Assembly: GCA_963741205.1 (NCBI GenBank)
Contig: CAVUHW010000012.1
Span: 64,001 to 128,000 of the forward strand
DNA: 64,000 nucleotides
Origin: Nitrospirota bacterium
GTDB lineage: Bacteria; Nitrospirota; UBA9217
Direction: 5' to 3'
This document shows positions 1 through 64,000 of the stretch, piece after piece; position 1 is the first letter of the stretch; the number at the start of each line of letters is the position of its first letter. The position numbers and the translations under genes were made by a program. The notes under the pieces were generated by a model. The model was given only the letters and a program-made list of their open reading frames with translations, had not been told where the DNA came from and did no database searches.

Positions 1-1833
<1,833 letters not shown>

Positions 1834-1914
1834 GTTTTCCCGCATATCCGTAATTCGAATTTCTAAATCCTGATGAGCTTCGAATTTCGGACTTCGAAAT
1901 TCGTGCTTGTTTTG

Positions 1915-4399
<2,485 letters not shown>

Positions 4400-4507
4400 T
4401 CAAACAAGCTCCAAATTCCAAATTGTAAATTCCCAACGGCGCTGTTCTTTGGTTATTGGTTCATTGTAATTTATTGGTGATTTGGTACTTGGAATTCAGT
4501 GCTTCCC

Positions 4508-5628
4508 CTACACCCTCATGGGCATGACGACGCACTTGTAGTGCTCGTTCGCCGTCCTCGGTGATGAGGCAGGGGCTCAAGGGGTCGCTCAGCTCGAGCG
4601 CGACGTTCTCCCGGTCCATGGCCGTGAGCACATCCATGAGGTAGCGGGAGTTGAACCCGATGGCGATGTCCTCGCCCTGGTAGTCCACGCCGAGCTCTTC
4701 GTTCGCTTCTCCGACTTCCGGGTTGTTCGTGGAGAGAACCAGCCGGTCCTTTTCGAGCTGCAGCTTTCACGGCGTTCGTCTTTTCCTTTGACAGGATCGA
4801 GACCCGCTTGACCGCATGGGTGAGCACTTCTTTGGAGACCGTCACTTTCTTCGTGCTCTTCGTGGGCAGAACCTGGAGATAGTTGGGGTAATTGCCGTCG
4901 ATGAGCTTCGACACCATGACGAGCCCGTCCCGTTTGAAGAGCGCATGGTTCTTGCTGAAACCCGAGCCGAAGCTCGGTCTGGGGCGCATCTTCCTCGAGG
5001 AGCCGCCGCAGCTCCATCATGGCCTTCTTGGGGATGATGATGCTCTCTTCCTTGTGCTTGGCATCGACCACGCGGTCGATCATGGAAAGCCGGTGGCCGT
5101 CGGTGCCGACCATGCGGATCTTGAGGCCTTGCTTGGCCTGGGTCATGTGCACGAACAGGCCGTTCAGCACGTACCGCGCGTCGTTTTCTCCGACGGAGTA
5201 GAGGGTCTTCCTGATCATGTCCCGGAGGGTCGTCGCCGTCAATGGCGATCATGCCCTCCTCCGCCACATCGGGAAGCGCGGGATACTCGTCCTTGGGCAG
5301 GCCCACCAGCTTGAACTGCGAATGGCCCGACAGGATCTTGACCCAGTTGCCGTCCTCAACATTGATCTGAACGTCCTCTGCCGGAAGCTCCCGGACGATC
5401 TCGTACATCTTCTTTGCGGATACGGTGACCGCCCCGGGTTTCTCGACCTCCGCGGCATAGCGGCCGCGCAGCCCGATCTCAAGATCCGTGGCGATGATCT
5501 CGATGACTCTTGCCTTCGGCGGTGAGGAGCATGTTCGAGAGGATGGGCATGGTGTTCTTTTTTTCCACGACGCCCTGGATTCTCTGCAACCCTTTCAGGA
5601 TTTCCTCTTTCTTGATTGTCAGTTTCAT
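4508..5628 (-). CDS. dnaN: DNA polymerase III beta clamp (frameshifted)
   Basis: Starts [32 protein letters not shown]; [14 protein letters not shown] and IGFNSRYL motifs; ends VMPMRV; lies downstream of dnaA. Confidence 0.95.
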
Positions 5629-5717
5629 CTAGGGAAGCCTCCTGTCACATCCAAGAATAATATCAGAATACCGTTCAAATAGCAATAAAAATGTTTCGCC
5701 ATTTTACCCTTTATGTT

Positions 5718-7046
5718 TCAATGCTTTATCTGCCTAATCAACATCTCTATTCTGGCCCTGAGTTCGGGGTCTTTTTCTTTCTTTTCCTCGATCACTTTGA
5801 CTGCGTGGATCACGGTGCTGTGGTCCTTGCCGCCGAAGAAATTTCCGATCTCCGGGAGCGAGGAGTTGGCCAGAGTGCGGCAGAGATACATCGCCACCTG
5901 CCGGGGAAGCACCACGGCCTTCGTGCGGCGCTTTGACTTCAAGTCGGAAATCTTGACGCCGAAGGATTCGGCCACGACCTTTTGAACAAGCTCGTTCGTG
6001 ATGATTCTTTCCCTGCTGTCGAGCAGGTATTTCAGCTCGTTCTTGGCGAGCTCCTGGGTGATCTCCGTATTCGTGAGCGACGAGACCGCGCCGAGCTTGA
6101 CGAGCCCTCCTTCGAGCTCCCGGATATTGTTCTTCATCATGGATGCCAGAAATTCCGCGACATCGTCGGGCAGCCGGATACCCCAGAAATCCGCTTTTTT
6201 CTTGAGGATCGCGATCCTCGTCTCCAGGTCCGGCGCCTGGATGTCCGAGATCAAGCCCGATTCGAACCGGGAACGGAGACGTTCTTCAATGTCCGGGATC
6301 TCCTTGGGCTGGCGGTCGCTGGTAAGCACGATCTGTTTCTGCGCCTCGTAGAGGGCGTTGAAGGTATGGAAAAACTCTTCCTGCGTCCGCTCCTTGCCGG
6401 CAATGAACTGGATGTCATCGATGAGCAGGATATCCATGTTCCGGTATTTCTGCCGGAACTCCTCCATCCGCTGGTGGCTCATGCGGTTGATCAGTTCGTT
6501 CGTGAACTGCTCTGACGAAAGGTAGGCGACCTTGGTCCGCGGCGATCTGCTCTGGATGTGGTGGCCGATGGCGTTCACGAGGTGGGTCTTGCCCAGACCC
6601 ACGCCGCTGTAGATGAAAAGGGGATTATAGGCCCTGCCGGGCGCATCGGCCACGGCCTTGGCCGCCGCATGCGCGAATTGGTTGCTCGGCCCGACAACAA
6701 AGGTGCTGAAGGTGTATTTCTTCTCAAAGAGGCCGATCTTTTCCTCACGGCCCTCTTTTTTCTCTTCCTTCGCCTGGCGAACTGCTTTTTTCGCCTGCTG
6801 GGGCTGGACAAAAAAGTCAATTTCCATGTCTTCTCTCTTCGTGACTTCCTTGATAACATCGGTTAGCGTTCCCCAGTGGTGCTCTTTGATCCAGTCGCGG
6901 TGAAATTTGCTCGGCACTTCTATTAAAAGCTTGTTGCCGTCAATGGACAGGAGTTTCGACTGGCTGAACCAGGTGTCGTAACCCTGCTTAGACATTCGGT
7001 TTTCAATCAGCAGCAGTATCTCTTCCCAAACTCTTTCCTGATCCAT
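5718..7046 (-). CDS. dnaA: Chromosomal replication initiator DnaA
   Basis: Intact ORF with YNPLFIYSGVGLGKTHL, LLIDDIQF, RLRSRF and GGKDHSTVIHA. Confidence 0.99.
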   Translation of the reverse strand: MDQERVWEEILLLIENRMSKQGYDTWFSQSKLLSIDGNKLLIEVPSKFHRDWIKEHHWGTLTDVIKEVTKREDMEIDFFVQPQQAKKAVRQAKEEKKEGREEKIGLFEKKYTFSTFVVGPSNQFAHAAAKAVADAPGRAYNPLFIYSGVGLGKTHLVNAIGHHIQSRSPRTKVAYLSSEQFTNELINRMSHQRMEEFRQKYRNMDILLIDDIQFIAGKERTQEEFFHTFNALYEAQKQIVLTSDRQPKEIPDIEERLRSRFESGLISDIQAPDLETRIAILKKKADFWGIRLPDDVAEFLASMMKNNIRELEGGLVKLGAVSSLTNTEITQELAKNELKYLLDSRERIITNELVQKVVAESFGVKISDLKSKRRTKAVVLPRQVAMYLCRTLANSSLPEIGNFFGGKDHSTVIHAVKVIEEKKEKDPELRARIEMLIRQIKH

Positions 7047-7093
7047 AGATACCCCGAAAATACCCGGAAAAACAGCCCTGGTTACAAACATGC

Positions 7094-7113
7094 TTATCCA
7101 CAGGTGTGAATAA
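7094..7113. promoter_or_regulatory. Pair of inverted DnaA boxes upstream of dnaA (autoregulation or part of the origin)
   Basis: TTATCCACA at 7094-7102 and TGTGAATAA at 7105-7113. Confidence 0.8.
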
Positions 7114-7511
7114 CGATATTATTATAATATTTTCGAGATGTTATGCTTGCATTAGGAGGTTGGTTGTCCGCTTTTTAATGCCGTATTTATTGCGTATTTT
7201 TAACTGTCTCTGAAATGAGCGGGCTTAGCACACATCTTGCAAATTTTGACATTCTCCGAAGTCCGATAATACCAGCGAGGCGAAACTATACCAGAACAGC
7301 GTACTTTCTGGCAAGGTATTTTTACGGCAGAACGCGAAGCAATGATACGCTCGGCTGTCGACCACGCCGGTGATAGTTAAGAGGCGGCAATCATGGAAAA
7401 CTGCACTCTCCGATGCTGGGCTGCATTTGTTTCTCGCAGCAATCATGGCAGAACATTTGTCGCAGAATTCGTCCGTTGAGGATCAATCCGTAATTTCGTT
7501 TAAAAAATTGC

Positions 7512-7540
7512 TTGACTTCGCAACTATGCGCAGGTAGAAT
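7512..7540 (+). promoter_or_regulatory. Sigma-70 promoter for tusA-dsrE2
   Basis: TTGACT-17 bp-TAGAAT, 66 bp upstream of the tusA start. Confidence 0.6.
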
Positions 7541-7605
7541 AGAACATTTGTTTCTAGACCCACCAAAAAAATAACATTTTATTACACTATCGGAGGTGTC
7601 TTACT

Positions 7606-7848
7606 ATGTCAGCAGATATCAAGTTTGATCAGGTGCTTGATGCAAAGGGCCTAAGCTGTCCGCTTCCCATCTTAAAGACCAAAAAAGCCGTAGAATCGCT
7701 GACCAAGGGCCAAGTGCTTAAGGTCGAGTCGACCGATCCGGGGTCGAAGAACGACATGGCAGCCTGGGCAAAAAGAACGGGAAATGAAATCGTAAAGATG
7801 GAGGAGGGTGCCGGGACGTTCACCTTCTACATTAAGAAAACGGCATAA
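7606..7848 (+). CDS. tusA: Sulfur carrier, TusA/SirA family
   Basis: LDAKGLSCPLP motif, 80 aa, GGAGG ribosome-binding site. Confidence 0.9.
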   Translation: MSADIKFDQVLDAKGLSCPLPILKTKKAVESLTKGQVLKVESTDPGSKNDMAAWAKRTGNEIVKMEEGAGTFTFYIKKTA

Positions 7849-7863
7849 TAAGAGGAGCATACG

Positions 7864-8337
7864 ATGGCTAATAAAAAAATGACGATCATTGCTTCAAAGG
7901 GTTCGCTGGACATGGCCTATCCTCCCCTCATCCTCGCAACCACGGCAGCAGCCATGGATGTTGACGTAACGATATTTTTCACGTTCTTCGGGCTTGACAT
8001 CATAAAAAAGGGCAATGCTGACAAGCTCAAAATTTCACCCATCGGCAATCCGGCCATGCCGATGCCCGTGCCGATCCCGACGCTCGTCGGATCGCTTCCC
8101 GGCATGGAGGCCATGGCAACCGCAATGATGAAGTCCAAGTTCAGCAAGCACGGCGTCGCGACCATCGGCCAGCTGCTCGATCTCGCCAGGAAAGCGGCGT
8201 AAAGATGATCGCCTGCCAGATGACCATGGATGTCATGGGCGTCAAGCAGTCGGACATGATCGACGGCGTGGAGTTCGCGGGCGCCGCAGCATGGCTGGAT
8301 ATCGCTGCTGACGCGCGACATCAATCTGTTCATATAA
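7864..8337 (+). CDS. DsrE2/DrsH-like sulfurtransferase (frameshifted)
   Basis: GSLDMAYPPLILA..FFTFFGL plus IACQMTMDVMG and ..INLFI in adjacent frames. Confidence 0.85.
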
Positions 8338-8365
8338 ATAACCGTCGTTTCAGGAATTGTTATCG

Positions 8366-8399
8366 AAAACCGGTCCCCTCAACAGGACCGGTTTTTTTA
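8366..8399 (+). terminator. Rho-independent terminator
   Basis: AAAACCGGTCC-loop-GGACCGGTTTTTTT. Confidence 0.75.
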
Positions 8400-8446
8400 T
8401 TTCGGCTCTCTGGACATTTCCTGTCGTTTATGTTAAAACCTGTTTC

Positions 8447-8792
8447 ATGATCATTCCTGCCGACCTCAAATACGACGAGAAAGGCCTCATCCCCGCGGTG
8501 ATCCAGGACTGGACAAACCGGCGAGGTCCTCATGGTCGCCTACATGAACGCCGAGTCCCTCAAGCGGACCGTCGAGACGGGGCTCACCTGGTTCTGGAGC
8601 CGGTCCCGTCAGAAGTTCTGGCAAAAGGGCGAGACCTCCGGCCACGTCCAGCGGGTAAAGGACATTCTCTACGACTGCGATCAGGATACGCTGCTCATCA
8701 AGGTGGAACAGACCGGTCCCGCCTGCCATACCGGATCGCGATGCTGCTTCTTCAGAAGTTTTTCCGGGAGCGCCGGGGAGAAGAAATCGTGA
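8447..8792 (+). CDS. hisI: Phosphoribosyl-AMP cyclohydrolase (frameshift near 8520)
   Basis: [30 protein letters not shown] and [10 protein letters not shown] motifs. Confidence 0.93.
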
Positions 8793-9142
8793 GCCTCGAT
8801 CCCAACTGCATCTTCTGCAAGATCATCGAAAAAAAGGTCCCCTCAAAAATCGTGTACGAGGACGAGCTCGTGACCGCCTTCGAAGACGCGAACCCGCAGG
8901 CCCCCGTCCACACCCTGGTCGTGCCCAAAAAACACATTCCCGACATTCACAGCATGACCGAGGCGGACCGGGAGCTCGTCGGGCACCTCTTTTTCACGGC
9001 GCGGAAGGTCGCGGAAAACAAGGGCCTTGACTCGAAAGGCTACCGCATGGTGATCAACAACGGCCGCGACGCCGGCCAGACCGTGTTCCATATCCACCTT
9101 CATCTTCTTTCCGGACGCCGGTTCTCCTGGCCTCCGGGATAA
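8789..9142 (+). CDS. HIT (histidine triad) nucleotide-binding protein
   Basis: CIFCKII N-terminus and [12 protein letters not shown]; GTG start overlaps the hisI stop. Confidence 0.92.
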
Positions 9143-9149
9143 TAACAAC

Positions 9150-9380
9150 GTCCTGTGAGTAGTTGATGAACAACCTGTGCAGAACTCAGGGAAGCCGGTT
9201 ATCAACAATACTGTCCGCAGAGATTCACAGACAACGACATCACTTTTTCTTTTCTTTTTTATTTTCCCTTTCAATCGGTTTGTCGATGTTCCAACATATC
9301 CACAGCGCCTACTACTACAACTACTATTTTATTAATATATATTAATAATAGATTCTTACTGCCGGCACCTGTCGATAACC
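9150..9380. other. Probable oriC with basal unwinding system
   Basis: Degenerate DnaA boxes (TTATCAACA 9199, ATATCCACA 9296, TGTCGATAA 9370), then GCGC, CTA/CAA trio repeats 9309-9326 and an AT-only tract 9327-9350. Confidence 0.8.
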
Positions 9381-9490
9381 GTCGGCATGATACGCCGTTC
9401 GATTCAGGATTAACACCGGCATAAAAATATTTTATTAGATATGCGAGGATAAGCATGGTATTCTTAATATCGTCAAAACTGACTCACCGG

Positions 9491-9572
9491 GTCATTCCCG
9501 AGGGTTGAATCGGGAATACGTTTTTTACGTTCTGAATAATCCGTATCCCTGATAGAATCATTCGGGGATGAC
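9491..9572. repeat. REP/dRS3-like bipartite palindromic repeat, copy 1
   Basis: GTCATTCCCG..CGGGAAT...ATCCCTGATAGAATCATTCGGGGATGAC; near-identical right half at 56251-56279. Confidence 0.7.
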
Positions 9573-9614
9573 GGCAGAGGAACTATCATCACGGCACCAA
9601 CAAGGAGGCGCACG

Positions 9615-9989
9615 ATGGAAAACAAAGAGTTTGTTTTTATTCTGACCCATTCGTATGATGCGATCGAACGTTCGGCGGCGGCGCTGCAGCTTGCAACCAA
9701 CATGGTGGCCTTCGATGCAAAGATCGATTTCTTTCTGATGAACGAAGGAGTCCATCTCGCGCGCAAGGGATTCGCCGAATCCGTATCGTGGCAGCACGGT
9801 TTTTCGCCTGTCGCTGAACTCATGAAAAGCCTGGTCGAGGATTTCGACTGTAAGTTCTACATCTGCGCATCCTGCGTGAAACCCTACGGACTAGAAGGCG
9901 CGGAGTTCATCAAGAATTCGGAAGTGAAACCCGGTTCCTTTCTCGGCGAGATGTTGATGAAGCGGCAGGGGCTCCTAACGTTCGCGTAG
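9615..9989 (+). CDS. DsrE family protein
   Basis: FFLMNEGV..A.KG and YICASC motifs, 124 aa. Confidence 0.8.
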   Translation: MENKEFVFILTHSYDAIERSAAALQLATNMVAFDAKIDFFLMNEGVHLARKGFAESVSWQHGFSPVAELMKSLVEDFDCKFYICASCVKPYGLEGAEFIKNSEVKPGSFLGEMLMKRQGLLTFA

Positions 9990-10102
9990 GTTTCAAATCA
10001 GCGGAATGATATGCTTTTATTGATTGTCAGATGGCCATCAATATCCGTGTTCCGTAGTTACAATATGCCGTAAGATAATGTTCAAAATGGTGCAATCCTG
10101 CC

Positions 10103-10678
10103 ATGAAAAACATCGCGAATTTCCTGTTTGAGGCGGGCATGCTGAAGCGCACGCCGAGGAGCGGTTTTCAGTTTCTCGGTTCCGGCGCGGAGTCCGTGGC
10201 GGAGCATATCTTCCGGACCACGTATATCGCTTATGCCCTCGGAAAACTGGCGTCGGGCGTCGATGTAGACCGCATGATCAAGATGTGCCTGTTCCACGAT
10301 CTGCCGGAGGCGCGGACGGGCGACCTCAACTACGTGAACAAAAAATATGTTGAGGCGAACGAGAAAAAAGCGGTGGAAGACCTCGCGCAGACGCTGCCGT
10401 TCGGAAGCGAGATCCGCGAATTGATTCTTGAATTCATCGAGGGAAACACGGAAGAGGCAAAACTGGCACGAGATGCGGACCAGCTCGAGATGATCCTCGC
10501 GCTGAAGGAGTACAAGGACCTCGGAAACAAATACGCGGACGAGTGGCTGGAGTTTTCACTCAAGCGGCTGCAGACGGATGCCGCGCGCGATCTGGCAAAG
10601 ACCATTCTTGAAACCGATTCATCGCTGTGGTGGTTCAGCGACAAGGGTGATTGGTGGGTCAGCGGCGGCAAGCGTTGA
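10103..10678 (+). CDS. HD-domain phosphohydrolase (YfbR-like 5'-deoxynucleotidase)
   Basis: LKRTPRSG, ESVAEH, HDLPEARTGD and DADQLE motifs. Confidence 0.88.
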   Translation: MKNIANFLFEAGMLKRTPRSGFQFLGSGAESVAEHIFRTTYIAYALGKLASGVDVDRMIKMCLFHDLPEARTGDLNYVNKKYVEANEKKAVEDLAQTLPFGSEIRELILEFIEGNTEEAKLARDADQLEMILALKEYKDLGNKYADEWLEFSLKRLQTDAARDLAKTILETDSSLWWFSDKGDWWVSGGKR

Positions 10679-11293
10679 GAGCCTGTAATAGGCGGATCCG
10701 GTTGTTGTCCGCTCGTTGATGTCGATGCGGTAAATGCGGCTTCCTGCCCTTTGGTAGTGTTCAATAAGCGGCGCTGTCCGCTCCTCGTATATTCTGAGTT
10801 TTTTTTCGATCAACGCCTGTTCATCGTCCGCGCGCCCGACCCTGTCCCCTCCGGTATTTTCCCCGATCCTCTGGAGAACTGACTCAACGGAACAGTCAAG
10901 AACCACGAGCGAGTGGACCGTGGCGATCGATGCGACGTCCTTTGCCTGGCCTTCGTGGCGCGGAATGCCGTTCAGGACCAGCACATCGCCGGGACGGAAG
11001 CGGGAGCGTTCAAGGAACAGACGGATGATCTTCTTCGCGAGAACAAAGTGCTCGTTCTCGAGAAGCAAGCCACGATCAAGCACTCCGATGATGAATTCCC
11101 GCTCCTCTCGCGTATAGGAAGAGGCGCCGATGCCCGATGCAATGGAGCGGAGTTCGGAGCCGAAGTCCAGATGATGGGTCCTTCTGCCGAGAAAACCGCG
11201 CGATGCGAGAATATCGCCGAGCGGGCTTTTTCCTGAACCGGTCGGCCCGAGGAGCAGGATGGCATCGATGGGGTAGGTGTATTGAGTTGTCAT
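10619..11293 (-). CDS. Adenylate kinase-like nucleoside monophosphate kinase
   Basis: P-loop GPTGSGKS, LNGIPR, R.DD and YEERTAPLIEHY. Confidence 0.8.
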   Translation of the reverse strand: MTTQYTYPIDAILLLGPTGSGKSPLGDILASRGFLGRRTHHLDFGSELRSIASGIGASSYTREEREFIIGVLDRGLLLENEHFVLAKKIIRLFLERSRFRPGDVLVLNGIPRHEGQAKDVASIATVHSLVVLDCSVESVLQRIGENTGGDRVGRADDEQALIEKKLRIYEERTAPLIEHYQRAGSRIYRIDINERTTTGSAYYRLSTLAAADPPITLVAEPPQR

Positions 11294-11368
11294 GCTTCAT
11301 GACTCCTGGGTTCCCGCTGGAGCCCGCCCCGGCATGATTTAAGCAGCGGGGGCGACAGACGGCTTTTT

Positions 11369-11797
11369 TCATCGTTTTCTCTTTTTAAGGCTTTCGAGGC
11401 TCTTCTTTGATGCGATGGTGAGCCTGTCTTCGGGAATCTCGTCGATTGCGAACCAGCCGATCTCGTCGCATTTGTGCGGCTCCCGGATGCGGGGAGTGCC
11501 GCTCGCGATCCCGCACAGGAACGAGGGCGAAACCCAGTGCTGCTGTTCCTCCGGGATGAGGTGGTTTACGACATCGAGGAGTTCCAGAACCACGATCTCG
11601 ATGCCGTACTCTTCCCTGACCTCGCGCGCGAGCGCATGTTCGAGGGTCTCTCCGAACTCGACGCCGCCTCCGGGAAATTCCCATCTTCCCGATTCGTTCT
11701 TCGCCTCCTTGCCTCGTTTGGCGAGAAAGACACGGCCCCCGGAGTCGAAGATCACGGCGCCGACGCCCACGCCGATATAATCGATACCTTTTTTCAT
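11369..11797 (-). CDS. NUDIX hydrolase
   Basis: Nudix box GGGVEFGETLEHALAREVREEYG. Confidence 0.9.
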   Translation of the reverse strand: MKKGIDYIGVGVGAVIFDSGGRVFLAKRGKEAKNESGRWEFPGGGVEFGETLEHALAREVREEYGIEIVVLELLDVVNHLIPEEQQHWVSPSFLCGIASGTPRIREPHKCDEIGWFAIDEIPEDRLTIASKKSLESLKKRKR

Positions 11798-11822
11798 TGG
11801 TTGTCCCGGTAACACCCAGAGT

Positions 11823-11928
11823 AACCACGGGTCCTGACAGAGTCAGGACACACAGAGAAACACAGTTAAAGAAGTTCAAACGAAGTTGTACGTTACCGTG
11901 TGTTCCGCGCTTCGCGGAACCTGTGGTT
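11823..11928. repeat. AACCAC..GTGGTT inverted-repeat intergenic element, copy 1
   Basis: Terminal inverted repeats, each followed by an internal hairpin; related copies at 30283 and 38161. Confidence 0.6.
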
Positions 11929-12008
11929 CCAATCCGACGCTCGGTTCTGTCGCAATCTACCAAAAATGCGGGACAAAGTCAAAACCCTGTTTCCACATGG
12001 TTTTTTGC

Positions 12009-12036
12009 TTGACATTGTTTCGTTTTGGCTTATAAT
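12009..12036 (+). promoter_or_regulatory. Consensus sigma-70 promoter of the rpmH operon
   Basis: TTGACA-16 bp-TATAAT. Confidence 0.8.
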
Positions 12037-12077
12037 ACCCCCCTGTTAATAATATCCATACGAAGGAGTAAGCTACG

Positions 12078-12215
12078 ATGTCGGAAACAACAGCACAAAA
12101 AAGCAATCTCAAACAGAAGCGGGCGCAGGGCTTCCGCAAGCGGATGCAATCGCCGACGGGACGGGAAGTCCTCAACCGCCGCAGGGCCAAGGGAAGAAAG
12201 CGTCTCGCCGTATAG
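12078..12215 (+). CDS. rpmH: 50S ribosomal protein L34 (absent from the supplied ORF track)
   Basis: My translation: [45 protein letters not shown]; AAGGAG ribosome-binding site; directly upstream of rnpA. Confidence 0.93.
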
Positions 12216-12235
12216 CACCCCGCGGGATGTGACCC

Positions 12236-12610
12236 ATGCCGTACGCATACCGGAAAAGCGAGCGAATAAGAAAAAATACGGAATTTGTCTCTACGATGAA
12301 AGGAAAAAGACTGTCATTCGACGGTCTTTCTCTTTTTTATACGAATAACGATACGGGTAATTTCAGGGTGGGGATCTCCGTCAGCAAAAAGCTGGCAAAT
12401 GCGGTCAAGAGAAACAGGTTGAGGCGGCGGATACGGAACAGCGTCATGAAGGCGCTCGCGGGACATTCGCTGGGGTATGATCTGGTCTTCGTGGCGCGCC
12501 GGGAGATCACCACGGCGGGGTATGAGAAAATCATGAAGACCGTAGAGGCCGTTCTTCGAAGAACGGCCCTTCAGAGCCCCGCGCAACGCGGGGAAGGCAC
12601 AAGACCGTGA
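12236..12610 (+). CDS. rnpA: Ribonuclease P protein component
   Basis: RVGISVSKKLANAVKRNRLRR (RNR motif). Confidence 0.95.
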   Translation: MPYAYRKSERIRKNTEFVSTMKGKRLSFDGLSLFYTNNDTGNFRVGISVSKKLANAVKRNRLRRRIRNSVMKALAGHSLGYDLVFVARREITTAGYEKIMKTVEAVLRRTALQSPAQRGEGTRP

Positions 12611-12816
12611 ACCGCTTTTTCATCGCCGTCATCCGCCGATACCGGCGTTATATTTCCCCGTTCCTGCCGCAAGCCTGCCGGTTCACTCCCACGTGTTCCG
12701 AATACGCCATCGAGGCCTTTGAGAAGAAGAGCGCGATGCGGGCGCTCTGGATGACTGCCCTGAGGATCGCGAAGTGCCACCCCTTTCATCCCGGCGGATA
12801 CGACCCTGTACGTTAA
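12607..12816 (+). CDS. yidD: Membrane protein insertion efficiency factor YidD
   Basis: CRFTPTCSEY and CHPFHPGGYDPV. Confidence 0.95.
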   Translation: MNRFFIAVIRRYRRYISPFLPQACRFTPTCSEYAIEAFEKKSAMRALWMTALRIAKCHPFHPGGYDPVR

Positions 12817-12828
12817 TCCGGAGGATTC

Positions 12829-14529
12829 ATGGAAACTCGAAGATTTATTTTAGCACTCTCTCTGTCCCTGCTCGTATTTCTCGTCTATGTGAAGTATTTC
12901 GCGCCCAAACCTCCGGTCCAGACTCCGGAACAGGGGGCCGTCAAACAGGAAGCCGCAGAGCACAGGGAGGAAGAGGCAACGCGCCCTCCCGTTCGCCCCG
13001 AGGCCGTTGCGTCAAGGATTGAGGAAGCCGCCAAAGGGAAAGAGATCGTCATTGAAACGGACCTCGTAAAGGCCACGGTCAATACGGCCGGCGGCGTCAT
13101 CACCCGCTGGGAGCTCAAGAACTACCGCGAGGCCGACAAGACCGAGGTTGGACTGGGTGCGCTGTACAAGCGGTTCACGGGACAGGCGAAAAAGGAAGAG
13201 AAGCCGAAGAAGGAACTGGGCAATGTGCAGCTCGTGCCGTTCTACGAAGGACTGGACCGGAAGGACCTTGTTTCACCGCTTACCCTCGCGCCCCTCGACA
13301 AGACCCTTTACAAGCTCTCACAGGTCGAGTACCGAGCGGACCGTGATGCGCTCCTTTTAGGCAAGGACAAGCCCACAGAGACCCTGGTGCTTACTTACGC
13401 GGGTCCTGCCGGCCTCTCGATCGAAAAAAAGTTTACCTTTTATAATAACGACTACAAGGTCGATATAGCCGTTACGACCAGGGGCCTGGACGGATATACC
13501 CTCTCGCTCGGGACGGATTTCGGCATCGCCGACAAGGTGAGCAAGGACGCCAGCGGCCGCGTGGGCCTCGTCGCCCTTGTGGACGGCAAAACAATCACCG
13601 ACAAGCTGGACAGCATCAAGGGAGAAGTGCAGCATGCCGGCTCCGTGGAATGGTTCAGCCAGGAGGACAAGTATTTCACGGCGACGCTCCTCTACGGATC
13701 GAACGGCATCATTACAGCCAGAAGGACCGCCGAGCCGAAGGAGATCGGCGACCTTTTGACCACGAACCTCACCGTGAAGGAGAAGCCCGAGGCCCACACC
13801 TTTACACTCTATGCAGGTCCGAAGAGCTTCACGCTTCTGCAGGCCCATGGCCACGGCCTGGAACAGATGGTCGACTACGGGTGGTTCGGCATTCTCGCGA
13901 AGCCTATGTTCTGGCTCCTCCGGCAGTTTTATACGATCACGCAGAATTACGGTATCGCGATCATCCTGCTCACGATCGTGGTGAGGATACTCCTGTTCTA
14001 TCCCTCGCTCAAGAGCGCCACGGCCATGGAGGAAATGAAAAAGATCCAGCCGCAGCTCATGGCGATCCGCGAGAAATACAAAAAAGACCCCGCCCGAGTA
14101 AACCAGGAGATGATGAAGCTCTACAAGGAGCACAAGGTGAACCCCCTGGGAGGGTGTCTGCCCATGCTTCTGCAGCTGCCGTTTTTCGTCGCGCTCTACA
14201 ACGTGCTGTCCGTGTCCATCGAGCTCAGGCAGTCGCCCTTCATCTCCTTCTGGATCAAGGACCTGTCCGTCTATGATCCCTTCTACATCCTGCCCGTGCT
14301 CATGGGCGTCTCCATGATCTTCACCATGAAGATGACCTCGACGACGGCGGACCCGCAGCAGGCCAAGATCATGATGTTCATGAATATCGCGTTTATATTC
14401 CTCTTCGCCTGGCTCCCGGCCGGCCTCTTGCTCTATATCACGCTCAGTAACGTGCTCTCGATCGTCCAGCAGCTGTACGTTCGCCGGATCCTCGGTCTCA
14501 AGACGGACTCCGCGGCCCTCTCCGCGTAG
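12829..14529 (+). CDS. yidC: Membrane protein insertase YidC
   Basis: YAGPK, VDYGWF, NYGIAII, NPLGGCLP and PAGLLLY; conserved synteny. Confidence 0.97.
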   Translation: METRRFILALSLSLLVFLVYVKYFAPKPPVQTPEQGAVKQEAAEHREEEATRPPVRPEAVASRIEEAAKGKEIVIETDLVKATVNTAGGVITRWELKNYREADKTEVGLGALYKRFTGQAKKEEKPKKELGNVQLVPFYEGLDRKDLVSPLTLAPLDKTLYKLSQVEYRADRDALLLGKDKPTETLVLTYAGPAGLSIEKKFTFYNNDYKVDIAVTTRGLDGYTLSLGTDFGIADKVSKDASGRVGLVALVDGKTITDKLDSIKGEVQHAGSVEWFSQEDKYFTATLLYGSNGIITARRTAEPKEIGDLLTTNLTVKEKPEAHTFTLYAGPKSFTLLQAHGHGLEQMVDYGWFGILAKPMFWLLRQFYTITQNYGIAIILLTIVVRILLFYPSLKSATAMEEMKKIQPQLMAIREKYKKDPARVNQEMMKLYKEHKVNPLGGCLPMLLQLPFFVALYNVLSVSIELRQSPFISFWIKDLSVYDPFYILPVLMGVSMIFTMKMTSTTADPQQAKIMMFMNIAFIFLFAWLPAGLLLYITLSNVLSIVQQLYVRRILGLKTDSAALSA

Positions 14530-14770
14530 TTTGACCCTCCTCTGCCTGCTCCCGGCCTCTTGCGGGAGCGGGCGTTTCGACTTCATCGGTATTCGATTTA
14601 GGAATGAAAAGAATCTGATTCTTCTCAGAATGGAGAGGATATTTCTTGCTAGTCGCCACGCGCGCGAAGAAGGCAAAGATTATTGGGATTTAAACCGATA
14701 GGGAATGATTACTTTGCATCCCCTCGCGCACTTTGCGAGAGAGACGCTTTTGTTCGCTGATTTGTCTGGG

Positions 14771-16892
14771 TTATGAGACGCGGGGATTGCCGACGCCGAT
14801 CTCATCGCTCAGCACAGGCTCCAGGTTCAGAAACGCCTCGACGACCTTGGGGTCGAATTGCGTTCCCGCGAGTGAGCGGATATGCTCCCGTATCCGTTCT
14901 CCTGGCCATGCGGGATGATACCTTCGTTCCGAATTAAGCGCGTCCCAGATGTCGGCAAGAGAGAAGATGCGGGCCGCAAGCGGGATCTGCTCTCCTTTGA
15001 GACCGCGCGGATACCCAGCTCCGTCCCATCGCTCATGATGGCAGTAGGGTATATCCAGTGCTGGCCTGAGGTAGGAGATGGGGTACAACATTTCGAAGGC
15101 GGAGACCGGATGGCGGCGCATGATCTGCCATTCTTCCTCCGTCAGCGGCCCGCTCTTGAGCAGGATGCTGTCCGGAATGCTCATCTTCCCGATATCGTGC
15201 AAAAGCGCCCCCCTGCGCACGTGCACCAGTTCGGCCTCCTCCATGCCCATGGCGCGGGCGAGGAGCAGCGTCATCTCCACGGCCCGCTTGGTATGGCCTT
15301 CCGTCTCCCGGTCCCTGAGCTCGAGCGCCCGGGCCCAGCCTTCAATCGTGGTATCGTAGGCGAGGATGAGCTCGACATTGGACCGCTGCAGGTCGCTGAA
15401 GAGCGCGGCATTGTCGATGGCGATGGCCGCCTGCGCGGCAAGGGAACCGAGAAAGTTCATCCATTCTTCATCGACCTTGAGGGGCGACCGATGGAGGATG
15501 TCCAGCACGCCCTTCACCTGTCCCTTCGCGATCAGCGGGATGGCATAGTAGGCGGTAAATCCTTCGCCCTCGATGAGCGGCATCCGCTTGAAGTCGTCGT
15601 CCGCTCTCGGCGAGGTTGGGAATGCCGATGCTCCGGCGCTCAAGCGCCGCGCGGCCGGCGATTCCTTCGCCCAGGCGCAGACGGGAGTGACGGATGCCGG
15701 GGTTGCGGAACCCCCGCATGGCCGCGTATTCGAGCGTCTGCGTATGGCGGTCCAGGAGGAGCACGGCCGCGGCGTCGATGTTGAGCTGCGTCATGACGAG
15801 AGTGAGGAACTCCTGGAGAGTAACGCTGAGATCGAGGCTCGAGTTGATGATCAGGTCGATGGCGTGAAGGGTTGCCAGGTGTTCAAGTCGGTATCGGGCC
15901 TGATCTTCCGCTTTTTTGCGGGCGGTAATGTCCTCTCCCGAACTGAGCGTTGCGACCACCTGCCCCTGATCGTCCCTGAGAAGTGTGTTGTGCCAGGCAA
16001 TGATTCGTTCCCTGCCGCCTTTGGTGACGACAGGATTTTCATAATATTCAACCGGCTCGAGCTCCCCGGATATGAACTGGGTAAAAACCGCGCGCACTTC
16101 GCTTTTCATCCGTTCAGGGACGAAATGATCAAACCAGTTCTTGCCGATGATCTCTTTTTCGCGGTATCCGAGGATTTCGGCGCCTTTCCTGTTGATGAGG
16201 ATGACGGCGCCGCTCCGGTCAAGGACGCGGATCATCACCCCGGCCACATCCAGGTATTGTTCGGCGCGCTCTTTCTCCTTCCGGTGCGCCTCTTCGGCGG
16301 CCATGCGCCGGGAAACGTCCCGGAAGATGCCCTGAACAATTTTTTTTCCGCCGACGGTGACGACGCTGGCGCTTATTTCCACCGGGATGTTCCGGCCGTC
16401 GCGATGCATGATGCAAAAGTTATCGCCCATGGCATGTCCCGCACCGAGAGATTCCTGGAGCAGCATCCTGCACCGGTCGGCATCCTTTTGAGGATGGAGC
16501 TCCGTGACATGTCTGCCGATGAGCCGGGACGCCTCCAGGCCCGTCAGTTCTTCGATTTTTTGGTTAACCTCAAGGATGTCGCCGGTTTCCGCGTCAGCGA
16601 TGACAATCCCGTCATTCGCATGCTGCACGAGCATCTGGTATTTTTGCTCGGTATCGCACAGCGCCGCTTCCGCCCGTTCGCGGTTCACGAATTCGCGGCG
16701 GAGGACCAACCAGAGGGCCAGCGCGCTCGCCGCGACGAAAACCCAGCCCTTATATGTCTGGATCACGGTGAGCTTGTGCGGATCGGATACCAGCATTTCT
16801 ACGATCCGGTCCGACAGCGCGATCCAGAGGCTTCCAATGGCAAGATAAAGCAGAATGATCCGCAAAACAGGATGCCGTATGAGCTGTTTCAT
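14771..16892 (-). CDS. Membrane-anchored PAS-PAS-GAF-HD-GYP cyclic dinucleotide phosphodiesterase (frameshift near 15600)
   Basis: Two N-terminal TM helices, two PAS domains, GAF, then HDIGK and HHERWDGAGYP. Confidence 0.88.
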
Positions 16893-16981
16893 GATACCTC
16901 GGCAAGAATAAAAGGACGACCCTGACCATCAATATCTAATTCTATTGTACCACCGTACAGGGGAAAATAACCCTTTCCCGT

Positions 16982-17410
16982 TTAAACGATGCCTACGAGC
17001 TCGAGGTCGAACGTCAGCTCTTTTCCCGCCAGAGGGTGGTTCGCGTCGAGCGTTATGTTCGTATCGGTCACTGCCATAACCGTGACCAGCATAGTCTGAT
17101 CATCTGTCTGGGTGAGCTCGAGGCGCTGGCCGACGCGGGGGTCCACGCCGGGCGGGAGCTGACCGCGTTCCATGGTCACGATCCTGTCGTTCCTGCGCGG
17201 CCCGTAGGCCTGGTCAACGGGGATCGTCGTAGTCCTGGACTCCCCGGTATTCATGCCGGCCACGGCCTGTTCGAAGCCGGAAATAACCTGTCCCTTCCCG
17301 ATCGTAAACTGGAGCGGATGCCGGTTCCTTGAGGTATCGAAGATGGTGCCGTCCGGCAGCTTTCCTGTGTAGTGTACCTTTACAGTATCGCCGTGCTTCG
17401 CCTGTGTCAT
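16982..17410 (-). CDS. FKBP-type peptidyl-prolyl isomerase (SlyD/SlpA-like, no His-rich tail)
   Basis: VKVHYTGKL..FD, AYGPR and LDANHPLAGKEL. Confidence 0.92.
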   Translation of the reverse strand: MTQAKHGDTVKVHYTGKLPDGTIFDTSRNRHPLQFTIGKGQVISGFEQAVAGMNTGESRTTTIPVDQAYGPRRNDRIVTMERGQLPPGVDPRVGQRLELTQTDDQTMLVTVMAVTDTNITLDANHPLAGKELTFDLELVGIV

Positions 17411-17668
17411 GGTAGTCTCCTTTTTATAATATCAGCCTAAAGTCTTATGCCGAAATGTCCGTTTTACCGCTGAAGTCAGGTATTGGAACAAAGCAGTTTA
17501 CCCCTTCTCCGAGGTTCCCGCAACTTTTTTATTCGTCATGGGGCGTCTGTGGGCCTCCTTTCGAGCGGGCCGTCTTGACTTTGCCCCGGCCTTGGGATAT
17601 TGTACCGAAGCAACCGTTGCAATTAATCGGACGATTTACCCAAAGCATAATGCCCTTGCGAGGATCGA

Positions 17669-18258
17669 ATGAGCGATACCAAAAAAGAGAAACCCTTACC
17701 CAAGCCGCCGCATACGGCATTCGGAAGAAAAAAACCGGCGGAACATGAGGAAGGAGACACGCTTCTGGCCGACCGTCTGGCTGCAGCCATGGCGGAAGGA
17801 AAGATCGAGGAATTTCTGAAGCAGGAGATGCCCGATAATGAATACGCCAGGAACCTGACATCCATGATGATGGGGATGACGGGGATGTTGCCGATAGGCG
17901 GCGCAGAGACGGCGCCTCAGCCCAGCCCCCCGAGAACAAAGGAGAGACCGCGGCGCATGAAGCCGCCGTATCCGCGGAAGCGTTGCCCGAGGGGGTAAGG
18001 GAGGCCGTTCAGGGCGGCGATGTAAAAGGGCTCACGGACCTTTTGCGCCGGGAACACCGGAAACGGATGCCCGATGCGAAGACTGAGCCGGCGGAAGAAA
18101 CTGCCGCCCAACGGATGCCGGCTCAGCCGATGATTGATAAGGAGTTGATCGACGCATTGATCAAGATCGCGGGAGAAAATAGCGTTACCCTCGACTGGAT
18201 GATCCTGCGGGCGATCAGGCTCTATGTTCAGGATTACGAGAAGACGGGCAGGCTGTAG
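17669..18258 (+). CDS. Hypothetical protein (frameshifted)
   Basis: Two overlapping plus-strand ORFs (17669..17998, 17983..18258) that read as one helical protein. Confidence 0.55.
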
Positions 18259-18287
18259 GGACCTCCGAACAAGCGAAAGAAAGCACC

Positions 18288-18884
18288 ATGACCCTGAAGC
18301 CGCTTACCGGGAGGTTCGATTCGTTGATGGCGGAAAACAGAAAAATCATGAAAGCGCTCAAAAGCAAACCCACGCTCGTCATGATAGTGTTGTCGGCAAT
18401 AATGCTCTTCGGCCCAGGGTGCGTATCTGAACCGGGCATAGACAAGGGGAAATTCTCGGAATTAAACCGGATGGCGCAGGACCTGAAGACCGCTATTACA
18501 TCGGGACGGCCCTGTGACGTGCCGGAAACATTGATGCAAAGACTTGCTTCCGGGACGGCGGCCTTGCGAAACAAGACGGCCTCACAGGATGAGAGCTTCG
18601 TGCTCGAAGCTTACACGCGCCTTTTGACGACTTATAAGGACGGTTTGCTGCTTTGTCAATACCAGAACCAGATGTCTCAATTTCCATTCGTCCCCAAGGG
18701 ACGCATCTATGTGTTCCAGGAACTCGATCCGCTTGTTCAAAAATATGATTTGCCGACAGAGAGCCATGTGTATAAACCCACCGGAGTGCATTGGAGGAGT
18801 ATTGCCGGGGACTCGGGTAAGGTGATCTGGGAAAGCGCAGCGTTCCAGATAAAGAACATAGAAAACATGGTGAATTACAATTGA
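18288..18884 (+). CDS. Hypothetical lipoprotein
   Basis: Basic-hydrophobic leader ending GPGC; true start may be a later Met. Confidence 0.55.
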   Translation: MTLKPLTGRFDSLMAENRKIMKALKSKPTLVMIVLSAIMLFGPGCVSEPGIDKGKFSELNRMAQDLKTAITSGRPCDVPETLMQRLASGTAALRNKTASQDESFVLEAYTRLLTTYKDGLLLCQYQNQMSQFPFVPKGRIYVFQELDPLVQKYDLPTESHVYKPTGVHWRSIAGDSGKVIWESAAFQIKNIENMVNYN

Positions 18885-19010
18885 TGTTATTACGTGAGCG
18901 TTTCGTATCGCCCTGCGCGCTCTGCTACCTGACTTTTTTCAAGCCCCTCGTTTATGCGCCCCAACCCGATGCCGGCAGGCGTCAGGACATTTGATCAGCG
19001 GATGTCCTGT

Positions 19011-20157
19011 TCATGAGCTCAGAAATTCCGTCACCGATCTCTTGATCTCCAGATGATGCACCGGAATGTTCGGCACGTCCTTGTTCCCCGGTATTGCGAG
19101 GATATGGATAAAGGCGGGACCTTTATGCCGATGCTTCATTATCTCGGTAATTTCCTTTTCCGCAGCAACTTTCACCGTCTCCCTGAACCCGAACCCCCGC
19201 GCCACCGATTCAAGATCGACGCATGACCCCGTCAGCGTCGGTTGATTTCCCGTAGATCCGTAAGCGCCGTTGTCGATCGCGATGATGGTAAGATTTTGCG
19301 GCGCAAAGAGGCGGCGGTCGCGAGCGTGCCGGGATTCATGAGAAGGCTCCCGTCGCCGTCGATCACGAAGACTTCCTTTGATGACGCAAGGGCGATGCCA
19401 AGACCGATGGGCGTGGCCATGCCCATGCTGCCGAGCATGTAGAAGTTCGAGGGCTGGTGCTTCAGTGCATAGAGCTCTTTGGACGGCCATCCGAGATTGC
19501 TCACAACAACCTTTCCTTCAAGGTACGGTGCGATGATCTTGATGATATCGTACCGGGTGAAGACGGCACGTGATGCGGCGATGCATGATTTGACGATGCA
19601 CGATGACCTGCATCTCCAGTATCCTTTAATTCCGCACTCCGCATTCTCGCACTCCGCAATCGGACCCCTCCCACACCGCCGGGCTCAGCAGGAATGCATG
19701 AATCCTGTTCCGGTCCGAAGACTTTCCTGAAGCATACGGTCCACCGCGCTGAAATCGCTGCTGCTGTTGATCTCCGAACTGGCAATCCCGGCGCCCGCGA
19801 GGATTGCGGGAAGACGCTGTCCCATCGGGAACTGCGCCTCGATCTTCTCTTGATAGACCCCTCTTCGGCTAACGAACAGGGCAAGGGGCAGCTCATAGAA
19901 ATGCGGTAAGCGAGAGGAGCGCGTTGATCATGTTCCCGATGCCGGAGCTCTGGACGAACATGGCAGGCCGCCTGCCCGAAAGGGCCGCGCCCGCGCAGAT
20001 GCCGACGCCTTCTTCCTCGCGCGTCAGGGGCACGTGAACGAAAGTTCCGGCCGACCATCTCCAGGAGGGTCTTGATCTTCTCGCAGGGCAGCGAGGCGGT
20101 GAAATCCACCGCATGCTTCTTGAGAAGGCTTATGAGTTCTTCTTCAGGACGCGGCAC
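19011..20157 (-). CDS. comDE: Sulfopyruvate decarboxylase ComD/ComE (alpha plus beta, probably fused; frameshifted)
   Basis: Alpha: LPCEKI, LTREEEGVGICAGA, QSSGIGNMINAL, EAQFPMG. Beta: SNLGWPSKELY, NFYMLGSMG, ThDP motif DGDGSLLMN, DNGAYGSTGNQ. Confidence 0.85.
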
Positions 20158-21406
20158 AAAAGCTCCTCGATCTCTTTCCCGGTGACGTTCTTTGAGATGA
20201 ACTGCGGTGCGACTGCATGGGTCTTCCTTGTCCTTTCTCAACCGCGCTTCGCCGCCGCCGGTGATGTTCAGGAGAACGGTGTCGTTCCTGCTGATCGCGC
20301 CGGTTTTGACCGCGTCTTCGAGCGCGGCAACGGCCACGCCCGGCAGCGGGGACGATGTCGATGCCCTCGGTCCTGAGAAACGTTTCCATGGCCGGCGTAG
20401 ACCGCATCGTTCTCGATGCCGTACATCTTTCCGCCGGTTGCGGTGAGCGCATCGTACACGCCGCCTTTGACCGAATAGGCGGGATAGCGGGTCGAGAGGA
20501 CCCGCGTCGTGATCTGCGAGATCAGCTCCGGCCTGAGGTCGCCGGGATCAAGCGTCCGGCTGCTTCTTGCTCCCAGGCATGGAGCATCGGCGCGAACGGC
20601 AAGTTCTGCCCCAGATGCAGGACGGGCAGCCGAGAGCCGAACCTTCCGTCCCGGAGGAACCGCTCGGCCATTTCCCAGGCGCCGACGGCGCCGGTCCCGC
20701 TGCCCACGGCCTGGACGTAATGGTCCGGCAGTTGTCCGATCTTCGACACTGCTTCGAGCATGACAATGCCGAGACCGTCGCGCTTGGCGATATTCTTCAC
20801 GCCGCCTTCGAAGGGGAAACCCAGTGGCCATGGCGATCCTTTTCGCCACATCGATGGAATCGGCATAATCGCCGTCGCCCACCGCGAGGGTCGGGCACCG
20901 TGGATGAGCGCTTCGAGGTACCACATCTCGCCGAGGCACATCGCGGCACGACGATGACCGACGGGAAAGCCCGTGAGCGCGGAAAGATGGGCGAAGGCCC
21001 GCGCCGTGTTTCCGGCGGAGGCGACGATCAGTCCTTCGATGCCGTTCTCCCGGGCGTTCTGGAGCACGATCGCGGCCTCGAATTCCTTGAAGGTGCAGGT
21101 TTCGAGCAGCGCCCCTTTCTCCGGCCAGTAGCCGTTGAAGGCAATGTAGAGATTCTCGAGCCCGATGCTCCCTGCGAGGCCGCTGCGAACTGGTAGACAA
21201 CGGGACCGGGCTGGAGGGATGTCGGGCTCGTGGACCGGAAGCCAGTTGAACCGCCAGACGCCGCCCGACCCGCGCGCTCTCGACAAAGCGGGTGTCGTGA
21301 TAATCGGTCACCAGAAGCGCGTCCTTGCAGTGTTCGCAGAAGGCGCAGTAGGTGTGTTCGAGTGATCTTGCCGCAGTTCGCTGCATCGAATGGAAAAATG
21401 GCTCAT
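20130..21406 (-). CDS. Cysteate synthase (PLP-dependent, threonine synthase homolog; frameshifted)
   Basis: N-terminal Cys pairs; FNGYWPE, TCTFKEFEA (PLP lysine), ASAGNTARAF, EGGVKNIAKRDG, HYVQAVGSGTG, QNLPFAPM, LLNITGGG; overlaps the comD start. Confidence 0.85.
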
Positions 21407-21422
21407 GACTTTTACACTAAGA

Positions 21423-22738
21423 TCACCCGTCACCACGGCCCTGCTCCCACGGAGGGGAGCAGGATGTAGCCCCTCGCCTTGATGGGAGGCGTTCGGTGAG
21501 CGTGAACGTTCCTGGTCGAATGTTTCTATAATCAAATCCGCTCACCAGCTCCATGATGTCCGTGATCCGGATCTGGTTCTTGTGTCCCTGCATGGCCTCG
21601 TTCACCTTGGCGTAGCAGGCGGGACAGGCGAGGATCAGCCGGTCGGCCTTCTTCGCCACCGCCTCATCGATCGTCAGCCTGCCCATGGCGATCGCGTTCT
21701 CATGAAACACCTTTCGTGCCGCGCCGCCGGAGCCGCAGCAGCGCGAGTCCAGGCCGTGGCGCTGGAACTCGAGGAGCTTGATCCCCGGGATGCTTCTAAG
21801 CACCTCTGCGCGGCTCTTCGATCACGCCCACGCCCCGGCTGAGATAGCACGGGTCGTGGTAGATCACGGATTCGCGCAGTTCCTTGTTCAACCGCAGCTT
21901 GCCGTGCTTGATGGCGTCCGAGACATATTGCGTGATATGCCGTGATCGTGAACGGGCAGCGCCTTGCCGTAGAACAGGGGCCAGTCCCGGATCATGATGT
22001 TCACGCAGCAGGGACAGGAGCAGACCAGCGTCTTTACCCCGCTTCGCCTGATAGCCGTCCACGAGCCTCGTGACGAGGTCCTTCAAGAGATCGTGCTGTC
22101 CCGTGATGAAGAGCGGAAAGCCGCAGCAGACCTCCTCCTCGGGCGGCAGCATGGTGAATGGTTCGCCGATGGCGTTCGAGGACGAGCACGTCGCCCCGCA
22201 CCATGGGCTGCGCCTCGTAGGCGCCGGTGCATCCGGCGTAGTAGGCGATGTCCGCGCGCTCGGCGACCTTCACGTTCTCCGGGAACCAGGGCTTGTACCG
22301 GTCCGCGGCCGGCTTGTCATAGGGGTTGCCGGATTTTGCGATGGCCTTGCGGCAGGTCCGCCTGAACGCCGATGGGGCCGAGGCCCGCGCTTCACCATTT
22401 CTTTCCTGAGCATGGGCCAGAGCCGCTGCGTAAAGATGCCCACCGGGCAGTTCTGCCCGCAGGCGCCGCAGGTGGTGCATTCATACACCGCCTTGGTGAA
22501 GTCCTCGAGCATCTTGCGGTCCGCTTCGCGCGGGGCCGAAGAGCCTGGCCTTGAGACCGTCGGTTGCGCGGATGAACTCGCGGAACATGCGGATCTTCTC
22601 CGGCGGCGAGACCGCGGGTCTGCCGGTCACGTCCTGCACCGGGCAGTGCTTCAGGCACTCGCCGCATTGGGTGCAGGCGTCGATCTCGAGGATCTGACGG
22701 GGCGAGAGCTCTTCGGTGAATGAACGTTTATTCTTCAT
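21423..22738 (-). CDS. HdrD/GlpC-like Fe-S oxidoreductase with two CCG domains (frameshifted; end uncertain)
   Basis: CTQCGECLKHCP and CTTCGACGQNCP; YYAGC..CCG..CPCC and YHDPC..CCG..ACPAC. Confidence 0.88.
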
Positions 22739-23409
22739 GGATCACCAGGCGAAGCGCCTGCTCCCGCTTCCTCGCCTCCATCATCACCAGCGGGGCGGTG
22801 AAGATGTGGGTCGGAAGAAAGGGGACCAGGACCAGGACGAGGGAAAAGTGCAGCAGGAACAGCAGGCTCTCCGGCGCCGCGGCCGGATGAAAGCGCAGGA
22901 TGCCGAGGGCGAACAGTTTCACATCCACGAGATCGGGCTTGTACCAGACGCTGCATGATCACGCCGAGGGAACTGATCAGGAGCACCAGGTGACGAGGAA
23001 CACTGTTTGCGGGAGCCGCATATTTTTCGTGCCTGGTGAGCAGCCGGATGACAAGGATATATGCCGCGGCAAAGGGCAGAACGTATCCGGCGATCAACCC
23101 CGGCGTCTGCAGCCACCAGACCCAGAGCGGGACGGGATCCAGGAAGTACCGCAGGTGCCGCAGGATGACGAACAGGAAGGAGGCGTGAAAGGCCCATTCG
23201 CCGATCCAGAGCGCGGGGTTCACGTTCAGGACCCTGCCGAGAAGCAACACATCCACGGCCGTGAGGACGCATGCTTTCAGCGCTGATCGCGGGCCTGTCG
23301 GCTCGCGAAGCCGCTGCGCCGCTCTCCACCACACCAGGAAATGCGCGAAAAACCGCAACCAGAAGGCCGCGTACACGCAGTATGCGGCTACGATGAGAAA
23401 TTTACCCAT
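22728..23409 (-). CDS. HdrE/NarI-like membrane b-type cytochrome subunit (frameshifted)
   Basis: About five TM helices with His pairs (FHASF..LRHLRYF; LHFSL..PTHIF); overlaps the HdrD-like start. Confidence 0.7.
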
Positions 23410-23529
23410 GCATTATCGCCGTTTGCCGTTGCTGCCACTATTGTACCATATCGGGCAGATAACCCCTTGCAACCTGATCGAGCCGGGGTCCGAGCGGTCA
23501 GCGGCATGAGTACGAGATGGTCGACTTCC

Positions 23530-23856
23530 TTATTTGGGACTGTCTTTTTTTACGAAAATGATGCTCGCGTCCTTTGCGACATTGAGTCCCGCCTCGACCT
23601 CGAGCGCCTTCAGGATGCCGGACGGCACGGTGCAGGCGACATGCTTCAGATGTATGGCCGCGGACCGGTAAACGGGATTGCTCGTGAACCCGGTCAGCGG
23701 TGCGAACCGGTCGAGGACCGAGATGTCTTCGAGCATCTTCTTCACCATCTCGCAGTCGGTATCCAGGGAGATGGCGATCTTCCCGCCGGCGACCTTTTCA
23801 GCCCTGATGGTGACGGAAAAGCCGCATGCCCCCGAGTTGACAATGACCTTTGTCAT
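23530..23856 (-). CDS. Small conserved Cys-containing hypothetical protein (DUF6951-like)
   Basis: GACGF..TDC..HVACTVPSGILKA pattern. Confidence 0.6.
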   Translation of the reverse strand: MTKVIVNSGACGFSVTIRAEKVAGGKIAISLDTDCEMVKKMLEDISVLDRFAPLTGFTSNPVYRSAAIHLKHVACTVPSGILKALEVEAGLNVAKDASIIFVKKDSPK

Positions 23857-23998
23857 GATGGCCTTTCATTCCAGCATCCTTATCGCCCCAGATAGACGAT
23901 GAGTCACGATACTATAAATTCCCGCTTCTGCGTGAATTCGATCCAGCCCTGCGCGTACATTTATCCCAGGGCCGATGAACCTTTATCCGCATTCCGAC

Positions 23999-25984
23999 TC
24001 ACGCCTTGATCTCAACCGTGCTCCCCTTCTTTGCGAGGTACTCCTTCAAATTCGGGAACTTGTCCTTCATGTGCGGAATATGCATCGCCATCATGAATTC
24101 CCTTTCGAAGGCCGGGTCCGTGGCGATCTCGACGAATTCGACCCAGCGCGCCCGCTCATTCGCCTCTATGCGCTTGCCCCGGTTCAGGAGCGCCATGCGC
24201 GAACCGTCGCCGGCCGCGTTGCCCACGGCGTAGATCTTGTCGAGGGGCAGTCGGGGAACATGCCGAGCGTCAGCGATGCCTCGCGGTCGATGTGGCTCCC
24301 GAAGGCGCCGGCAAGGATAACGCGGTCGAGCTGTGGTGATGCCGAGCTTCTTCATCATGAGCTTCGCGCCCGTGTAGAGCGCGCCCTTGGCGAGCTGGAG
24401 CGCGCGCACGTCGCCCTGGGTGATGGTGATGTCCTGGCCGATGGAGGTCTCCGTTGCCCAGGCGAGGACATACTCGGGCTTGCCGTCGGCGTCCTTCCTG
24501 ACCCGCGGCGTGCCCAGGTCCATCACGAACCTGCCGCTCTTGTCGATGATGCCGGCCTTGAACATCTCGGCGACCACCTGGATGATGCCCGAACCGCAGA
24601 GGCCCTTCGCATCCACCTTCTGGATATGCGTGTGCCAGTCCGCCTTGCCGATGACCTTGTAGCGCGGTTCCTTCGTCGCGGGGTCGATCTCCACGGTCTC
24701 GATGGCGCCGGGGGCCGCCCGCATGCCGAACTTGATCTGGGCGCCCTCGAAGGCCGGTCCGGTGGCGCAGGACGTGGAGCAGACCTTGTCCCGGTTGCCC
24801 ATGAGCAGTTCGCCGTTCGTGCCGATGTCGATGATCAGCACCTTCTCGTCCTGGTTATAGGGTTCCTCGGCGATCAGGACGCCCACGTTGTCGGCGCCCA
24901 CGAAGCCCGCCTCGATGGGCAGCACATGGATGTAGGCGGCGGGATTGATCTGGAGGCCCAGGTCGCGCGCCTTGATGTCGAGCGAGCTCTGGACCGCGGG
25001 GATGAAGGGCGACCGGCCGATGTACTCGGGGTTCAGGCCCAGGAAGATGTGGTGCATGGCCGTGTTGAACACGATCGTGAGGTCGTCGATGACATATCCG
25101 GGGTTCGGCCCGTCCTTGTTGATGTCGCGTCACAACGCGCTCGATGATCTCGTTCAGGCCCTGGATGATCGCTTTCTGCATGGTCTCCAGGCCCACGCCG
25201 GGATTGCTCATGGCATAGGTGATGCGGGACATCACGTCCTCGCCGTAGGGCACCTGGGGGTTCATCATGGACTCGGTGTTCACCACCTTGCCGGTGTTCA
25301 GGTCCGTCAGGTAGCCCACGCAGGTCGTCGTGCCGATGTCCACGGCAAGCCCGTAGCTCTCCTCGACGAACCCCGGCTCCGCCTTGATGATCTCCTTGTC
25401 CATCCAGACGGTGACCGTGGCCTTCCATCCGCCTTTGCGAATCACGTCCTGGAGGTCCTTCAAGACCAGATAATCGAAGGTGAGGCCCTTGAGCCCGTAG
25501 TCGTCCTCAAGGAACTTCAGGACCCGTTCCCAGTCCCCGGTCGTCATGTCGTGGAGCGTGGGAGGGGTGAGCTCGACGTTGTATTTTTTCACGGCCGGAT
25601 CGAGCTTGATCGTGAGCTCTTTGGCCGCCTTCCGGACGACCTGCTTGCCCGCGCGGGAACGCTCGGGCACGAAGACCTTGATGTCGCCCCGGATCTCGCT
25701 CTGGCAGGACAGTCTGATGCCGGGCCCGTCCTGGGGCTTGATGTGCTTCATCTCGTCGGGCGACGGCACGGCAGGGGAGAGTGGGCCATGCCCGAATCGA
25801 TGTTGTCCTTCTCGAAATAGCCTTCTTCGATCCTTACCTTGCACTTTCCGCAGACTTTTTTATTGCCGCAGAGCGCTTCGATATCAACGCCCAGGGCCTG
25901 GGCGGCCTCGAGGATGGTCTTGCCTTCCTCGATCTCGCCGCGCCTGCCCGCAGGCTGAAATATGACCTTGTGTTTCTTAATCAT
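23999..25984 (-). CDS. Reductive activator of corrinoid proteins (RACo/RamA-like, 2Fe-2S plus ASKHA; frameshifted)
   Basis: CGNKKVCGKC..RLSCQ, AVDIGTTT, NPQVPYGEDVMSRI, IDIGTNGE, ATGPAFEGA, GLCGSG. Confidence 0.92.
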
Positions 25985-26051
25985 GCAATTCCTCCTAATA
26001 CTAAATCATGAGAATTCACCACAGAGCACGAGGTAGCGAAAATGAGCGAAC

Positions 26052-26767
26052 TCAGAAGTAAGACACCTTTCTAGATTCGCGCCTCGATTCCGGGCTGATG
26101 TCTCCGTGATCTCCGCGTCTCCTGCTTCGCGATCTTTTTCGCGTTTCTCTTCTCCCATAGGGGCAGATGTTGATGCACAGCCCGCAGTTGGGTTTGCCGT
26201 CCGTGGCCCGCTTGGCCTTCTTATGACTCCTGCAGGCGTCGAGCCTCACGAGCTCCACAAAGGGAAGGGACCGGGACCATTCCGCGCCCGTGATCGCCTT
26301 CGACGGACAGTAGTCCACGCAGAGCGAGCAACTCGCCGCACAGACTGTGTTCGATCGGCGCGTCCGGCTCGAAGCGGCGCGTCGGTCAGCACCGTGCCAG
26401 GGACAGCCGCGGGCCGTAGTCGGGGCTGATGAGGAGCCCGTTCTTCCCGATCCAGCCCAGCCCCGCGGAGGTGGCCGCCATCTTGTGGTTGAACAGCGAG
26501 TAGAGCTTCGAAATGAACGTGCCCTTCTTCCGGTCCGAGTCCGGCGGGATGGCCAGCGTGCGGTACCCCCGGGATTTCAGGAACCGCACGGCGCGCTTCT
26601 GGAGCTTCATGAGGAGGCTCAAGCGTGTCCTCATTCAGCCTGCGGTCCACGCCGATGGACACGGCCTGCTCCAGATGGGCGATCTCGCCGCTCATATGGC
26701 CCCGGAGACCGGCAAACCCGACGACGTCGGCGCCGTGGTCCAGCAGCTCTTTCCTGAGCGAGGTTCT

Positions 26768-26771
<4 letters not shown>
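26052..26771 (-). CDS. QueG/reductive-dehalogenase-like Fe-S protein (frameshifted)
   Basis: HKMAATSAGLGWIGKNGLLISPDYGPRL, CGECSLCVDYCP and CGLCINICP. Confidence 0.75.
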
Positions 26772-27464
<693 letters not shown>

Positions 27465-27468
27465 GGGA

Positions 27469-28496
27469 TTACCTCCTGTAATTTCTGACTTCATCCATCA
27501 TCGCCTTGAAATTTTCGGCCGGCACCGTGGGCCAGATGTCGCACCCGGGCCAGACCGCGCTCACGCCGTCGTCCATGCATTTCTTGACGGTCTGGCGCAC
27601 GAGGTCCGGCGTTCCCGCCACCAGCACATTGTAGGGGTCGTAGTTCCCGAAGACGAGCGCCTTGGGGCCGAGCTTCTTGCGCGTCTCGGCGACGTCGTTC
27701 TTCTGGTCCACGCTGATCGCCTTCGCGCCGCTCTCGGCCATGAAGGGAACGATGTCGTTCGTCTTGCCGCAGATGTGGATCGCGCTCGGCACGGTGATCT
27801 TCTCGAAGATCTTCTTGAGGTAGGGCAGGATGAGGCTCTTGAACACGCGGGGGCAGAGCACGTCGGAAGTCGCGCCCATCTCCCTGACGGTGATGTAGTC
27901 CACGCCGGCCTTCTGGTACTCCCCTGCCACCTGGATGATCACGTCCGTCAGCTGGTCGAGCAATTTCCCGATCTTGTCCGGCTTCTTGAAGGACAGCTTC
28001 AGGAGGTCGTTCAGCTCCATGATCTGGCCCGCGAGCGTGAAGGGACCGAGCACGTAGGAGCCCACGGCCGCCTCGCCGCCGATGTCCTTCTTGATCAGCT
28101 TGATCGCCTCGACCATGAGCGGCACCCTGCCCCGCTTGGTGAGGTCGGACGGGATGGAGAGCTCCATCTCGGCCTCGTTGTGGATCAGCTTTTTCTTGAT
28201 CGTGGGGTACAGCAGGTCCTCGGAATGGGCATACACATTGATCTCGCACCCCATGGCCTCGGCCTCGATGCAGAGGTCGAAGGGCGCGACCGCGCATTCG
28301 AACCCGAACAGCTTGTACGTAGTAGCCGCCGCCGCGGCCATCATCTTTGCGTCAAGGTGCGTTGCCGCGAATTCTGGTTCAGCGATTTCAGCCCCTCGGT
28401 GGTCACGTTGCCCATGCCGCTGAAGCACGGCGGCCGGTCCACTTCCTCGCCGGCGAACATCTTCAGCACCCGTTCTCTTGAATTCATTGTTGTCAT
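27469..28496 (-). CDS. MtaA/CmuA-family methylcobamide:thiol (CoM-type) methyltransferase
   Basis: PFDLCIEAEAMG, GPFTLA, Zn motif HICG..PGCD; N-terminal frameshift (MTTMNSRERVLK). Confidence 0.88.
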
Positions 28497-28630
28497 GCAA
28501 TCTCCTTCCTGATACGAAAATAAAATTTATTGTAAATTGCAGATTGAAAGTTGGAATTACATTTTCAGAGATTCAGTTTTGTAAAATTCAATTTCGAATA
28601 CTCCGCTATTCAATCGGCGTCTGTCAGCGC

Positions 28631-29577
28631 CTACTTTCTCGCTGCTCCCGAGGTCAATTTTCCCAGGAAATCCGAAAAATACTTCTTGATCGGCAGATTG
28701 GGATTGTCCGATATCTTATGCGTCTCGTCATACACCAGCGTGGAAAGCAGGACATGCGCCGCCGCCACTGCCGGGATGATCCGCGGCATCGTTACGATGG
28801 GGCCGCAGAAATTGAAATCGCTCCACAGCGCCGAAGCCATGCCCTGGACCACGGCGTCCATGGCCTTGAACCCGTCGAGGCTCCAGATGGTCTTCGCCTC
28901 CTTCCACATGTGCGTGCCGTTCGAGTAGGCGCCGCCGCAGGGGAGCCCCAGCTTCTCCTTGATCATCCGGTTGGCGACGAGCGAGAACGACGTGGCGGGC
29001 AGGTTCATGACCGAGGTGTCGACGATGACGGTTTCGAAGCTGTCGGCGCCCTGGCGAGGATGTTCTCCAGGGACTTGAGCCGGCCGGCGGGCGACTGGTC
29101 CTGTCGTCGAAGGCCTGTACCACGACGTGCTTGATCCCGAGGTCTTTGAGCTTCTGGACCTGGCCCTTGATGTCCTTGTCCCAGGGGGTGATGCTGTTGT
29201 ACAGGAACTTGTCCTGCAGTCCCAGCTTGGCGACATATTCCGTTGCCTGCGCGCGTTTTTCCGCGACCCACATGTCGATGCCGAAGGGCATGGTCGGTCG
29301 TCTCGCGGTAAAAGTCGATGTAGATCTTCGCCTCTTCCGGCGAGTTGGCGACCATGGCCACCATGGACGGGATGCCGGTGGAGGCCGAAAGCTGCTCCAT
29401 CGTTTTGATGAGTTCCGCGGCCTTCGCGCGGTCGAAATTCCCTTTCCGGTCGGTCACGATCCGGTCCTTGTTGTGGAACATGGACGCGATCTGAAGCGGC
29501 GGATTTTCGCCCGGCTGCCCGCCGACCTTGATCCCGCCAGAGTTGAATGTCTTTTGATCTTTTTTAAATTGAAACAT
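28631..29577 (-). CDS. MtrH/MtgA-family pterin methyltransferase (frameshifted)
   Basis: MFQFKKDQK..GGQPGENP..SMF, PFGID, YNSI, G.PCGGAYSN and GPI motifs. Confidence 0.85.
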
Positions 29578-29669
29578 TTACCGTCCTCGCATTATGCCGC
29601 CATTCCGGACTTGATCGGGGAATGACCGATAAGAATAGTCTGAGCAAGAGAGTAACGAATTATGAGTCC

Positions 29670-29705
29670 AAAAAAACGGGGGAGCCATTCGAAACGCTCC
29701 CCCGT
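29670..29705 (-). terminator. Rho-independent terminator after the CMD-family gene
   Basis: Minus strand ACGGGGGAGC-loop-GCTCCCCCGT followed by a T-tract. Confidence 0.7.
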
Positions 29706-29718
29706 CGATAGTTCATGG

Positions 29719-30161
29719 TTAGAACACGCCGTGGTCGAACTTGGGCTGCGGCAGGTACTCCCACTTCTCGCCCTTGCGGAACTTGGCTTCGATATCGAGG
29801 CACTTCAGGGCATACTCGAAGGCGTAGGGGATGCCGGGTCCGCCGGGCACGAAGCCGCCGAGGATCATGCCGACCGAGGCGGCCTCGAAGATCTCGCCCG
29901 TGGTCGCGCCCGCGTTGATCGCGGGATCACATGGATGATGCAGCGCGGCGAGCAATAGGCGACGCCGCCGGACATGAACATCAGCTCCTTGTACTTGCGG
30001 GAAAGGGCGCCGTCGCCGAAGATGCTCGCGTAGAAATCGGCGAAGGTCCTGCCCGGTTCGGGCGTGACGGTGTTGATGATCTGGAACATGCGGGGAACGA
30101 AACCGCACTGCTTCTTCATGTAGTCGTTCACTTCTTCCAACGTCATTTTCTTGTCAGCCAT
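29719..30161 (-). CDS. Carboxymuconolactone decarboxylase/AhpD-family protein (frameshift)
   Basis: GALSRKYKELM..CSPRCIIHV..GATTGEIFEA. Confidence 0.8.
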
Positions 30162-30282
30162 TTTTGTTCCCTCCCCTTGCCCGGATGCGCTCTGCGCCCG
30201 GGAAAACAGTTTTTTCAACTCCTCCAAAATACCCACTGAATCGACCTCCTTTCACGAAACCGAACCGTATCACCTCCTTCGT

Positions 30283-30472
30283 AACCACAGGCGGCTGCGC
30301 CGCACACGGTAAAGATTAAAACCAGCCCCGACGAAAGCGTTCTGCCCGAGTTATTATTATCGTGTTCATCCGCATGCACCCAGCGATTACGAGTGGCACG
30401 TAACCTGCTCTTGCGAAAGCGCGGCCATAAACGAGTGCGGGGTGTGAGTCACGCGAAGCGGGACCCGTGGTT
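30283..30472. repeat. AACCAC..GTGGTT element, copy 2
   Basis: AACCACAGG-hairpin-ACACGGTAA ... GTGTG-hairpin-CCCGTGGTT. Confidence 0.55.
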
Positions 30473-30476
30473 GCAA

Positions 30477-31529
30477 TCACAGTTTCCACTCCAGCGCCAC
30501 GTCGTGGAACTTCCGGAGATTCTCGTAGGGAATCGTCGGCGGGATGTCGCACCCGGGCACCAGGATGAACCCGCCGTCCTTGCCGGCGACCTCGATGACC
30601 TCGCGGCAGGCCTTCTCCACCCCCGCGACGTCCTGGTTGAGCAACACGTGCACCGGCGCGACGTTGCCCCCGAAGCTCATCTTCCCCTGCAGCGCCTCCT
30701 TGGCCTTGGCGATGTCCACCTTCTGGTCGAAGAAGATCGTGCTCGCCCCCGTGAGCGGGAACAGATCCAGCCGGTCGCTGGTGTTCCCGCAGATGTGCAG
30801 GATCGAGTGCACGCCCTTGCCCTTGGCCCAGCCGGTGAGCTTCTTCAGGCCCGGCACCGCGAAGCGCTCCATCTGCTTCTTGTTGATCAGATCTCCCGAG
30901 GCGGTCGGGTCAGCGATGCTGATGCACTCGAGGCCGTCCTTTACCAGCGGCTCGTAGAGGTGGATCAGCAGGTCGGCGCAGAAATCGACCATCTTCTCGA
31001 CGAACGCCGGCTTCTTGAAGGTCGCCTTCATGAACTGCTCCTCGCCGACGAAGCGCGCCGCAAGGGTGAACGGCCCCCAGCAGGTCATCGTCACGAGGTA
31101 GGTGTCGCCGATCTTCTCCCGGACGCGCCGGGTCGCCTCGAGCACCGTCTGGACGACCGGCTCGCGGTGGACGTCGGCGATGTCGAGCTTCGCCAGGTCC
31201 TCCTCGGAGTTGACGAAGTGGGTGGTCATGTCGGGAGCGCCCATCTCGCGGTACTTGATCCCGACCCCGAAGGCCTTGCCGAGCGCCGAGGCGTGGAAGT
31301 TGTTGAAGCCCGAGCCGACGTAGACGACGTCGCTTCGGATTCGCGCCGCCTCCGCCACGCACATATCGGTCATCTTCTGCGGATCGTGGGCGAGCGCCTC
31401 GAAGGTCGTCCCGAAGTCCTTGATCGACCACATCCCCGCGCCGAAGAGGGTCACGGGAATCCGGTCGCCCTTGCCGCCCTCAAATGCCTTGAGTATCACT
31501 TCCTTCGGTTTCATAGCATCTCCCTTCAT
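30477..31529 (-). CDS. Second MtaA/URO-D-family Zn methyltransferase
   Basis: Intact 350 aa; WGPFTLA, ADPTASG, LHICGN and GFILVPGCD. Confidence 0.88.
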   Translation of the reverse strand: MKGDAMKPKEVILKAFEGGKGDRIPVTLFGAGMWSIKDFGTTFEALAHDPQKMTDMCVAEAARIRSDVVYVGSGFNNFHASALGKAFGVGIKYREMGAPDMTTHFVNSEEDLAKLDIADVHREPVVQTVLEATRRVREKIGDTYLVTMTCWGPFTLAARFVGEEQFMKATFKKPAFVEKMVDFCADLLIHLYEPLVKDGLECISIADPTASGDLINKKQMERFAVPGLKKLTGWAKGKGVHSILHICGNTSDRLDLFPLTGASTIFFDQKVDIAKAKEALQGKMSFGGNVAPVHVLLNQDVAGVEKACREVIEVAGKDGGFILVPGCDIPPTIPYENLRKFHDVALEWKL

Positions 31530-31636
31530 GAATAAAGTAGAATCAAACCTTCAGCCCGCTTGGGGCCGCCATCATTTAATGTAGCACAAATAGAGTTCCT
31601 GCGTGTATGGGCTGACAGCAACGGTCCTAATGGGCT

Positions 31637-31964
31637 TCAGACTGCGATACTGTGGATCGTGTGCTTGAACTCTTCGAGATCAACGGGCGTCTCGACGGAC
31701 GGCACATCCGCATCGACTGCCGCCCCCCACGACGAGCGTGGGCGTGCCCGGCGACACGGCCTTGATGATCTCCACCGCGTCCTCGGCGGACAGGCCGAAG
31801 GGCTCCGAATCGATGATGACGAAATCATATTTCCCGAACAGGACCTTTTGAACGGCGAGGGAGGGATGCTCGACGATTTCCACGTTGTAGCCTTCCTCGC
31901 GAAGGACACAGTAGAGGCTCTTGACCAGAATGGGATTGGAGGAACAGAGAATGATGTTCTTCAT
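31637..31964 (-). CDS. Atypical stand-alone receiver-domain protein (frameshift)
   Basis: Receiver-like fold pattern (IILCS..EGY.V..YDFVIID..P); N-terminal acidic pair absent. Confidence 0.6.
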
Positions 31965-31978
31965 GGCAGGGATTTAAC

Positions 31979-31994
31979 TGCATTTGCGATGCCA
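31979..31994 (-). promoter_or_regulatory. Sigma-54 (-24/-12) promoter
   Basis: Minus strand TGGCATCGCAAATGCA: GG-N10-GC spacing. Confidence 0.6.
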
Positions 31995-32338
31995 GGCAGT
32001 TGAGACGGTCGGTTCCGGCGCAGAAAGAGCAGGTGTGAATTGTTATTCGGGCAGTACCTGAAGATCGCGGTCCGGAGAACTTGTTTCCAGGCAGGATGGA
32101 TTCTCCGGAATTTCAGATAGTTTCCGTCTCTTTTATATATGAGCAGTTCCGGCAGGGCATCAGGGCAGTCGGGACAAGACCCGGCACCGGCAGGCGCGGC
32201 GATTAAGGACATGAATAAGAAACGTGCGGCGTCTGATGAAAAATGCCCCATGATGCGGGGCATTTTTCCTCACGATATCGGAGGAAATGCATAGTCAGGG
32301 GCCGGCATGGCTCGCGGGCTGGTTCCCCTCAATACGAA

Positions 32339-33518
32339 TCAGTCCCTCGAGTGGCACTTGTTGCAGAGTTCCTTCTGGTAGGTGGCAAACCGGGAGCTCG
32401 GCCGGTCATAAAAGGCCCTCTGCGTCTGGGCCGCCGTTCGTCCCTGAGCATATCGCGCGGGCGAGCCATTATCGGTACCCGGGTAAAGGCCTTTATAAAC
32501 GAGGAAAGTCGAGCTCATGTTCCATCTTGTGACCAGAGTCCCAGCCTGATGCATGCGCCCGGTGACAGGTGAGACACATCACCGTGGAATTGGAGTCGGG
32601 CCCCTGGAGATAGCTGCCATCGGTTTTTGCGTGCTGCGCGAGGATAGTTCTGTCATCGGTCCCTTCCTCGAACGGCACCAGGGACGTGTATGAAGTTTCG
32701 CTCCTGCCATTGATGTCTCCGGATTTGACGTATGTGTTGTAATTGGAAATAATCTTCGTGGTAAATCTGGCCTGAGCTCCGGCATGATGTACGTTCCCTG
32801 TTTGACGGTTTGTATGGCAATTCGTGCACCATTCCGCCATGCCCTTGCCGTAGGCGACCCTCGTATCCGTTTGAGCCTCAGGCCTGTTGTAGTCGCGCGG
32901 GGCAACCGCAACGGGCGGATCAACCGTGAAAATCATTCCGGGGACCGAACTTGTTTTATACCCGATGCCGCCGAGCATGCGATAGGCGCTTGCCGCAGCC
33001 GGATCTTTTACGATTTTGCCGTGTGGATCATGGCAACTCGTGCAGGAAAGCCGGTCCGAGGGATAGAGACCGCTCGGCGCCGTTAAATTTGTTCTGTCGG
33101 CCTCATATCCGTAGTCAAGTGCAACGATATTATGTCCGTGACGTTCTCCAAGGCTCCTTTCCGTTTGTCCCAAAAAAGTCCAGGAGTAGGTCACCTTTAA
33201 ATAGCCGAAGTCTCCGCCGGGCGTTAATTGAGAGGGCGGCGCACCTGCCCTGAGATCCTCGGTACTGGTCGCTACGTAAGAACCCGTTGGGATCCTGGTC
33301 CCCACCGGCGCCTGATGGCAGCGTAGGCAGGTAGAGCTTGCGTCAGACCGCTTTCAGGGAAGCGTTCTTATCTGCTATATGACACTCAAGGCACTCGCTG
33401 CTACTGCCCGTATGAAATGGGTCGCCGGGCTGAGATATGCTTCGCCGGGGCTGCACCAACAAATCATGACAAGACAGGTCATGATAGCAATCTCAAATAC
33501 TTTAAAGCCTTTTCCCAT
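32339..33518 (-). CDS. OmcS/OmcT-family hexaheme c-type cytochrome (frameshifted)
   Basis: Six CxxCH motifs (CLECH, CLRCH, CTSCH, CTNCH, CLTCH, CNKCH) plus OmcS-like blocks TPGGDFG, GHNIVA.DY, TRVAYG.GM.EWC, PFEEGT, CHRAHASG. Confidence 0.88.
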
Positions 33519-33810
33519 GCCGAGCCTCTTCATCGCTCCGTGTAGCAGGCCGGCCCTGCGCGGGGCTGCCATGCATCCCGGCGAGACCAACCCACAAAAA
33601 TTAACACCTAGAATATAACACATTTCATCATGGTTTTCCCGAACAATTGAAATGATACTATCATACCGCCAGGGTTATTGCAAACGCCGGGCTGGCGGGG
33701 GTCATCAGCCGAGTTTCTCCCCTTCGCACTCTCGGTGAACTTTTTATTAGAGTACCTGAGAAGGAATCAGAGAAGACCGATCAGCGGATGCGGGCCTGCC
33801 CTGCACAAAT

Positions 33811-33844
33811 AAAAAAGGGAGGAACCTTTCGTTCCTCCCTTTTT
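33811..33844 (-). terminator. Intrinsic terminator (bidirectional shape)
   Basis: AAAAAAGGGAGGAAC-CTTTC-GTTCCTCCCTTTTT. Confidence 0.8.
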
Positions 33845-33866
33845 GTTCTTTGTTCCGAAGCCGCGA

Positions 33867-35102
33867 TTAATGCGCGGATGCCGAAGCCTTTTCCGCCCTC
33901 AGCTTTGCCGCCTCATCCTTGATTTTCTGGAGTGTCTCCTTCATCGGCGCCCAGCCGTACCAGTGCATGTAATCGGGGTTCATGTGGAAGGCCCCCTCGA
34001 AGGCCCGCATCCGGTACTCGAGGAACATTACATAGAGGTCCTGCTCAACGGAGCTCTTTGCCTCGTAGAACTGCAGAAGATCGGGGGCCGTGGTCCAGTC
34101 CGCCGGCTTCGAGAGCACGCCGTCCTTGTACAGGCCCTGCACCACCCTGATCGCCTCGGCCATGACCTTGTCCGCTTCCTTCACCACGAGGTCCGCCTCG
34201 TCGAGCTGTTTTTTCGCATAGCCGGCGCCGTGGCACTTGGCGCAGATCGAGATCATCTTGTCTCGCTCCTTCTGGAACTCTTCCTTGGTAAGCCGGGCGA
34301 CCCTGCCCGCCTTCACGAGGTCGAGCCGGGCCGTGGGATTGCCCTTGTCGTCGAGCACGCCCAGGGCCTGCAGGATCGAGACGCGGTCGTTCAGCCAGTC
34401 TTTGTCGTCCTCAGGCAGACGGAGGGCAAGAAAGCCCCATGAGGTGATCACGTTGTGGTCGCCGCCGCTCATATGGCAGGTCTGGCAGGTGGGCGCGCGT
34501 TTGCTGTCCTTGCCTTCGATCTGCCAGATGGTGCCGTGCTTGGACGTCGACCACATCTCCCACTGGGGATGGTCGAAGCCCATGTGGCAGGTCTGGCAGG
34601 CGCGCGGGTCCTGGGCCTCGGACTTCTTGAAAGAATGCCTGGTGTGGCATGAGTCGCATTGGGCATGGCCGTAGCGGATCTGCGATTTTTCCGTGTCGGA
34701 CTTGGCGCCGATCTTGTGGCAGCTCGAGCAGCCTTTGTATCCCTCGCCGGCAACGGCCCTGGGCTGGTGGCCCATCATGGGCATGGAGCTCGAAGCTATC
34801 CAGGCGAGGTTGTGCTTGCCCGCCTTGAACTGGTCCGCCTGCTTGTTGTGGCAGCGGGCGCAGGTTTCCGGCGTCGGCATCTGCGCGAGTTTCGCGTCGT
34901 CCATCTTCATGTGGGCCGAGCCGTGGCAGGCCGAGCAGTCGATGCCTTTTTTCCCCATCTTTCCCTCGAGGTGCTGCTGTACGATGCCGGGCGTCACCTT
35001 CTTGTGACACTCGACGCAGGCGCTCTGTTTCGGCGCAGCCGACGCTGCCATGCCGAAGAGCAGAACAATACCGAATACGAACAAAATCCTGAGCTGCTTC
35101 AT
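33867..35102 (-). CDS. Octaheme HAO-family cytochrome c
   Basis: Signal peptide, eight CxxCH motifs, CHTRHSF, CHMGFDHPQWE..SKHG and GAFHMNPDY. Confidence 0.88.
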   Translation of the reverse strand: MKQLRILFVFGIVLLFGMAASAAPKQSACVECHKKVTPGIVQQHLEGKMGKKGIDCSACHGSAHMKMDDAKLAQMPTPETCARCHNKQADQFKAGKHNLAWIASSSMPMMGHQPRAVAGEGYKGCSSCHKIGAKSDTEKSQIRYGHAQCDSCHTRHSFKKSEAQDPRACQTCHMGFDHPQWEMWSTSKHGTIWQIEGKDSKRAPTCQTCHMSGGDHNVITSWGFLALRLPEDDKDWLNDRVSILQALGVLDDKGNPTARLDLVKAGRVARLTKEEFQKERDKMISICAKCHGAGYAKKQLDEADLVVKEADKVMAEAIRVVQGLYKDGVLSKPADWTTAPDLLQFYEAKSSVEQDLYVMFLEYRMRAFEGAFHMNPDYMHWYGWAPMKETLQKIKDEAAKLRAEKASASAH

Positions 35103-35422
35103 GCTGTGTTTCCTCCTTTTGGTTTTATGATTTCAATCAAGGCACATAGGGATCAATTCGCGGCGCTTGCATGTCGCAAGCAGCATTAACAGTGTAGCGC
35201 GTTTTTTACCGAACTGCGGGACGGGATGATTTGCATGAACCGTCATACTCTATAGGAAGGCGGACAAAACAGGTATGATACGGATCATATTCCTGAGGGT
35301 TGGTGTTCTGGTTTGGACGGGGGATATTTTTTATATTACATTTTTCCGGTGATGCAGTACAATGTGCATTGAGGCGCCATGGGTGGTGTTGGCGATATCA
35401 TCACTGAGGGGCCGGGGAAGGT

Positions 35423-36464
35423 ATGAAAACGACTGTCGTGTGCGGATTATTGGGTTCAGGAAAGACGACCTTCATCAGGAATTATGTCCGGGGCTTGACC
35501 GGCAGGGTTGTGGTATTGGTCAACGATTTCGGCGCCGCAGGCATCGACGGCGAGATCTTCAGCGCCGGAGGGATCGAGGCAATAGAACTTCCGAGCGGGT
35601 GCGTTTGCTGCACGCTCAGGTTTGATCTCATCACGACAATCAGAAAGATCTCACAGGAGTTCGCGCCGGAACATCTCGTGATCGAACCAAGCGGCGTGGC
35701 CTCGCCTTCATCCGTGCTCGAAGCGCTCGAAGACGCCGGCGCGGGCCCGGCGAGCGTGGTCGGCATCGTCGATGCCGCGGAGTTTACCGAGCTCCAGGAT
35801 TCCGGCATGTACGGCAGCTTTTTCGAGGACCAGCTCAAAAGCTCCGACGTGGTTCTCGTGAACAAAACAGACATTGCTGAAGAAGAGAAGATCAGCGAAA
35901 CCATCCGCCGCATCGAGTCCATCAATCCAAGGGCGATCGTATTGCGCACCGTAAATGCCAAGACGCAGAAGGAATCGCTCCCTCTCCCTGCCGGGGAGAG
36001 GTGCCGGGGTGAGGGGTCCGGCGTTACGACGCGGGCAGGATGATCACTTTCATTTCGAGACACTGTCATTCAGGGTGAATCAGGGTGCGAAGCTTGCCGG
36101 CTTATCAGGCTTTTTTCATGATCTGGCAGCAGGACGATACGGCAACGTAGTGAGGGCAAAAGCGTTGATACAATCGGAAGAGGGCCCTTATCGTTTCGAC
36201 GTTGTTTTTGAGAGGGTTGACAAGATTCGATTCGACAACGATATCGGGGAAAGCAGGGTCGTGGTTATCGGCGAGGGGCTGAATAAACCGGCTATCGAAA
36301 GCGCTCTGCGGGAGGATGGCGTGAGGAGCCGGGAGAAGCAAGCAGCGCTAGCCGGCCGAGGGTCGCCGCTAATCTCTGCCTTTCAGAAAATGCCCATAAT
36401 GAAGCGTCTGGTCCACGATATGGGATTTTATCCTGCTGATTTGCTGTTCTCCCTGATCAGATAA
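35423..36464 (+). CDS. CobW/COG0523 metallochaperone GTPase (frameshift; end uncertain)
   Basis: GLLGSGKTT, GCVCC, IEPSG, NKTD and C-terminal RAK.. Confidence 0.88.
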
Positions 36465-37628
36465 CGGATACATCCCGGCGCCGGTAATATCGCCGATAAA
36501 CAGCACGCCGACGAGCCTTTCACCATCAGGGCTGAATACCACCTTTCGATAGGTTGATCCGGTGGCCCTCACGTGCACTTCATAATCGCTGCCTTGGTAT
36601 GAACAATGCCCATTGAGACAAAAGGCATATCAGCAACCTGAGTGGCATTCATGATCCCGAAGGTGCCGGCATAGGCAGTCTTTGCGCCTGTCATGTTATA
36701 GCCGGCGCATCTGCCCATCTCGACCGCGTTTGTCCAAAGTGCGGTCATTATCCTGTCTCCTGTCACAGGATCAAACGTGACAGCCACATCGCCGGCGGCA
36801 AAGGTATGAGGATTATTACAGGTCGTATATCTGTCCACCACGATGCCCTTGTCTGTTGCTATCCCGCTTCCGGACAGGAAATTGATATTCGGCCTCACCC
36901 CTTTTCCTATACATACCATCTGGCAAGGCATCTCGGACCCGTCGTCAAGGGAAACTCCTGTAACGCCGCTCTTATCTGAAATAATACTCTTGGCGCTGCG
37001 TGCCGGTTATTATCTTCAGCCCTGCCTTATCAAGGGCATGACGGATCAATCCGGCATCTTCGGGTTCCATAAGCTGAGAAAGGACCTCAGGAGAGTAAAC
37101 CACCAGGGTGACCTTTACTCCCAGTTCCAGAAGGGCAAATGCGGCCTTGAGATTGAGAAGTCCTCCTCCCAGCATTACTGCATGGTCAGTGCTTTCAGCC
37201 CTCTTTGCCATGGCCCTGGCATCGCTCAATTTCCGAAGGGCAAATACGCCGTATGCATCTGTTCCTTTTATCTCCGGCGGAATATAGGGGCTGCTGCCGG
37301 TCGCAAAAAGAAGCTTGTCATAGGATAACTGGTCTTTGCCGCTTATACTCACCGATCTCCGCGAGGTATCCACTGAATCAACTGTTGCTCCCGTGCGGAT
37401 CTCGATGCCTTGAGCCGTATAGGGTCCGTTGCCAGAAAGTCCTATGCCCTCTGCCTTCTTTTTACCGGTCACGACATAGGGTATCATTGGCCTGAAATAA
37501 GGCATATCCGGCTCTTCCGACAACACGGTGATAATGCCTTTCGGGTCCTTCTCCCTTATAGCCTGGGCCGCTGCCATCCCGGCAGCGCTGCCGCCTATGA
37601 TCAGGTAATCCGGATAGTCCCTTTTCAT
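36369..37628 (-). CDS. FAD/NAD(P)-dependent oxidoreductase (FNOR; frameshifted)
   Basis: IIGGSAAG, LLFATGSSP, GVRPN and FAAGDVA. Confidence 0.88.
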
Positions 37629-37629
37629 A

Positions 37630-38136
37630 TTACTCCCCTTCGCTGGCAATCATCTTGGAAGCAGCATCTTTTCTGACATCTTTCGAGAATGTCTCTACGG
37701 TCCGGTAAACCAGCGCCTTCGTCGGACATGAACTGACGCAGGCCGGGGTCTCCCTGTCCGGACACCTGTCGCACCGGTATGACTTGTGGGTCTCCAGGTG
37801 ACGGCCGATGACCCCGTACGGGCAGACCATGACGCAGGTCCAGCATCCTATGCATTTATCGGTGTCTGTGATAACGACCCCATCTTTGTTTCGGCTTATT
37901 GCCCCGCTTATGCAGGCATGCATGCAGGGCGCGTCCTCGCAGTGGCGGCATAAGATCGGCACGTTCACGTCGGGTGACACCCATTCCACATAGAGTCTAC
38001 GTTTGGGAGCGGGCTTCTCCTGCAGGGCGCCATAAAGGTTCCCGCTTTTGGAATGCGCGACTGCACAGGAGATCTCGCAGGTTTTGCATGCGGTGCATTT
38101 GCTCGTATTTACAAATATCTCTTTTGGCTCATGCAT
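37630..38136 (-). CDS. cooF: CO dehydrogenase ferredoxin-like subunit CooF
   Basis: Four Cys motifs (CTACKTCEISC, CRHCEDAPC, CIGCWTCVMVCP, CDRC..PACV..CP); directly after cooS. Confidence 0.88.
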   Translation of the reverse strand: MHEPKEIFVNTSKCTACKTCEISCAVAHSKSGNLYGALQEKPAPKRRLYVEWVSPDVNVPILCRHCEDAPCMHACISGAISRNKDGVVITDTDKCIGCWTCVMVCPYGVIGRHLETHKSYRCDRCPDRETPACVSSCPTKALVYRTVETFSKDVRKDAASKMIASEGE

Positions 38137-38160
38137 GGCATACTCCTTATGATAGTGTGT

Positions 38161-38255
38161 AACCACAGGCGAACTTCGTCGCACGCGGTAAAAAGTTTAG
38201 AACTTTTATTTATATCCGTGTTCATCGTGTGTTCTGCGAAGCAGAACCCGATGGT
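38161..38255. repeat. AACCAC..GTGGTT element, copy 3 (between cooS and cooF)
   Basis: AACCACAGG-hairpin-ACGCGGTAA ... GTGTGTTCTGCGAAGCAGAAC-CCGATGGT. Confidence 0.5.
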
Positions 38256-38256
38256 A

Positions 38257-40169
38257 TCACAGCCCCAGACCTTTCCGGCGCTCATCGATTGCACCCAAAA
38301 GTTTATCAGCCGCGGACGTGGGGTCCAGGTCAACAATAAAATACCCGCCGGTAAGCCCCTTCACCTTGTCCGTAAGGATTTCAGTGACCGCCGGGCTGCC
38401 GAGAACGGGCAGCATGACCCCGACATGGGTGGGCAGTCCGGCGGCTACTGCATATACGCCGATGGACACGGCTTTTTCGGATACCGCCTCGGGCGCAGAC
38501 GCAACAACGGGCAGTTTGTCGGTATCCACGCCGAGGTAATTGGCAAGTGCAACGACGATCGCCACGGCGCGCGAGTTGTCAACGCAGGACCCCAGATGCA
38601 GCACCGGGGGAAGCGGGCCGCCCAGCCCGTTTGCTTCTCCTATGGCTGTAAGAACAGCCTTCAGTCCGTCTCCGCACAGCTGGCTGTATTGGCCGGGTCC
38701 ATGAAACCGTGTCTCATCAGCGCGCCGGCGCCGCATCCCGTAGCCACGACGAGAACGTTTTCCTTGAGCAGTTTCTCGGCCATGATCTTGAAGTTCCTGT
38801 CCTGCGGAACCTTGACGTTATTGCATCCGGCAAACAGGCACACGCCCCTGATGTTGCCGTTTTTGATATTATCGACGAGCGGCTTCAGGGGGTCTTTGGC
38901 ATCGACTTTTGCAAGCGCCGCGACTATCGATTCAGTCGAGAAGCCTGCCACGACGTTGCTTTCGACGTTCGGAATGTCAACCGGTTTGCCTTTTCTTTTC
39001 TTGAAGCCTGCGATGGCCGCCCTCACAACCTCTTTGGCCTTTTCAGCAGCAGCCTCTTCCGTAAATTCGATGTGCTCGGCGCCGGTAATCTTGCAGATGT
39101 CCATGGTCGTTATAACTTTCGAGCCCATGCATTCCGCAACGGTCACGAGAGAAGGCATGATGCATTGATAGTCAACGACGATCGCATCGACGGCGCCGGT
39201 CAGAAGGGCCATCTCCTGGCTTACCGAATGCGTGCAGGAAGGAATGGCATGCCGTTCCAGGAGTTCATTTCCCGTACAGCATATGCCCACGACATTTACG
39301 CCTTTGGCCCCGGCGGCAACAGCTTCCTGCTTCATATCTGCGGCAACTGTTACGATCATTTCAGAAAGCACAGGGTTATGCCCGTGGGCGGCGATATTGA
39401 CCATGTCCGCCTTCAGCGTTCCCATATTGGCTTTTGATACCACGGGAGTGGGCGTTCCGAACAGGATATCCGCAAGGTCGGTGCCCATATAGCATCCGGC
39501 AAGGTCTGCAACTCCGCACCTGATGCCGGCGAGAAGCAGATTCACTGCGTCGGCATCTACCCCGTACAGCGTTCGATGCATGATCTCCGAAACCTCTGAG
39601 TCTATTCCCTTCGGCACGGCCCCTATCGCGGAGAGGGCCTTTACGCGGCCCGCGGTCACCACCGTGGCTGCCCATAGTACCGGGGTATCCTTCTCGCCAA
39701 AGTCAGCCAGGGCGGCAGATGCCACATCCTTTGCGATCTCCATATCCTTTCTTCCTTCAACAGGAAGGCCGAGCCGGGTTGCAACTGCCTTCAGCTTTGC
39801 CGGGTCCTTTATTTTGTAATCAGGCGCCTGGCCCTTGGCCATCTTCATCATGGTGTGCGCAAGGTGTTTGGCGTGCCCGGAGTGGGCGGCTGTGCCCGCG
39901 GCAATGGCCCTGTCCAGCCACCGGGCAACCATGACATCGGCAGTACAGCCGCATATGCCCGTCTTCGGCTCCTCCCCGAAAGGATTTATCCTGCAAGGCC
40001 CCTGGAGGCAATTGCGGCAGCAAAGCCCCGTATCACCATAGCCGCATTGAGGGGTCATGGCCTCGTACCGGTCCCATACCGTTGTTATCCCCTTCTCCTT
40101 CGCCTTCGCGATCATCTGCTGGACAGCAGGATCAAGGCTCTTGCTCTCAAATGACTTGTCGGCTGACAT
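38257..40169 (-). CDS. cooS: Anaerobic Ni,Fe carbon monoxide dehydrogenase catalytic subunit (frameshift near 38690)
   Basis: PQC..GLCCRNCLQGPCRI..GICG; C-cluster ligands GHNP, CCTG, DYQC, AGCN, TGCG, GSCVDN; SEKA. Confidence 0.96.
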
Positions 40170-40515
40170 GACGACCTCCTTTTTATTTATCAGATAGATC
40201 TGGCATATAAAAATGTTTTTAGTTAAGGGATGCTGGTATGAAAAGCAGCGTGATACAACCGATATATCCACTCTTGAACAATTAGACAACGATCCCGGGA
40301 GCGGCTATCGGTCGATCATCGGAAAGATGAAATCCCTGGTTGGACGAAACCTCTTGCTAAGAACAGGAGGTTAATATGACTTGTGTAAATGGTAGCAGAT
40401 TATAGCAGTTTTGTCGACTGCAAAGAGAGATTCGCGGTTCGACGAATACTTGATAACTAGTCCTTAGGTTTTATGAAAGTGCATACGGTTATTTTCTCAT
40501 GTCGACCTCCTGTAA

Positions 40516-41436
40516 TTATCTGCAAAACGAGGTTCCCTGCATCTGCAACATTGCCGGGGGCTCGCACTCGATCACAATCCCTTCACCGGTGGCAGGATGG
40601 ATAAAGCTCAGTTCAGCAGCATGAAGATGATAGCCCGGATCGCCAGGCACTGCGCGCTGATCCTGCAGGGGTATTCCACCGATGCCGTACAACGGGTCGC
40701 CCACGAGCGGGTGACCTGCTGCCGCAAGATGGATCCGGATCTGGTGAGGCCGGCCCGTGGCAATGCGCACATCACACAGGAAAGAATCTGTGCGCCGTTC
40801 GAGGACGCTTACCTGTGAAAGGGAGGGCTTGCCGTGCGGCGCTGCAGCATGGATTGAACCGAGCAGGGCGTGCGGCACCCGGCCGATGGGCGCGGTAATC
40901 GTGATCTCATCCCATGCCGGAACCCCGCCAGCAAGCGCGCGGTAGCGCTTCCCAACCTTTTTTCCCGACCATTGCCGCATCAGGGCAGCCCGGGTCTTCT
41001 GGTTTCGCGCGCAAAGCACGACCCCTGATGTCCACCGTCCCAAGCGATGAACAGGAGCGGCATCAGTCGCGTAGGCGCGGACCAGGTGCAAGAGCGTTGC
41101 GGTCAGAAAGTTTGCGCCCGGAAGCGTGGGCAAACCGGCCGGCTTGGCCACTGCAAGGAGGTCGTCGTCTTCGTACAGGACCGAAAAAGTGCGGGGAGCA
41201 TCCGGTTCGATCCAGGGAGGCCGCTGCCAGACCAGGACGGATCCTTTGCGCAGTACGGACTCGGTATTCGCGGGCAGGGAATCGATGAACACCTGTCCCG
41301 CTGCGATACGCTCCGTCCATTCCTGGGCGGTAGAGTGGCGGTAGCGTTGGCTCAGATAAGCCAACACCGTCCGCCCGTCTGCATCAGGGCCGAGCTGTTC
41401 GCGGTATTCACAGCCTTTGTTAAGGATCGTCTTCAT
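40516..41436 (-). CDS. RluA-family pseudouridine synthase
   Basis: KPAGL, VHRLGRWTSG and TGRPHQIRIH. Confidence 0.88.
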   Translation of the reverse strand: MKTILNKGCEYREQLGPDADGRTVLAYLSQRYRHSTAQEWTERIAAGQVFIDSLPANTESVLRKGSVLVWQRPPWIEPDAPRTFSVLYEDDDLLAVAKPAGLPTLPGANFLTATLLHLVRAYATDAAPVHRLGRWTSGVVLCARNQKTRAALMRQWSGKKVGKRYRALAGGVPAWDEITITAPIGRVPHALLGSIHAAAPHGKPSLSQVSVLERRTDSFLCDVRIATGRPHQIRIHLAAAGHPLVGDPLYGIGGIPLQDQRAVPGDPGYHLHAAELSFIHPATGEGIVIECEPPAMLQMQGTSFCR

Positions 41437-41579
41437 GGTCGCGCATTCACCTTGTTACAAACAGCCGGGTATAGGCAGCGAGCAAAACTGCCAAACCAGT
41501 CCAAGCCATCTTTCATAACTCGTGCGCCAGTTACAAATCAAAAAATATTTAGAACAACGAGGCGTTATGATCAGCACGG

Positions 41580-42153
41580 TCATGGCGCGAAGACTTTCAT
41601 CTTGATCGCCTCGATATCCGCTTTCCTTATGTATTTCTGAATGTTCTTGTATATCGAGTGATATCCATACCCGCCGTGCATCAGCTCATCGATCGCTTCG
41701 TTCTTCAACCATCCCTGGAACACGATCAGGTACATCGCGCTGATGAGGCCCGTGCGGTCCGAACCATGCCAGCAGTGGATCAGGATGGGACCGTCGGAAA
41801 TGCTGATGATCCTGAGCGATTCAATCACGTTATTGTCCGTGATCTCGCCCGTCTCCATTGCGACACGATAAAGCTTCAGTCTGGTCCCTCGTGCATCGTT
41901 GTCGTCAAAATGATGGTTGCGAAGGTTCAGAACGCTCCTAATTCCCAGCTGCTCAATCTGCCGGAATCCCTTCCTGTCCGGCTGGGTCGAGCGCTAGACC
42001 TTGTCGTCAAGCCGATAAAAATTTCCCGGGGCATCGGATGATACGGGCGCAGCCCACTTCTCCGGTCGGGTCTGCTGTTCTGTTGCCGAAAGTACTGCGG
42101 CGGAGAAAAGGATTATGAGATATGGAGAAATGCTTCAATATGGCTTTGTTCAT
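41580..42153 (-). CDS. Exported protein-tyrosine/dual-specificity phosphatase (frameshifted)
   Basis: HCWHGSDRTG (CX5R); upstream frames give WAAPV, NFYRL and VLNLR. Confidence 0.8.
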
Positions 42154-42661
42154 TATTCGTCGCTCCTTTCGCCGGGATGAGCCGGGGATTGTGCTCCCGA
42201 CAATAACCTTCAGGATGTTTTATATGGTAAGAGTCGATCTTGCCCCGCACGTGCGATCGCTCATCATCGGTCAGCGGTCCGTATCCCCGGCCATAGGGCC
42301 AGCCATAGGCCCAGCGGTACCACATGGGGAAAGCAGGGTGGCCGCCGACGCGCACACCGAGATACATTGTTTCGGCCAGGACTTTGTGGCCCGTTCGTTC
42401 CTGCACGCATTCTCGCAGCCTTTCATCCGCTTTCCTGCGTTCATCGGCTGTTCCGCCCTGTCAGTAACTGGTGTCATGCTCCAGACAGCAGTCGCACAAG
42501 CGGTCTCTTAACGGGCCGTTTATGAACAGGCTGCATACATCGCTCGTGAAGTCTTTCAGGTCTACGGTGGCAGCCGATGAGCATGCCGCAGGGAAAAGGG
42601 AGACCAGGAAAACAATCATGAAAAATCGTGCATTATGTGTGCGTTGGGTTCGTTGTATCAT
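42113..42661 (-). CDS. Hypothetical secreted protein with phospholipase A2-like motif (frameshift)
   Basis: FTSDVCS..CCLEHD.SYWQGG..R.KADERL.ECV..MYLGVRVGG..RWAYGW. Confidence 0.6.
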
Positions 42662-42928
42662 GGCCTCGGTCAGTATGTTGCCATGCTTGCAGCTGATTTT
42701 ATGCCGATCGCCGCCGGGAAATCCGCCAGGAGCATATCGGGAGCACACTGGGTTGATGTGGCTTCCGACGAGAGAATGCCGAAAAATCGCTGATGCCCGT
42801 TCTCGGGTCATGTGGCTAAATACGTCCTGAATAATAATCATTCGTTTCGCATTGTGAGATCAACGAATGCGATTTGCAGTTGACAGGGGTCTATAGGATG
42901 TCCCCAAGATGCACATTCAAGATTCATC

Positions 42929-44320
42929 TCACTCAGGCTTGATGTTCTGGTTCATCCGGAAGAAGTTCGTCGGGTCGTACTTTTTCTTGAGCGCGACGAG
43001 CCTGACGTACTTCGCCGGGCCGTACGCGGCCCTGACCCTGTCCTCCCCTTCTTCTCCCAGGAAGTTCACGTAAACTCCGCCGGTCGAAAAGGGCCTCATC
43101 GCGGCCTCAAAATCCCTGGTCCACTGGATGTGTTTCTCCGATTCCCGGGGCTCCGCCCACTTGGTGACGATGTTGAGCGCGCACAAGGCATCGCGGTGGC
43201 TGAAGGCCATCTCGTCTTCACCTGTTTTTTGCACCGCTCCTCCCATGTGCTGGAGATGCACCTGTGACAGGGGCGATGTAATGGCCGCGGAACAGCGCGC
43301 AAGCATATCAATCGCCTCGTCGCTGAGACTTTTCAGATGGGATGATTTCCAGTAATTAAGTTGATACGGCGGCGCGCCGGGATCGAGCATGGACTGCAGT
43401 TCGACATAGGGCATTTGCCTTATCGCATCCAGAAGCGGCGGGCCGAACTGCCGGAGCGGCTTCAGAACCTTGTCCCCCTTTTCCATGGGGCCGGTGTAAC
43501 ATACATGAATAGCCGTCACGGGTCCGCCGTTAAGAAGTTTGTAGAGGGCCGGATTCGGTGAGGCTGCCATATAGGCGAACATCGTGGTAAGTTCATCGGG
43601 AATGGTAGCAATATAGTCGCGATAGAACCTCAGGACCTCGCGGCATTTTGAGGCGGGATAATAAACGCTGCCTGCCAGGACAGCGGGACCGACCTCATGA
43701 AGCCGGTAGACAAATTCGGTCACAATGCCGAAGTTTCCTCCCCCGCCCCGAACACCCCAGAAGAGGTCCTGGTTTTTTTCGGCGCTTGCGGTCACAAGCC
43801 GCCCTTCGGCGGTGACCATGTTGACGGAAAGGAGGTTGTCGCAGGTAACGCCGAACTTCCGCATGAGCCAGCCGATGCCGCCGCCCAGAGTCAGCCCGGC
43901 AATTCCCGTACGCGAGACGATCCCGCCCGTAGTAGCGAGAGCATAGGCCTGTGTCGCGCGGTCTAATTCTCCCCAGGTCAGTCCTGCCTGGGCACGGACA
44001 ATACGGGATGCGGCATTCACCTCGATCCCCTTCATTCTCGAGAGGTCGATTACGATCCCGCCATCACAGACCGAGTTTCCGGCAACATTGTGCCCGCCGC
44101 TGCGAACGGCCGCGAGCAGACCGTGGGTCTTCGCAAACTGAACCGACTTGATCACGTCGCCGGCGTCCGCACAATAGGCGATCATCGCGGGATGCCTGTC
44201 TATCATGCCGTTCCATACCCTGCGGCCCGTGTCGTAGCCTGCGTCACCGGGCAGGACCAGCTCCCCCTGCAGGGCGTTTCCGAATTCTCGCACGATTTTT
44301 TCTGAAGGGATTGTGGCCAT
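42929..44320 (-). CDS. FAD-linked oxidase, VAO/berberine-bridge family
   Basis: RSGGHN, GLTLGGG, GGGGNFGIVT and YVNF..KYDPTNFF. Confidence 0.92.
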   Translation of the reverse strand: MATIPSEKIVREFGNALQGELVLPGDAGYDTGRRVWNGMIDRHPAMIAYCADAGDVIKSVQFAKTHGLLAAVRSGGHNVAGNSVCDGGIVIDLSRMKGIEVNAASRIVRAQAGLTWGELDRATQAYALATTGGIVSRTGIAGLTLGGGIGWLMRKFGVTCDNLLSVNMVTAEGRLVTASAEKNQDLFWGVRGGGGNFGIVTEFVYRLHEVGPAVLAGSVYYPASKCREVLRFYRDYIATIPDELTTMFAYMAASPNPALYKLLNGGPVTAIHVCYTGPMEKGDKVLKPLRQFGPPLLDAIRQMPYVELQSMLDPGAPPYQLNYWKSSHLKSLSDEAIDMLARCSAAITSPLSQVHLQHMGGAVQKTGEDEMAFSHRDALCALNIVTKWAEPRESEKHIQWTRDFEAAMRPFSTGGVYVNFLGEEGEDRVRAAYGPAKYVRLVALKKKYDPTNFFRMNQNIKPE

Positions 44321-44343
44321 GGGATGAAGAATGCTCTGCAGCG

Positions 44344-45690
44344 TCAGGAACTGATGCCGTATTTCTTCAATTTCAGGTAGAGGGTCTTGCGGTCGATGCC
44401 CAGAAGCTGGCTCGCCTTTGACTGGTTGCCGCCAGCTTCCTTGAGGACCCGGAGGATGTAGTTCTTTTCCATCTCTTCGAGGGAAGGGTTGACGCTCATG
44501 TCCGCGACCGCGTCGTAGGAGGAGATGGAGAGGTCTTCGGCCCCGATGGTGCCGGATTCGCAGACGATCACCGCCCGTTCGATCACGTTCTCAAGCTCCC
44601 GCACGTTTCCCGGCCAGCGGTATGCCGAGAGGAGTTCCAGGGCCTCGGCGGTGAAGTCCGTGATGGGCTTGGCCAGCTTCTTCGCGTACTTCGCGAGGAA
44701 ATGGCGCGCAAGCTCGGCGATGTCCTCCCTCCGCTCCCGGAGCGGCGGGATGGCGATGTTGATCACGTTCAGCCGGTAGTAGAGGTCTTCGCGGAAGGCC
44801 CCGGTCTTGATCACGGCCGAGAGGTCCTTGTTCGTGGCGGCGATCACGCGCACGTCCACGCGGAGGTTCTTGTTGCCTCCCACGCGCCGGAACTCGCCGG
44901 AATCGAGGAACCTGAGGAGCTTCGCCTGCAGCCCGATGGGCATCTCGCCGATCTCGTCCAGAAAGAGCGTACCCTTGTCGGCGACCTCCACGAGGCCGTG
45001 CTTGGTCTGAAAGGCGCTGGTAAATGCGCCTTTCTCGTGGCCGAAGATCTCGGACTCGATGAGGTTTTCCGAGAGCGCCGCGCAGTTCAGGGCGATGATG
45101 GGCATGTCCTTCCGTTTGCTGTAATGCCAGACCGTGTTCGCGACGAGCTCCTTGCCGGTCCCGCTCTCGCCCTGGATGAAGACCGGCGAGTCCGTGGGCC
45201 CCACCTTCTGGATGAGCGCGAGGATCTCCTGGACCTGCCTGCTCCTGCCGATGAATTCGAAGGGCGATTCCTGCCTGACCAGCTCCTGTTCGAGGAGCTT
45301 GCTCTTGACGGAAAGCCTGCTGAACTCATAGGCCCGGTCGACGACGATCACGAGCTCGTCGAGCTTGTAGGGCTTGGTGAGGTAGTCGAAGGCGCCGTTT
45401 TTCATGGCCTCCACGGCGGTCTCCACCGTTGCCTTGCCCGTGAGCACGATGATCGCGGGGGCCCCCGAGTCCTCCTTCAGCTTCTTCATGAGCGAGATCC
45501 CGTCCACCCCGGGCATGACGACGTCCAGGAGGATCACGTCGAAGGAGCGGTCGCGCAGAAGCCGCAGGGCCTCGCTCCCGTCGGGGGCGACTTCGACGGC
45601 GTATCCCTTGCGGGTCAGTTCTTTTTTCAGGAGCCTTCTGAAGGGCTCTTCGTCGTCCACGACGAGAATGTTGATCATAGATATCGACAC
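44344..45690 (-). CDS. NtrC-family sigma-54 response regulator
   Basis: Receiver domain, GESGTGKE, GAFTSA, LFLDEIG, WPGNVREL and Fis HTH. Confidence 0.95.
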   Translation of the reverse strand: MSISMINILVVDDEEPFRRLLKKELTRKGYAVEVAPDGSEALRLLRDRSFDVILLDVVMPGVDGISLMKKLKEDSGAPAIIVLTGKATVETAVEAMKNGAFDYLTKPYKLDELVIVVDRAYEFSRLSVKSKLLEQELVRQESPFEFIGRSRQVQEILALIQKVGPTDSPVFIQGESGTGKELVANTVWHYSKRKDMPIIALNCAALSENLIESEIFGHEKGAFTSAFQTKHGLVEVADKGTLFLDEIGEMPIGLQAKLLRFLDSGEFRRVGGNKNLRVDVRVIAATNKDLSAVIKTGAFREDLYYRLNVINIAIPPLRERREDIAELARHFLAKYAKKLAKPITDFTAEALELLSAYRWPGNVRELENVIERAVIVCESGTIGAEDLSISSYDAVADMSVNPSLEEMEKNYILRVLKEAGGNQSKASQLLGIDRKTLYLKLKKYGISS

Positions 45691-45848
45691 TGACCACTCC
45701 GAAATGACAGATATCGGATCTGACAGGCTAACTACGGATAACTCGATTATTCAACGGGACCTTTACTGATCGAATGCGTTTGCAAGCTCTGTCATTCGGT
45801 ATTGTATCTCGTAAACGCTGGATTCAGTCAGTGATGACGTGTCGGTTT

Positions 45849-47882
45849 TTACTCCCTGCACGCGATCGACGGAAGCGTGATCGTGAAGGTCGCGCCCTTG
45901 CCGGGCTCGCTCTGCGACGTCGATGGCGCCGCGGTGCTCTTCCACGATCTTGTGGCAGATCGTAAGGCCGAGGCCGGTGCCTTCGCCGACGGGTTTCGTC
46001 GTGAAGAAGGGATCGAAGATCTTGCCGATCAGGTCGGCGGGGATCCCCGTCCCCCGTGTCCTTGACGGACAGCCGGATCCGGTTCGGGCATCCGGCAAGT
46101 CCCGGTCCCTGCAGCGCGTCGTCCTGGTCGGTCTTGATGAAGATGCTCCCTCCCTCGGGCGTGAAGTAGATGGCGTTCAGGAGGAGGTTCATCAAAAGCT
46201 GCCTGAGGCTCCCCGCGTCGGCATAGATCTTGGGGACCTCCCGGTTCAGGTCCAGCGAGAGGGTGTGCTTGAGCCGCGCGGTCCGGTGCTTAAGCAGGAG
46301 GAGCACTTCCTTGATGAGCTCGTTGATATCGATTTCGCGGAACGTGCCTGCCGAGGGCCGGGCGAACTCGAGCAGGCTTTTCAAGATCCCCTTGCACCGG
46401 AAGATCTCGCTGTGGATCGTCTTCAAGATATTCCGGGAAATCCTCGAACTCACTGATCCCGGTCAGGGCCGCATCGTCCGCCCGGTCGAGGAGTGCCTCG
46501 GAGTAGCCGGCGATGATACCGAGCGGGTTGTTGATCTCATGGGCGATGCCGGCGACGAGCGTGCCCAGGGAGGCGAGCTTGTCCGTGCGGATGAGCTGCT
46601 GCTCGATGCGTTTCTGGGCCGTCACGTCCTTCAGGTAGTGGACGATGGCGTAGAGCCTGCCGTCTTCATCGATAAGCGGATAGGCCCAGAAATGGAAGAT
46701 GCCGCCGCTGCCGTTTTTCAGCTCTTGAAACGACGGCCTCTTGCACGACAGGGTCTCCGAGCACAGGCATCCTCCGGTTACGGTGATGCCGATTTTGTCG
46801 AGGAGCTCCGCGCAGAGCTTGTTCGCGATCTCCGTCTTGGAATAGCCCGTCCGGGACAGGAGTGCATGGTTCGCGCGGATCACCCGCTGCCTGCCGTCCT
46901 CGATCCAGACCATGTCGGTGATCGCATCGAAGGTCCGCTCCCACTCTTTCTTCTCCGTCGAGATCTCCTCGAAGAGAAGCGCGTTCTCAAGGGCCACGGC
47001 GATGTGCTTGGCCACGGGGAGCAGGATCTCAAGGTCCTTTTCCGAATACTCCGACGGCCCGGCGCTGTCGAAGTTAAAGACGCCCAGCATGCGGTCATGG
47101 AACAGGGGAATGCTGATGGTCGAACGAATGCCCTCAGCAAGGAGCTTCCTGTCCAGCGGGAAGGGTGTTTCCCGGAGATCGCCGCTGATCCAGGGTTTGT
47201 TGTTCCGGACCACCCAGCCGGCGCTCGTGCCCTCGATCGGCGCCCTGACCCCCTTTTTCATCACCGTCTTCATTTCCGTGTCCAGGGCGAAGATCAGGAG
47301 GTTGTCGTCCTTTTCGTTATACAGGAGCAGGCTCGCCCTGCTGTAGTCGATGATCTTCCGGAGTTCGGACACGACCATGCGGAAGATGGTCCCGATACTG
47401 AGGCTGGAGTTTATGATGCTGCTTAGCTCGTTGATCAGCTCGCCCTGCGCGGTTGCGTCCCGCTGGAGGCCGGAAGCGGTATCGACGCCCGCAGCCTTCT
47501 GGACGACGGCGTCTTTGACCACGATAATCATCCGGTCGGGCCGCTGGCCGCTGTTGGGAATGACAGCGATCTGCGACGCGAGCGGGCTGCTGTTCTTGCG
47601 GAAACAGAAGGCGCGCAGGGATGCTGAAGACCCGCCTTCCGCGGCCGCGTCGAATACAGCGTGGGTACCCGCGTCTTCGCGCTCCCGAAGGATGCTGTCG
47701 AGGGTTATGAAATTTTCGAGTTTCCGGCCGATGACATCGGCGCGTCGGCATTCGAAGAAGGCGGGCACCATGTCGTTGCAGGAAAGAATGGTCCACTGCG
47801 AGTTGACGACGAAGGCCGGCATGGAAAGGACATCGAGCGTTCTGAGCACTTCTGCGCTGTCCTTATCGATCATGATTTTCAT
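45849..47882 (-). CDS. PAS-GAF-PAS sensor histidine kinase (frameshifted)
   Basis: AHEINNPL H-box, [19 protein letters not shown] and GTGLGL. Confidence 0.92.
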
Positions 47883-48015
47883 ACAGTGTTATAATAACAT
47901 ACCGTGGATACCCCATCAACAGCAAAAGGGATAGCGATTGCGGATTGCGGCATCGCTTGACATGGGCTGCGGCTCAGACTAATATTGGCCAATATCATTT
48001 GCAGGGAGCTGAGGC

Positions 48016-48966
48016 TTGAAAATCAGGATCGGACATCTTTCCACCTTTTACCATACGGCAATACTCTTGATGGCCAAGGGCGACACGGACGCGCGGCTGG
48101 GCGCGGGGATCGAGTGGAGGCTCATGGGAACGGGGCCGGCGATCATGAAGGCCTTCGAGCAGGGGGAGCTCGACCTGGCATATATCGGGCTTCCGCCGGC
48201 GATCATCGGCATGGACCGGGGAATCGACGTCGTTTGCGTTGCCGGCGGCCACGTGGAAGGCACGGTCATGGCCGGGAAGTCGCCGTGGAAAGGTCATCCC
48301 GATGTGGGGGACCTGGGGACCGTGTTGCGGCAGTTCCGGGGCCTGAAGATAGGCGTGCCCGGCAAAGGGTCCATCCATGATGTCATTCTGAAGGCCTGCA
48401 TCGAACAGGAAGGTCTTACAGGGGAAATAGAGATTATGAACTATCCCTGGGCGGACCTGGTACTCGAAGCGGTGGTGCACGACGAGGTATCCGCGGCAAT
48501 CGGCACGCCGGCCCTTGCCGTCGCCATCAAGAGATTCGCAGGGGGTAAGGTGCTTTGGCCGGCTGCCGGATTCTGGCCGAACAACCCAAGCTACGGGATC
48601 GTGGCGGACAGGGGTTTTCTGGCGCGGGAGACGAAAGCGGTGGAGCGGTTTCTTCGGCTTCATGAAGAAGCGACGGCGTTTATCAGGGGCCGGACGCGTG
48701 AGGCGGCAAGGCAAATAGCAGAGTTCGTCGCGGTCGTAGATGAGGATTTCGTGCTGGACACGCTCATGGTCTCGCCGAAGTACTGCGCCCAGCTTACGGA
48801 AGATTATATTGTTGCGACGATGAGGTTCGTGCCGGTTTTAAAGAAGATGGGATATATCAAGTCGGACGTCACCCGCGAAAGGATATTTTCTCCCGGACTC
48901 ATCCGGAAAGTCCATCCCGGGAAGGACCATTACAGCGACGGGATCGCTTCTCCGCTTCAAAGCTAA
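48016..48966 (+). CDS. ABC-type substrate-binding-like protein (SsuA/NrtA/THI5 class)
   Basis: GELDLAYIGLPP and IGVPGKGSIHD; no permease or ATPase gene adjacent. Confidence 0.75.
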   Translation: MKIRIGHLSTFYHTAILLMAKGDTDARLGAGIEWRLMGTGPAIMKAFEQGELDLAYIGLPPAIIGMDRGIDVVCVAGGHVEGTVMAGKSPWKGHPDVGDLGTVLRQFRGLKIGVPGKGSIHDVILKACIEQEGLTGEIEIMNYPWADLVLEAVVHDEVSAAIGTPALAVAIKRFAGGKVLWPAAGFWPNNPSYGIVADRGFLARETKAVERFLRLHEEATAFIRGRTREAARQIAEFVAVVDEDFVLDTLMVSPKYCAQLTEDYIVATMRFVPVLKKMGYIKSDVTRERIFSPGLIRKVHPGKDHYSDGIASPLQS

Positions 48967-48991
48967 TCGGTCTTATAATCAACGTTGATCG

Positions 48992-49315
48992 TCATTTTTC
49001 TTTGATCTCGCCGTTTGCCGCTTTCCACGCGGCAATGCCGCCTTCAATGTAACGGGCCTGCATCTTCTTGTCCAGGAGTCGGTCGAGCACCTTATTGCTG
49101 ACCGACCCGCCGCGGACGCAGTAGATCACGACGTCTTTATCAGGCGGGAGTTCCCTGCTCCACTCGTCAACTTTGTCCGGATCCCGCCACACAGCGCCGG
49201 GGAGCGTATCCTTGTCCGCGTCGTAATCCGATTTACGCCGGACATCGAGAAGCATGATGTCCTTGCGTGAGGCTATCTGTACTTTCAAGTCTTCCGGTTT
49301 GATCGTTCGTTCCAC
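48992..49315 (-). CDS. Single-domain rhodanese (GlpE-like)
   Basis: LLDVRR, VVIYCVRG and IEGGIAAW. Confidence 0.85.
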   Translation of the reverse strand: MERTIKPEDLKVQIASRKDIMLLDVRRKSDYDADKDTLPGAVWRDPDKVDEWSRELPPDKDVVIYCVRGGSVSNKVLDRLLDKKMQARYIEGGIAAWKAANGEIKEK

Positions 49316-49333
49316 GGCGTCCTCCCCTCTTTG

Positions 49334-49639
49334 CTAATCAACGTGATAATCAACGACCGCCCTTCGCTCCCGCGCCTTGGCGATGAACTCGGCGACCTTC
49401 AGGTGTTCGGGGTGCTTCTGATAGAGCTCGAGGTCCTGTGCTGTATTGAACTCGGAATACAGCACAACATCGTACGAGGCGTCGGAAGGAATGTCGTTGA
49501 TGCCGACCTCGATATGACGGATTTGCGGGATTTTCGTTTTCAGGGCTTCGAGATCGTGCTTCATTTTTTTTACATTCTGAAGCCGGCTTCCGCATTCGGA
49601 AACCTCCTTCAGCTTCCACATCACGATATGTTTGATCAT
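49334..49639 (-). CDS. Dabb (stress-responsive alpha/beta barrel) protein
   Basis: MIKHIVMWKLK..YQKHPEH..VDY. Confidence 0.88.
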   Translation of the reverse strand: MIKHIVMWKLKEVSECGSRLQNVKKMKHDLEALKTKIPQIRHIEVGINDIPSDASYDVVLYSEFNTAQDLELYQKHPEHLKVAEFIAKARERRAVVDYHVD

Positions 49640-49813
49640 CTTGCCTCTCCTCTCGAGGGACGCTGCTTGGATTGATTCGTGAGATTTATTTCAGTTGCTC
49701 TCCGATACGATTCTTTGTATTATAAAACCGTTTAACGGCATAGGGGCGCCGGGCATTCGGGTTTTTCCAATCATACACGGATAGCGTACAAAGCACAAGA
49801 GGGACAGGGCCGG

Positions 49814-50560
49814 ATGATAAGACGAATACTGCTCGTGTTTTCCTGTTTGGTCTTCATGGCCGGTTGTGCATCAAAGAAGACGCATGTGGAAAATACACCG
49901 GATGCCTCGCGTCCTGCGGCCAGGCCAGGGCAGAAGCCTTATACCGTCTTGGGTAAACGGTACGAGCCCCTCGCCTCCCATGAGGGCTTCGTGCAGAACG
50001 GAGTCGCCAGCTGGTACGGAAAGGATTTTCACGGGAAGAAAACGAGCAGCGGCGAGGTGTACGATATGAACGCCATGACCGCCGCCCACAAGACGCTTCC
50101 TCTCGGCGTCTACGTGAACGTGAGAAATGCCGAGAACGGCCGCGAAGCCGTTCTGCGCATCAATGACCGGGGACCCTTTGTGAAGGACCGGGTTATCGAT
50201 CTGTCTTACGCCGCAGCGAAAAAGCTGGGCGTTGACATGGCCGGGACCGCGCGGGTCAGGATCGAGGCATTAGGATACCGTGAAAGCGGCTCGGAGCAGT
50301 ACAGGTCGGTCGACAGCTACGACGCCGGCATGTATACGGTCCAGGTCGGCTCGTTTAAGGACCAGGGCAATGCAGAACGGCTGTCTTCGCTCATGCTAAG
50401 GCAGTCCGGATTTTCCAGGGTTAGCAAGGCGATTGTGAACGGCGAGGTCTTCTACCGCGTATTTGCGGGGAAATACACCTCTTTGAGGGCGGCTGAGAAG
50501 GCGGAGGCGGAATTTATCGAGAACGGCTATCCGGGGAGTTTTACGGTGGCACTGGAGTAA
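49814..50560 (+). CDS. rlpA: Septal ring lytic transglycosylase RlpA (SPOR domain)
   Basis: Lipobox MAGC, GVASWYG, TAAHKTLP, INDRGPF and VQVGSF. Confidence 0.93.
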   Translation: MIRRILLVFSCLVFMAGCASKKTHVENTPDASRPAARPGQKPYTVLGKRYEPLASHEGFVQNGVASWYGKDFHGKKTSSGEVYDMNAMTAAHKTLPLGVYVNVRNAENGREAVLRINDRGPFVKDRVIDLSYAAAKKLGVDMAGTARVRIEALGYRESGSEQYRSVDSYDAGMYTVQVGSFKDQGNAERLSSLMLRQSGFSRVSKAIVNGEVFYRVFAGKYTSLRAAEKAEAEFIENGYPGSFTVALE

Positions 50561-50596
50561 GGACCACATAAGGACTGAGTCATAGTAAGAGCGCAT

Positions 50597-50631
50597 AAAA
50601 AAGGAGTCAACATGAAACCGTTGACTCCTTT
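50597..50631. terminator. Bidirectional terminator between convergent genes
   Basis: AAAAAAGGAGTCAAC-loop-GTTGACTCCTTT. Confidence 0.7.
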
Positions 50632-50692
50632 GTCATTAATACGGTTCCCATCCGGAGGTTCCGGATGGGAACCAATCAGTGCCGTGCTCTCA

Positions 50693-53264
50693 TCATGGTA
50701 CCGTAAGCGTCGTGGTGCCGCTGATGCCGACGCCAACACCTTTCTTCACGCTGGCCTTTATAGTAGCGGTGCCGGTGCTCACACCTTTCGCAAGTCCCTT
50801 ATTCTTTTTAGGAACATTGATGATCGTCGCGACGGCAGTATTTGAAGAGGTCCAGGTCAGATTCACGGAGGTGGTCAAATCCTGCGTGAGTCCACCGCTA
50901 AAGGTGCCGGTTGCCTTGAACTGCAGGGTCTTCCCGACGGCAACACTGCGGGTTGGCCGGTGTTATTGCAATACCCGTCAGCGCAGCCGATGATACGGTG
51001 AGCGCGGTCGTTCCAGTTTAGACACCCCGGCAATAGTAACGGTGGCGCTAATGGTGGTCGAGCCGGCCCTGATGGGTGTCACCAGGCCATTGGAACCGGA
51101 AGCGTTACTGATGGACGCAATGGTCTTATTTGAAGACTTCCAGGTCACCTGGGTGGTCAGGTCCTGAGGATGTATGATACCATCCGAAAAGGTTCCCGTT
51201 GCCGTGAATTGCTGGGATGCCCCGAGGAAAATTGTTGCAGTGCCGGGCGTGATCGTGATGGATGTCAGGGTAGCATTTGTTACGGTGAGAGTCACCGGAA
51301 TGGCGTTTACTGTTCCCAATGCCGCTGTTATGCTGGTTGTCCCGGCCCCGACAGATGTCGCCAGCCCCCTGGTGCTACCTGCATTGCTGATTGTCGCAAC
51401 CGGGCCGTTTGATGAATTCCAGGCCACGAATGCGGTGATATCCTGGGAAGTGCCGTCGGAATAGGTTCCGGTCGCGGTAAACTGCAGTGTAGTTCCCTGG
51501 GCGATTGTAGGACGTGACGGACGTGATCGTGATGGATGCCAGCGTTGCCGAAGTTACGGTGAGCTTCGAAGTTCCCGAAATGCCTCCGAACGACGCCGTA
51601 ATGGTCGTCTGACCCGGGGCAACGGGGGTGGCCAGTCCGTTGGAACCCGATGCATTGCTGACCGAGGCAACCGCCGTATCCGATGAGCTCCAGGTCACCA
51701 GAGGCGTCAGGTCCTGCACGGAACCATCCGAAAAATTCCCGCTCGCCGAAAACTGCTGGGTCAGCCCCATCGGGATGCTCGGATCGGTCGGCGCAACATC
51801 AATCGAAACCAGCACTGCCGAATCCACCGTAAGATCGGTGCTGCCAGAAACGCCACTCAGTAAAGCGGAGATCGTAGTCAGTCCCGCTCCAACGGAGGTA
51901 GCCAGTCCCTGGGAGCCGGTGTATTGCTGACTGTGGCAACAGCGGTATTCGACGAACTCCAGACCACATCCGCAGTCAGGTCCTCCGTGGTATTGTCCGA
52001 GAAAGTCCCCGTGGCAATGAACTGCTGGGGGGTCCCCAAGGCAATAGTCGGAATAGCAGGAGTAATGTCGATGGCTTGCAAGAGTTGCCGATGTCACGGT
52101 AAGAGTGGTGCTGCCGGATATCTCCCAACAGCGTTGCGGTAATGGTGGTCGAACCGGCTGCTACGGACGAGGCCAGGCCATTGGAGCCGGCGGCATTGCT
52201 GACAGCGGCAACGGCGGCATTTGACGAGCTCCAGGTCGCTTGCGTTGTCAGGTCCTGGACGGTATTGTCCGAGAAGGTTCCTGTTGCCGTAAACTGCTGG
52301 CTCCTGCCGAGCGCTAGACTCGGGTTGGGCGGCGTTACCCCGATCGATACCAGTGTGGCCGAGGTTACCGTAAGCGTGGTACTGCCTGAGATGGTTCCCG
52401 ACGTTGCCGTGACAATGAGCCGAACCAGCAGCGGCGGATGTGGCCAGGCCATTTGAACCGGCGGTGTTGCTGACAGAGGCAACGGCGGTATCTGACGAAC
52501 TCCAGGTAACGGAGGCGGTAACGTCTTGTCTGGTATTGTCCGAAAAGATCCCGGTTGCCGTAAACTGCTTCGTCGTGCCAGAGCGCGATACTCGGGTTGG
52601 TCGGCGTTACCTCGATCGATACCAGTGCGGCCGAGGTTACCGTAAGTGTGGTTTGGCCTGAGACAGTTCCCGTTGTTGCCGTGATAAGGGCCGAACCAGG
52701 GGCGACGGATGTGGCCAGGCCGTTTGAGCCGGCAGTGTTGCTGACGGCGGCAACAGCGGCATCTGACGAAGTCCAGGTGACGGAGGTGGTAAGGTCTTGT
52801 CTGGTATTGTCCGAAAAAATGCCGGTGGCCGTCAACTGCTTCGTCGTACCAAACGCGATACTCGGGTTGGCCGGAGTTACCTCGATCGAGTCCAGTGTGG
52901 CCGATGTTACCGTAAGAGTGGCCCTGCCGGAGATAGCTCCCGACGTTGCCCTGATAAGGGTTGAACCAACGGCGAGGGATGTGGACAGGCCGTTGGAGCC
53001 GGCGGCGTTGCTGACATCGGCAATGGTGGCATCTGCCGCACTCCAGGTGACGGAGGCGGTAAGGTCTTGTCTGGTATTATCCGAAAAAATCCCGGTGGCC
53101 GTCAACTGCTGTGTCGTGCCAAGCGCGATACTCGGGTTGGCTGGAGTTACCTCGATAGCGGCAAGACCTGTTGGAGAACTGCCACCGCCACCACAGCTAA
53201 CCAGCAAACTCAATAACAGAACCCCGCACATCAGGCGGACAAACATATTCAATGAAATTTTCAT
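50693..53264 (-). CDS. Surface lipoprotein with about nine tandem Big_2 Ig-like repeats (frameshifted)
   Basis: Lipobox LVSC then ~90-aa repeats (I.VTP....G...Q..ATG.FSD...DLT..V.W.SS..VA.VSN..GS.GLA) at ~270 bp spacing. Confidence 0.88.
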
Positions 53265-53632
53265 AGCAAGCCTCCTCTTTTTTTCTGAGCGCCCCATTAC
53301 CGCCAACCGTACTTAGGAACGATTATAAGCATTTTTTCGACGCATGTCAACAAAAAAATGTCAAAACATAAAAAAATGTTCAACAGGGAGCGGTGAGACT
53401 GCTTGGAAGCAATCAGCAGACTTCGACGCGAGAACCGCCTTCTCAGCATTCCATTTCGCCCGGGCCGGCCTACTGCCCATTTGTTCAAAAAATGAATTTT
53501 TTTGTTGATTGCTTCGGCGAATTATGAAATAATTTAGTCTAATTTGTCACACTGCAGTATCTTTATATACCGTCGCAATTACAATTGTTGTCCTGGAAAC
53601 GCGTGTTGGTGAGAATTATTCTCAAAGAGAAA

Positions 53633-54460
53633 ATGATGAAATCAGTAAGATGGAGTAGTCTGACCGTCATGTTATCCCTGGGTATGGGGATATTGGTGTT
53701 TCTGGTTTATTCAAGCACTGCGCTGGCCCAGACTACCTCCCGTTATACTAAAGAAGAGTGTAGGCGGTGTCATGCCAAGCGAGTGATTGACATTGCAGTA
53801 GCTGGAGGGGGACACAGCAGCGTCCCCTGCTTAGACTGCCATGCCGGTCATCCGCCGGAAGTGCCGAAGGCAATTGCACCGTGCAGTAACTGCCATTTGA
53901 AGAGAAAGAATGAACATTTCGGAGCCACAGGCTGCCTTACCTGTCACATGAATCCGCACAGACCCCTGGATATGTCATTCAAGGGCGCGAAAACAGACGA
54001 CTGTCTCCCCTGCCACTTTTTGCAGGGTTCGCAACTCAGTGAAAATTTAAGCAAGCATTCCGCCCTCGAATGCTCAACCTGTCATGATGTCCACCGCAAA
54101 TTCCCGCAGTGCACCCAGTGCCACAAACCGCACTCGGGAAAGATTGTCGGCAACTGCAGGCTATGCCACAACAATGCCCACATGCCAAAGCTTGCGGCCT
54201 TTCCTGACGCCGTGCCTTCAAACGACTGCAGCTCGTGCCACAAGAAGGCAGCCGACCTCATCAGCGCCACTACGTCAAGGCACAAGTCCTTCGCGTGCGC
54301 GCGCTGCCACCAGGGCAAGCACAATATGATACCGGCCTGCCAGGACTGCCACGGGACGCCTCATCCCGAGGCCTTTATGGTAAAGTTCCCTGAATGCGGA
54401 GATTGCCACTACATCGCTCATGATTTGAATAACTGGCCTGCGACGGCGTCTTCGAATTAA
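53633..54460 (+). CDS. Dodecaheme c-type cytochrome
   Basis: Signal peptide and twelve CxxCH motifs in about 245 aa of mature protein. Confidence 0.88.
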   Translation: MMKSVRWSSLTVMLSLGMGILVFLVYSSTALAQTTSRYTKEECRRCHAKRVIDIAVAGGGHSSVPCLDCHAGHPPEVPKAIAPCSNCHLKRKNEHFGATGCLTCHMNPHRPLDMSFKGAKTDDCLPCHFLQGSQLSENLSKHSALECSTCHDVHRKFPQCTQCHKPHSGKIVGNCRLCHNNAHMPKLAAFPDAVPSNDCSSCHKKAADLISATTSRHKSFACARCHQGKHNMIPACQDCHGTPHPEAFMVKFPECGDCHYIAHDLNNWPATASSN

Positions 54461-54510
54461 AAGGAACAAACGTCGAAGAAGAAACAGGCTATTACCATCA
54501 CCAAACTCCG

Positions 54511-54543
54511 AAGGGCCTGTGATTTCACAGGTCCCTTTCTTTG
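54511..54543 (+). terminator. Intrinsic terminator
   Basis: AGGGCCTGTGA-loop-CACAGGTCCCT followed by TTCTTT. Confidence 0.6.
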
Positions 54544-54691
54544 AAACCTGTACTATCCAGGCAGTTGGATTCTATTGTGCTTGACACCCTCTTGACCCCC
54601 TCCCGAACTGTACGCCTAACGCGAACTGCACAATTACTGCACAATAAACAGAAAAGGAGTCAGCCAATGTTGGCTAACCCCTTGATTTACA

Positions 54692-54739
54692 TGGTGGGAG
54701 ATGCTGGGTTTGAACCAGCGACCCCTGCCGTGTGAAGGC
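54692..54739 (-). repeat. att site: duplicate of the 3' 48 nt of tRNA-Val
   Basis: Matches 56016-56063 with one mismatch. Confidence 0.92.
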
Positions 54740-54953
54740 GTCCTATAAGGCCAGAGAAATTTTCCGGCCTTTTCCTTTTCTTGCTTTTATTTACGTTTAG
54801 GATAATTTGCTGAATAAGCCGCTTTCCCTATTTTCCGCCAGATTCCGATCTCTACTTCACAATTCACTTCACAATGATACAAGGCACATAATAATGCCCG
54901 GAACAATCTCATAAAATCGAAATGGAGTCACACTTTTTTGCGAGCGTCTCGAT

Positions 54954-55181
54954 TTACATTGCGTGCGACGTTGGGTTCGAACCAGCAATCTTTGTCGTGT
55001 GAAGCCGTGTGTGCATGCTGACAAAAGTATTCTCCTTTAGCCCCTCATGTTTGATATTAAGGGAGGGTCTGAACTGATCAATTTTTTCATCTGCCTCCTT
55101 GGCTATCCACAAGCATGACACCAGAAAAACGATGTAAATGCAACCGCAGGATAAAAGTATTGTCCATAAAATCCAGCTCAT
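54954..55181 (-). CDS. Small hypothetical membrane protein
   Basis: GGAGG ribosome-binding site and one N-terminal TM helix. Confidence 0.45.
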   Translation of the reverse strand: MSWILWTILLSCGCIYIVFLVSCLWIAKEADEKIDQFRPSLNIKHEGLKENTFVSMHTRLHTTKIAGSNPTSHAM

Positions 55182-55336
55182 GGCCCTAATACCTCCGCTG
55201 TAAGGATTGACTACATCGAAGCTCCTGACGTGTGAAAGTCCTCCTCCGCTACATGGCTAGCGTTTTCCTTTTCATTAAAGACAACAGCGGTATATCTACT
55301 TTGAAAATCCAGCAAGAAAAGCAGTCCTTAAAGAAA

Positions 55337-55528
55337 TCACGATTTTTTCAGCCCAATTTTATTTAGTTCTTCTGGTATGGCTTTTGCTAAAATCAGTCTT
55401 ATGATTTCGCTTTCAGAGCGATTAGAATAAATGCCATCATTATCCTGCAACTTCTTAATCATCCCTTTCAGGTCACCATCTTTGTCCTTGTCATAATAGG
55501 CAGAAATTTTTTCTGTTTTCTTAGCCAT
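55337..55528 (-). CDS. Small ribbon-helix-helix/CopG-like protein
   Basis: 63 aa, KISAY beta strand followed by RSESEIIRLIL helix. Confidence 0.5.
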   Translation of the reverse strand: MAKKTEKISAYYDKDKDGDLKGMIKKLQDNDGIYSNRSESEIIRLILAKAIPEELNKIGLKKS

Positions 55529-55686
55529 AAACTATTTTTGAGATAGGAACCTCCGCTATATTGATTTATATTAGACTATATTAGTTCGTTTCGAATTGTA
55601 CCGTAGTATTCCTTTATAGAGTAGTCTAATCTAAACTGTGGGTTTTTGTCAAGACAAAAAGTAAAATTAGAATAATTTCATGGTTT

Positions 55687-55992
55687 GTGTTTTCGGGTAA
55701 GGCACGCACCAAGATCATTACCAGAAATCTTCTCAGAGCGCGCTATTCAGCACGCAAAACCGCAAAGCCTGCAGGTATCTGTTTCCATGATCTCCGGTTT
55801 ACTTTCGCAACCAGGCTTGTGCAATCCGGTATTGATCTTTATGTGGTAAAAGAGCTTCTCGGACATAAGACCATTACCATGAAAATGCGGTATGCACACC
55901 ACTTCCCCGAATCTCTCAGACGTGGTGTCGAGGTTTTGGATACTTGGGGGGGCACAAAAAGGGGCACAGTCAATAAAAAAGAGCTACGGTAA
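55687..55992 (+). pseudogene. Tyrosine integrase C-terminal fragment
   Basis: FHDLRFTFATRL..LLGH....MRYAH; N-terminal domains missing. Confidence 0.85.
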
Positions 55993-56015
55993 AGACCGTA
56001 ACTCTTTGATTAACA

Positions 56016-56090
56016 TGGTGGGCGATGCTGGGTTTGAACCAGCGACCCCTGCCGTGTGAAGGCAGTGCTCTCCCGCTGAGCTAATCGCCC
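56016..56090 (-). tRNA. tRNA-Val (anticodon CAC)
   Basis: GGGCGATTAGCTCAGCGGGAGAGCACTGCCTTCACACGGCAGGGGTCGCTGGTTCAAACCCAGCATCGCCCACCA folds as a cloverleaf with encoded CCA. Confidence 0.97.
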
Positions 56091-56198
56091 GAAGCGATTA
56101 TTTTTTAACACAGGCAGCGTTGGTTAGTCAAGTTAAATCTGCCATTTCCAAGGAGCCGGGTCGCATCAGGTGGTCCGCCTTATGACTTTCTCTCAGAT

Positions 56199-56279
56199 GT
56201 CCTTCCCGAGGATTTTATTGGGAATCCGGTTTTTGAATGTGAGTAAACCATATCCCCGATAGAATCATTCGGGGATGAC
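56199..56279. repeat. REP/dRS3-like bipartite palindromic repeat, copy 2
   Basis: GTCCTTCCCGAGG..GGGAATCC...ATCCCCGATAGAATCATTCGGGGATGAC. Confidence 0.7.
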
Positions 56280-56317
56280 ATGAAAAAACGCTGTAGACAA
56301 GACCAACATAATTCTGG

Positions 56318-57483
56318 TCAATCAATGACCAGCATTGCGCACTTCAAGTACTGCGTCTCGCGCGCCGCGAGCAGGACGGGGTGGTCCCGGGCCTGGGACC
56401 GCATCTCCAGGACCCTGGCCTGGCGGCCGGCGGAATAGGCGGCGTCGATCAGCATCTCGCGGAACAGGGCCTCGTCAATGTGGTGCGAGCAGGAGCAGGT
56501 CGCGAGAACGCCGCCCGGTTCGAGCAGCCGCATGGCGCGCAGGTTGATCTCCTTGTACCCCTTGAGCGCCTCTCTGACCTTTGCCCTGCTCTTGACGAAG
56601 GCCGGCGGGTCGAGGATGATCAAGCCGAAACGTTCCCGCTGTTTCTCAAGAGCGCGAAGTTCGTCGAAGACGTCGGCGTTCACAAACCGCGCCGATAGGT
56701 TGTTCCTCTCCGCGTTGGCCGCAGCGAGGGTTACGGCCTTTTCCGATGAATCGATGCCCGATGACCTCCGATGCCCCGTAGCGCGCGGCAGCGAGCGACC
56801 ATGCGCCCACGTAGCAGAAGCAGTCGAGCGTGCGTCGGCCGCGGCGCATAGTCACGAAGAGCCAGCCGGTTCTCGCGCTGGTCGAAAAAGAACCCCGTCT
56901 TCTGCCCTTCGAGCACGTCAACCTGATAGGAGATCCCGGATTCCTCAATGACCACCGGCCCGGTGACGCTGCCGAGGACAACGCGCTTTTCCTGCGTAAG
57001 ACCTTCAAGCGCGCGCGATCCGGCATCGTTCCTAAGACGATTGCCTCAGGTGAATACTCATCCTTGAGCGCGGCGATGATGTCATCCAGCAGGCGATCGA
57101 TGCCCGCGGTCAGAGACTGGAGGACGAGCGTATTGGCGTACTTGTCGACAATGAGGCCGGGCAGGCCGTCCCCTTCACTGTAGAGCGCGCGATAGGATTC
57201 TCCAAAGCCGAGGGACGTCCCGGAGAGCGCGCGCCGCGGAGATCCTCCGGCGGAGAAAATCCGCGTCGATTTCTTCCTGTTTGCGGGTCAGGATGCGCAC
57301 GGCGATAAGGGAGCGCGGGTTAATGTAGCCCCGCCCGACGAACCTGCCCGAGGCGTCCAGCACATCTATGACCTCGCCGGGCTCGGCACCCTCGGGTATT
57401 TTTTGAATCTCATTGCTGAAGACCCAGGGGTGGCCGCGAAGGACGCGCCGGTCTTCTTTCGGTTTGAGATGGACGGATTTCAT
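56318..57483 (-). CDS. rlmI: RlmI-like 23S rRNA m5C methyltransferase (frameshifted)
   Basis: [31 protein letters not shown] and ILDPPAF..TCSCS. Confidence 0.88.
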
Positions 57484-57578
57484 AGGGGGGAAAGCGATGC
57501 GGCAGAGCGCATGGCGCAAAGCGCAAAGCGTTTAAGACTTTTACGCCATGCGCTTTGCTCTATGCTCTCGCGCCTTTC

Positions 57579-58517
57579 TTACAGCCTGTTCTCGATGTTC
57601 GTGTCGCTCCTTAAGGTCTGAAGCCAGCTTCGGTAGGTGTTTTCCAGCTTCTGCTGAAAGAGCGTATTCATGATCTCGTCTTTCACCTTGTCATAGGGTC
57701 TGACCGGCGTACGCACCTCTTCCAGCCGGATGATGTGGTAGCCGCCCGCGCACTGGATCGGGCCGGCGATCTCGCCGGGTTTAAGCGTCCGGGCCGCCTC
57801 TTCGATCTCGGGCAGCATGGAATCCCTCTGCATGAACCCGAGGTCCCCGTCCTGCGGGTCCGTGACCGGGGAGTTGCGGCGGATCAGGCGCATGAAATCC
57901 TCCCCCTTCCTTGCCTGTTCACAGACCTCGGCGGCCTTCGCCTTCACTGCGGCAGCCTCGGCAGGCGTCGCGTTGTCCGGCAAGGGGAATAATATCTGGC
58001 GCACCCGGATCTCTTCGGGGAGGGAGTACGTTTTGATGTTGCGCTCGTAGTAGGCGCGGACCTCGGCGTCGTCCACGGCGATGCCGGACCGCACGAACTT
58101 GTTGAACATGCGCGAAAGCGTCATCTGCTCGCGAAGCTCCGTTTTATACTGCTCGAGCGTGAGCCCATCCTTGGCGAGTGCCGCCTCGAACTGCTTGACC
58201 TCTCCGAAGGAGTTCCGTTTCATGATATCGGCCACGGCATCGGCGAGCTCCTTGTCCGTTACGTCCATGGCGGAGCGTTTTGCAGCCGCCATCTGGAGTT
58301 TCCGGTCGATCATGTCCTCGAGCACCTGCCGGTCATCCCCCTTGACGTCGTTCTTCCTGAGCGCCTCCTCCCGCTGGAGGTCGGAGAGGGTAATGATGTC
58401 GTTATTCACGACCGCGACAACGCGGTCGACAACCACGGGCCCGGTTGCAAGGCCCTGGCCGGCGATCGAAAGGAGTAAGCCGGTCACGGCTATTCCGGTC
58501 AGTATCGTGTTCCTCAT
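57579..58517 (-). CDS. SurA-like chaperone/parvulin PPIase
   Basis: VDRVVAVVNNDII, RQIL, GDLGF and GYHIIRL. Confidence 0.88.
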   Translation of the reverse strand: MRNTILTGIAVTGLLLSIAGQGLATGPVVVDRVVAVVNNDIITLSDLQREEALRKNDVKGDDRQVLEDMIDRKLQMAAAKRSAMDVTDKELADAVADIMKRNSFGEVKQFEAALAKDGLTLEQYKTELREQMTLSRMFNKFVRSGIAVDDAEVRAYYERNIKTYSLPEEIRVRQILFPLPDNATPAEAAAVKAKAAEVCEQARKGEDFMRLIRRNSPVTDPQDGDLGFMQRDSMLPEIEEAARTLKPGEIAGPIQCAGGYHIIRLEEVRTPVRPYDKVKDEIMNTLFQQKLENTYRSWLQTLRSDTNIENRL

Positions 58518-58596
58518 GGAAAAGCTCCTTGTGTTCTGACGCCTCTTTTTCTGTTGCCTTTTGGCGGCCGGTTCATTATATTTCATATACCGCATT

Positions 58597-59693
58597 ATGA
58601 AAAGACTTCTTACTGCCTTCCTGGTTCTCCTCGCCGCATCATCACCGGCTTTCGCCGTTGACCCGGCGCCTCAGGATGAAATCACCATCGCCGCCGTCGG
58701 CGATATCATGCTCGGCGGACGAGCGGAACCGTTCCTCAACGAATTCGGGCCCGACTATCCCTTTGCCGAGGCGCGTGCCGGTCCTGGGAAATGCGGACAT
58801 CGTGGCAGGTAACCTCGAGTCCACGATATCCACCCGCGGCAAGGCGGTGGAAAACAAGAAGTTCACCCTCCGGGCCGGGCCGGTCGCTGCACGGGCGCTC
58901 AAGAGCGCGGGCATTCGCGTCGTAACGCTTGCCAACAATCACTCCTTGGATTTCGGCCCCCTTGCGCTCTGGGACACGATCGCGTCCCTCGAAGACAACG
59001 GCATTCTCTACAGCGGGGCCGGCATGAGTCTCGATGACGCGCGCACACCCGCCATCATAAAGATCAAGGGCAGGACGCTGGCCTTCCTCGCCTACTCCCT
59101 CACCTTTCCGCTCGAGTTCTTCGCTTCCGCAGGGAGGCCCGGCACGGCGCCGGGGTATGCGGAATTCGTAAAGGCCGACATCGAAAAGGTCAGGCCCCGA
59201 GCGGACCTGGTGATCGTTTCCTTCCACTGGGGCGCGGAGCTCTTGACCGCCGCAAAGGACTACCAGATCGAGCTCGGCCGCCATGCCATCGACTGGGGCG
59301 CCGACCTCGTGCTCGGCCATCACCCGCACGTGCTGCAGGAGCTCGAGGTGTACAAAGGCCGCCTCATCGCCTACAGTCTCGGCAACTTCGTGTTCGGGTC
59401 CGAGAGCGAACGCACGAACACGAGCATGATACTCCTTACGACGTTTCAGGGCAAGACCCTTGTGCGGGTCGAAGCGGTTCCCCTGGATGTCAACAACTAC
59501 CGCGTAAAGTACCGGCCCCACGTTCTGGACGGCAAGGCCGCCGCCCTGGTGCTGGACAGCGTCAACGCGGCGTCGGCGCGGTTCAAGACGAAGCTGGAGA
59601 TCGCGAACGGCCGCGGAACGATCGTGCTCCCCGCGCAGGTTGAACAGAGGAAATCCGCGATTGCATCGAGCCCTCTAGCCAACCGATCATTAA
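58597..59693 (+). CDS. CapA-family metallophosphatase-like protein (frameshifted; end uncertain)
   Basis: AVGDIM, NLE, LANNHSLD, HWG.E, GHHPHV and YSLGNF. Confidence 0.88.
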
Positions 59694-59746
59694 ACTGCTT
59701 TCAGTTTCTGTTTTACGTTAACAACCAAAACTGCAACCTGCCTGAC

Positions 59747-60707
59747 CTACTGCTCCAGGGCCTGGTAATTCACTTCAAACTTCGTCCTCGCCCTCAGTTC
59801 CTTGAGCCACTGCTTGTACCGTGCATCGTCCTTGTCCCGGCGCAGTCGCTCGGCAATGTCCTTGGAGGCGTCCGCAAGGCTGATCGGTCCTGCCTTGCGC
59901 TTGTCCTCGAGCTTGAAGATATGGTATCCGTAAGGGCTCTTGACGATCCCGCTCAGCCCGCCCTTGGGCAGGCCGAAGACGACGTTGAACTCCCCCGGCA
60001 TATCGCCCATCGCAAAATAACCGAGGTCCCCTCCCCGCTCCGCCTCCGGCGCCGTAGAGCTTCGCCGCGCCAGGGCGGCAAAGTCGGCGCCCGGCGCCCT
60101 GGAGCTGTTCCATTACCTTCCCGGCCTCCTGCTCGGTTGCCACAACTATCTGGCGTACGCGGACCTGTTCCGGCTTCTCGAACTCCAACGGGTTGGCCTT
60201 GTAATAGCGCTTCACCTCGGCCTGCGACACGGGCATTCCACGGTTCATATTTCGGGCCAGCAGCCGCTCGATCATCATGTCTTCCCAGATGTCGGACTTC
60301 CACTTCTCAAAATCGATCCCGAGGCCGGCAAGAATATCCTTAACGTCCTTTCCCTGCTCGGCGCAAAGCGCTTCGATTCTCTTGTCGATCTCCGGCGGCG
60401 CGATCTTGATCCGGATGCGCTGCGCTTCGCGCAGCATCATCGTGCGCTCGATGAGCCGGTTGAGGAAGTCCCGCTTCACTTCGAAGTCCGCTTCCCGGTC
60501 GGGCTTGAGCCCGGACCGGGCGAATCTTTCCTGAAATTCGGCGAGCGTTATGGGGTCTCCGTTTACGGTCGCCACGAACCTCACTTCGGCCGAAACCGGG
60601 GCCTGCGAAGCCGCGGGCTTTTCTTCAGCTGTTTTTTTGCATGAAAAAAATACTAGCCCCAGCAAAAGCGCCGGGGCTAGGAGATTGGTAAGTCGGGTGT
60701 TGTTCAT
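59747..60707 (-). CDS. PpiC-type (parvulin) foldase lipoprotein (frameshift)
   Basis: Lipobox FFSC, VATVNG, VRQIVV and KSPYGYHIF. Confidence 0.85.
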
Positions 60708-60737
60708 GGGCGGGCCGGTACGATGCAGCGTCCTTTT

Positions 60738-61430
60738 TTACTTCGGGGCCGGGTGTCGCCGTCATGTTGGACAGGTCCAGCTGCTTTGGGCTGGGACAGC
60801 GCGGTCATTGCCTGCTCCAGGGCCTTGTCGTCGATGGATGATCTTGGCCTTGGCCTTGAGGCCTTTCGCATAATCGAGGTAGAGGTCTCTCCGCTTCTCC
60901 TGCATCAGCCGCATCTTGAGCTGCGGACCGATCTCCTTCAGGGTGACCTTTTTGCCGGCTGCCGCTTCGATCTTGTCGCGGTTCTTGTTGTAATAATCCT
61001 GGATCTCCTGGTCCGTCGGCGCTGCGACCTTGGCCATCTTGTCACCGAGCTCTTTTTTCAGGACGGTGTTGAAGAGCTCGTTCTTGGCGTCCTCCTGGAC
61101 CCTTCGCTCAAGTTCCTTCTTCAGCATATCCTGCCTCTTTTTGAATTCGGCGTCCTTGTCGAGTCCTTGCCGCTTCGCTTCCTGCAGCACGAGCTCGATA
61201 CCGATCAGGTCTTCCAGAAATTCCTTCCGCGCCTTGGGATCGGACACCACGGCCTGCTGCATCTGCGGAGCCAGCTCCTCGAGCTGCTTCTTAAAATCCG
61301 TCGTCGTGATCGTGCCCCGGTTCACCTTGGCCAGGACCGCACTGTCCGTTGACGTAGCCTTGCTGCAGCCCGCGGCAGACAGGATGAGCGCGAGCATTGA
61401 TACTCCTACCGTCAGTTTCAATCTGTTCAT
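60738..61430 (-). CDS. SurA N-terminal-like lipoprotein
   Basis: Lipobox AAGC, VLAKVN..IT and ELVLQEAKRQGL. Confidence 0.7.
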
Positions 61431-61518
61431 GTAAAGCATTCCTCCGGTGAGTGAATTTATGTCTTTAGGATGAGAAGTGGTTCGTGATGTGCGAATAGAC
61501 AAAGGACTTTATAACACA

Positions 61519-64000
61519 CTAGAGCAGTTCCTGCAAGCACTTTTTCACCGATTCCGATGCGGTTCGCAGTGCATCGTCGGGCAGCGCGATCTGGAGCGTA
61601 TATTCCGGGAATGAGCTTGATCCTGCCCTTGTTCTTCTTCAGAAGCGCCATGACCTTGTCCGGCGAGATCGCGGCTTGACCGGTGAAGGTGATCGTAAGG
61701 CTCTCTTTGCCTGCATCGATCCTGGCGACCCCGGCGCGCTTCGCGGCGATCTTGACGCTCATGATCTCGAAAAGGTTCGCGGCGGGTTCGGGCAGCTCGC
61801 CGTAGCGGTCGCGAAGCCCATCCGCCACGTCTTTGAGCATTGCTTCGTCCGCGGCAGCCGAGATCTCCTTGTACGCGGCCAGCCGCATGCTCACATCGTT
61901 GATATAGTCCTCGGGAATGAACGCGGAAGCGCGCATGTTGATCTGCGTATCGGGTTCCGGCGAGACGCTCCTCCCCGCGGAGCCCGGCCATGGCCTCCTC
62001 CATCATCTGCGTGTAGAGGTCGATGCCCACGGCCGCGATGTGGCCCGACTGCTGTTTGCCCAGGAGGTTCCCGGCGCCGCGCGTTTCGAGGTCCTGCGCC
62101 GCGATGCGGAACCCCGCGCCGAGTTCGGAGAGCTCCTGGATGGCCCGGAGCCTTTTTCGCGCAATGTCCGAAAGCGTCTCGTCGGCGGGCGCAAGCAGAT
62201 AGGCATAGGCCTTCTCCCTGCTTCGCCCGACCCGTCCCTTGATCTGATAGAGGTCCGCCAGGCCGAATCGGTCCGCCCGGTTGATGATGATCGTGTTCGC
62301 CGCGGGGATGTCGATGCCGGACTCGATGATCGTCGTGGTCACGAGCACGTTCAGTGTGCCGGCTATGAACTTCGTCATCACATCCTCGATCTCATGCTCA
62401 TGGAGCTGCCCGTGGCCGACGCCGACCTTTGCCTCGGGCACGAGGTTTTGGATGAAATCGGCCATCCTCTCGATGCCCTGAACGCGGTTATGCACGAAAA
62501 AGACCTGGCCCCCGCGTCCGATCTCCTTTATGATCGCCTCGCGGATGACGCGTTTGCCGAAGCGCGCCAAAACCACCTGGATGGCCTGCCGGTCGAGGGG
62601 AGGCGTCTGGATGATCGAAAGGTCCCGGATGCCGGCGAGCGACATGTGGAGCGTGCGAGGTATTGGCGTTGCAGTGAGAGTCAGCACATCCACAAGCTTT
62701 TTAAATTCTTTTATCCGCTCCTTGTGCTTGACGCCGAACTTGTGCTCCTCATCCACCACGAGAAGGCCCAGATTCTTGAAGACCACGTCCTTCTGGAGCA
62801 GGCGGTGCGTGCCGATCACGATGTCCACGGTCCCGCTCCGCATGCCCTTGAGCGTTTCCCGCTGCTCGGAGCGGGTGCGGAAGCGCGAGAGCATCTCAAC
62901 GCGGACCCCGAAGGGGGCGAGCCGCTCGGAAAAGGTGCGCTCGTGCTGGTCCGCCAGAAGCGTCGTAGGCACGAGAACCGCCGCCTGCATTCCGTCCTCT
63001 ACGGCCTTGAACGCCGCGCGGAGCGCAACCTCCGTTTTTCCGTACCCCACGTCGCCGCACACAAGCCGGTCCATGGGCCGCGGCCGCTGCATGTCGGCGA
63101 GAACGTCCCCGATGGCCCTCTGCTGGTCCGGCGTCTCCTCGTAGGGAAAGGAGGCCTCGAACTCGCGGTACAGGTTATCGGGCTGCGTAAAGGGCGCGCG
63201 GCTCTGGGCCTCGCGCGCGGCGTAGATTGCGACGAGTTCCTGCGCCATGGCCAGGATGTCCTTCTTGACCTTTTCCTTTGTTTTTGCCCAGGCGGGCGCG
63301 CCGAGGCGGTCCAGCTTCGGGGCCGAGCCTTCAACGCCGATGTATTTCTGCACCTTGTCGAGACTGTAGAGCGGGACGTACAGTTTAGCGTCCGGTTCGT
63401 ACCGGAGGGTAAGGAAGTCGGTCTCGAAACCGTCGACGCTGATGTGCGTGAGGCCCTGGTATTCGCCCACGCCGTAGTCCGTATGCACCACGAAATCGCC
63501 GGGTTTGAGCTCCTTGAACGTGGAGAGGAAGGGGGCCACCTTGGAGGGCCTTGCCCCGGCCCGGGGGGGATGCATCTTCCTGCCGAAGATTTCCTCTTCG
63601 GTGATCACGACGAGGCCGAGCTCCTGCCACGAAAACCCCTCCGAGAGCCTGCCGGTCGTCGCCATGACCGGCCAAGGCCCGCGGTCCTGATTGGAATCCG
63701 AAACCGACACGCCGAGCGCTACACCGAGACCGTATTCCATGAAAAGCTTCTTGAGCCTCAGTGCCCCTTCTTCGGTTCCGCAGACGAGCTCGACGCGGTT
63801 GAATTCGCGGAGCCCCTTCAGCTTTTCTACAAGACCTGCCATCGAGCCCTCGGCCGGCTCGCCCGTTCGGCTGTCTTGCTCGAGTGGTTTGGTAAGCCTG
63901 ACCCCGAGCCAGGATGCGGATTTCGTGTCCAGGCGGTGTCCTGCGCCCGTGCCGAGCAGGCTGATATCCACAACCGGGAATCGCGAGAGCCCGTCCGTGA
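61519..64000 (-). CDS. mfd: Transcription-repair coupling factor (5' end off the window; frameshift near 61960)
   Basis: CGDVGYGKTEVA, VDEEH.FG, TATPIPRTL, QIKGRVGR, RGAGNLLG and TRCF C-terminus. Confidence 0.97.

Follow-up and report, generated by a model that had tools for sequence, protein, structure and literature searches.

The window, a 64,000-nucleotide stretch of a contig from a sulfite-reducing Nitrospirota bacterium, carries at positions 19011–31973 an operon of 13 genes on the minus strand, in which three separable modules are joined: a methyl-transfer module of methanogen-type vitamin-B12 enzymes (A), an HdrED-like membrane pair resembling a disulfide reductase (B) and cysteate synthase with ComDE, the archaeal enzymes for the first steps towards coenzyme M (CoM) (C; CS-ComDE). 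The operon was delimited by profile matches and orthologue alignment, and all 13 genes listed in the preliminary description were found on the minus strand in the same order (Table 1). The identities of the genes, their motifs, their synteny and their phylogeny are established. Dozens of independent genomes repeat this gene order, which puts it far beyond chance. We found no description of such a cluster in the literature, in agreement with the earlier view that no characterised bacterial system of this kind is known.

Table 1. Genes of the operon, in order of transcription, with coordinates in the window
Product	Coordinates	Strand	Remarks
Small receiver-domain protein, first gene	31683..31964	-	94 aa as assembled; PF00072
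MtaA2, divergent MtaA/CmuA-like URO-D family methyltransferase	30480..31529	-	intact, 350 aa
CMD/AhpD-fold protein	29722..30295	-	2 frameshifts; YCSPRCIIH motif invariant
MtrH-like methyl-pterin:corrinoid methyltransferase	28634..29577	-	3 frameshifts; PF02007 in two frames
MtaA1, MtaA/CmuA family corrinoid:thiol methyltransferase	27472..28496	-	1 frameshift at 28372
Corrinoid (B12-binding) protein	26772..27464	-	3 frameshifts; PF02607 + PF02310
2x[4Fe-4S] protein, like Fe-S part of QueG/reductive dehalogenases	26078..26771	-	6 frameshifts
RACo-type ATP-dependent reductive activase of corrinoid proteins	24002..25984	-	4 frameshifts
DUF6951 small protein ('small Cys protein' of the preliminary description)	23539..23856	-	intact; PF22263 95.6 bits
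HdrE/DsrM/NarI-type membrane cytochrome b-like subunit	22731..23409	-	1 frameshift; weak DsrM match
HdrD-like iron-sulfur protein	21531..22738	-	7 frameshifts; CCG x2 + Fer4_8
Cysteate synthase	20133..21406	-	14 frameshifts; TIGR03844 pieces in three frames
Fused sulfopyruvate decarboxylase ComDE	19014..20157	-	6 frameshifts; TIGR03845 + TIGR03846 pieces

Genes of the methyl-transfer module

The zinc site typical of thiol methyltransferases, His-x-Cys...Cys, is retained in both MtaA-like proteins, in keeping with the preliminary description. MtaA1 matched URO-D with 227.5 bits on the window piece, and its orthologue passed NF004889 (283.4, cut-off 244) and TIGR01463 (255.3, cut-off 235.4) and stayed below the equivalog cut-offs of MtaA (259 against 400) and MtbA. 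MtaA2 scored 193.5 bits with URO-D and 179.2 with TIGR01463, below the cut-off of 235.4, and attained no family cut-off. Compared with solved structures, MtaA2 had M. mazei MtaA (4AY7, 97 bits) as its top match, its HICG...PGC residues lining up with the zinc ligands, and MtaA1 matched the same structure with 165 bits and conserved zinc ligands. M. barkeri MtaA is described as taking many different thiols (PMC13618148). The MtrH-like orthologue passed NF002142 (320.8, cut-off 287) and scored 150.9 with MtgA, below the cut-off of 550. The corrinoid protein showed B12-binding_2 and B12-binding domains in the window itself; TIGR02370 scored 208.2, under the cut-off of 215.3. Fer4_16 and Fer4_7 were found in the 2x[4Fe-4S] protein, which also matched TIGR00276 (66.5 bits) and TIGR02486 (62.5 bits) in part, and Fer2, RACo_linker, Raco_middle and RACo_C_ter in RACo, which scored 465.6 bits as AcsV-like, below the cut-off.

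The CMD/AhpD assignment held on the intact orthologue (PF02627, 26.7 bits), the pieces in the window alone being insufficient; the protein is highly conserved (86% identity to the orthologue of the intact locus L014 after frameshift correction), the alignment shows the YCSPRCIIH motif throughout, and the top PDB matches were AhpD/CMD structures. The match of the receiver protein to PF00072 (Response_reg) was weak (E 5e-4, 20.7 bits, cut-off 30.2), and the gene stands at the equal position in loci L011, L115, L112 and L113. The base at 31718 is left out in the contigs of relatives, thus the C-terminus of the receiver may be misread.

Cysteate synthase and ComDE are true members of their families

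The preliminary description had asked whether these two enzymes might group with threonine synthase or phosphonopyruvate decarboxylase. In the window, cysteate synthase was matched by TIGR03844 in three frames (240, 47 and 36 bits), and the intact orthologue passed TIGR03844 with 452.4 against a cut-off of 324.9. In the tree, 47 bacterial cysteate synthases formed one clade (SH-aLRT 100), sister to three archaeal sequences of Hydrothermarchaeota type (98), and these bacterial and sister sequences were placed among those of Methanosarcinales and Methanoperedens, while the genome's own ThrC lay far off on a very long branch; hence this is a true cysteate synthase. ComDE is likewise of the true family by the cut-offs: the L014 orthologue passed ComD (181.8, cut-off 147.95), fell just under ComE (216.3, cut-off 221.5) and stayed below phosphonopyruvate decarboxylase (213.5, cut-off 312.5), and ComE passed in the same-genus genome G095 (232.1, cut-off 221.5).

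ComDE also acts in bacterial sulfolactate degradation, and a reading in which imported cysteate or sulfolactate is broken down by way of sulfopyruvate to sulfoacetaldehyde and the sulfite set free feeds the dissimilatory sulfite reductase encoded by dsrAB in this genome, is nevertheless very improbable, since cysteate synthase is an equivalog-level member of a biosynthetic family inside its clade, the CS-ComDE pairing is the biosynthetic pairing of Methanosarcinales, and neither the cluster nor its flanks showed a sulfoacetaldehyde acetyltransferase, a sulfonate transporter or a sulfo-lyase.

The genes are co-conserved, and the modules are separable

A search across bacteria, as proposed at the outset, showed that the genes are co-conserved and syntenic in Nitrospirota. 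In all 52 bacterial loci, cysteate synthase is followed by ComDE. Of the 43 loci that extend 1.5 kb upstream of cysteate synthase, 40 have an HdrD orthologue there; DUF6951 occurs in 39 of the 41 that reach 3.2 kb, and the full methyltransferase block, CMD through DUF6951, in 21 of the 26 that reach 9.3 kb. Among 401 genomes sampled from the phylum, 70 have cysteate synthase (67 above the cut-off) and 74 have DUF6951, and comparison of both lists found the two together in 66. Moreover, one archaeal locus (L053, Hydrothermarchaeales) holds DUF6951, MtaA2, HdrD, a NarI-like membrane protein, CMD, MtaA1, the corrinoid protein, RACo, MtrH, cysteate synthase and ComDE.

Part-sets also occur. Genomes of the Nitrospirota family f3 (G030, 97% complete) have the genes from receiver through DUF6951, with no HdrED, cysteate synthase or ComDE adjacent to the methyltransferase block; searches for ComE in four of them and for ComA in three found neither. 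In locus L037, HdrE-HdrD-CS-ComDE stands behind unrelated radical-SAM genes and the methyltransferase block is absent; locus L011 has cysteate synthase and ComDE without HdrED, and locus L042 has these two genes alone. Thus f3, L037 and L011 indicate that the parts of the operon are separable, and the f3 block indicates that the methyltransferase module can work without the CS-ComDE route to CoM.

These part-sets bear on an alternative that we consider unlikely, in which the modules are neighbours without a common cofactor: the methyl block would be a self-sufficient system transferring methyl groups from methyl-sulfur, methyl-selenium or other donors to tetrahydrofolate, akin to the bacterial mlp clusters but with a folate methyltransferase of MtrH type in addition, and CS-ComDE, with or without HdrED, would serve another end, supplying cysteate or sulfoacetaldehyde for taurine, for isethionate or for some other sulfonate that acts as an osmolyte or forms a lipid head group. 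The f3 block without cysteate synthase, ComDE or ComA, the L037 set without the methyltransferase block, the L042 pair and the failure to find ComF (below) all fit it. The mlp clusters differ from the present operon in working without CoM genes, and MtaA homologues of other bacterial clusters have been proposed to act on methyl-sulfur or methyl-selenium substrates without CoM (PMC10418091); one bacterial cysteate synthase has been read as serving anaerobic taurine synthesis (PMC12019592), which favours the same alternative. Against it, the one-strand order with short gaps is held across many families of the phylum and an archaeon, cysteate synthase and DUF6951 occur together as counted above, the cysteate synthases of cluster-bearing bacteria and archaea form one clade, as would follow if the whole module had been transferred together, and no gene forming taurine or isethionate was seen in the cluster. 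CoM as the link between the modules, as proposed in the preliminary description, is favoured by the co-conserved genes and weakened by the part-sets of f3, L037 and L011, the missing ComF and the thiol promiscuity of MtaA.

The HdrED-like pair, DUF6951 and the missing ComF

The HdrE-like protein has about five hydrophobic segments and four His invariant in 36 of 36 orthologues, and its orthologue in locus L037 matches PF02665 (NarI family); the assignment is based on these three features. The HdrD-like protein has two ferredoxin-type 4-Cys motifs and two CCG domains, in which every motif Cys is invariant (21 sequences), and it reached no named cut-off, its top named relatives being TfrB (184.7, cut-off 385) and DsrK (101, cut-off 400). 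An intact paralogue of HdrD, 74% identical, adjoins DsrE- and DsrH-like genes on another contig, which suggests protein-bound sulfur rather than CoM disulfide as the substrate. DUF6951 has three Cys invariant in the alignment (C11, C35 and C75), and its AF2 model (pLDDT 92) weakly resembles the folds of IscU, SufE and CsdE (E 0.03–0.3, TM 0.5–0.57); profile comparison of DUF6951 with IscU was not significant.

ComF, the CoM synthase of methanogens (MMP16/COG1900, HcyBio, PF01837), which the preliminary description had named as a gene to look for, was not found in this genome (84.5% complete), in the relatives G095, G087, G005 and G042 (99–100% complete) or in the archaeal MAG G405. Its gene lies no more than 10 kb from cysteate synthase at 7 of 28 archaeal loci and at 0 of 52 bacterial loci. 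One study reports that an M. acetivorans mutant without MMP16 can still grow in the absence of CoM if given sulfide, and that CoM can arise abiotically from sulfoacetaldehyde and sulfide (PMC11844431). Moreover, one Rokuibacteriota locus has, behind cysteate synthase and ComDE, genes for ThiF and a JAB protease, which are parts of a sulfur-carrier system. The lack of ComF is thus not fatal to a CoM route.

The missing COG1900 homologue also suits another alternative, in which HdrED, perhaps with DUF6951 or CMD, is itself biosynthetic and carries out the reductive thiolation of sulfoacetaldehyde to CoM in place of the COG1900 enzyme. The position of HdrED directly before CS-ComDE in most loci and its retention in L037 without the methyltransferase block, the sulfur-relay genes beside the HdrD paralogue, and the resemblance of the DUF6951 model to sulfur acceptors and scaffolds are consistent with this role. 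We nevertheless regard it as quite improbable: L011 has cysteate synthase and ComDE without HdrED, f3 has a 44%-identical HdrD-like gene near its methyltransferase block without CS/ComDE, and Methanolobus, which has its own ComF, keeps DUF6951 and a CMD-like gene beside corrinoid proteins and a RamA-like activase. Moreover, the fold match of DUF6951 is weak, and quinol is estimated to be a weak reductant for this thiolation.

The frameshifts look like assembly errors

Frameshift-aware alignment of the intact L014 orthologues to the window placed 47 frameshifts in 11 of the 13 genes, MtaA2 and DUF6951 being the only genes free of them, and found no in-frame stop among about 3,800 codons; identity to the orthologues was 67–93% after correction. 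Within the window, gyrA and gyrB are likewise split, and so, on other parts of the genome, are dsrA, acsB and a hemE-like gene. Among the indels listed, the contigs of relatives are without the indel at 9 of 12 (≤5 nt from the predicted frameshift site, with matching sign). Because in-frame stops are lacking, gyrA and gyrB are split and relatives' contigs are without the indels, the frameshifts look like consensus or assembly errors. That they are real mutations of a decaying operon, dead in this genome, is hardly credible given the same findings, the corrected identity and the essential nature of gyrA and gyrB, although their density is uneven, heaviest in cysteate synthase (14) and HdrD (7), and a second, intact HdrD-like gene exists.

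A possible CoM-type thiol in anaerobic Nitrospirota

The host group is anaerobic Nitrospirota with dsrAB and the Wood-Ljungdahl pathway. CODH/ACS is present in this genome and mcrA was not found in it at 84.5% completeness, two points that the preliminary description had proposed to check. We give roughly even chances to the whole proposal, in which modules A, B and C work in one operon and a CoM-type thiol from CS-ComDE serves the MtaA-like enzymes. RACo and the 2x[4Fe-4S] protein would hold the corrinoid protein at Co(I), the MtrH-like enzyme would exchange methyl groups between corrinoid and pterin, presumably tetrahydrofolate, and the two zinc (His-Cys-Cys) MtaA-like enzymes would exchange them between corrinoid and thiols or thioethers. 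Cysteate synthase and ComDE would convert phosphoserine and sulfite, the latter an intermediate of the cell's own sulfite metabolism, to cysteate, sulfopyruvate and sulfoacetaldehyde. The sulfoacetaldehyde would most likely be thiolated to CoM or a closely similar sulfonate thiol, perhaps without a dedicated enzyme in a sulfide-producing cell, and this thiol would be methyl acceptor or donor for at least one MtaA-like enzyme. The HdrD-like CCG protein, seated on the NarI-type di-haem membrane subunit, would act as a quinol-linked thiol/disulfide oxidoreductase, so that module B would either maintain the thiols in reduced form or link them with the quinone pool.

In this scheme we infer the aminotransferase step, the thiolation step and CoM as the product, and likewise which thiols MtaA1 and MtaA2 use, which pterin takes part, in which direction the flux runs and what the HdrD-like protein acts on. 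Methanethiol or DMS as the substrate and HdrDE-like recycling of the CoM disulfide, both suggested in the preliminary description, are guesses. Its interpretation stands as regards co-conservation, the true CS and ComDE families, the zinc sites and the lack of mcrA, and stands less well as regards the production of CoM and the unity of the modules. By the energetics of Mtr, moving a methyl group from thioether to pterin goes uphill, thus the gain from a CoM intermediate is not evident.

Use of CoM by these bacteria is an inference from the genes of the operon. The thiol would then be a methyl carrier that joins methylated sulfur compounds to the folate branch of the Wood-Ljungdahl pathway, and the Nitrospirota that carry the operon may make and use CoM, a cofactor whose other known users are mainly methanogenic archaea.

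Operon content and integrity of the assembled sequence

Pfam and NCBIfam scans of the open reading frame pieces in the window, and of the intact orthologues at locus L014 which served as our reference, recovered 13 genes on the minus strand, and the gene list and order of the preliminary description proved right. Most of these genes are present as pieces in differing frames. We aligned the intact L014 proteins with the window by frameshift-aware dynamic programming, which needed 47 frameshifts in total at identities of 67-93%, and no in-frame stop was found in the corrected alignment. The essential genes gyrA and gyrB in the window are also split between frames, which is evidence of indel errors across the whole assembly; dsrA, acsB and a hemE-like gene are split elsewhere in the same genome. 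Moreover, relatives' contigs at least 88% alike, from four public sediment runs (two DNA and two RNA libraries), were mapped to this part of the window, and of the 12 indels listed, 9 lay within 5 nt of a predicted frameshift site, with matching sign each time (24246, 24334, 26619, 26764, 27043, 27347, 28371, 29102 and 29295). We conclude that the operon frameshifts stem from consensus errors in the assembly rather than from decay of the genes, and pseudogenisation is rejected because there are no in-frame stops, gyrA and gyrB are split too, and the relatives' contigs lack the indels. The ORF-coverage statistic is too noisy in this GC-rich genome to gauge frameshift rates. Because the sediment contigs are those of relatives, their depth cannot rank genes; contigs from the RNA libraries (at least 88% likeness) cover 26 and 27 of 30 bins, and we make no claim of expression since such libraries may hold DNA. 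A search of public sequencing runs found none that contained even half of the words of the stretch, with shares of at most 0.10.

Features of the operon, its surroundings and the compared loci
Feature	Location	Strand	Frameshifts
Operon, 13 genes	19011-31973	minus	47
1, small receiver-domain protein (first in order)		minus	
2, MtaA2, MtaA-like URO-D protein (intact)		minus	0
3, CMD/AhpD-fold protein		minus	2
4, MtrH-family protein		minus	3
5, MtaA1, second MtaA-like protein		minus	1
6, corrinoid protein		minus	3
7, 2x[4Fe-4S] protein, like the Fe-S part of QueG/reductive dehalogenases		minus	6
8, RACo-type corrinoid activase		minus	4
9, DUF6951 protein		minus	0
10, NarI/DsrM-type membrane protein (HdrE-like)		minus	1
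11, HdrD-like protein, two CCG domains		minus	7
12, cysteate synthase		minus	14
13, fused ComDE		minus	6
gyrA, two pieces in different frames (within 2-3643)	2-1132, 1017-1751	minus	
gyrB, two pieces in different frames (within 2-3643)	1918-2373, 2492-3643	minus	
Upstream: two multihaem cytochrome c genes, CobW/COG0523 GTPase	32496-33353, 33870-35132, 35408-36040	minus, minus, plus	
Downstream: YidC, PAS/GAF sensor	12817-14526, 15471-16928	plus, minus	
Second HdrD-like gene, own genome (L116)	C49:10738-11937	minus	
DsrE-like neighbour of L116	C49:13812-14207		
DsrH-like neighbour of L116	C49:13519-13845		
ArsR-type neighbour of L116	C49:14983-15390		
Corrinoid protein and URO-D-like gene, own genome	C18:170141-171873		
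RACo-like and URO-D-like genes, own genome	C22:194828-198550		
HdrD-like paralogue, genome G385	C5:31526-32707		
HdrD-like paralogue, genome G169	C21:180851-182032		
Cysteate synthase, ComDE, ThiF and JAB genes, Rokuibacteriota MAG	L042:8641-12391		
DUF6951 to cysteate synthase, Nitrospirota	L011:8989-9863		

Directly upstream of the operon stand two multihaem cytochrome c genes and a CobW-type GTPase, a neighbourhood that is not kept in the relatives examined. The YidC gene and the PAS/GAF sensor lie downstream, and no link to sulfonate metabolism was found in this stretch. The genome (4.27 Mb, 84.5% complete, 4.9% contaminated) carries dsrAB. The preliminary description had proposed checking for mcr and Wood-Ljungdahl genes; the CODH/ACS beta subunit is present, and mcrA was not found at this completeness.

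Conservation and modularity of the operon

A scan with the cysteate synthase piece returned 368 relatives in species-representative genomes, and the best 80 loci, 52 bacterial and 28 archaeal, were analysed. Among these best 80, ComDE follows cysteate synthase at all 52 bacterial loci and at 27 of the 28 archaeal ones. An HdrD orthologue lies upstream at 40 of the 43 bacterial loci whose sequence extends 1.5 kb in that direction, L011, L042 and L043 being without it, and DUF6951 is found at 39 of the 41 that reach 3.2 kb upstream (exceptions L037 and L042). The block from CMD through DUF6951 is complete at 21 of the 26 bacterial loci reaching 9.3 kb, and three of the five misses are without CMD alone, which is pushed off the locus edge. 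The co-conservation across bacteria on which the preliminary description depended is therefore borne out by synteny among these loci. In an even set of 401 Nitrospirota genomes, cysteate synthase occurs in 70 (67 over the cut-off, about one in six), with 37 of 63 in the family of the window and 12 of 14 in its genus, and in none of the 76, 40 and 28 genomes of three large families. DUF6951 occurs in 74 of the 401, and comparison of the two lists gives 66 genomes with both.

The modules of the operon are separable, as three variants show. Four genomes of family f3, a Nitrospirota family with the methyltransferase block, have the genes from the receiver protein through DUF6951 without adjacent HdrED (the HdrE-like and HdrD-like pair), cysteate synthase or ComDE; ComE was found in none of the four and ComA in none of three, and an HdrD-like gene of 44% identity lies about 5 kb from the methyltransferase block. 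At the f3 loci L112 and L113, a radical-SAM protein, a SAM methyltransferase and a B12-binding radical-SAM protein replace HdrED, cysteate synthase and ComDE, and a sigma-54-type response regulator and a histidine kinase stand upstream. Locus L037 has HdrE, HdrD, cysteate synthase and ComDE behind radical-SAM genes, and at the Nitrospirota locus L011 about 570 bp separate DUF6951 from cysteate synthase, with no HdrE or HdrD between. The Hydrothermarchaeales locus L053 has the same set as two divergent operons, one with CMD, the NarI-like membrane protein, HdrD, MtaA2 and DUF6951, and the other with MtaA1, the corrinoid protein, RACo, MtrH, cysteate synthase and ComDE. Loci of Methanosarcinales and Methanoperedens have only cysteate synthase and ComDE in common with the operon.

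Cysteate synthase, ComDE and a putative last step to coenzyme M

The L014 cysteate synthase scores 452.4 bits with TIGR03844, above the equivalog cut-off of 324.9, and at most 78 bits with threonine synthase models; owing to the frameshifts, the window gene matches TIGR03844 in pieces only (240, 47 and 36 bits). A quick IQ-TREE tree was built from 75 cysteate synthases with the ThrC of the window's genome as single outgroup, and its root is unsure; the 52 bacterial loci comprise 44 of Nitrospirota among those entering the tree, two of Rokuibacteriota, one MAG labelled Betaproteobacteria and one unclassified. The 47 bacterial sequences in this tree group in a single clade (SH-aLRT 100), with three archaeal sequences of Hydrothermarchaeota type as its sister (98), and this clade lies within Methanosarcinales and Methanoperedens; ThrC, the one outgroup row, stands apart on a branch of length 10. 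Scores and tree thus agree in grouping the enzyme with archaeal-type cysteate synthases and not with threonine synthase, the outcome that the preliminary description had anticipated. We assign the window gene to the cysteate synthase family, predicted to form cysteate from phosphoserine and sulfite. For ComDE, the ComD part of L014 passes TIGR03845 (181.8 versus 147.95), and the ComE part falls just under TIGR03846 in L014 (216.3 versus 221.5) and passes in G095, a genome of the same genus (232.1). The phosphonopyruvate decarboxylase model fails on L014 ComDE (213.5 versus 312.5), and the scores together place ComDE with the sulfopyruvate decarboxylases, as first supposed.

The pair resembles the phosphoserine-dependent (type 2) coenzyme M pathway of Methanosarcinales (MA3297, ComDE MA3298 and MMP16/ComF MA3299, as given in the available portion of PMC11844431) in that fused ComDE directly follows cysteate synthase, and also in equivalog-level scores and clade membership. 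It differs in that the host is a bacterium without mcrA, cysteate synthase and ComDE end a methyltransferase and Hdr-like operon, and no COG1900 CoM synthase was found nearby or in the genomes searched. According to the same portion of that paper, MMP16/ComF is a COG1900 protein and the methanogen CoM synthase, and its step can be bypassed at high sulfide (PMC11844431). A comF gene had been named for searching at the outset; PF01837 (COG1900/HcyBio) has no match in the 84.5% complete genome of the window, nor in five further genomes including four relatives that are 99-100% complete, and control genomes match. Among the best 80 of 368 relatives, COG1900 lies within 10 kb of cysteate synthase at 7 of 28 archaeal and 0 of 52 bacterial loci. 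The archaeal pathway is therefore incomplete here in its CoM synthase, and ComA was not found in the genome of the window either. In a sulfide-forming cell this gap is not decisive, because the step can be bypassed when sulfide is high. In the L042 locus, genes for ThiF (E1-like) and a Prok-JAB protease come after cysteate synthase and ComDE; as components of a sulfur-carrier system, they hint that the product there is a thiol.

Methyltransferase module

The MtaA1 orthologue passes TIGR01463 (MtaA/CmuA; 255.3 versus 235.4) and NF004889, the 'methylcobalamin:CoM methyltransferase' subfamily (283.4 versus 244). MtaA2 reaches no cut-off (TIGR01463, 179.2 versus 235.4). Neither protein attains the equivalog cut-offs, with MtaA1 at 259 of 400 for MtaA and 188.5 of 600 for MtbA, and MtaA2 at 156 of 400 and 170 of 600. 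A protein search with MtaA1 stayed among near-identical environmental proteins, the best 120 of 3115 matches all being at least 82% identical, and did not reach distant relatives. The closest solved structure for both is 4AY7, M. mazei MtaA; their HICG and PGC align with the corresponding stretches of 4AY7, and His-x-Cys...Cys is kept. These residues are zinc ligands according to the accessible text of PMC10418091, which proposes methyl-sulfur or methyl-selenide compounds as the substrates of bacterial MtaA homologues in 'mlp' clusters. The MtaA of M. barkeri can methylate a wide set of thiols, as stated in the part of PMC13618148 available. In view of this promiscuity and of the 'mlp' proposals, family membership does not fix the thiol.

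The soluble corrinoid:CoM methyltransferase systems of methylotrophic methanogens (MtaA/MtbA/MtsA with RamA) share with the operon the URO-D fold with a His-Cys-Cys zinc site, the cognate corrinoid protein and activase, and, in Methanolobus, the accompanying DUF6951 and CMD-like genes. Unlike them, the operon holds no substrate-specific MT1 of the MtaB, MttB or MtmB type, its activase is of the bacterial RACo type instead of RamA, an MtrH-like pterin methyltransferase lies within it, MtaA1 and MtaA2 remain under the MtaA and MtbA cut-offs, and there is no Mcr to consume methyl-CoM. A second likeness is to the type 1 mlp clusters of anaerobic bacteria and Methanococcales (Kountz and Balskus, bioRxiv 2023, PMC10418091, as far as its accessible text goes), which also have several MtaA-like UroD proteins with His-Cys-Cys, a corrinoid protein, a RACE/RACo activase and non-methylotrophic hosts, and whose proposed role is in methyl-sulfur or methyl-selenium metabolism. 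That text defines them by two or more Mlp proteins (Mlp2 and Mlp3), a corrinoid protein and RACE, with no methyltransferase for folate or pterin, and mentions neither genes of CoM biosynthesis nor Hdr-like genes in them; the MtrH-family gene places the operon outside this type, and the likeness is one of architecture. The idea that an MtrH-type enzyme joins the methyl-pterin of the Wood-Ljungdahl pathway to CoM through a corrinoid is shared with MtrAH, a methyl-tetrahydrofolate:CoM methyltransferase proposed for a Methanomassiliicoccales MAG (Speth and Orphan 2018, as cited in the available part of bioRxiv 10.1101/2020.03.09.984617). That system is itself hypothetical, and the operon differs from it in having a soluble MtaC-type corrinoid protein and MtaA-like enzymes in a bacterium. 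Besides the operon, the genome of the window has two more loci for corrinoid methyltransferases (contigs C18 and C22).

HdrED-like pair and DUF6951

Across 21 sequences, the HdrD-like protein has invariant cysteines in two ferredoxin motifs (C22/25/28/32 and C87/90/93/97) and in two CCG motifs (C169, C203-C204, C240/C243 and C295, C331-C332, C369/C372). In its membrane partner, four His are invariant and about five segments are hydrophobic. At the level of sequence motifs, the pair therefore has the composition of HdrDE, namely two four-Cys ferredoxin and two CCG motifs with a membrane di-haem b protein. It is predicted to resemble Methanosarcina HdrDE and sulfate-reducer DsrMK in joining a NarI-type di-haem membrane subunit to a cytoplasmic subunit with two [4Fe-4S] and two CCG domains, but it reaches no named family cut-off; the NCBIfam scan of the HdrD-like orthologue returned no HdrD model, the best being TfrB (185 of 385) and DsrK (101 of 400), and, as to DsrMK, the genome carries its dsr genes elsewhere. 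A second, intact HdrD-like gene (L116) is 74% identical to the operon's orthologue. Because L116 adjoins DsrE-like and DsrH-like genes, the HdrD-like family may act on protein-bound sulfur; the frameshifted ORFs between its neighbours have no Pfam match. The HdrD-like paralogues in two other Nitrospirota genomes, G385 and G169, each contain one in-frame TGA, possibly selenocysteine.

The window DUF6951 protein scores 95.6 bits with PF22263, above the gathering score of 27, and has three invariant Cys. Its model (pLDDT 92) has a weak fold likeness to IscU, SufE and CsdE, and since a profile-profile comparison against IscU homologues gave no significant match (probability about 0.1%), the IscU/SufE likeness is one of fold match only. 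Several copies of DUF6951 occur in Methanolobus and Methanohalophilus genomes (6, 3 and 2 matches), where at loci L108-L111 tandem copies stand beside a CMD-like gene, an EamA transporter, a corrinoid protein and a PAS sensor, and one copy overlaps a RamA-like activase gene. From this placement, DUF6951 and CMD appear to be general accessories of systems for corrinoid methyl transfer. The idea that DUF6951 is a DsrC-like substrate of HdrD was set aside, because f3 has DUF6951 without adjacent HdrED and the Methanolobus copies lie beside RamA-like activases and corrinoid proteins. Three invariant Cys and recurrence beside corrinoid systems are a first hint on this unstudied family.

Proposed function and implications

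The operon is a real and robust observation that combines already known kinds of system, and no published description of the cluster itself was found. Literature searches for 'cysteate synthase', with supplementary lists outside their range, returned nothing describing it, the pairing with Nitrospir* returned nothing related, and 'DUF6951' was not found; the view that no such bacterial system has been described thus stands for the literature searched. The terms Nitrospir*, cysteate, sulfopyruvate and MtrH are absent from the text of PMC10418091 as available, whose supplementary lists might name such organisms, and the available parts of three Hydrothermarchaeota papers (PMC6775978, PMC6946796 and PMC9635834) mention mtrH, methyltransferases and the absence of MCR and not the cluster.

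In our model, a corrinoid shuttle would move methyl groups between a pterin and thiols. Beside it would work a putative thiol/disulfide enzyme linked to quinol, and a sulfonate thiol of the CoM type would be supplied from the cell's own sulfite. Flux direction, substrate and thiol identity are inferred. Synthesis of CoM and its use as a methyl carrier are plausible though not proven, and our caution stems mainly from the f3 variant and the missing CoM synthase. The fullest form of the model, in which widespread Nitrospirota of soil, sediment and groundwater and Hydrothermarchaeota archaea would make genuine CoM and an Mcr-independent methyl-CoM/methyl-folate shuttle, coupled to quinone through the HdrDE-like complex, with a non-COG1900 last step that possibly involves the HdrED-like pair and DUF6951, is offered tentatively and we consider it rather unlikely.

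Coenzyme M is regarded as a hallmark of methane- and alkane-metabolising archaea, and the one bacterial exception known to us is that of aerobic alkene oxidisers, which use a different biosynthetic route. If true, the fullest form would give Bacteria their first C1 and energy metabolism based on CoM. Should these anaerobes really make and methylate CoM, the ecology of the cofactor would be altered, methanogens auxotrophic for CoM might draw on this supply, inhibitors of methanogens that are CoM analogues could hit off-target, and anaerobic methyl-sulfur cycling would gain a missing player. Moreover, as it is common to Mcr-less Hydrothermarchaeota, the module would then be older or more mobile than methanogenesis itself.

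Follow-up and report, generated by a model that had tools for sequence, protein, structure and literature searches.

The window, by which we mean the whole 64,000-nucleotide stretch of DNA analysed here, comes from a Nitrospirota bacterium and carries a gene for a secreted c-type cytochrome with six haems that belongs to the OmcS family. This gene has no codon for His16, the residue that Wang et al. are said to have identified in 2019 as the one donated in trans to haem 5 of the neighbouring OmcS subunit. Taken singly, the gene adds one member to a known family; what may be new is the pattern of the clade in which it sits, where His16 and the arm that carries it are lost, the first His of an ERHGH motif is kept and osc-type neighbours are missing. 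A literature search, whose scope did not extend to Shen et al. 2025 and the supplements, found no description of this clade-level pattern. With moderate confidence, and on the evidence of the sequence, we read the product as an electron-transfer cytochrome whose six haems would all be bis-His ligated in cis, which would not be cross-linked through His16 and is probably non-filamentous, and whose gene appears broken through errors of assembly.

Organization of the gene

The gene is readable only by joining four frame pieces. The positions of the breaks between them were set by tblastn with the closest intact relative (P0001), together with direct inspection, and the parts of the locus are as follows, in the direction of reading.

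33812..33844, no strand assigned: two-way terminator-like hairpin, between the octahaem cytochrome gene (upstream) and the window gene
32339..33518, minus strand: OmcS-family hexahaem cytochrome gene as a whole (start codon ATG at 33518, stop codon at 32339-32341), with three frame breaks crossed
33435..33518, minus strand: frame piece 1, a Sec-type signal peptide (MGKGFKVF...SPGEAY), collinear with the N terminus of the intact P0001
33433..33434, minus strand: frame break 1, two bases at the GEAY / QPGDP junction, which amounts to the loss of one base or the gain of two
33349..33432, minus strand: frame piece 2, the mature N terminus, which holds the FH motif (33406-33417) and the first haem motif, CLECH (33379-33393)
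33330..33378, minus strand: loop between haem motifs 1 and 2, 49 nt, or 16 codons and one extra base
33348, minus strand: frame break 2, one extra base at the SLKA / SDASS junction
32532..33347, minus strand: frame piece 3, the core, which contains haem motifs 2-5 at 33315-33329, 33030-33044, 32814-32828 and 32562-32576
33138..33140, minus strand: first His of ERHGH, at the OmcS Lys108 column, a candidate cis stand-in for the His16 ligand
32528..32531, minus strand: frame break 3, at the WDSG / RWNMS junction, four bases where one codon is expected
32342..32527, minus strand: frame piece 4, the C-terminal part, with haem motif 6, CNKCH (32351-32365)
32241..32265, minus strand: terminator-like hairpin about 75 nt 3' of the stop codon, -23.7 kcal/mol for a 59-nt stretch (z -4.6)

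The six CXXCH motifs read, in order, CLECH, CLRCH, CTSCH, CTNCH, CLTCH and CNKCH, and the mature product is about 360 residues long. The initial annotation had joined the second and third pieces as K-GSD, which proved slightly off: the actual order is SLKA, one extra base and then SDASS. A reading of the signal-peptide junction as a tandem duplication was dropped, as the intact P0001 shows the same SPG...QPG pattern. Because terminator-like hairpins stand on both sides of the gene (33812-33844 and 32241-32265), the window gene seems to be transcribed on its own, as a single-gene unit; the hairpin at 32241-32265 is absent from the output of a simple terminator scan. An Rfam scan of 31500-35500 matched no family, and therefore gave no cyclic-dinucleotide riboswitch upstream of the window gene.

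Membership in the OmcS family

The earlier view of the gene as a collinear OmcS homologue was borne out by each of the longer comparisons. The 270-aa core matched OmcS (PDB 6ef8_A) at an E value of 1.5e-75, the C-terminal piece matched OmcS residues 342-407 at 1.2e-7, and an intact orthologue from the same genus matched OmcS at 4.9e-97. Searched by itself against PDB sequences, the N-terminal piece of 39 aa was too short to score and returned no OmcS match, while Pfam and NCBIfam contained no OmcS-specific model and the window gene matched only their generic CXXCH domains. The six CXXCH motifs in OmcS order, the signal peptide and the N-terminal FH are all present over the four frame pieces, and so are the conserved cis axial His columns FH, GH(N), CHDPH, GHP/HH and CHRAH. 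Indeed, the window gene has His at every His column that is invariant in both the His16-bearing and the His16-less groups of relatives described below. The source, a Nitrospirota bacterium, also agrees with the proposal that the host was not Geobacter.

Frame breaks in the gene

It is quite probable that the three frame breaks are assembly errors, because the whole assembly is full of similar breaks, mostly one-base insertions. To survey such frame changes, nine stretches of 20 kb were taken from a complete genome of the same genus (G002), and their ORFs of 250 aa or longer were compared by tblastn with the genome that contains the window (G000). An orthologue at 55% identity or more was found for 47 ORFs, and frame changes were present in 21 of these 47. 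Altogether there were 33 frame changes in 20,652 aligned residues, which corresponds to 0.53 per kb in the conserved genes of G000. Under stricter pairing, frame changes of the +1 type made up 20 of 25 and those of the -1 type 5 of 25, and the window's own contig gave 0.39 frame changes per kb. The window gene has two +1 breaks and one that is -1 (or +2).

The alternative, that the gene is a true pseudogene in this strain with at least one real frame break, is unlikely; the His16-less reading would then apply to the intact relatives only. It draws on the number of breaks, three in 1.18 kb, which exceeds the rate of the contig (Poisson P about 0.01-0.05 for three or more at a local rate of 0.39-0.67 per kb), and on the deposited gene call at the locus, which is a 161-aa fragment only (P0030). 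Against it, the signature is alike genome-wide, with 21 of 47 conserved genes broken and +1 shifts dominant, and other sampled genes of G000 exist with three or four breaks. Moreover, the four pieces contain no in-frame stops and retain all haem motifs and conserved His, no haem or His codon having been lost, and the read-through sequence is 83% identical to the intact P0001 over 328 columns. Any 'broken gene' found in the G000 genome should be read against a background of about 0.5 frame changes per kb. Two neighbours of the window gene are each split over two frames, namely a CobW gene (35423-36040 with 35955-36461, plus strand) and a gene for a pyridine-nucleotide-disulphide oxidoreductase (Pyr_redox_2; 36572-37006 with 36975-37649, minus strand).

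Loss of His16 and of the long N-terminal loop

The absence of His16 and of the long N-terminal loop from the window gene is genuine. As the initial annotation had claimed, there is no His codon between the first two haem motifs: neither CAT nor CAC occurs in any frame of the 49 nt at 33330-33378. The loop is also, as claimed there, much shorter than in OmcS, with 16 codons and one base against about 34 residues. Residues 12-16 of OmcS read CHTMH, and at the place of His16 the window gene has Asp, three residues past the motif-1 His. Neither the loss of His16 nor the short loop is an artefact, because both are seen in intact relatives at 64-79% identity: the same-genus orthologues L002 (391 aa, 65%) and L003 (388 aa, 64%) have the same His-free loop of 15-16 residues, and so has P0001 (79%). 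A His16-type His and a long arm are two features of OmcS-type nanowires, and the window gene has neither. A further remark concerned SYHIST of OmcS, whose His is indeed paired with Tyr in the HMMER alignment. This detail carries no weight: just 51 of 106 His16-bearing relatives have His at that column, which was rejected as a ligand column.

A clade of OmcS-family proteins without His16

Within the family as a whole, His16 is the rule, and its loss is a minority but recurrent state. Among the 120 best database relatives of the window gene, 94 were full-length with at least six motifs, and 71 of these 94 lacked His16 while 23 had it. A search of the whole library yielded representatives at 50% identity, of which 149 of the 150 listed sequences were fetched and 90 parsed. 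CHxxH was kept in 83 of these 90 and missing in seven, one of which (P0184) is probably mis-parsed. A FastTree tree was then calculated from 250 distinct full-length sequences, with the N-terminal region that defines the trait left out; this set, which is biased towards the relatives of the window gene, comprises 106 His16-less and 144 His16-bearing sequences. The window gene falls inside a starred clade of 72 rows, all 72 of which are His16-less, and the best tree has 11 changes of the His16 state, at least four of them forced by starred branches.

The His16-less proteins are shorter in more than one place. Between haem motifs 1 and 2, the median length of the loop is 15 residues in the 106 His16-less sequences against 33 in the 144 His16-bearing ones, and the median mature lengths are 362 and 407, respectively. 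The distance from haem motif 3 to YRxLGG is 12 residues in the window gene, with a median of 12 in 101 His16-less sequences against 40 in 112 His16-bearing ones. Some His16-less variants have seven haems, with an extra CXXCH in an N-terminal extension ahead of the FH motif (P0008, P0012, P0018, P0031, P0033, P0040, P0041, P0051, P0054 and others; loci L040, L041, L045 and L046); no extra conserved His matching the seventh haem was seen in these variants.

The hosts of His16-less genes include Nitrospirota, metagenome-assembled genomes of Syntrophales, Desulfobulbaceae and Desulfurivibrionaceae, and Geobacteraceae. Cultured carriers are Geomonas diazotrophica, Geomonas limicola and Citrifermentans bremense, the Geomonas and Citrifermentans loci being L042, L044, L061 and L069. 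Because Geobacteraceae also carry His16-less genes, the trait is not the mark of a lineage outside Geobacter. What had been taken for a single odd variant of such a lineage is instead part of a large natural clade, Geobacteraceae included.

A candidate ligand for haem 5 in cis

According to Filman et al. (bioRxiv 10.1101/492645), OmcS has 12 axial ligands, every one a His; the fifth haem takes one of them from the adjoining subunit, and the other 11 are supplied within the subunit. A review (PMC12307469) and the OmcZ preprint (10.1101/2022.07.17.500359) likewise give one fifth-haem His from the neighbouring subunit for OmcS and OmcE alike. In the His16-less group we found twelve invariant His columns, six in CXXCH motifs and six others, and eleven of these twelve are invariant in the His16-bearing group too. 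The remaining column, that of OmcS Lys108, holds the first His of ERHGH. It is His in 112 of 144 His16-bearing sequences and in 106 of 106 His16-less ones, a count that overstates their independence, as the latter amount to between four (by starred branches) and 11 lineages. The other 32 His16-bearing sequences have, at this column, R (12), K (4), N (4), G (3), F (3), A (2), L (2), S (1) or a gap (1).

On the tree, the Lys108 column changes 21 times. None of these changes falls in the His16-less lineages, which span 24 length units and in which 6.5 are expected, giving a P value of about 0.0014 under a uniform-rate Poisson model. A paired-lineage test of His16 against the ERHGH His comprised only four supported pairs. 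Nor is the ERHGH His specific to the loss of His16, since 78% of His16-bearing proteins carry it as well: OmcS has His16 but no ERHGH His, the window clade has the ERHGH His but no His16, and many proteins have both. An AlphaFold2 prediction for the intact orthologue, made with a 21-row alignment, had a mean pLDDT of 35.6 and was set aside.

Because twelve invariant His are available for six haems, we infer that haem 5 is completed in cis, with the first His of ERHGH as its sixth ligand when His16 is absent. The initial annotation had listed another His in the vacant site among the grounds that would refute it and, as a matter of arithmetic, the ERHGH His would fill that site.

Gene neighbourhood

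ORFs within 6 kb of 79 loci were clustered and the clusters named by Pfam; 76 loci could be parsed, 42 of them His16-bearing and 34 His16-less. The typical order at His16-bearing loci, those of the window's genus included, is omcS, an NHL propeller, a YncE-type propeller, a protein of about 740 aa without a Pfam match, and LpoB-like lipoproteins. The YncE-type, ~740-aa and LpoB-like families, which we provisionally equate with OscD, OscE and OscF/G of the omcS-companion (osc) cluster, occur at 25, 25 and 18 of the 42 His16-bearing loci, respectively, and within 6 kb of none of the 34 His16-less loci. NCBIfam holds no model for the OscD-G families. Roles of OscE-G in secretion, of OscH in folding and of OscD in morphology are given in a report (PMC13194489) that cites Shen et al. 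2025.

Other neighbours are shared by the two kinds of locus, such as the NHL propeller (28 of 42 His16-bearing and 15 of 34 His16-less loci) and a PPIase (4 of 42 and 6 of 34). One or two HAMP-domain genes of about 190-215 aa, mostly divergent, lie directly upstream at 11 His16-less loci (L031-L034, L036, L037, L039-L041, L045 and L046) and at no His16-bearing locus. The window contains neither a HAMP-domain gene pair nor OscD-G-like genes. A further neighbour cluster, 'family 10', was discarded as an antisense shadow ORF of the omcS genes.

Across the 40 relatives, the OscE-like family is found in exactly the eight genomes that have OmcS-family genes (G003, G004, G007, G008, G011, G014, G016 and G024). 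In all eight it lies on the same contig as an OmcS-family gene, 1-10 kb from the nearest one. G000, which is 84% complete, is the sole genome with an OmcS-family gene in which the OscE-like alignment search had no match; an OscE-like HMM likewise had no hit in G000, and an LpoB-like HMM had one hit of 24 bits. The initial annotation had suggested looking for His16-bearing paralogues in the genome, and no second OmcS-family gene was found in the 84%-complete G000 by protein search or by a six-frame family HMM. Because the genome is 84% complete, any Osc genes and canonical OmcS could have been missed, having stayed unassembled. In two genomes of the same genus the orthologue is not far from canonical omcS/osc genes, with a distance of about 9 kb in G003 and of 28-47 kb in G011, and there a role beside canonical wires is possible.

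Several other genes of the region may be recorded here. Directly upstream of the window gene is an intact octahaem cytochrome gene (33867-35102, minus strand, 411 aa, eight CXXCH) of the HAO/hydrazine-dehydrogenase type (PF13447, E 2e-26), which is not a conserved neighbour of the His16-less clade at other loci. The stretch at about 24858-31529 (minus strand) holds a set of the corrinoid methyltransferase type, with a RACo-like activator, a 4Fe-4S protein, two URO-D/MtaA-like proteins and one MtrH-like protein. Further on, 38664-40304 encodes a hybrid-cluster (prismane) protein, and the gene for a sigma-54 response regulator lies at 44347-45750. Outside the window, contigs C46, C47 and C28 of G000 carry clusters of paired-CXXCH multihaem cytochromes together with TPR/PMT2-type and NHL-propeller genes; these families flank His16-less omcS-like genes in other genomes and are on separate contigs in G000.

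Discussion

The subfamily has lost the N-terminal arm of about 20 residues that carries His16 in OmcS, and also a segment of about 26 residues after haem motif 3. In the reading that we prefer, the first His of ERHGH would take the place of His16 at haem 5. All six haems would then be bis-His ligated inside one polypeptide, and the product would work in electron transfer rather than as a canonical nanowire of the OmcS type assembled with Osc proteins. Two descriptions in the initial annotation, 'differently ligated' and 'non-polymerising', fit these findings: haem 5 could be completed in cis by the additional, invariant His, and there are no osc-type genes nearby.

The loss of His16 alone does not exclude filaments, because OmcZ polymerises without an inter-subunit His (10.1101/2022.07.17.500359). 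It is thus conceivable, if unlikely in our judgement, that the window protein forms filaments through protein contacts and haem stacking only, with haem 5 completed in cis. The precedent of OmcZ, which makes filaments with all haems ligated within the subunit, speaks for such an arrangement, as do the conservation of haem motifs 1 and 6 and of FH, which form the stacked interface pair in OmcS, and the NHL-propeller and PPIase genes found at both kinds of locus. Yet the arm and the segment after haem motif 3 are both deleted, OscD-G-like genes are lacking at all 34 His16-less loci with none found in G000 apart from the 24-bit LpoB-like hit (84% complete), and the extra N-terminal haem domain of some members of the clade would sit just at an OmcS-type interface.

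We consider it improbable that haem 5 is five-coordinate or has a sixth ligand other than His, for instance Met, which would make it a reactive or ligand-binding haem and the protein an enzyme or a sensor. The arm region is indeed without His, the Met of the WNM motif is commoner in His16-less than in His16-bearing sequences (76% against 20%), and a gene for a cytochrome of the octahaem HAO type adjoins the window gene. Among His16-less proteins, however, the ERHGH His never varies but the WNM Met does, and the HAO-like gene is set apart by a terminator-like hairpin and does not recur beside His16-less genes at other loci. The last of the readings once offered, that of a 'capping' variant, turned out to be the weakest: an end subunit (cap, base or adaptor) of canonical OmcS filaments, accepting a His16 arm at its own haem 5 and donating none, so as to close the filament at one end, is very improbable. 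In its favour, the G003 orthologue lies near a canonical gene that has His16 and is flanked by NHL and YncE-type genes, and the G011 orthologue is on one contig with canonical paralogues and an OscE-like gene. Against it, no canonical OmcS to be capped and no OscE-like gene were found in G000 (84% complete), so strict a retention of the ERHGH His would be unexpected if haem 5 awaited a foreign His, and the clade has neighbours of its own, with the HAMP-domain pair at 11 loci, rather than osc genes.

The ERHGH His, which is kept wherever His16 is lost, offers a concrete idea of how haem 5 is completed, and it may also bear on how OmcS subunits avoid polymerising before export. One could go further and suppose that this His is the built-in haem 5 ligand of unassembled subunits throughout the OmcS family, so that polymerisation would be a ligand swap, with this His displaced by His16 of the arriving subunit, and the members of the His16-less clade, the window protein among them, would be obligate monomers fixed in the state that precedes assembly. 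We regard this extension as speculative and rather unlikely. If true, the presence or absence of CHxxH and of the ERHGH His would provide a rule to tell the OmcS homologues that can form nanowires.

Surveys take OmcS homologues as a sign that cytochrome nanowires are widespread, and in one of them (PMC10954620) homologues were accepted at an E value below 1e-5 and a coverage above 75%. The present work reveals a sizeable branch of OmcS homologues without the subunit-linking His, the arm or the adjacent export and assembly genes, which accounts for 7 of the 90 representatives and for 106 of 250 sequences in the biased set. If His16-less proteins are non-polymerising, such surveys would overcount wire-formers, chiefly among the Nitrospirota and the paralogues of Geobacteraceae.

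It is instructive to compare the window gene with the systems already known. With OmcS itself (GSU2504 of Geobacter sulfurreducens, PDB 6EF8/6NEF) it is collinear over the whole mature length, and the two have in common the same order of six CXXCH, the FH after the Sec signal and eleven conserved axial-His columns. The loop between haem motifs 1 and 2 has about 34 residues in OmcS but 16 in the window gene, which also lacks the segment of about 26 residues after haem motif 3 and has His at the column of OmcS Lys108. The osc cluster (OscD-G) is a module that stands beside canonical His16-bearing genes, whereas it is absent from the 34 His16-less loci and, apart from the 24-bit LpoB-like hit, from our searches of G000. 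OmcZ (GSU2076), an octahaem nanowire, has all its haems ligated within the subunit, just as we infer for the window protein, yet its fold and sequence are unrelated; OmcZ is known to polymerise, which the window protein probably does not. The minor members of the OmcS family, which are not the main subunit of the wire, belong to the same family as the window gene, and cultured Geobacteraceae (Geomonas, Citrifermentans) carry His16-less paralogues.
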